43,686 nucleotides of DNA from Perkinsus chesapeaki ATCC PRA-425 (lineage: Eukaryota; Protista; Perkinsozoa). Position numbers and translations under genes: made by a program. This document shows positions 1-43,686 of the stretch, piece after piece (the stretch's first letter is position 1; the number at the start of each line of letters is the position of its first letter). A model generated the notes under the pieces. It did no database searches. It worked only from the letters and a program-made list of their open reading frames with translations, and was not told the DNA's origin. Location: contig JAAPAO010000281.1 of NCBI GenBank assembly GCA_013115145.1, forward strand, positions 1 to 43,686. The letters run 5' to 3'.

Positions 1-368
1 AGGCTGGTCATAGAATCCTTCAAGTAGCGTTTGGTAGCGGGTTCAAGTGTAACTCGATGGTTTGGCTTTGCCTCCGTAACTAGTATTATACGAGACATCT
101 CGTAACTAGTTTCTCGAGGCTTTTGACTTTTCTCCTTTTTCTTTTTGCATCCATGTGTGATGGTTAAATCGTTTGTCGCCACACTGTTGTGAGGGACGCA
201 CGCTAAATCACTCACATACTTGACATTTCTCCTCATATTAAGCAAGAGTGGCGTTGGGCATAGTTGTTACGTATTTCTGGGTGCGTCTATTGATAGGCAA
301 GATACTGTACATCGCAGTGTCTAGGGCTAAACGAGTTTAACGAGGTGTCATGAGATAGCGCTTGATAG

Positions 369-390
369 AACACGACTCGTGTTACACGAG
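369..390. other. Inverted-triplication scar (T=AACACGAG), perfect
   Basis: aacacga-ctcgtgtt-acacgag. Confidence 0.9.
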
Positions 391-412
391 AATTAGTCGC
401 GAGCATGACGCA

Positions 413-434
413 TGTTGACAGTCAACAGTTGACT
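413..434. other. Inverted-triplication scar (T=TGTTGACT), perfect
   Basis: tgttgac-agtcaaca-gttgact. Confidence 0.9.
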
Positions 435-836
435 GCGTACCCTGCTTCCATTGGAAGTGTTTTGCCATACCGAGAAATAGGTATTTATTTGGCTTTAATT
501 CACGACGCTCGGCTTCGGAGCGCTGTAGCCCACTGGATTCAGCGTTTAGACTGGATGTTACAGAGTGCGACATCCGTGAGGATTGTTAGATCCTCCAGCA
601 CAGCCTCGTAACTTTCGTGACAGTGTCAACACTCGTCCATGAATGATTTGTCGTGATATGGCCGAAAGTAGTCACAGTAGTTTCCTCACAGTTGAAACTC
701 AAATACAACAGATGCAGGAGTATGTATACTGCGGCGCAAAGGCCTTAACTAGATTAATGGATAGCTGCGTTAGGGAACGCATCGGTACAACAAAGGAGTA
801 TACACCACAAAGTCTACCCCTTTATGTCATTCCCAT

Positions 837-1265
837 TCAATAGCATGTCCCGTTCAATAAGAGGGTCCTCTCACTGCCGCCAAACGTCAACTTCAATTCT
901 TCGTTGTTTTTCTGGGATGTCAATTCTTTCGTATCATTATCACCCACGGTATAGTGATCACGACAGGCTGACTTCATATGTCGAACGAAATCATTGTATT
1001 CACCCTCGGAGCTGGGATCAACAACGTATGAATTGATCTTAGACTCGTCCATATTGAACGGGGACATGCTTGAAACCGAATTGAAGAAGCATTTAACTCG
1101 ATATTCCACAGTCAGAGAAGTTACATCTCCACCGCATTCCACTTCTAAGCAGGTAAACGGCTCTATCAGAACAGCGTAGTGGCCTTTAGGAGTTGGTGGG
1201 AGTCCTCCAACATATAGCGTCATACTGCAGTAGCAGAGAACGGTGAAGACGGAAGTAGTCACCAT
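837..1265 (-). CDS. 142-aa predicted secreted protein, paralog of 9536-9964
   Basis: Single-exon ORF with a hydrophobic N-terminus. Aligns almost ungapped to 9536-9964 (PPTP.G.YA, five mature Cys, NS.VVDP.SE, TVGDND, F.GSER). Confidence 0.85.
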   Translation of the reverse strand: MVTTSVFTVLCYCSMTLYVGGLPPTPKGHYAVLIEPFTCLEVECGGDVTSLTVEYRVKCFFNSVSSMSPFNMDESKINSYVVDPSSEGEYNDFVRHMKSACRDHYTVGDNDTKELTSQKNNEELKLTFGGSERTLLLNGTCY

Positions 1266-1589
1266 GAGCGGAGATAAACTAAGCCTGAGGATACTTTGTT
1301 AAATTGCAATGAAGCCCGACATGAAAGATTTGGACACCTCTTTAGCCTTATCCCGGAGCACGCGTGCACCTGCAATTGTAGGGTAACAAACCAAAGTCCC
1401 AAGGGGTTGGGTAATGGAGAAAATAAAAACCTAGTAATTAGGGAGTGATTTAAGCTGTAGCTTATCCTACATCACTCATAGCTAGGAATATGCGTGCATA
1501 GACAGAATGCAGGAGAGGGAGCACTGTATACAAGGTGACACGATAGGGCTATAGTGGCTCCGCACAATGGCTCCATGGTGCCTTGTCTA

Positions 1590-1611
1590 CACGTGAGTCA
1601 CGTGACGTGAC
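1590..1611. other. Inverted-triplication scar (T=CACGTGAC), perfect
   Basis: cacgtga-gtcacgtg-acgtgac. Confidence 0.88.
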
Positions 1612-1841
1612 GTAGCGCTCTACATTCTAGACTAATGCGACTTGCTCCACACAATTCACATACAGCGGGACAGACTGGAATAATTGTGCTAAAAGAGTCT
1701 CACTTTGATTAGGACTCAAAGAAAAGATTTTGGCGGAATCATGACGTACGACAGTTGGCCCCATACTGATGTGAGCACGATAAGTTAGTGAAGCCTAGGA
1801 ATTCCAGGACTCACTCTACAATTGAACCCACTTTTCCACGA

Positions 1842-1863
1842 GACCGGCCGCCGGTTACCGGCG
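1842..1863. other. Inverted-triplication scar (T=GACCGGCG), 1 mismatch
   Basis: gaccggc-cgccggtt-accggcg (predicted middle cgccggtc). Confidence 0.8.
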
Positions 1864-1956
1864 GTCACCATTTAACTGTGACACCTGAGCAATTACAGCT
1901 GAGATATTATATGCGACCCAATCGGAGGTATTCGTATTAGGCACACTCCTCACATG

Positions 1957-1978
1957 GCGCTATCATAGCGGCGCAATG
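1957..1978. other. Inverted-triplication scar (T=GCGCTATG), 2 mismatches
   Basis: gcgctat-catagcgg-cgcaatg (predicted gcgctat-catagcgc-cgctatg). Confidence 0.65.
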
Positions 1979-2013
1979 TTATTCGGTAAGGTAGTAGAAG
2001 TAAATGGCCTGAC

Positions 2014-2035
2014 ACCGATATTATCGGTCCGATAA
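2014..2035. other. Inverted-triplication scar (T=ACCGATAA), perfect
   Basis: accgata-ttatcggt-ccgataa. Confidence 0.9.
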
Positions 2036-2500
2036 CCTACGCTTAGCCGCCGTGCGAATCGCTTAAAGGAAGCAAGTAGTAGATTAACAAACACTGATCT
2101 TTACAACAAAGATGGATAGAACATAGAGTAGCACTAGCTCTTCTCCGAGCGCTCAAGTGGCTACGGTAAAAGGCAAGATTGAATGCTCAAAGTTCTTGAG
2201 ACGAAGTTTCTGGTGTCGCAATTGTGTTTTGGCAGTTGTACCCACTCTACTGGATTGCGTCTGTGTCTTCCGCTGGAAGGAGTAAAATCTCTTGACATCT
2301 GGCTGCATTCTTATCCAGTGACGCTTACAGTGAAGGTATTCCACCATCTCGGGAGTTGCACATAGAATGGGTAGTTCAAGCAATCTTCGGGGTTGGGCTA
2401 TAAACTCTCACCCACGCGATGGTGCTTTCAGCGGCCAACAATGTGATCAATAACCCTATCTTGTAGCCGCGTCTATATTGCAGACATTCACATACGTTTT

Positions 2501-2533
2501 ACAGGATCCCCTCACCTGGTGAGGGGATCCTGT
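2501..2533. repeat. Perfect 16-bp-arm palindrome with a 1-nt centre
   Basis: ACAGGATCCCCTCACC-T-GGTGAGGGGATCCTGT. Confidence 0.9.
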
Positions 2534-2809
2534 CCGCCTCGGGTTTCCGAAACACCACATAGATCGATGATTGCTCAGCGGCCGTTGTTTTACACTCCGT
2601 GTAGAATACTAGTACACAGACTCTGCAGTACGGAGGCAATGTGGACCTACTCTTCGGGCATTTGTCCCACCCACAGCGTCGGCAGGGTACCCCAGATTCA
2701 CTTTGTGTGTCAACCAACAGTTTGTGGCTTACCAAGGTCGCAGGGATCTACTGACACCACCCGTATTTACCTCGCTCCCCTTCACAGGGATAGAAGACTT
2801 CTGCCCCCT

Positions 2810-2974
2810 AATGGGGAAACTTTAACACGACGCCAGTTGGCGCAAAGTACAACTAAGAACACTAACATGCTTATAACAACAAGTCTCTAGCGACGATCAC
2901 TCCTGGGGAAATCCCAAGCGCTCGAACATTTAGTCCTGCGCCCGCCTGGGAAATCGATACAATTTGAGCAATCA
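2810..2974 (-). repeat. 3' LTR (165 bp)
   Basis: Base-for-base identical by eye to 9276-9440. Minus strand starts TGATTG and ends CCCCATT. Preceded by the PPT. Confidence 0.93.
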
Positions 2975-2984
2975 CGCCCCCCTC
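2975..2984 (-). other. Polypurine tract (PPT)
   Basis: Minus-strand GAGGGGGGCG immediately 5' of the 3' LTR. Confidence 0.75.
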
Positions 2985-2992
2985 GGCGGCAC

Positions 2993-5539
2993 CTAGTGCC
3001 GTCCGACCGAGTCGCCTAGCTCCCATTGTTCACCATCCAACCACAGCCGTTCGTCCGGAGATCCATCCCTCCAACGAACTTGGACATGACCGCTCTTAAA
3101 CTCTCGAATAACATCAGCTTCATACCAATGTAGTCCTCTTTCCCCCCGCACCCTTAACTTGACTTTGATAGGCATCCCAATTCGGTTCGGAGAGCTCTGT
3201 ATATCGCGGGTGCAATCCAACATAGGGTCGTCGCTTTCGTCCAAGTCCAAACAATCTTGCTCCATATCACGAGTCACCGGAAGCAAATTGTAGATATTCT
3301 CTCGGGTCACTCTTTGTTGTTTACCAGGAAATATAATATCCACGGTATGGTCTCCGCGAATAGCGATGACATGGCCAACGCGCCAGTCAAACCCTAACTT
3401 CCGATTGACAGGAGCATAGACCAACGCTGCAGAACCAATCTCAAAGCTGAAAGCAGTCTTACCCTTTGGACACTTATGCCTAACGGACTCCAGGGCTCGC
3501 TCCTTTAATATTATCCAGTGGTAGTCTACAAATTCTCTGCGCATAATCAGAGCATCGCGGCCGGGGCGTATCGGGTCAGCAGATTTAGCATACCCAAAAG
3601 CTGTCGTGCTGGCCCTTGTATACCCCCAACATAATGAATCAGGAGTAACGATACGCCGCTGGCCCTCGGCATCATGGTAGTAGGACAGAGTCGGACGAGT
3701 GTTGAGCAAGAGACAAACTTCGAGAAGAAGCAAGTCAAGGTCATCATCCGTAAGGTCGGCTACTTTCCCGCAATGTCCGCGGAGCATCACTCGCAGTTTA
3801 CGCCCTCCGAGATCGTGCACCTTCTCATATCGTCCTCCTTCAAAAGGCGAACGTACACTCAAAGGCTCAACTTGAGCTCCGAGAGACTCGTCACAAAGGG
3901 CGCTGAATCTCTGAGTAGAAAAGTAAGAAGCTGCATCGACCACTAATTCCTTCAAGCCACCCATCTCCAACTGGACCTTCCTCAAGGTCATCATGACAGT
4001 AGAAAGGTCTTCGCGTGGCGCTCGTTTCCAACATGTATGACCAGTAACCAAACACGTCACACTGATGACCTTCCGCCCTTCGCCCAATGCATAATAGTCG
4101 ACCCCACAACGATAGTAAGGAGGGTAGAATTTCAATCTTTCCACATGCCCCTTACCCAGGCTAGGCGGGGTAACCCACACTCGGCGAGCACGTGCTAGCT
4201 GGCACGTGAGACACGTCTGTATAAGCCTCTTCGCGACTTGTTCGGCGCCCTTCATGTGGAAGTCGCATATCGCAGAGCAGGTGCCAGGAATAGCACTATG
4301 CCTTGTCTCTCGATGGGCTGTTCTCACCACCAGACTTCTCACATCTTTGGCCGACTTCGGGAGTATAGGTAAGAAGCTCACTCGACCAGAGGCGTGTCCG
4401 GTTCGATACGCCAAATAACTCGCAGTGGTACCATCAACCTCCAGTCTAAATAAGGGACCGCAAGGCCGTAAGTTAGACGTGTCATCCGCGTCGACTTCTG
4501 ACGAATACTTCTCATCATACAACTGAGCGCTCCGACAAACAAGCTTATCCATTGCCGCTGGGTCATAACGTCTCAGTTGTACTGGCTTCTTAGTAGCATT
4601 AGCTCGGAGTATATCAAGAACACAGCAAGCACCCCAGACCACCCGCCGGAGCGAAGACAAATCGTAGCATACCTTCGCTCCCCGTTCAACCAAAGGCTGC
4701 AACTCGCAGGACCTGGATGGAGGTGCAATTCGAAACAACGAATCTGTTTCTATCCCAATGAAAGACACCACATCATAAGCTGAAGCGCCATTCTCGATGG
4801 CCGATAGGGCCAGCCGGACTGCGGGTTCCGTGGCTGCTGCAACTTCGACCGTAGTATCTGCTGCTTCGGCTAATGCTCTCACGTTGTCATCCTCTTGGAG
4901 AATGACGTCTTGCTCTCCTGCCGGCTCCCACTCAGACACTAGGGGGTCGTCTTGGAGAGCACTCGTCACACGCGGCCATCCTTGACCTCTCCGATAACTT
5001 GGATCTCTCGCATAAATCTCATTCTCCCCGCCCCCCTTGCTGAGACACTCAGCCAAAGTGAGACGTGTTCCAGGGACTTTGCGGTCAAACACACGAGAAA
5101 GGGAGTCGGCGGTCTCGTTGGAAGAACCCTGGACGTGACGGATGTCGACTTTCGCCAGTCGTCGTATGGCCAGGAGCTCTTCGTGCAAGGCTCCTACAAG
5201 CCGACTCAAAGAGCGTCTTTCGACGCCACGCGAGTTACCTAAAATCTCGGCACTGTCGACGTTACCAGACCAGCTAACACACGCTGCATTATCGCAGTAT
5301 AACTGTATCTCCACAGCCTCACAGGTCGCGTCAATCGCAACATCATTTCTGTACTTCAGAAAATCATAAAGATCTTGAAGCAGACGAAGCAAACACACTA
5401 CCTCTCGCCGGTTGCTATGCCACTTCAATTCACCAGCTTTGAAACGAAAACTCTCGGCGAATAGCGGATATGAGGATGTCGAATCGACTCTGTAGACCAC
5501 GTATCCTCCACCGCTCAAGCTAGCATCACTATATGGCAT
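2993..5539 (-). CDS. Retrotransposon RNase H + integrase + C-terminal SH3/Tudor-like segment
   Basis: RNase H motifs YSDAS, YCDN and NETADSLSR. Integrase HHCC (HRETRH...CLTC) and DDE (GVDYY, VVDAASYF, GGRYE; D-36-E). Also LNTRP and TPDSL motifs. Confidence 0.93.
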   Translation of the reverse strand: MPYSDASLSGGGYVVYRVDSTSSYPLFAESFRFKAGELKWHSNRREVVCLLRLLQDLYDFLKYRNDVAIDATCEAVEIQLYCDNAACVSWSGNVDSAEILGNSRGVERRSLSRLVGALHEELLAIRRLAKVDIRHVQGSSNETADSLSRVFDRKVPGTRLTLAECLSKGGGENEIYARDPSYRRGQGWPRVTSALQDDPLVSEWEPAGEQDVILQEDDNVRALAEAADTTVEVAAATEPAVRLALSAIENGASAYDVVSFIGIETDSLFRIAPPSRSCELQPLVERGAKVCYDLSSLRRVVWGACCVLDILRANATKKPVQLRRYDPAAMDKLVCRSAQLYDEKYSSEVDADDTSNLRPCGPLFRLEVDGTTASYLAYRTGHASGRVSFLPILPKSAKDVRSLVVRTAHRETRHSAIPGTCSAICDFHMKGAEQVAKRLIQTCLTCQLARARRVWVTPPSLGKGHVERLKFYPPYYRCGVDYYALGEGRKVISVTCLVTGHTCWKRAPREDLSTVMMTLRKVQLEMGGLKELVVDAASYFSTQRFSALCDESLGAQVEPLSVRSPFEGGRYEKVHDLGGRKLRVMLRGHCGKVADLTDDDLDLLLLEVCLLLNTRPTLSYYHDAEGQRRIVTPDSLCWGYTRASTTAFGYAKSADPIRPGRDALIMRREFVDYHWIILKERALESVRHKCPKGKTAFSFEIGSAALVYAPVNRKLGFDWRVGHVIAIRGDHTVDIIFPGKQQRVTRENIYNLLPVTRDMEQDCLDLDESDDPMLDCTRDIQSSPNRIGMPIKVKLRVRGERGLHWYEADVIREFKSGHVQVRWRDGSPDERLWLDGEQWELGDSVGRH

Positions 5540-7245
5540 ATAGTATATGCGCTCAGCTTCAGCGTCGAATTACCCGCCGAAAGATCTCGGACTAACGATC
5601 GGTGGTCACATACTTCGACCAACAACTCGGCCATCCACTCGATCAAGCAGAGGTATGCACATTGTAATTCATGGTTTAAAGTCTGTATGTGGATTTCGAC
5701 CAACCAATCGATCTTCGCAAACTGACGACCAACCAATGACCGCAGAGAGTCAGCGCATGCTCTTGCTAGGACATGTTGACGCGCGGGATCAAAGGCTAAG
5801 CATCCAGCCGCCTGGAAGACCTGACGCTTTGAGGTAAGAGAACTGCTGCGGGTATGCTCAACGAAGTCCCTCACAACCAGCATACGTTTCTCACGCTTGC
5901 AAACCATTACCATATAGAGGCCCTCGTATCTCACCATCATACCAAGCAGCGAACCTTCCTTTGCCAAATCCGGTGGACTACCGGAGAACTCGGTGGCCAA
6001 GGCTCGGTGGACGTCTTCCTTCACCGCGTCGCAGCTTAACACATGCACTTTCGCGACCTGCGCATCGAAGCCGGCCAACTCCATCACACCCAAGGTTATA
6101 CGAAACCTGTGGAGGACCTGACGTACTTCCCCGCTGAGAGCAACGTCGTCAACAAAAATAATAAGTATGGCAAACCCTCCTGGAATGGGGACAATACGAA
6201 CCTGGCAACCACAGGACCGAGCCAGGTCTATCAACCGACCAAGATTGGCCGATAGGCCGCTAGGACCAACAACTATACCAAAGACTAGACGAGAACTCTG
6301 GAAGGTTCCAATACCCGTATCAAGGGTTAAAACATACGGTTCACCATTGGAATCAACTAGTCTCACCTTGTAGAAGGCGGCTCGGGCATCGCCTATCACA
6401 GTCAACCTCCCCCCGAGCGCTCGCATAGCAACAATTGGCAGCCATAAACTCGGTGGGTTGGAAGACGCTTTAGGAAGCCTCTCAATTATATCTCGCATGT
6501 CTACCACTAACCTTGGTTTACGGGATCCTCCGGGAAGCAAAAAAACTTGCGCTCCAGGTAGTTCATCCTGTTTGTGTAACCTGTCAGTAGTCTTGGGTTC
6601 CCAAAACTTGGAATCCACGTAAGCTTCAACCAGATCACGGTAGACGCTCTTCAACTTGGGAGTCAGACGTTCATGCAAACGCACTGCATAGGACCTACAA
6701 CGTATCTGACTCGGATTTTCCACTTTAGGCACCATAACTTCACAGATAAATCGTTGGTTAGGTAGATCGAGACGATCAGAGACTCGCGCAGCGCGGACAC
6801 GGGCCTGGTACATGCCACATGTGCTCGGGACCGTCACCCACGATTCAGGCACTAACTCGGATAATAAGTCGTGGATGAAGGCCTTCTCGTCCTCACTAAA
6901 CTTTGGACAACAGGTCTGTAGTGGGGCAGTGCGGCCGGCGAGCAAAGTATCGTGGGGTCGTTGAGTCCCATCTACGACCACCGCGACAGACTCAGTCAAG
7001 ATCTGTTGTACCGGAACAGGAGCTCGGTATATGCAACGGCTCCATCCCGGTCCAGCATAAGCTTCCAAAGAACTTACAATGAGAATTCCCCAATCCGCGA
7101 TGAGTGATCTTCCAGCCAGGATCGACAAATGTGGGCTAGTCGAGTTCGTTGGATTAGGGAGAATCCTTAACCGAGTTAAGTTAACTCGGTTGAAACACAT
7201 AACACACGCTTCAAGTCTACATCCAAGAGACTCAAAGAACAGCAT
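5515..7245 (-). CDS. Retrotransposon reverse transcriptase segment
   Basis: Motifs PRLVVD, IGDARAAFYKVRL, RLVFGIVVGPSGL and FVDD (YxDD equivalent). The frame is open from 7266. Confidence 0.92.
   Translation of the reverse strand: MLFFESLGCRLEACVMCFNRVNLTRLRILPNPTNSTSPHLSILAGRSLIADWGILIVSSLEAYAGPGWSRCIYRAPVPVQQILTESVAVVVDGTQRPHDTLLAGRTAPLQTCCPKFSEDEKAFIHDLLSELVPESWVTVPSTCGMYQARVRAARVSDRLDLPNQRFICEVMVPKVENPSQIRCRSYAVRLHERLTPKLKSVYRDLVEAYVDSKFWEPKTTDRLHKQDELPGAQVFLLPGGSRKPRLVVDMRDIIERLPKASSNPPSLWLPIVAMRALGGRLTVIGDARAAFYKVRLVDSNGEPYVLTLDTGIGTFQSSRLVFGIVVGPSGLSANLGRLIDLARSCGCQVRIVPIPGGFAILIIFVDDVALSGEVRQVLHRFRITLGVMELAGFDAQVAKVHVLSCDAVKEDVHRALATEFSGSPPDLAKEGSLLGMMVRYEGLYMVMVCKREKRMLVVRDFVEHTRSSSLTSKRQVFQAAGCLAFDPARQHVLARACADSLRSLVGRQFAKIDWLVEIHIQTLNHELQCAYLCLIEWMAELLVEVCDHRSLVRDLSAGNSTLKLSAYTICHIVMLA
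5529..5550. other. Inverted-triplication scar (T=CTATATGC), perfect; frameshifts RT/RNase H
   Basis: ctatatg-gcatatag-tatatgc. Collapsing it to T restores KLSAY-SDAS on the minus strand. Confidence 0.92.
7166..7187. other. Inverted-triplication scar (T=CTTAACTC), 1 mismatch; frameshifts PR/RT
   Basis: cttaacc-gagttaag-ttaactc. Removing 14 bp restores VSTEL-RILPN on the minus strand. Confidence 0.88.
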
Positions 7246-9275
7246 ACAACCCAGTCTACCTGGGTATTAACACCATCCGCCAAAGTGACGGCGACAGGCT
7301 TCGACAGTCTCACTGGATCGACTCCAATGATGTCACTCAAACATTCAACAGAAGGTACCAGAAGATAGGATCCGCCGGCGGCTGTGTCAAGAACACAGCG
7401 TCCCGGGAGAACTTTACCACCAGTTGGAGCACCAAAACGAACAGAAACACCAACGATAATTTCAGGAGGGACCATCACTCTCCTGGCCTCCTTAAACTCA
7501 CAGCTTGAAAGAGAACAAACATTATCAGCAAATAACCGATCTATAGAGCCAGAAAGGGCTTGATTTGATACATATGTAGGATAGGATTCTAACTCAGATG
7601 GACATCCGGTTGCGACCGAATCCTGAAGTCGCACTCCATCACGCGTCTCAATTAGAGTTTCGAGTGGACGCCCAGTTTGGGTACGCCCCCCAGTACGAGC
7701 CAAGCGTTCCTGGAACCGCCATGTTCGGAACAGATCCTTAGATAGCCCAGAGATTTTGCTCTTAGCTACTGACTCATCCTTATATCCCAAAATATAATAG
7801 GTCCGACCGGCTTGACTGGTTCGAGGTAGGAAGCCGTCGGGTTGGCTTGACGCGAACAAAGACTTCTTATCCCGGCACCCTCGGCCTGCAACCCCATAAG
7901 CAACAGCGAAGCCCTTAACCCAGTCGGTAGCTCTCACTCGAGGAAGGGATTGGTCTAACACCCTAGCGACGCTAGAGCTATCGTGGCCTTCCACTGGGGT
8001 CTGTACGGACCTGACCGAATCTTGATGTGGGTCAAACTCCTTCTTAACACAGTCTGCTTCTTCCAGTAGACGGCACTCGGTTTTGATGAACTCCGTAAGG
8101 GTAGCCTCAGTACTCCCGTCCAACGAGTGAAACTCAACCGCTACTTCCCAGTCACCTTCCTGAGCTGCACAGCGCTCGCGGCAGCGACGAATGACGCCGA
8201 CCACAACTTCACGGGGTAACTGAGCTAAGACTTTTCTGACGAATTGGACCCTCTGGGCCGTGTCAGTTTGGTGCACGATCCTATAGAGTTCATTGACAGC
8301 GATAATGTCCTTGAGGTAAATCTCCACCCCTGTCACTCCTGGAAATTTCAGCTTCTTCAATCGCTCTTTCAATTCTTCCAATAGGATTGGCCTCTTAGCA
8401 AACTGCTTCTTGCATGCCCCAACAATAACACCCCACCGGTCTCCATGGATCTCGTACAGGGCTAGAGCTCGATCATAGACGGTTGGACATCCTTGTAAAG
8501 TAGGGAGTAGCTTCTGTGTGCAAGTATGACGTAGATCTCGATGAGGAAAAAAAACTTCGCCTGTAACATCGAACTCTCCAGCCCCAATCTCGACGAGAAC
8601 CTCCTCTAAACGGCGGCAATGCTGAGGGAACTTGAACGAGTCCTTCAACTCGACAACGCTCAGTTTCCCAACAACTCCCGCATCACAGTGCCTGCGGGTG
8701 GTACGCTCTCCATTTGACTGTGGACGGGGTGAAGGCAGCACTGATATGAGGTCGTTCACAACTTCTGGTTGACCGTCAGAAAGAGTCTCAGAGGTCCTTG
8801 GGTTTTCGTCAAATTTGAGCGAACGGCGGACGTCCGCAATGGATGCCGCTTCGCGTTCGCCTGCCTTGTGGCTGGTACTTGTCGAGATGTTAGTGACAGC
8901 ACGCATGTTCATGAGCTCTTCAGAACGAAACTCCAGTTCCACGATGTAAGTGATAGCTTCCTCCAATGCCTTCTCGGATTCTCTTTCTCGACGGTGCAAT
9001 TCCTCTAACGCTTCATGATCGTCCTCGGAGTCTCCAATTATGTTGTCCATAGCTTCTCTCACATTCTTTAGCTGGGTCCTCACTCTTCCTCGATAAGACC
9101 TTGCCTTGCGTAACTCTTGTCGAAGCTCGTTCTGGTCGGTGAAGGCTGCTGCTGATTCTCTCCATCCTCGACGCTCGGTGCTGCTATCTTGCGGGTCTTC
9201 CGGCCTGATTTCGATATGTGGGGGCTCTTCTTCGTCCCCTTGAGGGTCACGGTGTATAGACGCAGGTGTCGCCAT
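7176..9275 (-). CDS. Retrotransposon gag plus aspartic protease (N-terminal part of the polyprotein)
   Basis: 699-aa ORF starting right after the 5' LTR, with an N-terminal coiled coil and the protease-like motif CVLDTAAGGSYLL. It terminates inside a 14-bp scar. Confidence 0.8.
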   Translation of the reverse strand: MATPASIHRDPQGDEEEPPHIEIRPEDPQDSSTERRGWRESAAAFTDQNELRQELRKARSYRGRVRTQLKNVREAMDNIIGDSEDDHEALEELHRRERESEKALEEAITYIVELEFRSEELMNMRAVTNISTSTSHKAGEREAASIADVRRSLKFDENPRTSETLSDGQPEVVNDLISVLPSPRPQSNGERTTRRHCDAGVVGKLSVVELKDSFKFPQHCRRLEEVLVEIGAGEFDVTGEVFFPHRDLRHTCTQKLLPTLQGCPTVYDRALALYEIHGDRWGVIVGACKKQFAKRPILLEELKERLKKLKFPGVTGVEIYLKDIIAVNELYRIVHQTDTAQRVQFVRKVLAQLPREVVVGVIRRCRERCAAQEGDWEVAVEFHSLDGSTEATLTEFIKTECRLLEEADCVKKEFDPHQDSVRSVQTPVEGHDSSSVARVLDQSLPRVRATDWVKGFAVAYGVAGRGCRDKKSLFASSQPDGFLPRTSQAGRTYYILGYKDESVAKSKISGLSKDLFRTWRFQERLARTGGRTQTGRPLETLIETRDGVRLQDSVATGCPSELESYPTYVSNQALSGSIDRLFADNVCSLSSCEFKEARRVMVPPEIIVGVSVRFGAPTGGKVLPGRCVLDTAAGGSYLLVPSVECLSDIIGVDPVRLSKPVAVTLADGVNTQVDWVVCCSLSLLDVDLKRVLCVSTELT
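9262..9274 (-). other. Putative primer-binding site
   Basis: TGGCGACACCTGC starts 1 nt after the 5' LTR. TGG is complementary to tRNA CCA. The priming tRNA cannot be identified from this window. Confidence 0.5.
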
Positions 9276-9440
9276 AATGGGGAAACTTTAACACGACGCC
9301 AGTTGGCGCAAAGTACAACTAAGAACACTAACATGCTTATAACAACAAGTCTCTAGCGACGATCACTCCTGGGGAAATCCCAAGCGCTCGAACATTTAGT
9401 CCTGCGCCCGCCTGGGAAATCGATACAATTTGAGCAATCA
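9276..9440 (-). repeat. 5' LTR (165 bp)
   Basis: Identical to 2810-2974. Followed on the minus strand by A-TGGCGACACC (PBS-like, overlapping the gag ATG). Confidence 0.93.
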
Positions 9441-9535
9441 CCCTCCCGCCGCCGCTGACGTGGTAAAACAATTAAGTGCCTGGACAATGAAAAAGTCGAG
9501 GCATGATAAATAGAATATGGTCGTGGGATTGTCGG

Positions 9536-9964
9536 TTAATCCCAACAGGTTTTATTGAAGACAAGAATACGTTCGCTTCCGGCAAATGTTACATACAACT
9601 GCTCATTGTTGTTTCTAGATACGAAACGCTTCATATCATTATCACCAACAGTAAGGTCTGGAGCACAAGTAGTCTTGATCGCTCGGATATATGTGTTGTA
9701 GGCTTGCTCGCTCTCGGGATCAACAACGAACGAATTGAGCTCAGTCTCTTCCATCTCCAAAGTGGTGCTAGGCATAACAGCTGAGTCACATTGAACCCAG
9801 AGTTGGGCCTTCAGTGTGGTGAAATCTCCAATGCAGTGAACTTGAACACAAGTATCTTCATCTATGTTCAGGGCATAGTTACCATTAGGAGTTGGTGGGA
9901 ATCCAGCAACACACAAGATGAGGTAGCCAAAATAGCCGAGAATGGTGTAGATGAAGTGAGACAT
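9536..9964 (-). CDS. 142-aa predicted secreted protein, paralog of 837-1265
   Basis: Same length and conserved motifs as 837-1265. Lies between the solo LTR and the 5' LTR. Confidence 0.85.
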   Translation of the reverse strand: MSHFIYTILGYFGYLILCVAGFPPTPNGNYALNIDEDTCVQVHCIGDFTTLKAQLWVQCDSAVMPSTTLEMEETELNSFVVDPESEQAYNTYIRAIKTTCAPDLTVGDNDMKRFVSRNNNEQLYVTFAGSERILVFNKTCWD

Positions 9965-10086
9965 TCTAGAGTAACCTTGTCAGAGAAAGCAGTGGAGCTT
10001 GCATCCCTGGTGTCACTCACTTCGTGACCTCGCGACACGGAGATACTGTTTCGGAGTTCTAGATGACGATGAAGTTCACTGAAACT

Positions 10087-10251
10087 CATGGGGGAACTTC
10101 AACACGACGTCAGTTGGCGCAAAGTATCACTCGGAACACTCGCATGCTTATAACAACAATTATCTAGCGGTGATCACTCCTGGGGAACTCCCAAGCGCTC
10201 GAACATTTAGCCCTGCGCCCGCCTGGGAAATCGATACAATTCGAGCAATGA
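10087..10251 (-). repeat. Diverged solo LTR of the same family
   Basis: Co-linear, same-length copy of the LTR with scattered substitutions. Flanked by AACT/AACT (GAAACT if the boundary is shifted by 2 nt). No PBS or internal domain next to it. Confidence 0.9.
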
Positions 10252-11061
10252 AACTACAGATCATCATAGTTCGAGGATAAGCATCCTCAGCTGCTGCTGC
10301 TGATACCCGCTAAATATGACATGTGTTAGTTGACGTCGCCTGACTCATGCAGCCACGATGCTTATTGTAGCCTGGGGAATCTGTAACTTGACTCGACGTC
10401 AAGGTACACTTGTGACCGAAGCAACCGGTCACCACCGTGACGCGATTTTCACCATTTTTGATACGAGATTGGTTGGAGATATCTGTTTGAGGCCTTTCCA
10501 TCACGATGTGTGCTCCCCCATGATTAGAACGCCGCATATGTTCGGCTTCCGCATTATAGCATTCCATCTCAGTTCCTTGTTCAAGTTCACTGGAAACTCC
10601 TACTCATGTTGATTGTGAGTAATCCCATCCATCCCGTCCGGGAATACAGCCAACAGAATTGTTGCCGATGCGCAAGAGTTCTGTTAGGATTAAAAGGACC
10701 TCCTTCTACGGACGAGCTCAGATGTTCCCTGGAGCTGCGAGTCTTTTTCAGTTCTTGCCTCGCGCGAGGATATCCCGTGAAATCGGTCTGCCGTTGTGCA
10801 ATCCTACCCATTGGCCCAACCTGGAAAATAGTAAAGCTTCGTCCTTGATAGTGTGAGTCTCACCGCGAGACTGTCACGCACGGCGATTAATTGTGCTTGT
10901 AAAATTGACAGTACTGCAGACGCAACACAACTTAATTTCCGTATTGTACTGAATAAATGGTGAATGATCAATATTCTCTTCGAGATTTCTTAACGTTCAT
11001 TGTTGTTGGTGGTGTGGCCATCCATGATGACTGTCATCATTGCCACTCCACGAGTTACCCC

Positions 11062-14000
11062 CTAAAAGTTTCTATACACTGGTGAGCCGGGTAACGGAGA
11101 CGCTCTCCTACCTGTACGTTTCCAGTGGCCCCATTCATCCTTAGTCCAACCGCCGCTATTATCGTTGCCACCACCATTCCAATAGCTCTTCCCACCTGAC
11201 GAGTGCCCCCCTTGTCCCCAATCATTATTGTTGGTATTGCCCTGATTCCAGGACTGATAACTCTGAAGACGAGCAACAAACAATGAAATGGAGACGTGGC
11301 AATGTCCTACGTAATTCCAGCTTCCTCCAGGATTGCCTCCGCCTTGATACCAGTTGCTGTTGCTGCTGCTGCTGCTTCCATGGGTGTTACCCCATGACCC
11401 ACTGCTACCCCAGTCGTCCTTCTTCTTGCCCCATGAGCCACTATTGCCCCATTTATCATCACTCTGGTACCAAGACTGGCGGACCGAACCGGACTAAATA
11501 ATAGCGGAGTGGGAGTCAGTATATTAAGCTTGATGAAACATACCTTCCAATCCTTCCAGTTTTTCCAACTATCTCCGTTCTCATGCTGCTCACTGGCATC
11601 TGAATATGATGATGTAGATCAATCTTATCGGGAATGCGTAGGGACTCCTCACTTTTGCTATCCGTTTCAACTTGTGGGGAGCCTTGTTGGGCCCTCACAG
11701 CAGCCTGATGCTTCCGAGCGAGTTCTCGATACTCCTTAACATACCTGACAAGGAAGCACCGCCGATCAGCAGCTGACCGAAAGGCATATAGAAAATTCAT
11801 ACTGTTTCCTATTGATGAAACCTTCAGACTTCCACCACTGAATCATACGATTGACGCTCTTGAATGGGCCCGCATTCCACAGCTTAAACCTGAACATGAT
11901 AATAATCACAATGAAAGGGGGCTGACTGAGCACCCCGGAAAGCATACCCTCGATGAGTGATGTGGACAGGTTCCTCAATGACAGCGTATTTGCCAGACTG
12001 ATCTCTTTTTCCAGCCCACAACAAGACAGCAGCGCCACCCATTGGTTTTCTTTCGTCAAGCGTGAGGAAATACGCTACCTGTTCAAAGAAGATTGACAAG
12101 AATGATGTTGTTAGTATTATAGACACTTACATGTTTGCTTGTGCTGCTCAACTTAGTGGCAACGACAAGATTCTTTACTTGCTCAACATTGCCGCCTTGA
12201 TATTTATCAAAGTTGGTGAAGTCCGTAAGATACTTCATATACCTATAATTATAACTCGAAGAACTTGCCCTTGGGGGAGTGGCATTCCATGGTCGATAGA
12301 AATATCCGCACCGGGAGAGTGGCAATGTTTCTCCAAACGCGCAAAGAAGCGCATAATTTCCCAGAAGCCCTTAGTCAAGTCTTACGGTTCAACAATCATA
12401 GCCTTGATCTGATCAAGCTCGTCAAATTCCTCAGGTTCACCCGGCAACTGAAGAATCGCACACAATAGTCCTGTCCCCTTCTTTTATTCACTGCCTACTT
12501 TATAGACCATCTTAGCATTGCCGAGAGTATTCTGTTGGGCAGCTTGTTGTGTGAATTTACTTTTTGCCTCTTGAAATACAAACTGTTTCACCCAATCACT
12601 GCTGGCCCTGGTGCCTGATAGAACAAAGCCCAAATCTTCAACTTCAACAGGCAACAGGCTAAATGCACCTTGCTTTATCTTTATCATACAAATGTATTGT
12701 CCTTGATGGCTTGTGCTAGGACGGAAAAGTACTTCTCCAACAGGGACAGAGGCCGGCTCGAGATACTAAAACAGTGCTGCATCCGACAAGCTGCATATCC
12801 CAGATTAAGTACCGCCATTGCCGCGCTATGCGATATCTCCTTGTAGTTGTCGTGCCTTATAATACGCCTGCCGCGGATAGATGCCATGGCATCTATTCCC
12901 TGCTTCTGAGTTGCTACCACTTTACCCAGCCCTCGAAGTTCCCTAAAGGAAAGTAGCTGGTGTGAAATTGACGTTTAGAATGACCGTTACCGGAAGTCCT
13001 CATTCTTCGCCACCAGTCTTGGGTCCTGATCTATAATTTCCCTCTGTTCAAAGTCTGTGATATCCTCAACGGTGACGTCCACCTTGAACCTGATCGAAAG
13101 AGTGGCGGTCTTGCACAACTCAGCTGTGGCTTCCTACACATCAGGTTTGATATGAGTCACTCTCGCAGTAAGAAGATCTCCTTGATTCCAGTTGCCCTTG
13201 GCATTCTCTATCTCATTATTCCTCTGAAGACCCCAGACCTCCGCTCGTCTCAATCTACTTAGCAATCCTCACCTTATCCCATTTGTAGAAGAAGCCATCA
13301 CAGCGATTCTGTAACAGTCTTATCTTAACCTTGTCGTTGAAAGTGCCATCAATCACTTCACACTGTACCACGGTATTCTGAACACATTTATCATGAACAG
13401 GATTCTATTAGATCCTTTACCTTCATCAAAGACTGTGCTGTTTCGCCCGTACAAGCCTCGAACACCGCCTGGGCGGTCGGAGGCTCCCAACGAGAAGCAT
13501 AGTTATAATACGGGCTAGAAAGAAGACATGCAAGGCTGAGACCGGATAAGCTTCTTACCTATGGATTTCACTGGCGATATCATGCTTTATGTAACCAACC
13601 ATTTCGGCCTTCAATGCGCCTTTATCAACCTACCAAATAGCTGTCCCGAACGTTGTGTTCCATGAGAATGTCTTACTTCATTATCCGTGTACTGCTCAGG
13701 CAGGTCATCACTGCTCAGCATAGCATCCACAAGACTCTCCAGGTTGGCAGAGACCGCCTCAAAGTCTTGCATGGTCGACTAAGGTACATAGAGATATCTT
13801 ACAGGCCGCACGTTGATCCTCATACTGGAAGGCACATTCTCTTCTTTATGAGGGAAAGCATGCTCTTCTCATCGGCAGCATCAGCAGCGCCCAAGCTAAG
13901 CCATGCTATGCGACAAGCTTCCTTTGCAACTGATCGAGAGAGTCCAATGATGTGTCGATTGTGCGGCGAGTACCAGGCCAGGTGTCCCTCGCCAAGCGGG

Positions 14001-17000
14001 TAAGCTCGAAGGGGTGAGGGTTCGATACGGCGGCCAATACCTCCTCAAAAGTAACATCCTCGCCGTGAACTGGGCAAAGAACACCGCGCGCCCTGAAATG
14101 GAACGAGCATGATGGGAAGTACTTAGCGGAGGCTTGGCTCACTCATCGAATTCAGAATGATCCCAATCAGCATCAGCTTTTCCCCGATGCCTGTTCTTCT
14201 TGAAACTCTTACGCTTGCCTGAAAGTAGTAAATATAACGAATGGGACTGTTATATTGTCTTTATCTACCAGCAGCAACCGCTTGAAGAAGCTTCTCCATA
14301 TCTGGAGACAACCTCACAAAAGGTTGGCAGTTCTGCCAGACAACATCACCGAGAAGCTGCCGTAGCCGAGCCTAGCAAGAAGTTCTATAAAGTGGGCTGT
14401 CTGGGCGTTGTAAACCTGTCGAGGACTGAGACCCTTCCACGCTTCGCTCACATCCTCCCGCTCAAGCCCTCTCACAACAACATCTGAAAATGGGGAGTTA
14501 ACAAGTGAAACCGACAGAGATGCCTCACCGCTGCGTCTGAGTAGAATGTTAGCCTTCCTTGGGCCAAGACCAGCTACGAACTTCAGAACGCCCGCTCGAT
14601 GGGGGGACTTGGCGCATACATTTAGATCAACTCCGGCTTGATTCACACGTCTGATGATCTCGTGGGACAAAGCTTCCCGAAGGATGAACCGATCACAGTT
14701 GGCCTGCGGTGAGTAAGAGACATTCGCCACCGGCGGGGAAGTACCACAGCCCTACCTGACATGGATCAAGCGGAATATCTTGGAGAGCACTGTGACCGCT
14801 AGGATCATCAGACCAAAGCTGGACAGTCTCAGCCAAGGGATCTTGCATGAATCTAATCGAAGAAGCATCGTGCCGAAGCTCTACAACAACAGCAGTGTCC
14901 CACCTGCACATCGACAAGCCTAGCCTTTGGAGATAAGTTAGACCATCCTTCTCGGCTTTATTAGAACGCATGGCTGAGCACGAGCAGCTAACGAAGACGT
15001 GTAGAGTATAGACAACTCACCAACGATACGAGGAATGGTAGGATCACCCCAGACAACTTGAGGGGAAGGTAACACAGATTTGCTCTGTTTCAGCACAGGA
15101 TGAGTTGAGACCAACTGACAATAACAGCAGTCAAGTCAGCAGAAACGCAACGAGCTGCTGCTGCTGCTGACTTACCCAGGAACAGCTATCAGAGAGGGTC
15201 CTCATCAGACCTCGGCATCGGATGTCCATAGCGCACACCACAACCACAGCTGGAACGTAGCGAGATATCTTCTCCTCGAACTTTTTGAGATCAGCCTTAT
15301 GGCGATCCTCGGCTAAAGTCCATCCTCGGCAGTGGTAGATGATAGACCAAGGGGAGCCTACCTGATTTGGGAGCCACCAACCAATCTAGCTGAGTAACAT
15401 CCAAAAGTGACCCATCAACATCAGCTGTTATGAGGTGGCATCGGGTGCCGTTCTGCACTCTAAAACCAAAAGACATTCCGATCATCATCATTCACACCTT
15501 TATTTCCTCTCACTTTTCCATCACCACTGCTGATGCTCGGAAGTACTTCAGCTTCCTCAGTGCAACTTGCCGATCAATATCACGCTGACGCTCGAGGAAG
15601 TCGACATCATCCAGACCGCCATGAGGAGAGTCATCGTCATCCTCCTCATTATCACCCCTCCCCGCTGCCGCTGCGGCCTCATCAGGATTGGTGTCTGCCG
15701 AGTCGGCTTCAGTGCTGGGCTCGTAAGGCTTTCGACCAATTATATTGCCCAATGCAGCAGCCTGCAAGTAAACAAGTAAAGGCAAAGTGGCCGCCACTTA
15801 GAGTCACTTACGCATTTCTCAGAGATAAGCCTGTCAGATTCCCTCTTCATCCGTGCCCTCATCTCTTTACGCATACTTATATATATGCTCTGTACAGCCT
15901 GTCGTGCCGCACCCAACACGAACCCTCGCCAATCGCTCTGTGCAATAGCATACATCTCAACAACCCGTCGAAGATAACAATCCTCTCCGAGTAGCGTATT
16001 GGGCTCGATAGCCTCAGACATCATCACAGCCCCGCCAGCATTGGCACGCCGCGATTGAGTCCATTGATGCAACTGATGACCGAGCCGGCAATATCTCATC
16101 AAAGCTCCACCACCACCTCCGGCCCCACCAACTTGTGGCGCTGTGGCTGGGACAGGCTTGCCATTTTCTAGCGCTTGAATAACCTTGAAGATGAGGCTAT
16201 AGTTGCGTGACACTTGATCCTCTGTGAAAGTGTCGATGACTATCTTGTCCGGATTCTCGTAGTCGGCCCACACTATATCCACCGTAATGGAGCCCTGAGC
16301 CTCCAAAGCGCATATCCTAGACCATGTCGGGCCAACACAGGAACACAGCGGCTTCATGCATAACCGGGAGACCAGGTAATCGGGAGACGTAGCGGAAGGC
16401 TTATAGTTACCAGTCGGCATCGTACAGACGTGCGCTCGTCGCCATAGCGCACGACGGAAGAAACGACGAATGCTCATATCCGAGGCTAAAGGAAAAGATT
16501 CGAGAGGACGGAGGGGGTAGCGGACCAAAGACAGCAACAGCAGATTGTTACCTATATTGCGAGCCATAAACTGCGCCAAGGCACCCAGCAGCCTCCTCTC
16601 ATTATGGAAAATCAAGCCAGACTTCCCCTGGCACTGCGCATGAACCCACTCCGATAGCTTAGGTCTGTCCACTATTGCTGGAGCAAAGTTGTGGCCGACT
16701 AACAAAGACTCTCCCACCTAAAAAAGAGTAATAGGCATACGACGGGTTTCGCTTACCTGTTGAGGATCCATACCGATTACTTCCTCAAGAGCTCTGTCCA
16801 GAGCTGCATCCGTGATAACCCGATACAGAGAGTCATCCACTCGCTAAGCACAGCATGGTAAAAGGCTATCGACCTACAAATTACCAGATGAGACTTGTGG
16901 ACTATGGTTAGGCTCTCAAATCCAGTACTTTGCAGCCGACGCAGTTTTGGTTCTATTTGAACCTGATACGAAATAACAGAGCCGGCGGGCTGGCTGGCAG

Positions 17001-20000
17001 CAGGTGCAGGGTGTACCCTTACCGATATCAATAGGGATATATCTCGCAAGGTCTCCGCATAGGTCTCTTCGATCATCGATGTTGAGATGTCATCAAGTCT
17101 TGCTAGAAGCATCGTGATTTGACTATTAGCCTGAATACATTCAACTCACAGTCGCCAAGAGGGGTGGAGGCGGCCACTTCATCACCTTCACAACCCTGTC
17201 CCGAAGTTCAGGGGACATTGCCTCCTTCTCGGCATGCTCCGTCGTCGATTGTTCCATCATCTCATCATCGACATCCAAAGCATGCTGTAGAGCGCTAAAA
17301 TAAACATCAACAACTATCCACTAGAGTAAGAAGTTGTTCAGTAATATGCCTTTTATAAGCCTTACCTTCATACAGGCTACATGTCACTCTACTAAGGGGA
17401 AATGGTTTAAAAGGAACATCAACATTGTTTCAACAACTAAGCCTCATTTTCCGGCTTATAGGATACTCAATAGCTCCAGAGAGTGCCCTTCTGGCATTGT
17501 TACGCCAAAAGTGTGAAGATCGCATTTCCTCCGGTATTAACAAGAAAATCATCCTTCCAAAGTTCGAATTGTCCTGCGGAACTATGAAGACTATAGGATC
17601 ATTTGGTAGCGATAACTCCGTCCAGCTGGCCCATTGAAGCTGCTTACTCTTTGTAACCTTGAAGCTTCCCTGCCATATTCTGTTTAACCTTTTTTATATC
17701 GACCCACTGCCTATCAAAGTCCATTATCGTCCAAAGGTCTTGCTCATCCAACACGGGACGATACTTACACCGCAGCATCCTGATAAAAGGCAACACTATC
17801 AAGAAGAAGGAAGCTGTCTCGAGCCCCCATTCCACTGCACCGGGCTCGAGGGTTTGTTGCGCTCCTCTGAGCACACTGAGCGGAAGTAGGAGAACTTTGT
17901 CACCACCCAGGGGATAGAGTGGGAGGCTCCCTAGAGGTAGCGGAATTGGAGACGCTGGACCCTTTGGAAGAGGTCAGTGCAAATTCATAATTTACACTTC
18001 TTCAACGACACTTTTCTTCTTACCCGTTCCATATCGTTGGTATCTCATACCCTCGGCCTTTAACGTCTCTCAGTAGGACCTCTATTAGCGGTATGACTTG
18101 GAACCTATAATGTGAAATGGGCCACCACTCAGCTTGGATACAACACAATCACTTGTATGTGTCATCAGCGAACACTTGAGAAAAGGAAGCTGGAGTGGTA
18201 CTGTAGGAGTCTGGATTCGGGAACACGTCTGCCTGAAAGCAAGAAGAGGTTAAGGATGCATCGCACGTCGCTGAAAGATACTCTCTCCCGTATCTTGGCA
18301 TAAATCCACTTAGCCTCAACACTCCATTCTTGGTTATACATCTCCTTATCAGTTGCTGCCTTTGCCGCCGACTCGGCCTCAGCAGGGTCCAATGCAATCT
18401 GATAACTCGGTAACCACCACATCACACCCACAACAACAAAGTCCCACTCCTTCAGCTCCCACAGCAGCGGGCACTGCTTTAAAAGCAGCGATACAGCGAG
18501 CAGCGGCATTGGGGCCATACTCGGCTTGATAACGTTCGGGGATCTAATAACATTCCATCACCACTCGCCCCTTCTCCCTATTAAACTTACGTTAGCTCTG
18601 GCTATTGCTTGATCCTTGGCTGTTACGAAACGGGCTGCCATTTCTTCGGGGTCGAATCTTGCCTATCGAAACTGGTGAAGTCAAAACCATGGCCGAGGTC
18701 CTAACCTCGAGATCCTTCTCTGGATCACCCGCGCCCGCCTCGGCCATCTCAGCATCCCTATCTTCCTCCTGCTGCTGCTGTATCGCTGACATCCTACCGG
18801 CTGCCAAATTGAGGACTCTAGCATCTCCAAAGACTTCCTACAAAAGTAATATGCCACCACCATACCATCACGAAAGGTACTTACATCAATTTCCTGCAAT
18901 AAGCCAGCCATATCTTCACCGTATCTGAGAACACCGCCATACAACACAACGACTATGAGGGCGCTAGCAACCAATCGCTACTACGAAGTGTGATCCCTAG
19001 GTCAATTGGCACTTATAGGCGACTTCAGAGTAACAGACTGAGTAGCCCGTTGGCAAAAGTACGTCATTAATAGTAATCACTAGATACTAGTGATCATTAA
19101 AGAGCTTGAATGGGACTCCCCAGTGGTATGATTCAATACGGTTAAGCCCTCTGGTATGAGCGGAATGTTATGAGAGTCAAGTCCATAAAAGCATCTCCAA
19201 GCCATTTGAGTGTCCAAATCAACCATCACGGACATAGTAAATTTCTGTGAAGACATTGTAGCAGATAGGCCTCCAGTCGCTGATGTACTGGTTATTACCT
19301 TTCGGCATACTCCCTCCCTCTATTAGGCAGATCATCATCATCGACATCTCTACCGGAGTCACCTGCTTCTCGGACCTACTACATGTACTACCCAAGATTC
19401 CCTCATAAAGAAACTACAATGAAGTCCGCAAGGGAATCATTATCCGAGTCATTATCGTCTCCCCTATCCCTTCTAGAGGCCGGGGATCGTCCCTGGTCAC
19501 CGAGACCGTCCTGAGCAAACGTAAGCTCATTGGCAATATCTAGTCCAGACATGCTACTGCAAAGTCATCATCATCGAATAGGCGGTCTTCTAGAGCATCG
19601 GCAGATGTAGCGGTAATGTGCTGAGCTTTGGTGAAGTCCCTGAGCAGGAGGCGATAAAGGCGTCCCTCCCCAGAGCTTTAGTCCACTTCTGCTTCTTCAG
19701 CCTAGAAAAGCCCTTCTTTCTTCCGCCCAGTAGGCTATCATCATCCGAGTCATCATCTCCACCAGCACCTCCAACAGGAGCCCTCTCCGTCCCACCAGAC
19801 GTCCCAGCATCAGCGCTTCCCCCTTCGGCTGCCTTGGTCGCAGCGGCCTTTCTCGCCATAATACGGGCATATCTAAAACATAAACCTTAAATAGGAACAC
19901 CCACTATTTGCCCTACGCTTCAGGATTGGTCTCTTTAACAATAAGCAGATCACCGTCGTCTATGTCATCTGGATCGAGCTCACTGTTCTCGTCCTCACTA

Positions 20001-20561
20001 GATGAACCTTCAAGAAAGCATCGCCCCCCTACAGTATGACGCACTACACTCTCACCACTAGCACTCGACCCATCATCATCGCTTCCTTCATTATCCTCAT
20101 CATCAACTACAAAGCCGTCATTTTCAAACCCCATAGCAGTTACTTTGGACTAGAACAACATAACGCTTGGAATGACCCTAGCCGAGGGCGGCCGGCCTAC
20201 TGGTGACTTTCCCGGTGAGCGGCTGGCTTGTTCCTCATCATCTTCATCATCATCATCCTCACCAGATGAAGCCGATGAGCCTTCATCAGAATCGTCATCC
20301 GAGTTTCCCGAAGCGCCTACCCATCACACTAACCCCTGTGCCACCCACTACTACTATTACTTCCACCCTTATCGTCCTCCTCTCCAGAAGAAGACGACGA
20401 CGCCGATGATGACGATGACACGTCATCTAAATGGGGACAGATTGCACAACCACCTCATCACCACCTCGAGTACCATCATCTCCCTCTTCCTCCTCCTCAT
20501 CTCTCTTCTTCCGTTTTGTTTCGTTTCCAGCAGCGTCGCTCGCCCCTCGCTTCAGAACCAT
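11062..20561 (-). CDS. SPT6: Transcription elongation factor SPT6 (multi-exon; ends approximate)
   Basis: Acidic N-terminus (GFENDGFVVDDED), WSVEAKWIY, DLWTIMDFDRQW, YqgF-like region with FMQDPLAETVQLW, HhH motif VNQAGVDLN...FVAGLGPRKANILL, then S1-like and SH2-like exons and a Gly/Ser/Trp-rich tail. Confidence 0.9.
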
Positions 20562-20673
20562 TATAAACAAAGGTACCAGCCGGCTGCCAAGCCCTTCCCA
20601 CTTTGCAGATCCAAGAGAACTCAAGGGAACATATATTACAGGTAGAGATAGAAACGTTATGGCTGGTATTGGC

Positions 20674-21693
20674 CTAGTGGCGACGGCGACCCTTGGTAAC
20701 AGTCTGGAACCCATCCTCGTCGATTTCCGGTTCGGGCTTGGCCTCGACGAGCTTCGGTACAGCTGAGAAGTGATTATTTTACGTAATCATAAGAGTATTG
20801 ACTGTGATCAAGTATAGATTTAATACTACATTCGTCCCCCTCCTCATCCTCGCCAGATGAGCCTTCTTCAGCGCATTGCTCCAGTACCTATTAAGATCAC
20901 ATGGGACCAGATATACCACACGGTGCATTCCCTTATCAACAACCTATTTTTCCCCCATTTTCCTCCGAGGCTACATGACTCCCTACCATAAACCCGATTA
21001 CAGTCAAAACAACTCGAGCTTTACGCGAAGTCAAGCTGCTTGATAGATCCCTTCGCCTCACCAATGGCTACTTAATAAACCACTTCACCCTCATCTATTC
21101 TCGGGTTTCTCAGAAGATGCGTTCGAAACGCAGCGCTTCTATCCCATGATGGAGTACGACTGATTGCCCTGTCAATACCATACCCCACCAAGGCTTACTT
21201 TAGCCTGATCACGACCATCAGTGGCATGCATCACTTCCTGAGCAACGCTGAGATCTCCTCGACTACAGGACTCCCATAACCTTATGAGCATGAAGGCCAC
21301 ATCCTCGTCTGACCCATCCTCCAGTGCCTGCCCATGACCATCAAACCATGCTACTACCACAACAACTAGTACCATTTGGAAGTTACTGGCGACCAACTCA
21401 AATAGCTTATCGGCCAACTTCATAACCTGGTCGTTATTCTCGCTGGCCAACTTAGCTCCGCCCGACCGTAGATCGGCCACGATAGTCTCCGCTATAGATT
21501 CTATACGGTGCGAAGCCTCCCTAAAGATTCCTTATCCAGACCACCCGAACCCTAGGCACTACCTAGGATTACAATCGCAGTTCTCTTTCGCCAGAGTTAA
21601 AGCGGTCCAATGAGTGAATACGTGGTGGACTCCATCGAGGAATGCTTGCTCGCACTCAGCAGTCGCAGCAGCAGCAGAAGAAGAAGACGTCAT
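20674..21693 (-). CDS. TSR2: Pre-rRNA-processing protein TSR2 (multi-exon)
   Basis: AFLDGVHHVFTHWTALTLA, EDGSDEDVAFMLIRLWESCSRGD, and C-terminal PEPEIDEDGFQTVTKGRRRH*. Confidence 0.85.
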
Positions 21694-21914
21694 TATGGTA
21701 CGGGAAAAGATACTTCGCTTTGCGCACTCTGAAGATTCTGCAACTGGACTCAACAGAGTAAGATATCAGAAACCATAACGTATCATTGAGAACATGCTCC
21801 TCACACAACCTCATCAATAACGTTCGTTCGAGGCAGGCTACTGACCTTTCGGCGATATTGCCGATGACGCTGGACCTACCGCTCCACTGTTATGGCCAAC
21901 CCTACTCGAGATAC

Positions 21915-23229
21915 TACCCTCCTCAGCTCCTCTAATTCAAGATCATCTATAAGAGCATGACACAGCTCATATGTCGAAAACAGAAGTCCACTTGCCAGCA
22001 TTATCTGAGCCAACTCACCCTACCAATAATACCAGCCCCGAGCCATGTATAACCCTGGCCGTCCTGGGCACTATCCCCAAGGTAAAGCCTTTCCATCCAT
22101 ATTGCTCATAAAGTGCCTTGGCGCATGTCCAGGTGTTATGTATCCTATAGGGACCGTATTATTCACATCCATGCCACCACCGAAGCTACTACCGATATAT
22201 TCGGAAATTGTTCCTAGAAGTTGCTCTTTGATGAGACTGCAACTGTGTCTTCATGACGTCAAATGGATGGGTCGCAATAGCAGCGATCGCCCCGCAGGTA
22301 GCCGCGTTAAGGAAGGAGTATCCCCACACTTCACCATACATCCCAGCGCTACCCTCAGTAGCCTCCTATAGGACAATTTTATGGAGAGATTACCAGTTAA
22401 CAATTAATACCGCATCAGCAAACCGCTCCGCCAACTCCAATTTCTCCCTCTTGGATCCCCATTTAGCCGTACCGCGCCTCTCCACATGAATTGGCAGCAG
22501 AAGCTGCTTACCTTTCTCATAGTTGGACCAGAACAAAGCCGCAAAAGGGACGTCTCTAAACCGTCTACTAAGGCTTGTGAGCTACCTAGTAGTACCTCAT
22601 CAAAGTCACAAGAAGCCCTCTCCAATAGCTGACAAATGTGTCCTCATAGAACACTGTAGCGAAGGCATTGAAGTAGCCAGGGGTACCATAACCGGCCCAG
22701 GCTTGGACTCGCGTTCTCAGAAATTCCACTGAAGGGAGATATAAAGGGATTTATGGAGCGGCCCTATTACAAGGCTGAGAAAAGAAAACTACCCACATAC
22801 TGGACTTGGCCGCTGCCCATTCGACAGGATACCGCTCTCTTCTATAGTGCTCATACAGAGTCAGAAATGCCTATAAAGGTATTAGTAATAAGAGCCTTAT
22901 GGGGTGGGTTACTAGATTAGACGGCACTGCGATGGTTAAGCTCGGTATAATGCCAGTCCAAAGGCCTTTAGGCCCTAATAGCCTAACAACATGCCTCCCA
23001 GCATCCATCATACCATACTGAAGACGCCTATTGTTGAAGTCAGGTGATCCCTAAACCAGTAACAGCTTTAAGAGGTTCCTTTGTGGTCCTATATAACCTG
23101 TATCATATTCTTAATAACGTCTAGAGGTGTCAGTAACCCCACGGTAGCCACCGAGCCCAGGCTTGCAGTGTAAAGGCCGGCTGACCGATTCAGGCTGGTA
23201 ATGCCGAGATAGTACGGTAGTTGGTCCAT
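21915..23229 (-). CDS. Mitochondrial carrier family protein, SLC25A39/40-like (multi-exon)
   Basis: Carrier signatures TPLDVIKNMIQ and THPFDVMKTQLQ, plus DVPFAALFWSNYEK and GIVPRTARV. Confidence 0.85.
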
Positions 23230-23357
23230 AATGGAAACACTAAAGGCGAGGGAGAAGGATCACAGACTACGCGAAAGAATAGAATAGGGAGCCGAAACTT
23301 AGCGGAGCGAAGCAGAGCTTGCGCAAGTAGCATGTGACGTTTTACAATTTACACATA

Positions 23358-23497
23358 GGGCCTATAACACAGTGGCAGCTCCTTAAGGAAGGAGCCCTCC
23401 CTCCTCCTTAAGAAAAATGTGTTATAAGGTACGGCGCCTTAAGGGAGGAGGGTAAGTAGCTCCTTCCTTGAAGGAGCTGCCACTATGTTACAGGCCC
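23358..23497. mobile_element. 140-bp MITE, PIF/Harbinger (Tourist)-like
   Basis: ~38-bp terminal inverted repeats GGGCCTRTAACAYAGTGGCAGCTCCTT(C)AAGGAAGGAGC (2 mismatches, 1 indel). 3-bp direct repeat ATA at 23355-23357 and 23498-23500. Non-coding. Confidence 0.85.
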
Positions 23498-23537
23498 ATA
23501 GCCCATTGTAGTTCACTGTCGACACTGTCTTTTTTGA

Positions 23538-25814
23538 ATGTCTTTCGGTGATTCCCCTATACCGCAAGGTGTCTTTTATCAAAAGAGGTTGCCTGATGAC
23601 GAGCCATCAGTATGTAGTAAGGAAGGACGTAGACGTCTAGGTGACTCCATGGCTAACGGTCATGCTTATCCTTTCCTACCACTGATGTGCCAATTTAAAA
23701 CACAAGTACGAAGCCTTTAATAAGATATTAAGATATAATACTGTAGGACCAACCTGCCTATTGTGGCTTAGCTACTCTTACGATGACACTAAACACATTG
23801 GGAATAGACCCTTGGCGGACATGGAAGGGCGTCTGGAGATGGTAATAATAGGGCAGCGTTATAGCCGATCTACGGTATATATTACCCACTCTTCCCCCCT
23901 TGGAGTTGCCCATATCTTTGCCTGTACTGGCGCTCGTTTAATATGTTAACGTGCTCAATAGTTTCCCGTACTGGTCGCCTCAAAATAGGTATGACGAGAA
24001 CCATCTTGGTGATTGTTGCATTAACCTGGAGGCAGTAGCAACCGAAGGTATCACCATTGACACCTTTGTATGCCTAGCTAGATGCAATGGCCTCGGAGTT
24101 CAAGTACACAGACCACCAGTACTAACGACATGGCCAATGAAACGGTTATAGGATATCTTATCAGCTCCAAGATCAGCCATCAGACAGCTGTACCGAAAAT
24201 CCCAATGTCGATGAGGAGTTTCTCAGTAACTTCCGGGAGGCAGTGACGTCTTGGACGTCTGACGAGAGGATGTTAGAGTCTTGCGGGGGCCTCGATACGG
24301 TCATTGGGGAACTCTAAAAAGTGGCTGTTACTGGCCTTGGCAGGTACTTGTTGTGTCGTATGATAGGTCGACTGTAGGGCAAGCTGGAACGGGGCACTTC
24401 TCTCCGATAGGAGCCTACCATCCCGAGACCGATTCAGTGTTGGTGCTGGATGTCGCTAGGTTATATTAAAACAAACTGTTTGGTGTATAGGTGTTCCTAT
24501 CAGGTTCAAATACCCTCCACATTGGATAGAGCTTCCTCGGCTTGTTAAGGCTATGTACCCTGTAGATGATACTACAGGGAAGCCAAGGGGCTATATACTA
24601 CTTGCTCGAAGGAGGGTAATAGAGGAGGAACTTCTCAGGGACATCTAGTGGTCTCCTTCAGCCCGGATCATTACCACCTGAAGCGGGCCCAAAGCTGCTG
24701 GCATTAGCATCCATTCCGACATCGGCAACTGTATGCCTGACGGAACAGTTTCGACGGGAAATGCAGCGGCAATGCAGCAGCAGCATAAATGCAGACTGTT
24801 CGCGGAATGAATCCTCCACCCTTTCGGGGACAGATCTGTTGGTGGAAGTTTTTACTTGTTTTTTGAGAGCTGTTGCGAAGCTCGACTCTCCTATAATGAG
24901 GGGGGTCTTTTTTGCTGTTGCCGAGCAGAGGCGACTGGTTGATATGATTCACAGCTACGCTGACCCAGCTAAGCCTCGTTCAAGCTCGGATTCTGATTAC
25001 TCTACCTGCGCTTATGAAACTTATACGGGCGGCAGGAACGGCGCCATAGTCGCGGCTTTGCTGAATGCCTTCTTGGAGGAGAACTCTCATCCCCCAGTGG
25101 CAGGTCGATTGCCACCGGCTTTTGGGCCATCGCATGACAGGCCAGAATGGATGGATGATAAGGCTGTTGCCGCCGTATGGGCGGCGGTCTTCTTCTGTAT
25201 TCCAGATGAGCTTCTATTGATAGACAGTGATGCTTGTGGCAGCTCATCGAAAGTAATAGGGGAAGTGGTAGGGTGGCTGCGTAGATGCTGGCTTTAAGGT
25301 TCCAAGCCCATCTGAGGTCTTGCTTGACCTAACCGAAGGCTCAGATGATTACCAGCTTATAAGGGCATTTGTCTTTACGTTAAGGAGTAAGTGCTGTCCT
25401 GGTGATGGCGAGGAAGTCGCCCACTTCAAAGGCATGTGCTCATGCAAATGCCCCAAGCCCAAGGCGGGCAGCAATAGCTGCAGCTAGTTACCCGGTTGAT
25501 TAAAGGTCCATAGTTGGCCATCACTGTTCTTATACGCAACGTCTAACGTATGCCGTGCCACTAGAGGACTTGCTAAAGTTGGTCTTGGGAGTTGCGTTGA
25601 AGTTCCCAGGGACTTGACCAGGTTTTTATTGGCCATAATGAGCCAGCTTGGAGGAGGAGGCATCGATAGCCTATTCTCGTCGGACCTCACTCCACTGGGT
25701 CAGGCAGTTGGTGCTGATATACATGTTTTATCTAGGATACAGTCTTATATTACTTTACATAGACGTCGAAGAACAAAGAGGCATCACGTAGAGGAGGAGG
25801 AGGTGGAGGGGTAG
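23538..25814 (+). CDS. PCS: Phytochelatin synthase (multi-exon; 3' extent uncertain)
   Basis: [19 protein letters not shown]...[33 protein letters not shown] and FKYPPHW, which together give the Cys-His-Asp triad. ORFs at 24761-25297 and 25614-25814 are the likely C-terminal exons. Confidence 0.88.
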
Positions 25815-26058
25815 TAGGGATGGACTGTGATGAAATTTGATATAATAAAATCCCTTGTCGGTGATAGGACGCTATTATTGTTATTAGTTATATATCATTA
25901 TTGACACCATACATCATATTGGTATTATACGTTATGAGAAATGTGCCGATATTGAATATCTAATGCAAAACTTTGCCGTAGGCGGCTGTGCCTAACCGAG
26001 CGTACATCCTGGGTTAGGTGGTATTGAGGATATAATTCATATTACACAATACCGCATC

Positions 26059-28291
26059 TTGAGGTTGTACCTCAACCACCACCATCGATTCCCCTCAGCC
26101 TTCGTTACCCATTGCCGTTTACGCTATCGGTTCCTCTTCTGTAGGCCTAAGTCCAGCTTGCCACAGCAAAGGGCATCGGCTTCTATGACAGCTTTATGTA
26201 GCTTTATAGAGGGTACAGTGGGTCTTACCACTGGTCTGACTATTGTATCGTTGATATCGTTATTAATGAGCAGGAAGACAGCAGTTCAATTCAAGCATGT
26301 GTTGCAGGGTTTCCCTGTTCATGCTCGTAATGCAGCGGCCTTGGGCGTTTTCATGGTAATACCTACAGGCTGGCCGGCGCTTGAGAAGCACTTGACAGAA
26401 CCGGGGAATTCGACCATAGGCGATTTCCTCCAGTTGGAGGAAGTTCATGTTTGACAGGGTGTCTTAGATCCCTATCATCGCCTCTTGCGGTGATGCAGGA
26501 TACCTTTTTTAACTGATACGCGTTACTACTTTATAACTAACTACTCTATAAGGTTGCAGACAGACGATGAAGATATGAACAGCTGTGTTCAACTCATTTG
26601 CTCAATGGGTTGATGGAACAATTACCACGCCACCAGCTTATAACGATACGCCTCGTGCTGCTGCAAGTGCCCAGTCGGCTAGGATGCACTCAGTCTTCAT
26701 GGAGCATCATTGCCCTTTCAGGCCCTCTATAATGGTATGCTTGCACGCTCTCGTACTTCAGCTGTAAAGCAAGCAGTGAACCTTTCGTCACCTTTTTCCC
26801 GTGGTTTCATAGCCACGTTGATATCGCTGCCATTAGCGGAGCGAAGCGGTCGCTATTTCACCGCCTTATTTGTCATTTGTCGGGCATGTGAAGTCCTCAC
26901 TGTTTTGGGCTATACCAACTTGCCCTCGAAGGCCAGAACTATCATAGATACCCTTTGCGGAGGTCGACCTGCTACAGCCGCCTCGGTAGGTTGGAGGAGT
27001 TGCAAACGGCTTCTGGAATAGCGGTCTTGTCTCAGCTTACGGTGATGACGGTCGGGGTGGGCATAGTTGTAGATGCGACTATTAGACATCCAGAAACTAT
27101 GGACCCGAAGTACAGGAAGTTCGCTGGAGTCCAGGCCATGGTGGACCAGGACAGGCTGGAGGCCTTCTTCCACAGGTCAGCTGCCGTGCACCATAGGTCT
27201 TCAGCGGCAGACATCTCGATAGGCTTGGCCAGCAAAGCAGCAGAGGGCCAGAGCTGGACCATCGGTACCCACCGGGCCAAGTGTCCCTCTGTGGTCTGCA
27301 TCATTATAAGGAAGCTGAAGGGTGTAAGGGCGGAGGATTCTCGAGGAGGGCGGCGGCGGCAGTTGTGTGTTTTTAGGTGTATCTAGTGCCGTTCAATTCT
27401 GCTTACATTCCTTTACCAAGCTCAACATGCCTCTCTATACCAAGCTTTATTTGTCTACTCTCTTCATTGCTCTTGTGAAGGGCGAGAGGAACTACGTCAA
27501 AGCTGCTACGCGCTTCTTTAAGAACGTATGCAGATCATCGCTGTTTATGACGACGTAAGGACCGTGGCTGGTTGGCCCCTTGGGGGAGGCGCGTATCTCA
27601 GGCAGGTGGCCCTGCTGCACCTGCTGGTTTGCGCGGCTACTAGGCTCTCCTCATCTGAAAGCACGTTGAACTCTAAGTATGGTCCGTTGATAGGAGGCAT
27701 GCTTGGTGGTCCAGCAATTCTGATTGAAAAACCGCAAAGACGGTAAGAGCCAGCAGCTCGCTCAACGGAGCCCATGTGTATGATCAGGCCGGAGATAGCC
27801 ATGTTTGTCATGTCCCACGCCCTTCATATAGTCCTCCAGCGAGCCACCATAGGAGTGCTTCTACGAAGACTTCTACTTCTGATGGCAGCCTGTGGCGTTG
27901 GGACTCTCACATATGCTTTCGAGAAGGAGGAGTCGAGCCTCCAAGACAAGGGCCCGGTGTAAGCCGAGGAACACGGGCGTTTATTGCAGGCATCCCGGAT
28001 CTTAGGCCTCCTGCACCAGTAGCGCCAGCCTCAACTGGTAGATTGATGCCACCGCCACCCAACAGCGGGTTGGGGCGGAACTGGCCGAGCTCAGCATCGT
28101 TTTACTCCGAGTCGGAGATGTCTTCCGAGGAGTACGTGGATAGCAGTGAGCCGGAGAGGGTCCCAAAGGATACCTCTAAGGACGACGAGCACCATCTCCT
28201 GAGGCCTTCATATAGGGCTGTCTTACGGTGGCTATTGGACACCCCCGGCAGGCAACACAAACTGTCCCTGGTCGGACCAGCGAGCAAGTGA
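26059..28291 (+). CDS. TMEM135-like (Tim17-family) membrane protein (multi-exon; ends approximate)
   Basis: VCRSSLFMT, GGMLGGPAILIEKPQRR, EIAMFV and LTYAFEKE motifs with hydrophobic segments. Confidence 0.6.
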
Positions 28292-28409
28292 ACATGTTGT
28301 TGATGAAGCCCGTTTGTCTTATTTCAAAATTAGTCTCAACCGTTTCATTTAACAAGATTGTTTTTGTTGGTTGTACTTGTTGACTGCACAGCTGCTTCTC
28401 TAGCTGCTG

Positions 28410-28641
28410 TTATCTTCATGTCTGGTCGATCAGCCGCGGTGGAGTCATTTCTTGACTCGGTGTTCGGAGGGGCAGCAGGCAGCAAGAAGAAAAGTCAGCC
28501 TAGACGGACAGGAGGAGGAGGAGCTAGAGCTAAGAGTAAACGACGGAAGGGGGCAGCAGCTGACAAGTAGGTTGGTGGCATCTGCGGTGGTAGAGAGGTC
28601 TATTAGGAAAGCTCCTATGGTGCCAGAGCCGTCTCCTTCCA

Positions 28642-28684
<43 letters not shown>

Positions 28685-29886
28685 GCTGAGGACCATGCAG
28701 GACACGGTCTCTTCCAGTGGGCCGCCACCACAGGACCTTATTTACTCAACCTCGGATGGAGCTAGGCTCATGGGTGAGCTTGGTGTGATGGGTGCTGTGA
28801 TGGCTGTCCTGCTGCTGGGTTTTAGATTTCAATCCTGAGGTGTCTGTACCGAGGATAATGAAGTGTGCTGGGGTGTATGCTGGAATGAAGGATGAGGAGG
28901 CGGCCTTCGCTAAGATACAAGTCCAGTAACAACAACTGCACGGCTGGTCTGTGGTAAGGTGCCCCCCCTGTAGGTATAACAGACAGATAGCGACCAAACC
29001 GGTGCCGCTGGACGCTGGCATGGCCAAGGCCTGTCGAGATAGGAGGGAGGACTGTGGGGCAATGCTGAGCAGGAGGGCTCTCAAGTTGGGGGGTATTGAT
29101 GATAGGAAGCCTCCTCCAGGAAAGCCTGAAAGTAGTGCTGTCTGCCGCACTGTGTATGGCTATGAACCCGCTATGGTTGCTGCATTCGTCATACAATACT
29201 GCTTACGTCAATACTGTATTTCTATCGGTTGTCTGTACTGACGTATCGGTTCCATGTGCGTGTATAAAATCAATCACATCTATCTACATCATACCGCACG
29301 TATTACATATAGGGTAGACTATATAACACATTACCGCACGTATTACATATAGGGTAGACTATATAACACATTTTCTGATGCCTCTGACCTCTGACTCGGT
29401 CCACATGATGTTTGCTATCAGATGAGGAGGAGAGGCAAAGGCGGCTGTCGGCAGCCTCAGACCTCCGAGAGCTCTGGTCTAGCTACATCAACACTACATG
29501 CATAACAGAGGACGGCCGGCTCAGGATGAAGGAGCTCCGCCAAGCATCTTGGATTGGGGCCGAGGTGGAGGTCATCGACTCGAGGGATAAGACGATGATA
29601 GGGATGGGTGGTACGGTTATGATGGAGAATCAAAACAGTCTGGTAGTGCTGGACCACGAAGATGCTAGGTGAGCCAGCCAGGAGTTTCGTGGCGCAGTGA
29701 CGTTCATACCCTTCCAGATACCGGCTGTTACCAAAGTCAGTGTGCACCTTGGAGTTGAAGATACCGTTATCGCTTGGTGGCATCGAGCGGCGAGTGACGG
29801 TCTTCGGGCCTCTGCTGAGGGATAAGCCATCGGCTGGTCACGGCAGCGCGCCCTCCCGAACCAGGCTCAAAAAGATGTTTCTATGA
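28410..29886 (+). CDS. POP4: RNase P/MRP subunit POP4 (Rpp29); 5' exons uncertain, core 29412-29886
   Basis: LRELWSSYI, WIGAEVEVIDSRDKTMIGMGGTVMMENQNSLVV and LLPKSVCTLEL...VTVFG. Confidence 0.78.
28642..28684. repeat. (CAT)14 microsatellite
   Basis: Direct reading of the sequence. Confidence 0.95.
29292..29371. repeat. Exact 40-bp tandem duplication
   Basis: taccgcacgtattacatatagggtagactatataacacat present twice. Confidence 0.95.
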
Positions 29887-29936
29887 CTGCTTGTGCTATT
29901 TGGTTGAAGTGCTCGGAGCTCGTATCTGGTAGTTCT

Positions 29937-30779
29937 ATGTCGGAGAATCTGGCAGACAGGGGCTACTGGGACCTGAGGTATAAGAAAAATAAGGGTACCA
30001 ATGAAATCATCATCGGTGCCAATGCTAGGTGTGCTAGGCAGGGATGCTACTGAGTGGTATGCCTCCTGGCCGACACTAGAGGCCCCTCTGCTGGCTTATT
30101 TCCAAGGCCGCGACGTTCTTGAAATTGGATGTGGTGACTCGGATGTTTGTTTCCGAATAGCTGAGGTATTCCTGCCCTTGGCGGCCCGGACTGCTAGGAT
30201 GGTCAGGTGGCTCGTTCCGTGCTGGCGACTGACTTCTCGAAAGTTTGCCTTCAAACCCTAGAGGCACGTCCCGATCGGCCCGGCAACCTCCAGTTGGCCC
30301 TGGCCGACTGCTGCTGCCTTCAAGCTGTTACTGGGGAGGCTAGCATGGACGTTGCGTTCGACAAGGGGTGTTTAGATGCCCTCTGTAGGCCCCCTTTGTG
30401 GACGCATCTTCAGTAGATGGGTAGGCACTATGGTAGACTACGCAGACACTCTCCGGCGAGCCCTACAGAGCATTTCAGAGGTAACAGGTCTCCTAACCCG
30501 TCGACTAGTGGAGCTGTCGAGGTGCTGCGTCCAGGAGGGAAGTTCATCCTGGTCACGTGGTGTGACATTGCACAGGTTGGAGAGCGAGTAGCCCTCCTGT
30601 TGGACCCTAGGCTGCCGTGGACTGTGGACACCGTTGTACTGGAATTGCCGTCACTCCTGGGTTAGTCTTTTATGTAGCTCGAAGTGCATCCGGAGAAGGA
30701 CACCTCAGACAGGCACCTGCATTGCCATAAGTGCTTCGTCTACATTTTCGAGAAGGATAGCTCAAGCAGAGATAGATAA
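29937..30779 (+). CDS. Class I SAM-dependent methyltransferase, EEF1AKMT4/METTL13-N-like (multi-exon)
   Basis: YWDLRY, EWY, VLEIGCGDS, TDFS, VAFDKGCLDAL and VLRPGGKFILVT. Confidence 0.85.
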
Positions 30780-30795
30780 TTAGGAGTTCCATGGC

Positions 30796-32792
30796 ATGAC
30801 ACCGAAAATTCTTCATAGTGCGATGGTATCTTCCATTCGCGTTAGATTCGTGGATGAAGCTTGGATATTTCTGCTTTCAGTATTTTTCTCACCATGTCAT
30901 CATCTGTTGTCCATCGGATACCTACCCTTCCGCATTCCCGTCTGGTGCTCGCCGCGGCCACCCGACATTTCTCCACCGGGCCAACCTTCACCACCGGAGT
31001 TCTTCGTTGGGAGCACAGGACGCAGAACTTCAACAAGTGACCCAAACCCCTCCTGCTAGATAGCACTGTCCCTTCACAGATACGAGTATGCGCTGGTAAC
31101 ACCAACAGATGATCACGTTGGGTTCAAGTCTCGAAGGTGAGATACCCCTGAGGGCTTGAGGGAGCATGAGCTGCTTAGGTCAGCACCTCAGCCTCGGTAT
31201 CTGTTCTTCCCTTCGTTTTCATTGGTAAGCAGTCGTGAGGAATGGAGAGCAACAGCAAAGCATCTGGCGGAGCTCGGTACTCCTCCTTCTCCTCTGTGGC
31301 TGTAGGGTGGGTATCTGTGTTTAGGCCACACATCTGCGGTGGTAGACTGGCCAGGTTTTGCATTAAAGGATGGCTTTGCCAACTGGGCCATGTTGGAGGA
31401 TGTCTTTCAAGGGACACTAGTCAGCACGTACACACATTTTGCTTATCAAGTCGGTCGGCCATGTGGCGACTTGCACTGATGTCGGCCTATCAGGTTCTTG
31501 ACCATTTCTCCTCCCGCTCGAGGCCGTTCTATGTTGTTGTTGCTGGAGGGCAGGCGACGATCTATGTCCTTCGCGCACTTCGAGAACTTGAGACTGAAAA
31601 GAAGCAGAAGATAGCTCATGTGGTGGCAACATCGCCAACGTGGCTGGCCTACTTGAGAAGGTATCCCAACCTTTCCCTTTGGCTTCATTCTCCCTCTCAG
31701 GTGGGTCGGTGAGGACAAACCCAAGGCCCTGGCCAGACGCCAGCAGTACATCGAAAAGAGACTTCCTGAGATGCTCGCCACATGGTTTCGGTTGTCTAGG
31801 ATGTACAGTGGGAAAGGGATGGTTAAGAGAATAATGAAGAGGCAGATGGACGCCAACTCGATCACACCACAGCTGATTTTCCAGAAGCGAGTGAGCCTCC
31901 TGTTCGGCGAGAGCAGTGTGTGGCTATCAGTCTGCGGCAGGTGATATTGAGAAGACATAGACCCTATCAGTTGGACACTGCTATGATAGTCGGAAGGACG
32001 GATCCGGTGCAGGACACGGTGACATTTATGAGGGAAATACTACAGGGAACTCGCCCGCAATGGGAGGGCTCAGCTGGACTAGTGCACACTGAAAGTCCAG
32101 AGATGCGTAGGTCTGCTGCAGGCTGCTCGATAATAGATCAATTGATGATAGGGGCCGCAGATGCTGCATTGGCGGACAGTGATGATGAGGATGACATGCT
32201 GCTCAGCTTGAAGGTGCCAAAGTGGAGTAAGAAGTTGGAGGAAGAGGACAGTAGGCCATGGTGCGGCTCTCCATGGTAGCTTGACTTTTCAGAGGCAGCT
32301 GAGACGCGATGGAACAGCACTGCCGAGGCTATGCATTGCCCGCCTCTCACGTACCTCCTACCAACTACGTCATTATACCAGGCAGATGAGAGGACTATTG
32401 AGAATGTGAAGGAAGCTATCATGAGCGCTAATAGGAATGACCTCTTCTATAAGGAGATCCCTGGAGGGCTGGCCATGCACGAGGAGGTCCTCGTTGCATG
32501 GCCCTTCAGCGATGTATCTGATGTGTCCCTCAGGTCCCAGCTGTTGTAGCAGATCATTTGGACACTCTACACGCTAGTGGAAGTCTGGCTGCCTCAGAGG
32601 GTGCCTTAGTTGACGAAGATACAGCTGATACGGAGACCACTGGCACGGAGGAGGCTTCCGGGGTAGGAGGGCAGCAACTGAGACTGGTAAAGTGCTATTA
32701 ATGGCATTCAGGGCGTCTACTATGAGGACCCCGACGCCTCTCCAAAGAGTAGCTCAGATAAGCCCAAGGTCGCTGCAGGACCAACGTTATGA
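30796..32792 (+). CDS. Alpha/beta hydrolase-fold protein (multi-exon; start uncertain)
   Basis: LFFPSFSLVSSREEWRATAKHL, AVDWPGF, YVVVAGGQATIYVL and VVATSPTW. Confidence 0.65.
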
Positions 32793-32861
32793 TGCATTTA
32801 TGTTTCTGAGGTGTTTCCTAAATCAACCTTTGTTGTGTTCCCCAGTGGGAGGGACGCGGAC

Positions 32862-33796
32862 ATGACGAACAGAGCAAGCTGCATGTGAAGCAGGATTGCA
32901 GTGTACCAGCTAATGACATTGTTTCACTTTCTGTTCTACACCACCTTGGCTGCCGTTCAAATAGCCATACTGTTATGGTGTTTCACTGGCCCTAGGACCA
33001 GATGCACCGATCGTAGGAGGCAGACATTGATGGCTGGATGTGGCCTCCTCTGGTGCCTCCTGACAGAGCTCATAGAGATAAAAGGCTATCGGGAGGCATC
33101 GGGAGAGAGGTATGCTCAGGGGAGCTGACTTACGAACGCAGGGATCATCAGATTCCACCGCGCAATAGGTTGAAGATGTTGTTGTTCTATTTTTAGATGG
33201 TGTGACTTACCTATTACCATGTTATCATGCTCTCCTCTATTGGAGTCCAAGATAAACCATCTCTATCTGTATTGGGGAATAGTCGCTGACTGGTCGTTCT
33301 TCAACAGGAGCATCGCCACTGTTATGGGAGCCCTCTTTGGATTCATGCTATTCGTGAGCCCCTCAGTAACCTTTGTATACCTCACTTTTGCCCTTCAGGT
33401 GGAGCCTTACATTCGAGAGAGAGCCGGCCCCCTCGGCCCGCCAATCTGGCTTTACCCCATCTCCAAGATAGCCTGTATCATCGCCTTGGCCTCTATCAGC
33501 TATCTCTTCGTTGCCGCATGGTTTCAGCTAGAGCTTATACCGATTCTCCCGTAGTGCCCTCTAAATTGCTCAACTACCCTTTTCATATCGGTGCCTTCCT
33601 CAGATACGGTCCCATCCTCGCCTGCGCTGCTGGCCTCTTGCAGGCCGTTTCCAACATTGAGCGAGACAACACTGCACTTTACAAGTACATGGTGGCCCAA
33701 CGGCGAGAGCAACTGAGGGCTGCCCGTGGAGCAACAGCGGGACCAACGATGGCAGGGTCCGAGGCTACCGCCGAAGATAGGAAGAAGACTACGTGA
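32862..33796 (+). CDS. Uncharacterised multi-pass membrane protein (multi-exon; start uncertain)
   Basis: Consecutive hydrophobic ORF segments at 32901-33128, 33219-33554 and 33518-33796, separated by short introns. Confidence 0.55.
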
Positions 33797-33862
33797 ACGT
33801 TCCTTTACCATTGCAAGGCCTGTTGCGTTCTTCTCCTCGCCGCGGCGTCTCTTTGGATCATT

Positions 33863-34947
33863 ATGTCATCCGTTCGGAAGGCGACTGATCATCATCGTCA
33901 ACGGCATAACAGACGCGAGATGAGCTCCAACGAAGCAGTTTCTCGCCTCCTGTCTAAGGTGAGCTCTGCCGTTCAGCTGCTCCCCGGGAGTCCTCTAGCG
34001 GGCCATTCTCCACCGAAAGTGACGTCGTCGGGGCCTCTTTCGGCTCACCCGGCTGCGTCGACGGCGAGGCACCATAGGCGTTGTGTTCTTACATGGGTAA
34101 GCACTGTGTCAGGTTCTACGGCACAAGGCTGTGGACATGGGCCTAGCCATCGATAGGGCTGGTTACGTAAAAGTGAACGACCTGCTAGTCCATCCGCGGT
34201 TCAAAAGCTTAAAGGTGTCTGAAGATGATATAAAGCAGTGTGTAGCAACCAATGCCAAACAACGGTAGGGGCAGCCTTATAACCCAGTTGATGCCTTTTA
34301 CAGTTGTAGCCAGATTCGCCTTAACCACAGCGCCTGATGGTGAACTTCTCATACGGGCAACACAGGGGCACTCATTCCCCTCGGCCATAGTAGATCCGAC
34401 GCTCATCATGTAAGCTCATGTCGGTTACGTGCTTGAACGTAACTGTTTGATAGGACTCCAGTGAGCATGGCATGCCTCCCCCCACTGCTGGTGCATGGTA
34501 CCTATTTTAGTCACTGGAAGGCCATCCTCGCCAGTGGTGGTTTAAAGCCTATGAGCGTGGGTATCGGTTGTCTTTCTTACCGCACTTCCATCTTTCAGAG
34601 ACAACATATCCATCTAGTCGATGCATCAGAGACACTGACAGGAGTTGTCAGCGGCTTGAGGAAGTCGGCGGAGATCTACGTAAGTTCCAACGGGCCGGCT
34701 GCCTTTGAGGCTGAGCATTTGCCGTAGGTGTATGTGGATGCCAAGAGGGCTGCCGAGGATCATATACCTTTTCTGAGAAGCGCTAATAATGTGTATCTTA
34801 CGTCGGGCAAGGTATGATTCTTATTAGGTCACCTAGGAAACAACTATCTCTGTTCAGGACGGTCTGCTCGGCACACAGTACTTCAAGAAAGTTGTTGATG
34901 TTAAGGAGAGTGCCGAGGCTAAGAAGGAGTATCTTCTAAACTACTGA
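33863..34947 (+). CDS. TPT1: tRNA 2'-phosphotransferase (Tpt1/KptA) (multi-exon)
   Basis: SRLLSK...LRHKAVDMGL...GYVKVNDLL, IRATQGHS, VHGTYFSHW, QHIHL, SGLRKSAEIYV and SANNVYLTSG. Confidence 0.92.
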
Positions 34948-35146
34948 AACAAGCTGGTTAACTTCTACATGGGATAGCTGCTCGAGCTCGCCGCGGAAGT
35001 GATGGTCTGATGTCTTTCGGAGGCCTTTGGATTACTATATGTGAACTGCATGTATCATTCAGCGTTGCGTTAATTTGCCTTCTCGCATGTACGCTGCGAT
35101 AGCGGGGTTTAACTTAGTTGCTTGGAGTCTCCTGTTGACGTAGCAA

Positions 35147-37880
35147 ATGGTCCACCAGAAGAACAGTAAGGAGGTTGCATTGAAGAGGCAGCTAAAGGCC
35201 TTTCAGACGAAGATGTGAGGCATCTTCCCCAGCTTCGCTCTATTATAACTGTATAGGTACACGTCAGCTCGAGAGCATGACATACTGGGAGCATTCAAAA
35301 CATACGAGGAGATCATAGAAAATGACGAGTTCGTCAAAGCCGGCCTCACTAAAGGGGTAATGTCACAACAGTAGCAGCCGTGGCTCACATCACCCGTGTC
35401 TACATAGAGATATGTATGCTCATCGATCATGGGTTCCCGGTGTTCAGATGCATGGTAGAATCCTCACTGTGGCGGCTAGTGATGTGAACCTTGAAGCCGG
35501 ATGTCCGTCAAAGGACATCGCTACTGCTAAGGAAATTCTCAGGTTGTCTCAAGAAGTCCTCGCGAAATGTACGCAAGTCATGTTTAAGCGTCCGATTCTT
35601 ATCGATCATTAGCAGGCTCAGAGCGGCAAGAGAATATCCTCACGAGCATGGTTAAGTTGGCAGTTGCTGCCGGTGAAATCGACTTGGCCCTCGAATACCA
35701 CAAGGAATGTGCGTTCCGCCGCTGCTCCTCATCCACAGGCCCGAGTTGCCAGGTTTAACCAACTTCCAGCCTCGTCTGAGAAGCTACGTCCCCCTCTTGC
35801 AGCTTTACTCATCGCCGCAATATCAAGACTTTGATGTATGACCCGCGCGCAGTATCCCAGGTATCTTTCTTCAGGCGGTTATGAACTTAGTTGCCGACCT
35901 TGAAGGCCGGGGGTTCACTCTAGGCGATGCAGAGTTGTCGTACATTCTCCGCTGTTGTCCTGCTGGAAAAGGTATTCACGTCGCACGGGAGCTGATTTTG
36001 CATGCTCGTACTTAGGTTTTGATTTTCTTGCCAACAAAGTCGCCAATACCATCGACGTAGTGACAGATTCGCGATTGACAGACTCCATACAAACCATGGG
36101 TGACCGAGACTCGGTAACGTGACTGTCGAGTAACTATAGCCATGTATGGCACATCGTTTACTCAGAACATCGAAGTTCAATCCACCGAAATCGCGCCCGA
36201 TGGCACATGTACCAAGACTGGCATAAAACTGCAGTCGATTGATATAACCGATGATGAGCTTCATGAGCTTTCGGAGTTGACCGAGCGCCTGGCTACTCAA
36301 AACTTGTCTGAGGAGCAACAAGAGAAGTTCCGCGACCTCCAGCGTTATCTTGGTGAGGAAAGTCAGACATACTCTGTGGGATACGGACCTGGTTATGTAG
36401 ATGATCAATCGAGGCCGGCCACCATTATCGTTGACGCGGCGAATATCGGTCATATGAACCAGAACTATGCAGATGGCTTCTTCCAGCATTCACAAATTGA
36501 TGACGTTGCGGAGCATTTCATTAAGGAAGGGAAAAAGGTAGCATCTTGTGAGCGTTTCGAATGAACTCCATTGAATGTGAACAGGTTCTTGTCATACTAC
36601 ACAGTAAATGGCTCGAACCTGGTCTGGACCTGACCGTCGGCACGGGACCCCTCGCCAAAAAGAGACGGAAAATTGCCAGCAAACACAAGCAAAAGCTCGC
36701 TAGACTAGACGGTAACCCGCATGTTAGGATAGGATACATGTATAGGCTGTCTACTTGCTAAATGATGGCAAGCTTAAAGGGAATGTGAATCCGTGGGAAA
36801 GCGATTCACAGAATACGCGGACAAGATTTAAAAATGTGACAGCCGTGGGGTTCGAACCCACGCCCTTTCGGAATGGCGCCTAAAGCCACCGCCTTAGACC
36901 ACTCGGCCAGACTGTCGGTGAAAATATTGATTTGCTTTCTGAGGGGTACGGACGTCGGACACAGTTACCGCCCTTTACCTCTGAAACACGCTTCTTATTA
37001 GCCTTCCTTCCTTCTATAAGGTACATTCGCGCCTGAACTTGATCCTGAGCTCACTTCTTCGTCTGCCCCAGCCAGCGCATCTAACCCGGAAAGTCCTGAT
37101 GAAGCTGGATCATCCAAGCCACAGAGCTCGCATGAGAGCGAAGAAGACGATATTGAAGAGCTCAGCGAAGAGAAGCGCAATAAGTACAATGAGCTCATTA
37201 AGAAGTAGTCCTTGATTTGTGGCAATCGTAACTGGCACGAGTTTCGGGTAGGTATAATGAGAAGTGGGCAAAGCAGAGTGATGATAAAGGAAGCCTTTTC
37301 GAGCTTTACAGAGTACGTTATCACAGTCACATTAGCATTCCTCATGTACATTTGGTAGGTGCCACCGCGTGCGAATGATGACTGGTTTTGGATGTACGCT
37401 GCTATCCGCTGCGAAGAACAAGCACGTGAGTTGGCCAAAAAGGAGGGGAAGGAGCCCGAACGGGTGTTCGTAATCTCCAATGACCTCATGAGAGATCACT
37501 TCTGGCGAATGATGGTAGTTTTACATCATAGAATCCGTTACATTCCTTGATATTCCCGAAGGTTCCCCAATCCTTCCTGCGGTGGCGCGAGCGACACGTT
37601 TGCCGAGTCAAGATCACGTTCCCAGAAGAAGACGTCGATAAGAAAGAGTAAGTGGGAGGGAAGGAGGCTATCACTGCCGCCTTTGCAGGTACACCTTTGA
37701 GATGCCTTCCGATTATTCAACGAGAGTTCAACATCAGGGACCTTACTGTCACGTAATAGGTCCAGTTATATGGTGAGCGACACGCTTTCCACGTAGGTAC
37801 CCATTACACGTCCAATAGACGACCAACAACCGGAGACCGAGACTAAATGGCTAGTTGTCATTGATAAATCGAAAGACTAG
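35147..37880 (+). CDS. PRORP: Protein-only RNase P (PPR + NYN nuclease) (multi-exon; start approximate)
   Basis: PRLRSY PPR-like repeat, IIVDAANIGH, VILHSKW, VPPRANDDWFWMYAA, ISNDLMRDH and FLRWRERH. Confidence 0.9.
36837..36916 (-). tRNA. trnL-TAG: tRNA-Leu(UAG)
   Basis: GACAGTC acceptor stem, D-arm TGGCCGAGTGGTCTAAGGC, anticodon arm GTGGC-TTTAGGC-GCCAT, long variable arm, T-arm GGTTCGAACCCC, discriminator A. Confidence 0.96.
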
Positions 37881-37921
37881 AAGTGATGTGCTTCTCTACG
37901 TTTCTCTCTACACAAAACCTG

Positions 37922-40213
37922 TTACGTTTTGCAAGTCTCGTATGTCCCTAGAGCACTATTAACAAAACACAAAGCCTTGAAAGAGAGACACTTTACTGTA
38001 CATGCTTCGGAGTCTTTAGAACCCTTTGCTTCTTTTTTGTCCGAAGAGGTGGATATTTCTGCATGTAGTTGATTGATGGCAAAGAGCTTCCGACCGCTCG
38101 GCACAACCTGTGGGGCAGGTTTGTTCCCAAAGTGATAAACTTCGTACTCTCCGTTGTCGAAGCTGCCTCCCGGAAAATAGATTGTCACGATGGCTGCGAG
38201 GTCCTCCTCGCTCAATTCAGTATCGAAATCTCTGCGCCGAGCCATCGCATCGATGAGCTCGATGTGAGCAACAGTCTGCCGAGAACCTTGCTCTGTATGG
38301 TGCGCCTTTCTGTCATCCGCTGAGGCCACCAGGATGAAAGACATCTGCCATCGCCACTGTGCGAGCGTCTGGCTCATCTGAGCTCACCAAGACCCCGGCC
38401 AGCACAACGATCATGGTCGCCATAGCCACCTTCAGGTGACCTGGAAAACAACCATTGGCTCTCCCGTCGGAGGTCTGTTACGTATTTCTTCGGTTGTTGC
38501 ATCATCATGACCCCAAGGTGAACCGGCGTAGTTACCATGCAACAGCTCGGGTGAGTGTACCATCCGATTGGACCACCCTGTGTTTAACTGATTTACTAAC
38601 ACCGCACAAGACCGATTATAAAATCCGTATCCTTTTAAACTGTGGGCGATCGCCATTCGACGGGTCACCCTTAATGGTATAGTATGACTCAAACAGCATT
38701 GGATCACTAAGCAGATCAGGCTTAACCGGTGGTCGCTCGTCGATGCTGATGTCGAGCAGCTTGAAGAGGTCTTGGAAGACTCTATCAGAACGAGTGAAGA
38801 AACGAAGATCTGCATGAATAGACTAACGGTTGAGCGTGGATAGTGGCCTACCGCAACGCGAATCGTAATCTGTCTTTTGGAGGTTGATGATGACCACCCG
38901 CCCTCGCTGTGTCTTCTTCATACGACTATTGATCCACTGGGCATAAAAAGGGAAGGAACTTGCTGGTTCGATACGCAAAGAAGAGCCTAACAAGGCAACA
39001 TGATGAGGAGTAAATGATGAGTAATTCGTCTCACCCACAACTATACACAAATCGGCTAGCTTGCATTGTCGAATTGCTCGGCTCTTGTCCGGCTCGGGCA
39101 GCTCCTCCTCCCAGTCCAGCACACAGTCACGGAGAACACAATCTCGCCGATGGCCCTCTCGCCTGGCTGTACGAACAGGCCGCCGCAGGGATGTCTCTGC
39201 AAAGGAATCACATTAAACCTGTTAAGCATAAGCAGGGTATCGTCTACTTTCATTGCTTCGCTCGCATTTGGGACATAGTAGCCCTCCTGGCAAAGGCTTC
39301 TGGCCGCAGCCACCGAGGTCATCTAAGTGACGGTACCTGCTGAAGCGTTAGAGAGGTTTGGTTGTTTGCTGTGTTCACTCAGTTTGACAACTCTCACAGA
39401 ACGAAGCGAGAAGGCAGCCGTGAATCTCTGATAGGACGCTCCGTGGTATACCGGACTTCCAGTGGAGACCATCGACATTCTGAAGTGAGCGCGTGGATTA
39501 TTGAAGGATCTCCATGGAGTGGTCGTTGGATGCTTACTTGTGTAATGACGGCCTTGGCCTTTCCGCGGCTGATGAGCTCCGCAATCGCCACATGAGAGTA
39601 GCTGGGAGTTGCTTCAGAAAACGCTGAAGAGAGGACGATCACCAGCGACAGAGGAATCGCCGAGGACTCACAGACAGCTTCTGGACCTTCGGCGGTGGAT
39701 GGCGTCAAGGAGGAATCTTCCGTTGCGTTCCTACATGTGGAACGTCGTTTCTCTCTTGTCCAAACTCCATTCGGGCCGCGGAAATCAGGTATACCGCACG
39801 CAGTGGAGATACCGGCACCAGTGAAGAATACGAGATGCTGAAGAATAGCGTAGTTTTATACAGAGGACTTAGGAGTAGCAGATTAGTTAGAATCGTGGAT
39901 CCAAATGGTGACAATACATAGTAGGGTGCCGGGAGCCTGTACAGAGTCTAGAGTTGGGTCGAGCTTGATAAGAATGGGCTCACTGGCGCACACTCTGCCT
40001 CACTAAAAGATCAGTCCCCTGGAGGCCTACCTCGGCCTCCTCAACCCACTTGGTGAGCTGCTGTATCTTTTCAACATATTCATGAGAGTCATAATCCTCT
40101 TCATATTCTGGATCACCACACACCCCCTTGTTAGGGTATGGACTGAGTCTATCATTGTAGGCACCAGAGCTGGACCGACGACCAGACGACGACGGGGGCG
40201 ACTCGACCGGCAT
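37922..40213 (-). CDS. SIRT6: NAD-dependent deacylase, class IV sirtuin (SIRT6/SRT1-like) (multi-exon)
   Basis: [19 protein letters not shown]-terminus, [53 protein letters not shown] and [11 protein letters not shown]. Confidence 0.9.
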
Positions 40214-40306
40214 GGAAAACACTGAGGCCGCGCAGAGTTGTTAAGTATCCGTCATTCGACTATACACGAGTGTTAGACACATCTTTTGACCATGCTGGGA
40301 GCCAAA

Positions 40307-43300
40307 CTAGCTGCAGCACTCGGAGCCAGCGGAGCTTCTTTCGTGCGGTACACTAATGCATCTGCGTAGCGCGATGCCCCTCACCAAAAGTGGGGTAGGG
40401 TGATCCACTTTATCCTTCTCCAGTGAGCTCGGCATAGGTGATGGTAGCTTTAACGGGAAGGATAGGTGATTCATATCACAAGAGTTATGCCAGACAGTGA
40501 AGGAATGTAGCACCGTGAAGGGGCAGCCGAGCCTCCGCCGAGGAACAGCGGTCAAATGCTACAGGCGATATTTTGCAGCTGTCAGAGAGACGATGTAGGA
40601 ATCCGTTAGAGGAGGGTAAATGATAGAAGTAGATGAGGAATGACGATCCAGAGAGCACCCATCTTCCCACTAGTATGGAAGGGACATACACCCTGTAGCG
40701 CACCGAGTAGCGACTAATCGAGCAGCTGCACGCACGCGCAGGTGATGATGTGATTCAGGGCCCTCGTAAGGATAGCGTAGCGCAGCCATGGCTATCTACT
40801 ATGACCTTAGACCAGGTAGAATTTAACGAGGAGACATGTTAACATCATCAAAGGTGAAAGATGTCCACAAATGGCTTCAGCTAGCCACCATACGATTGCG
40901 CGCGCCCACGACTGGCGACTATAATACATAGGGTGTTCTAAGTGACCTCGGATATGTACGAAGGCAATCACAACTTCATCCGTTCTATATCGCCTGTTGC
41001 CTAGATTTAGTGCTTTCGCAGCAAGTAGAAGGTGGTTTTTGCTGACCCAGTTCACGTTTGAAATACGCAGGCCAGCGTTTGGCGTGGTGGTTCGTGCTCG
41101 ACCGTGGTGGGATAATCATCAACGCAACTCATCGAACTATCAGAAACTTTTACGAGAAACATCTTCATCGGTCGAATTGCTCGTGCCATCTTCACTATAC
41201 ATGGGGAACTCAGTAAAGGCATGCTCATGTGCTCCATCGTCGCCCTCTCCAGCCGATAAAGTAGTCCCATCACGATCTTGCCAGCCCATAGCTCGTAATG
41301 ACTCCATGATCCTCTGGGCATCCTGCTCGTTCGCGGCGGCCACGAATGACTCTCTTGCCAGCAAGTGCCGCAACTGAGGGACACACTTCAACTTGAAAAC
41401 GCAACGTGAAGTGGAGCACTTTTCCGAGAAGGCCGTTGTGACGGTAGTGGAGGTTTGCCATCGCGTCCAGCGCAGAGGCAACCTCAGCCGGGGTGAACTC
41501 CGCATCATCTCGATTGCTCACATGGTCGCAAATAGACTCCGCTGCCGAATCTGAGGATAACAAGGACTTCGCTGTACACTGCAAAGATGCTCCTCACTGT
41601 AGATGCTGTTGCTCTTGGGGCTAACATGGAGCATGCTCATCGCTTGAACTATACCAAGCAGCGGCAGAATCTGGCATCGGTCCCTTGTAGGGTCAACCTC
41701 GTCGGCAACCGACACAGAATACTCGTCCAGAGCCGATGAGGCCGATTCATCCACCTGAACCACAAGTACTCTAAACTCCAAGCGGGTGGTGGTGTATACA
41801 GTCTCATCAGGAACGATAGTGTCCTGTACAGCAATGAGATGAGGGACCCTTCCCAAAGTGGTGTCTATGAGCTGGAGATTGTTTATGTTTAGTCTGGCGT
41901 AGCCACGCAGCAACATGAATATCTCCGACAAGGTCACCGTTGCGAGACTAAACAGGGGACATCAATCAACCTCAGAAGTATCTTCGTCAAAATGCAAACG
42001 GAAGCCTCTCACTTCTTTTCAACAAGCTCTGGTGTGTGATAAAGTAACGGACCATTGCGGACATCTGCTATACTAAACGAGTGCACCAGCGACGCCGCTA
42101 TCCTTGGTGTCATCTTCTCCGCTTCACGAGATACCTTAAAGGCAGAACCCTTGCCCCATTGGAGCCCGTGTACGCCCTGGTCACCTGGTCACCAAGTGCT
42201 GCGAACAACTCTGGAGCTTTATGCCCAGCTCGAGCATAGGAGGACGCCACTAGCATCACCGACTGTAATGTATAATTCTTTATATGCTTTGGGATTTCCT
42301 AGTAGCCAGGTGAGCGCAAAACAGCAGGCGAGGTGGATACCTTAGCGAAATAGTCGAACAGTAGAGGGTTCGGGTGGTTGAGCTTGGCGTAAGAGTTCAG
42401 CATCAAAGCCACTCCTTGGGGGGAGAATCTGTAACACTCTCGCGGATCCCGGGAGAGCCAGCCCTACTTTCCACGATGTCGAAATGACTCATCCATGAGG
42501 ACTTCCAACAAAAATCTATTGTGCACATTCAACCGGGCTAAATCGGAACAGTAGCTCCTTTAGTTGAATGACGAGTAGGAAGCCTCACCGTAGCTGTTGG
42601 CCACAAGCGCTAGTGATTTAGGTGGGAGGTCGCCTATCCTTTTACATATCTCACCAGCCAGCACAGCAAATAGTTTGGTATCGGTCAGCTGCAGCTTAGC
42701 AAAAGCCGAGCACGTCTGACAGGGCAAAGACTAACCTGTTGACCACGAACAGTGGGGCTTACCAGAGCGAGATGCCAGCCCTCCATATTAGGGGCTACCT
42801 CCACGACCCGCCGTCTGATGACGTTGAATAGGCGTGGGTGGACGTACTGCAGTGAGGCAAATGCGAACATTATATCGCTGACCTACAGCGGACATCAGCC
42901 ACAACGGTGGAGGACTCCTACTTGTCTGGCATTGCATTTATGCATGAGCCGTGCTGCCTCCCTGGCGGCAATGTTGAACAGTAAGTCATGCCTCATCTCC
43001 AACCGAGCGTAGGAGGATAGAAGATACCTTCAGTAAGCTCTATTAAGTTATGCTACCAGCCCTACGCTAAATCAGCTGGAGAGAACCTCCCCATTTGTGT
43101 TGGATACTCCTGGGCAACCCGAGACAGCAGCTCACGGTCACGCAGTCGTAGCCGGGCCAAGGAGAAGCATATAACGCTCATGTCGGAAGGTTGCATCATC
43201 GGCACCTGGAAAGTGCTCCGGTCGGAGGTCCCTCTCCGTCCTACGATTTCTTTAGCGCGTTCTGCTATTGCTTTCCATGTCTTTGCGTCTTTTCGGCTCT

Positions 43301-43635
43301 CCCTTAGATTTCTCAACGCGTATCTTCAAACAGTAACATTTATCGAGTAAGCTCTCCCACACCAGCCCGCACCTGGTCAGCGTCCAAGGCGCCATTTTAC
43401 CGATACAATCGCCAGGGGAGCTCGCAGCAAAGCCGTCGAGCAGCGTGGCCACTCGTGCCCGCTGCATCATCCTAGTTGGAGGCCCCATGCTCCACTTCAA
43501 TTCACTGCAACAGCCTAATTTTCCCTTGGCCGAGTTGCGTCGGGCGCGCGCTTTTTCCCTGTGTGAAATTTTCCGCTCAAAACGTCCGGTAGCAAATCGC
43601 AGTACTTGTACATGGTTTGCCCATTTTTGGACCAA
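40307..43635 (-). CDS. Helical-repeat (heptatricopeptide/OPR-like) protein, possible C-terminal RAP domain (multi-exon; ends approximate)
   Basis: Recurring ~35-40-aa units such as SVICFSLARLRLRDRELLSRVA, MFAFASLQYVHPRLF, SAFAKLQLTDTKLF, LRGYARLNINNLQL and ALDAMANLHYRHNGL. RAP-like WRRIKWITLPHFW near the end. Confidence 0.6.
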
Positions 43636-43686
43636 TCCACTATTGGACCAAAGAGAAAAGCGCCAGTCCCTCTCTAAAAGCTTCCC

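Follow-up and report, generated by a model that had tools for sequence, protein, structure and literature searches.

The closest described counterparts of the scars reported here are the footprints left by Ac/Ds elements in maize, Arabidopsis, S. cerevisiae and Candida albicans, which likewise derive from an 8-bp target-site duplication (TSD) (PMC5873905, PMC1978519). These footprints carry P-nucleotide palindromes centred on the complements of the outermost TSD bases, with arms of up to 20 nt, and 88-100% of the joints in yeast and Arabidopsis show microhomology; a nick 1 nt into the flank is stated indirectly in both papers. As in our scars, the element-adjacent base is lost with its complement in its place, inverted copies of the flank are centred on that base, and the ends are joined through microhomology (PMC5873905, PMC1978519). 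However, Ac/Ds footprints vary from event to event (in Candida, 128 events fell into 28 types) and their P tracts are mostly 1-3 nt long in plants and Candida, whereas the Perkinsus scars are uniform, their P tracts jointly span the whole 8-mer, and this full-length form is the dominant recognisable class. Also, Ac/Ds events come from a reporter locus, while those of Perkinsus are fixed, germline-equivalent mutations across a natural genome.

Other systems share parts of this geometry. V(D)J coding joints, in which RAG-made hairpins are opened by Artemis leaving P nucleotides, likewise involve the off-centre opening of flank hairpins and palindromic additions. Yet RAG nicks exactly at the border, so that the hairpin tip has no unpaired base and palindromes are of even length; moreover, P tracts are short and, because no TSD exists, those of the two ends are not complementary to each other. 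MULEs such as Muta1 combine flank hairpins with TSDs of 8-9 bp, but in yeast Muta1 excises precisely in over 90% of cases, no 1-nt offset is seen on gel, and no such footprints were reported (PMC5499845). Finally, inverted triplications and template switches (DUP-TRP/INV-DUP) have the same formal order, direct-inverted-direct. These events and short template switches are variable in size and rely on existing inverted repeats or microhomology, while the Perkinsus scars have a single fixed size tied to the transposase stagger.

We analysed the complete contig JAAPAO010000281.1 of Perkinsus chesapeaki ATCC PRA-425 (43,686 nt; hereafter, the window). Perkinsus species are parasites of oysters and clams. 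The window contains at least eight scars of one format, 22 bp reading T1-7 + revcomp(T1-8) + T2-8, where T is an 8-mer. The five perfect and three near-perfect copies listed in an earlier note on this DNA were all recovered exactly, and we add two candidate older scars and two candidate variants. The features are given below; "in reads" refers to contigs derived independently from sequencing reads.

329..345: weak candidate variant 7+3+7, T = AAACGAGG; 0.23 expected per window; 24 nt from the scar at 369
369..390: perfect 7+8+7 scar, T = AACACGAG
413..434: perfect scar, T = TGTTGACT
837..1265: intact host gene on the minus strand, 142 aa; scars 1590-2035 lie 325-770 bp upstream, scars 369-434 downstream
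1590..1611: perfect scar, T = CACGTGAC; in reads (runs X1, X2 and X4)
1842..1863: scar with one mismatch (outermost base of the first arm), T = AACCGGCG; in reads
1957..1978: scar with two mismatches, T = CCGCTATG; in reads
2014..2035: perfect scar, T = ACCGATAA; in reads
2809..9441: single-copy LTR retroelement, LTRs at 2809-2975 and 9275-9441
5529..5550: perfect scar, T = CTATATGC; at the retroelement frame break that separates the RT-bearing ORF from the RNase H-integrase ORF; in reads
7166..7187: scar with one mismatch, T = CTTAACTC; at the frame break separating the retroelement's first ORF from its second; in reads
10857..10878: candidate older scar with two mismatches, T = GTCTCACG; between a solo LTR and the SPT6 3' end
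17418..17436: candidate variant footprint 7+5+7 (+11 nt), T = ATCAACAA; at most 0.03 expected; within the SPT6 gene span, probably in an intron
21118..21139: candidate older scar with two mismatches, T = TGCGTTTC; found by majority-vote scan

The five perfect scars compare with 0.0 in first-order Markov shuffles (runs of 20 and 30 shuffles), and the chance figure put forward earlier, 43686/4^14 = 1.6e-4, is arithmetically correct. A comparison of other unit lengths against shuffles had also been proposed. Scanning the window for unit lengths k = 4-14 and junction offsets d = 0-3, we found an excess solely at k = 8, d = 1 (5 versus 0.0), with all other cells at or below expectation. Indeed, d = 0, the setting of RAG/Transib or offset-free footprints (even palindromes T + rc(T) + T, 5-bp TSD), gave 0 for every k from 4 to 14. 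A majority-vote scan of the window returned three two-mismatch scars against 0.25 expected, adding those at 10857 and 21118, and 13 three-mismatch matches against 4.4 expected. The scars are also clustered: six lie within 1.7 kb (369-2035), as the earlier note had it, and nine of the best ten sites fall inside the first 10.9 kb (binomial 3e-5).

This geometry matches that of a hAT-type excision. Enrichment at k = 8 alone among k = 4-14 agrees with an 8-bp target duplication as the unit; enrichment at d = 1 alone agrees with a hairpin tip offset by 1 nt, at the complement of the element-adjacent flank base; and the palindrome centres are T8' and T1', the complements of the outermost TSD bases T8 and T1. 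Together with the +14 reading frames and the reads described below, this supports the earlier proposal that the scars come from an element with 8-bp TSDs and hAT-type flank hairpins. Each 22-mer is probably the excision footprint of such a cut-and-paste transposon, and its geometry points to the hAT superfamily. From the product we infer a transposon cycle, after which the hairpins are opened at a distance from their tips and the ends repaired by annealing. The hAT nick was reportedly placed 1 nt into the flank by Zhou et al. 2004. By established hAT chemistry, insertion would make a second copy of T, and the transposase would then nick one base into each flank, with the flank 3'-OH attacking the other strand, to give a left hairpin T1-7 / T8' / T7'..T1' and a right hairpin T8'..T2' / T1 / T2..T8. 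A host nuclease would open these hairpins 3' of the tip, p and q bases off, leaving 3' tails, one terminating in a prefix of revcomp(T) and the other in a suffix of it. Since both tails would come from the same T, they would be complementary over p+q-8 bases and could anneal, and gap filling and nick sealing would yield T1-7 + revcomp(T) + T2-8, a net gain of 14 nt, for any openings with p+q > 8.

It is this convergence of all opening pairs with p+q > 8 on one 22-mer that would make the product uniform. The earlier note had the hairpins opened beyond the TSD: the annealing of inverted tracts fits, but such distant cuts are unnecessary, as overlapping tracts (p + q > 8) suffice. It had also read the uniform outcome as a sign of microhomology-dominated repair. 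The full-length form does dominate the detectable class, with 8-10 full scars against two or three variant candidates, but the uniformity is also in part an ascertainment effect, because a single genome does not reveal precise repair or deletion footprints. A search of the window for classical short-P footprints, covering every p and q that sum to less than 8, returned the sites at 17418 and 329 and a weak one at 42179; the site at 329 is plausible mainly for its position near the scar at 369. The remaining short-P matches were low-complexity repeats or chance.

The window yielded no hAT element, MITE or transposase domain when 33 of its longest ORFs were compared with Pfam. Pfam matches were confined to SPT6 domains, SIR2 and weak RNase H and integrase zinc-finger hits in the retroelement. 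This and a TIR/TSD scan uphold the remark that no hAT element is visible here. One pair of TIRs with an 8-bp TSD (25656/33099) was rejected, as its 9-bp TIR is at chance level (0.2 expected) and no Pfam domain accompanies it. Among the ten inferred targets we found no target-site consensus, nor the preferences nTnnnnAn (Ac) or nnnTAnnn (Buster), at a sample size (n = 10) of low power; T at position 2 or A at position 7 occurred in six of 20 symmetrised cases. Such preferences are typical of the Ac and Buster groups, respectively, without being obligatory for hAT elements.

The lack of a hAT element in the window also speaks for a different superfamily with 8-bp TSDs, be it Merlin/IS1595-like, a MULE or an unclassified family with offset flank hairpins. 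We consider such an origin of the same footprint type unlikely, the 1-nt offset being a documented hAT signature. To our knowledge no hairpin chemistry has been described for Merlin, which counts against it. Merlin elements have 8-9-bp TSDs and related ORFs occur in P. marinus, but Perkinsus copies were found without TIRs or TSDs (PMC8101967). MULEs do form flank hairpins and can have TSDs of 8-9 bp, but the Muta1 hairpin migrated at 86 nt, read as 43+43, with no offset on the gel (PMC5499845). An offset-free hairpin would be expected to give 8+8+8 footprints, and these are absent from the window.

Alternatively, a replication or repair error independent of transposons could be at work, with a nascent strand switching template or folding back, copying the complement of its last 8 bases and returning. 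Template switching and polymerase-theta snap-back synthesis do make short inverted copies of adjacent sequence. Such events, however, vary in length and need existing microhomology or palindromes, while here ten unrelated 8-mers share a single length and offset, with enrichment at no other k or d. We found neither variable length nor dependence on local microhomology, the 8-mers being unrelated and carrying no internal requirement, and we regard this account as very improbable.

Two of the scars lie within the LTR retroelement. The LTRs of this element are identical over 167/167 nt (100%), and the element is very young. Its polyprotein is cut into three ORFs on the minus strand (9275-7176, 7245-5515 and 5539-2993), and the scars at 7166 and 5529 coincide exactly with both frame breaks. 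The frames step 2 -> 0 -> 1 (end coordinate mod 3), matching the prediction for two +14 insertions. The upstream frame ends by a stop within the scar at 7166 and 12 nt past the scar at 5529, and at both sites the downstream frame is open through the scar and further. Alignment to a P. olseni homologue reaches 12 codons before scar 5529 and resumes in the next frame with the codon that immediately follows the scar; the anchors lie 13 aa apart in the homologue, against 15 in the element with one T and 19.7 as present, a spacing consistent with +14 but not unique to 14. Both retroelement scars are thus consistent with a net insertion of 14 nt whose removal leaves one T. Within the ORFs, Pfam gave weak matches to RNase H and an integrase zinc finger, and PDB sequence searches gave none. 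No unscarred paralogues were seen: the interior is single-copy at ≥88% likeness in reads, and searches at the protein level yielded nothing beyond fragments from P. olseni and distant relatives.

That both of these scars disable the polyprotein while the LTRs remain identical might suggest a domesticated hairpin-forming nuclease that scars foreign DNA deliberately, as a genome defence, a speculation of the earlier note that found no support. The ORF makes up ~95% of the retroelement, so that coding strikes are expected by chance, and of the eight firm scars at least six lie outside the retroelement, in host intergenic DNA. A nuclease acting on one T is ruled against, since a single T cannot yield three copies: the product needs two, hence an earlier insertion with its 8-bp duplication. 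We give this idea very little credence. Host exons are free of scars, and the densest group lies upstream of the small 142-aa gene. hAT elements are known to favour 5' gene regions, and the position of this group fits that preference. The scars are mutations without function, tolerated in intergenic, promoter, intron and transposon DNA. Still, to place two scars in an element with identical LTRs and six within 1.7 kb, insertion plus excision would have to run at a very high rate, which counts against the hAT reading.

The scars were compared with Logan contigs from runs X1 (2020, study P1) and X2 and X4 (2022, study P2), spanning 1567-2838 and 2946-7300. These contigs differ from the window by 0-1 bases, with zero indels and a depth equal to that of the flanks, and six scars (1590, 1842, 1957, 2014, 5529 and 7166) are carried at single-copy depth. 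Relative to the window, two of the three runs show two SNPs. Six of the eight scars first noted are therefore present in reads from two studies and are not assembly errors, since independently built contigs carry them without indels. Although short palindromes can in principle trouble assemblers, an artefact of assembly, polishing or sequencing is scarcely credible when three runs from two studies give the six scars at unit depth, when two of those runs do so despite their SNPs, and when another Perkinsus assembly (P. marinus) also holds a scar. No occupied (T-element-T) or empty (T) alleles were seen, both read sets sharing all scars checked. One RNA run gave zero coverage.

Seven other loci (63 kb altogether) were scanned. 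These yielded a further perfect scar at L006:3863, on a different contig of this assembly, and one with a single mismatch at L009:14806 in P. marinus. The remaining loci were free of scars: 3.4 kb from a further contig of this assembly (L003), 5.4 kb from two contigs of the P. olseni series (L002, L008), 12.3 kb from another assembly and a 7-kb metagenome contig.

The excision mechanism is known, but scars as uniform, dense and self-identifying as these seem undescribed: in the literature searched we found no description of uniform full-length footprints in a natural genome, or of any Perkinsus footprints. Excision footprints are normally unrecognisable unless an empty or occupied allele is at hand. 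In the present case the target site can be read from the footprint itself, so that one genome provides a direct, countable and datable record of excision. The scars also record how an alveolate parasite processes DNA hairpins and joins breaks. A broader reading, which we judge rather improbable, is that the +14-nt inverted triplication is a major class of spontaneous mutation in Perkinsus, in which an unusually active hAT-type (possibly host-tamed) transposase combines with far-from-tip hairpin opening and annealing, perhaps with weak or absent classical end joining. Such scars would hit promoters and new retroelements often enough to shape gene regulation, act in effect as a retroelement-inactivating force, and each imprecise excision in the genome would be recorded in a form that can be counted and dated. 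In this window two scars have put a very young retroelement out of frame, and the public annotation of the contig spans the two frame breaks with "introns" of 29 and 65 nt. Since scars frameshift ORFs and the annotation bridges both breaks, Perkinsus gene models may hold artefactual tiny introns at scar sites.

Direct reading of positions 300-2200 and an exhaustive scan of the whole window for scars of the form T1-7 + rc(T1-8) + T2-8 (7+8+7, a net gain of 14 nt, T being the inferred 8-bp target) agree exactly with the coordinates of the earlier note.

Scars in the window
369: perfect scar, T = AACACGAG (sequence reading and exhaustive scan)
413: perfect scar, T = TGTTGACT (sequence reading and exhaustive scan)
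1590: perfect scar, T = CACGTGAC (sequence reading and exhaustive scan)
2014: perfect scar, T = ACCGATAA (sequence reading and exhaustive scan)
5529: perfect scar, T = CTATATGC (exhaustive scan)
1842 and 7166: scars with one mismatch (exhaustive scan)
1957: scar with two mismatches (exhaustive scan)

No perfect copy appeared in Markov shuffles of the window. We generalised the pattern, within the window, to unit lengths k of 4-14 and junction offsets d of 0-3, and the excess is confined to a single cell, k = 8 and d = 1 (5 versus 0.0 expected); all remaining cells lie at or below expectation. A sharp peak at k = 8 is what the earlier note named as support for a target-site origin. With a majority-vote scorer, two additional two-mismatch sites (10857 and 21118) bring that class in the window to 3 versus 0.25 expected, and 13 three-mismatch sites versus 4.4 form a modest excess that suggests older scars in decay. 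Nine of the ten best sites fall within the first 10.9 kb (binomial 3e-5).

These scars are a real and well-explained feature, most probably of the hAT-excision type. Flank hairpins and 8-bp targets are both documented for hAT transposases (bioRxiv 10.1101/2022.09.16.508221). In such an excision, a top-strand nick behind T7 would let the left flank join T8' of the bottom strand, giving the hairpin T1-7 / T8' / T7'..T1', and the right flank would by symmetry form T8'..T2' / T1 / T2..T8. Each hairpin would be opened 3' of its tip, at distances of p and q bases, leaving two 3' tails, one ending in the initial p bases of rc(T) and the other in its final q bases. Since these tails are pieces of one same 8-mer (top strand), they would overlap and pair over p+q-8 bases, and fill-in would produce the top strand T1-7 + rc(T) + T2-8. 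Written out, the reaction reproduces every base of the observed 22-mer, the 1-nt 'loops' T8' and T1' among them. The 1-nt offset is said to have been shown explicitly in vitro by Zhou and colleagues in Nature in 2004. All openings with p+q > 8 converge on one product, which accounts for the uniformity of the scars and makes needless the condition, set earlier, that the two hairpins open past the target-site duplication (TSD). Published footprints support this geometry: palindromes with arms of up to 20 nt are described in yeast, and 85-100% of Arabidopsis and yeast joints show microhomology (PMC5873905).

Shorter variants (T1-7 + first p of rc(T) + last q of rc(T) + T2-8, with p+q < 8) were also sought in the window; low-complexity repeats aside, just three sites were found.

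Shorter variants in the window
17418: variant footprint candidate 7+5+7, expected 0.03 or less
329: variant footprint candidate 7+3+7, expected 0.23, 24 nt from scar 369
42179: weak variant candidate 7+2+7

Of the footprints retaining 7 nt from each TSD copy, the full form thus outnumbers shorter forms by about 8-10 to 2-3. The claim of a uniform outcome holds in that the full form predominates, but only for detectable footprints, because flank deletions and precise restorations of T are invisible in a single genome.

Another superfamily with 8-bp TSDs is a possible but improbable source of the scars, since it lacks the documented offset; Merlin-related ORFs are present in P. marinus (PMC8101967). 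The offset also distinguishes the scars from other hairpin systems. RAG/Transib hairpins, made without offset, predict 8+8+8 rather than 7+8+7, and so does the offset-free geometry of Muta1, whose hairpin migrated at 86 nt, interpreted as 43+43 nt (PMC5499845); the 8+8+8 form was never found in the k/d scan of the window. Template switching cannot explain the scars, for it leaves a single fixed length at unrelated 8-mers unaccounted for. The suggestion of a domesticated nuclease that scars foreign DNA has no support, since a defence nuclease cannot turn one T into three copies and most scars sit in DNA of the host.

For the six scars covered, the reads rule out an artefact. The window is a complete contig, JAAPAO010000281.1, of the public assembly GCA_013115145.1, and independently built Logan contigs from the sequencing runs X1 (2020, study P1) and X2 and X4 (2022, study P2) span 1567-2838 and 2946-7300 with 0-1 substitutions, no indels and depth equal to the flanks. 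This check covered the six scars within 1500-7300 (1590, 1842, 1957, 2014, 5529 and 7166), all present in the reads and fixed in both samples; 369, 413 and the candidates beyond that range lie outside its coverage. Two SNPs (2114 and 3513) separate X2 and X4 from the window, so these runs are not merely the same data. Extra short contigs and a 2.9-kb contig of X2/X4 align to 1529-1588, at 6 differences, before diverging (window 1519-1596); this is a diverged repeat or an allelic bubble, ending beside scar 1590.

Two of the scars lie in a retroelement.

Retroelement features
2809-9441, minus: LTR retroelement, LTRs at 2809-2975 and 9275-9441
9275-7176, 7245-5515 and 5539-2993, minus: its three long ORFs

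Its LTRs (167 nt each) are 100% identical, hence a very recent insertion; its interior is single-copy in the reads and weakly matches RNase H and integrase zinc-finger domains. A solo LTR, 90% identical, lies 650 bp away (10088-10249). Scars 7166 and 5529 coincide exactly with the two ORF junctions, and from one ORF to the next the frame (end coordinate mod 3) goes 2 -> 0 -> 1, as expected from two +14-nt insertions. The upstream frame stops within scar 7166 and 12 nt past scar 5529, with the downstream frame staying open across and past both. The proteins closest to those of the window come from Perkinsus olseni. The P. olseni homologue P0001 aligns with the second ORF to 12 codons before scar 5529 and with the third from a conserved DASLSGGG motif, which starts at the first codon past the scar. 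In the stretch bounded by these anchors, 13 residues are present in the homologue, and the window would have 15 with a single T but has 19.7 codons as it is, a spacing that is consistent with +14 while not itself fixing the number. The public annotation draws one 2030-aa gene over the whole retroelement (2993-9275, minus), bridging the frame breaks with 'introns' of 29 nt (7259-7231, just upstream of scar 7166) and 65 nt (5595-5531, including nearly all of scar 5529, 5550-5531), plus some 96 nt more downstream. Scars may thus be a cause of artefactual introns in Perkinsus gene models.

The clustering of six scars within 1.7 kb is borne out (369-2035), and this density is well above that of samples from seven other loci, reached through relatives of the retroelement protein. 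Sites thin out from the left end of the contig: the leading 2 kb hold six to seven, the following 9 kb three, the 10 kb after those two, and the last 22 kb none. Such a gradient fits a donor close by that hops locally, together with selection against +14 in exons. The retroelement has gained two scars while its LTRs remain identical, which points either to very frequent insertion plus excision here or to a hot spot in this region.

No source element was found in the window by ORF domain search or TSD/TIR scan, and the absence of a visible hAT element, already noted from the sequence, extends to the domain search, which returned no transposase among 33 of the longest ORFs. One TSD/TIR pair was considered and rejected.

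Rejected pair
25656-25663 and 33092-33099: identical 8-mer GGAGGCAT, flanking a 7.4-kb stretch

Both ends of this stretch carry the 9-bp inverted repeat CGATAGCCT. Such a pair is no more than chance would give (0.2 expected), and nothing recognisable, nor any protein domain, is enclosed (25656-33099). The ten inferred targets have no nTnnnnAn or nnnTAnnn bias.

Two of the seven other loci carry scars, each with a chance expectation <0.01, so the phenomenon extends beyond this contig and species. A perfect one (L006:3863, T = CTCCTGAC) lies in 13.3 kb of JAAPAO010000340.1 (GCA_013115145.1), and a one-mismatch one (L009:14806, T = ATCGGTAG) in 21.5 kb of P. marinus ATCC 50983 (GCA_000006405.1, GG671975.1), where a dynein heavy-chain gene spans it; judging from this site, P. 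marinus seems to have undergone the same process. The former was found downstream of a different retroelement gene of this genome, at a distance of 0.5 kb; the annotated product of that gene is not colinear with the DNA translation.

Hairpin chemistry and the idea of a palindromic hAT footprint have been known for decades, and the exact 7+8+7 joint may already have been observed at reporter loci. Two points appear to be new: a natural genome whose recognisable outcomes are dominated by the full-TSD inverted triplication, so that footprints identify themselves, and the scar density in Perkinsus. A genome-wide rice study found heterogeneous deletions and filler DNA instead (PMC4423477). We found no comparable footprints, or any from Perkinsus, in the literature searched, a scope that excludes key subscription papers.

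The six remaining firm scars surround an intact 142-aa gene and lie in non-coding DNA of the host: four are upstream, 325-770 bp from the start of the gene, and two downstream; host exons of the window hold zero firm scars.

Host features of the window
837-1265, minus: intact 142-aa gene
9536-9964, minus: 142-aa paralogue, 45% identical, on the opposite side of the retroelement
about 11-21 kb, minus: SPT6, with HHH_7 and HTH_44 domains
36837-36916, minus: tRNA gene (Rfam RF00005, 54.5 bits)
about 39.4-39.9 kb: SIR2-family gene

Neither 142-aa paralogue has a Pfam match. Their N-termini are hydrophobic and they share conserved Cys residues; they may form a family of small secreted proteins. Elsewhere in the window, a 40-nt unit is perfectly duplicated in tandem at 29292-29371.

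What the first reader, a model, noticed from the sequence alone, without database searches (positions are those of the whole stretch)
5515..7266. Both frameshifts in the retrotransposon polyprotein are 14-bp scars; removing them restores one 2084-aa ORF
Seen: the gag-PR, RT and RH-IN ORFs are each offset by -1 frame, and each overlap contains one scar (7166-7187 and 5529-5550). Collapsing them gives VSTEL|RILPN and KLSAY|SDAS, the canonical RNase H first strand. The result is a continuous frame from 9275 to 2993 (6283-28=6255 nt, 2085 codons including the stop). There are no other stops or frameshifts, and the LTRs are identical. Inference: either the element was hit twice faster than its LTRs acquired a single substitution, or it was copied in trans from an already scarred template. 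A third possibility is that the palindromes, which sit near domain boundaries, act as recoding hairpins.
Basis: partly seen in the sequence, partly recalled or inferred. Interest (0 to 1): 0.82.

Follow-up and report, generated by a model that had tools for sequence, protein, structure and literature searches.

The report
Transposon excision scars break a retrotransposon
A young, single-copy retrotransposon in the shellfish parasite Perkinsus chesapeaki is broken at two places by 14-letter scars of a type found all over this genome, which fit a hAT-type cut-and-paste transposon jumping in and out again; they are damage, not a signal for the ribosome.

Summary
On the minus strand an LTR element (2809-9441) is read in three open pieces, each displaced by -1. 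Each break is a 22-nt structure (7166-7187, 5529-5550) built as X[1-7] + reverse complement of X[1-8] + X[2-8], where X is an 8-bp target. The net gain is 14 nt. There are no other stops, and the 167-bp LTRs are identical.

With X placeholders at the breaks, distant homologues run straight through both sites with exactly three residues. The added letters are therefore not ancestral coding sequence.

The same structure occurs six more times in the non-coding flank (369-2035), and 31 perfect copies occur in 131.7 kb of this genome. Every other target length or offset tested gives zero. The targets show the hAT bias nTnnnnAn, and the genome carries hAT transposase genes.

Best reading: hAT-type insertion and excision, with repair by annealing of the two unfolded flank hairpins, hit the element twice after it integrated. 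Recoding is rejected: there is no slippery site, and break 1 lies inside the protease. Copying from a scarred template has no support, because the element is single-copy.

This scan had already reported the scar type on other DNA of this genome. The new point here is its mutagenic effect on a retroelement.

The parts
9275..9441 (-). 5' LTR (167 bp)
   Evidence: Identical to 2809-2975. A 167-nt contig at twice the flank depth is seen in all DNA runs.
9261..9274 (-). Putative primer-binding site, starting TGG immediately after the LTR
   Evidence: Read directly. The first ATG of the listed ORF (9275-9273) straddles the LTR/PBS junction.
7188..9275 (-). Coding piece A: gag-like region plus the N-terminal part of the aspartic protease (696 codons, no stop)
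   Evidence: The DTAAG motif aligns with DSGAG/DTGAG of homologues.
7166..7187 (.). Scar 1: 22-nt inverted triplication of an 8-bp target (net +14), one mismatch. It breaks the frame inside the protease.
   Evidence: Homologues bridge it with exactly 3 residues. Frame A's stop lies inside it.
5551..7164 (-). Coding piece B: C-terminal part of the protease (ILAGRS) plus reverse transcriptase (538 codons, no stop)
   Evidence: Relatives carry weak RVT_1 matches.
5529..5550 (.). Scar 2: perfect 22-nt inverted triplication (net +14). It breaks the frame one codon before the RNase H DAS motif.
   Evidence: Thirteen homologues bridge it with exactly 3 residues and no gap.
2993..5527 (-). Coding piece C: RNase H plus integrase (844 codons and a TAG stop at 2995-2993)
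   Evidence: Colinear with relatives over up to 839 residues.
2977..2984 (-). Polypurine tract (GAGGGGGG) next to the 3' LTR
   Evidence: Read directly.
2809..2975 (-). 3' LTR (167 bp)
369..2035 (.). Six scars of the same build in the non-coding flank: 369-390, 413-434, 1590-1611, 1842-1863, 1957-1978 and 2014-2035
   Evidence: Four are perfect, one has 1 mismatch and one has 2.
2501..2533 (.). Palindrome with 16-nt arms and a single-base centre, probably a differently repaired hairpin footprint

Best explanation
The element is a recently integrated, single-copy LTR retrotransposon of a rare Ty3/gypsy-like lineage with the order gag-PR-RT-RH-IN. After it integrated, a hAT-type DNA transposon inserted into it and excised again, twice. 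Each visit left a stereotyped scar and the element can no longer make its polyprotein.

Proposed mechanism (the chemistry is inferred; the sequence signature is shown):
1. Integration duplicates an 8-bp target X.
2. At excision the transposase nicks one nucleotide into each flank. It seals each flank as a hairpin, so the base next to the element is replaced by its complement.
3. The host opens or resects the hairpins at least 8 nt from the tip.
4. The unfolded left flank then ends in revcomp(X). The unfolded right flank, on the other strand, ends in X.
5. These 8 nt anneal, the flaps are trimmed and the gaps are filled.

The only possible product is X[1-7] + revcomp(X) + X[2-8], which is 22 nt in place of 8, a gain of 14. 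Because 14 is not a multiple of three, every such scar in a coding region shifts the frame by -1.

The scars are ordinary background mutations of this genome that happened to fall in a neutral retroelement.
For: Signature:
- Both breaks obey the 22-nt formula.
- In 131.7 kb of this genome there are 31 perfect instances with an 8-bp target and a 1-nt offset. Every other target length (6-10) or offset (0-2) gives none, and shuffles give none.
- Classical short footprints are not enriched.

hAT identity:
- The 8-bp target and the complement of the adjacent base are the hallmarks of Ac/Ds footprints under the hairpin model. Long palindrome arms and microhomology use are also known for them (PMC5873905).
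- The symmetrised targets have T at position 2 and A at position 7 in 50% of cases against 26% background, P = 4.5e-5. This matches the Hermes preference nTnnnnAn with 8-bp duplications (PMC10368747).
- The genome has at least 11 hAT dimerisation-domain matches, with open frames up to 532 aa.

Post-insertion timing:
- Six more scars lie in the adjacent flank, outside the element.
- The element is single-copy by search and by depth.
- Its protein is the only member of its 90% cluster.

The added letters are not coding sequence: homologues fill each break with exactly three residues.

The scars are real DNA: gap-free contigs from two studies carry them.

The process is long-running: scars with 0, 1 and 2 mismatches number 31, 27 and 30.
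Against: - I found no occupied site. No resident hAT or derivative with verified terminal repeats and an 8-bp duplication was seen. My one candidate terminal repeat turned out to be a scar itself.
- MULE transposases, which also make flank hairpins, are at least as common here, with at least 25 matches (PMC5499845). They are disfavoured only because flush-hairpin and 9-bp forms are absent.
- With no second copy of the element, the pre-scar state is inferred from distant homologues at 30-42% identity, not observed.
- The steady-state estimate of scar rate relative to substitution rate is about 0.005 over all sampled DNA. That would make two scars with no LTR difference unlikely (P about 0.01). 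At the local non-coding density (ratio about 0.03) P is about 0.14.
- The host repair pathway is not identified. Ku gives one weak match and family-A polymerases are present.
Confidence: 0.8

Rival explanations
1. The scars were already in a master copy. Its RNA was packaged and reverse-transcribed by proteins from an intact relative, so this copy was dead on arrival, which would explain the identical LTRs.
For: The LTRs are identical although there are two lesions. Nothing in the sequence dates the scars relative to integration. At the genome-wide scar-to-substitution ratio, two hits with no LTR change is somewhat unlikely.
Against: No other copy, scarred or intact, exists in the assembly. 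The nearest relative is a truncated integrase fragment at about 67-70% identity. Interior depth equals flank depth. The protein's 90% cluster has one member. The same scars are dense in the flank, which was never reverse-transcribed. The LTRs give only 334 bp of comparison.
Confidence: 0.07
2. The palindromes are programmed -1 frameshift stimulators and the element is expressed as one polyprotein by recoding.
For: Each following ORF is at -1 and overlaps the previous one. Each scar folds into a 9-bp stem in RNA, and the regions fold better than shuffles, with z = -4.0 and -2.7.
Against: - Neither overlap has an X XXY YYZ heptamer or a run of 4 or more identical bases.
- The stop of the upstream frame lies inside hairpin 1.
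- Identical structures occur at non-coding sites and fold no better than shuffles in context.
- Homologues are continuous, with three residues at each site.
- Reading through would put about five foreign residues into the protease core and into the first RNase H strand.
- The hairpin is an automatic consequence of the scar formula.
Confidence: 0.02
3. The scars come from another source. One candidate is a different hairpin-forming transposon superfamily, such as MULE. The other is transposon-independent template switching during replication or repair.
For: MULE transposase domains are abundant in the genome. MULEs make flank hairpins and 8-10-bp duplications (PMC5499845). No occupied hAT site was linked to a scar.
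Against: The only form present is the 8-bp target with a 1-nt offset. Flush-hairpin forms (24 nt) and 9- or 10-bp forms are absent. Muta1 excises precisely in more than 90% of events. The target bias matches hAT. Template switching does not explain a fixed 8-bp unit with the adjacent base complemented.
Confidence: 0.08
4. The 14-nt insertions are assembly or sequencing artefacts at palindromes.
For: Palindromes can cause polymerase and assembler errors.
Against: Contigs from three runs in two studies (2020 and 2022) cover 2946-7400 with zero gaps and at most one differing letter. The structure is stereotyped genome-wide with a target-site bias.
Confidence: 0.01

Closest known systems
Ac/Ds (hAT) excision footprints in plants, budding yeast and Candida albicans, explained by the hairpin model
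   Same: The 8-bp target duplication is retained. Palindromic insertions are centred on the complement of the base that adjoined the element. Microhomology is used in the joint. In yeast, palindrome arms reach 20 nt (PMC5873905).
   Different: In those systems footprints are heterogeneous: 28 types among 128 events in Candida. Here one product, with the complete 8-nt inverted copy and a net gain of 14, is essentially the only detectable form. It is preserved naturally at hundreds of sites per Mb.
Hermes hAT transposase (Musca domestica)
   Same: 8-bp target-site duplications and the target preference nTnnnnAn (PMC10368747). The scars' inferred targets show the same T2/A7 bias.
   Different: No Perkinsus transposase was tested. 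G at position 1 and C at position 8 are also favoured here. The element responsible has not been identified.
MULE Muta1 transposition
   Same: Double-strand breaks through hairpins on the flanking DNA, and 8-9-bp duplications (PMC5499845).
   Different: Muta1 excision is more than 90% precise. A flush hairpin would predict 24-nt scars and 9-bp targets would predict 25-27-nt scars. Neither occurs here.
Programmed -1 ribosomal frameshifting at retroviral and retrotransposon gag-pol junctions
   Same: Overlapping ORFs offset by -1, with a stem-loop in the overlap.
   Different: There is no slippery heptamer. The sites lie inside the protease and at the first RNase H strand. Nothing is conserved in relatives. 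The same structures occur in non-coding DNA.
Ty3/gypsy-type (Metaviridae-like) LTR retrotransposons
   Same: LTRs, a TGG primer-binding site, a polypurine tract, the order PR-RT-RH-IN, and weak RT_RNaseH, Integrase_H2C2 and rve matches in the element or its relatives.
   Different: The lineage is very divergent. Pfam does not detect its RT, and only 121 relatives turn up among 1.84 billion representative proteins. No BEL/Pao signature family was hit.

Membership tests
hAT-superfamily excision footprint | 8-bp target-site duplication retained at the empty site | tested here: met
   Only the 8-bp form occurs: 31 perfect instances, against 0 for targets of 6, 7, 9 or 10 bp. Both scars in the element fit it.
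hAT-superfamily excision footprint | Palindromic insert centred on the complement of the base that adjoined the element (flank hairpin with a 1-nt offset nick) | tested here: met
   Only offset 1 occurs. Offsets 0 and 2 give 0. The feature is described for Ac/Ds in PMC5873905.
hAT-superfamily excision footprint | Target preference nTnnnnAn | tested here: met
   T2/A7 occur in 31 of 62 symmetrised positions against 26% background, P = 4.5e-5. The reference is PMC10368747. It is a bias, not a rule: each of the two scars in the element matches only the A7 half.
hAT-superfamily excision footprint | hAT transposase genes present in the same genome | tested here: met
   PF05699 gives at least 11 matches over the cut-off, with open frames up to 532 aa.
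hAT-superfamily excision footprint | An occupied site or an observed excision event that links a hAT element to a scar | not tested
   No terminal repeats with an 8-bp duplication were verified.
Programmed -1 ribosomal frameshift site | In-phase slippery heptamer X XXY YYZ in the overlap | tested here: not met
   None in either overlap, and no homopolymer of 4 or more bases.
Programmed -1 ribosomal frameshift site | Overlap and stimulator conserved in related elements, at a gene boundary | tested here: not met
   Relatives are continuous through both places. The sites lie inside the protease and next to the RNase H DAS motif.
Programmed -1 ribosomal frameshift site | Stable downstream RNA structure | tested here: inconclusive
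   9-bp stems form. They follow automatically from the scar formula, and the upstream frame's stop lies inside hairpin 1.
LTR retrotransposon | Direct terminal repeats, a primer-binding site, a polypurine tract and a PR-RT-RH-IN polyprotein | tested here: met
   A clean target duplication of the element itself could not be fixed: the flanking bases agree at 4 of 5 positions.
   No such Pfam match in the element or in five long relatives. The matches are RT_RNaseH, Integrase_H2C2, rve and RVT_1. No phylogeny was made.

The most novel reading that the evidence does not exclude
In Perkinsus chesapeaki, hAT insert-and-leave events may be so frequent, and their repair so uniform, that +14 scars are a leading cause of frameshift mutation and transposon decay. 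The evidence here puts their rate at 1.5% or more of the per-base substitution rate. They would then form a countable scar clock that dates insertions independently of LTR divergence. The uniform product would also be a natural genome-wide read-out that this parasite closes hairpin-capped breaks almost only by annealing 8 nt of complementarity.
Probability: 0.3. Interest if true: 0.6.

Novelty: new variant of a known kind. Interest (0 to 1): 0.45.

Why it matters
- It resolves an apparent paradox of two frameshifts in an element with identical LTRs. No recoding or trans-mobilisation is needed: the lesions belong to a genome-wide mutational process.
- It shows a DNA transposon disabling a retrotransposon. 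It also gives a first rough bound on how fast such scars arise relative to point substitutions.
- It flags a public gene model as an artefact. KAF4664696.1 (2030 aa) bridges the breaks with invented introns.
- In this genome, any ORF pair offset by -1 should be checked for a 22-nt scar before frameshifting or introns are invoked.

Tried and rejected
This is impossible. The element is single-copy. The only relative is a truncated integrase fragment on another contig, and its three nearby scars lie outside the homologous part.
- **The best protein hit, P0001 (99% identity).** It is the annotated model of this very locus and therefore not independent.
- **Finding a complete hAT copy with terminal repeats and an 8-bp duplication.** The candidate repeat in one locus was itself a scar, and a 2.8-kb candidate had no second full copy.
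- **Fetching 200 kb of further genome for a background density.** I used the 94 kb of loci already held, which is biased towards transposon-rich DNA.
- **Ku and family-A polymerase searches to identify the repair pathway.** Inconclusive.
- **Papers.** Yu et al. 2004 on Ds hairpin repair in yeast is not held. Searches on Perkinsus transposons and on the P. chesapeaki genome paper gave nothing usable.
- **RNA evidence.** No run holds the stretch as RNA, so expression is unknown.
- **Weaker 22-mer matches inside the element.** The three-mismatch matches at 5039, 6599 and 7173 are partial palindromes or an offset of scar 1, not further scars.

Full report
**What is there**

The window is the whole of a 43,686-bp contig of Perkinsus chesapeaki. 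The annotated protein of this locus is KAF4664696.1, which sits on a contig of exactly that length.

On the minus strand lies an LTR retroelement.
- Its two 167-bp LTRs (2809-2975 and 9275-9441) are identical.
- A TGG-initiated primer-binding site follows the 5' LTR.
- A polypurine tract precedes the 3' LTR.
- Three long ORFs lie between them: 7176-9275, 5515-7245 and 2993-5539.

**The two breaks**

The structure follows one rule. It consists of the first seven bases of an 8-bp word X, then the full reverse complement of X, then the last seven bases of X. This is 22 nt in place of 8, a net gain of 14.
- The scar at 5529-5550 is perfect. The scar at 7166-7187 has one mismatch.
- Outside the scars the three coding pieces are open for 696, 538 and 844 codons.
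Continuity was tested with X placeholders only.

**Are the extra letters foreign to the protein?**

A full HMMER search with the middle piece found only 121 relatives among 1.84 billion representative proteins. The 99% hit is the gene model of this same locus, so I set it aside. That model bridges the breaks with invented short introns and drops conserved residues.

I aligned distant relatives (30-42% identity) to the flanking pieces with XXX at each break.
- At break 2, thirteen relatives run through without any gap. They have exactly three residues before the conserved RNase H DAS motif.
- At break 1, fourteen relatives do the same. The break lies between the protease active-site motif (DTAAG here) and the ILAGRS motif.
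- No relative has the roughly five extra residues that the inserted letters would encode.
- Break 1 is therefore inside the protease, not at a domain boundary.

**Are the scars real DNA?**

Contigs built from three runs in two studies (2020 and 2022) cover 2946-7400 with no gaps and at most one differing letter. The interior has the same depth as the single-copy flank. The 167-nt LTR contig has twice that depth. These are contigs rather than raw reads, and the samples may include the source of the assembly. This excludes a run-specific artefact, but it does not establish population frequency.

**What the scars are**

The same 22-nt build occurs six more times in the non-coding flank, between 369 and 2035. 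There is no convincing instance in the gene-dense 34 kb to the right.

- There are 31 perfect instances.
- A control scan over target lengths 6-10 and offsets 0-2 gave zero for every other combination, and shuffles gave zero.
- Classical short hAT footprints are not enriched.
- Instances with 0, 1 and 2 mismatches number 31, 27 and 30, against chance values of 0, 0 and 0.4. This is the flat distribution expected of a process that has run for a long time and is still running.

The signature matches hAT elements.
- An 8-bp unit with the adjacent base replaced by its complement is the signature of hAT excision under the hairpin model, as described for Ac/Ds. Long palindrome arms and microhomology at the joint are also known for Ac/Ds (PMC5873905).
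- The inferred targets carry T at position 2 and A at position 7 in 50% of cases against 26% background, P = 4.5e-5. This is the Hermes preference nTnnnnAn for 8-bp targets (PMC10368747).
- The genome encodes hAT transposases with long open frames.

**How the uniform product arises (inference)**
1. After excision each flank is a hairpin in which the top strand has lost the base next to the element.
2. The host opens or resects both hairpins eight or more bases from the tip.
3. One unfolded flank then ends in the reverse complement of X. The other, on the opposite strand, ends in X.
4. Because of the target duplication these 8 nt are perfectly complementary.
5. Annealing, flap removal and gap filling can give only the observed 22-mer.

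The product is its own mirror image under strand exchange, as observed. A flush hairpin, as reported at gel resolution for the MULE Muta1, would give 24 nt, and a 9-bp target would give 25-27 nt. Neither exists here, although MULE transposases are abundant in the genome.

The single mismatch in scar 1 lies at the first base that gap filling would add, so it may be a repair error rather than a sign of age. This is speculation.

*Post-insertion hits.* This is the best-supported reading.
- The scar cluster spans the element and flanking DNA that was never reverse-transcribed.
- The element's scar density (0.3 per kb) is below that of its flank (about 2 per kb). It is close to the density of 0.58 per kb, counted at up to one mismatch, in the other fetched loci.
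- Identical LTRs are weak evidence, because only 334 bp are compared.
- Conditional on two events, both being scars has probability about 0.03 if scars arise at 1% of the per-base substitution rate, and about 0.14 at 3%.
- A steady-state estimate from perfect-scar density gives 0.5% over all sampled DNA and about 3% in the local non-coding flank. There is mild tension at most.

*Copying from a scarred template.* This cannot be excluded formally, but nothing supports it. There is no second copy, no helper, single-copy depth, and a protein cluster with one member.

*Recoding.* This is rejected.
- Neither overlap has a slippery heptamer or a homopolymer run.
- The upstream frame's stop lies inside hairpin 1.
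- The stems follow automatically from the scar rule and occur equally at non-coding sites.
- Relatives are continuous at both places.

**Family of the element**

Pfam barely recognises it. The hits are Integrase_H2C2 and RT_RNaseH at sub-threshold scores. Long relatives add rve and RVT_1. I made no tree.

**Relation to earlier scan notes**

The scar type had already been reported by this scan on other DNA of this genome (s1-234905, s1-225835) and on this window (s1-234906). I derived the formula and ran the tests independently, and they agree. The addition here is the consequence for a coding element, the exclusion of recoding and of assembly error, and a rough rate bound.

**Limits**
- No occupied hAT site was tied to a scar.
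- The background sample is small and rich in transposons.
- The repair pathway is unidentified.
- No RNA data cover the locus.

Noticed in passing
window 2501-2533: A perfect palindrome with 16-nt arms around a single central base, without the third (forward) segment. It is probably a hairpin footprint repaired in another way.
   Followed up: partly
window 2993-9275 (public model KAF4664696.1): The public 2030-aa gene model bridges both frame breaks with short invented introns and has a further 31-residue gap in the integrase part. It is an annotation artefact of a broken retroelement.
   Followed up: partly
window 10085-10249: A third LTR-like copy, 90% identical to the element's LTRs, lies about 640 bp beyond the 5' LTR. 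It is probably a solo LTR of a related, older insertion.
   Followed up: no
window 1519-1596: Contigs of runs X2 and X4 break and branch here, just before the scar at 1590-1611. One branch leads into a 2892-nt contig from elsewhere with 6 differences. This may be a repeat boundary or an allelic difference at that scar.
   Followed up: no
window 2114 and 3513: The runs of the 2022 study differ from the window at two single bases (G>A and A>C) but share all scars laid on. The scars therefore predate whatever separates these samples.
   Followed up: no
G000, many contigs: At least 25 MULE transposase-domain matches, with open frames up to 1368 aa, and at least 11 hAT matches, many on short contigs. 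This suggests recently active, collapsed DNA-transposon families.
   Followed up: partly
L002 (G000:C1784:15953-20038) at 469, 1279 and 3130: Three perfect scars surround a truncated integrase fragment. The fragment is 69.5% identical in protein to this element and is its only relative in the genome.
   Followed up: partly
window 9273-9275: The first ATG of the long ORF straddles the LTR/primer-binding-site junction, so the real start codon is probably further downstream. The gag-like 500 residues have no detectable relatives.
   Followed up: no
scar targets in the window and loci: Besides T2/A7, the symmetrised targets favour G at position 1 and C at position 8 (42%), giving a GT....AC-like preference.
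   Followed up: partly
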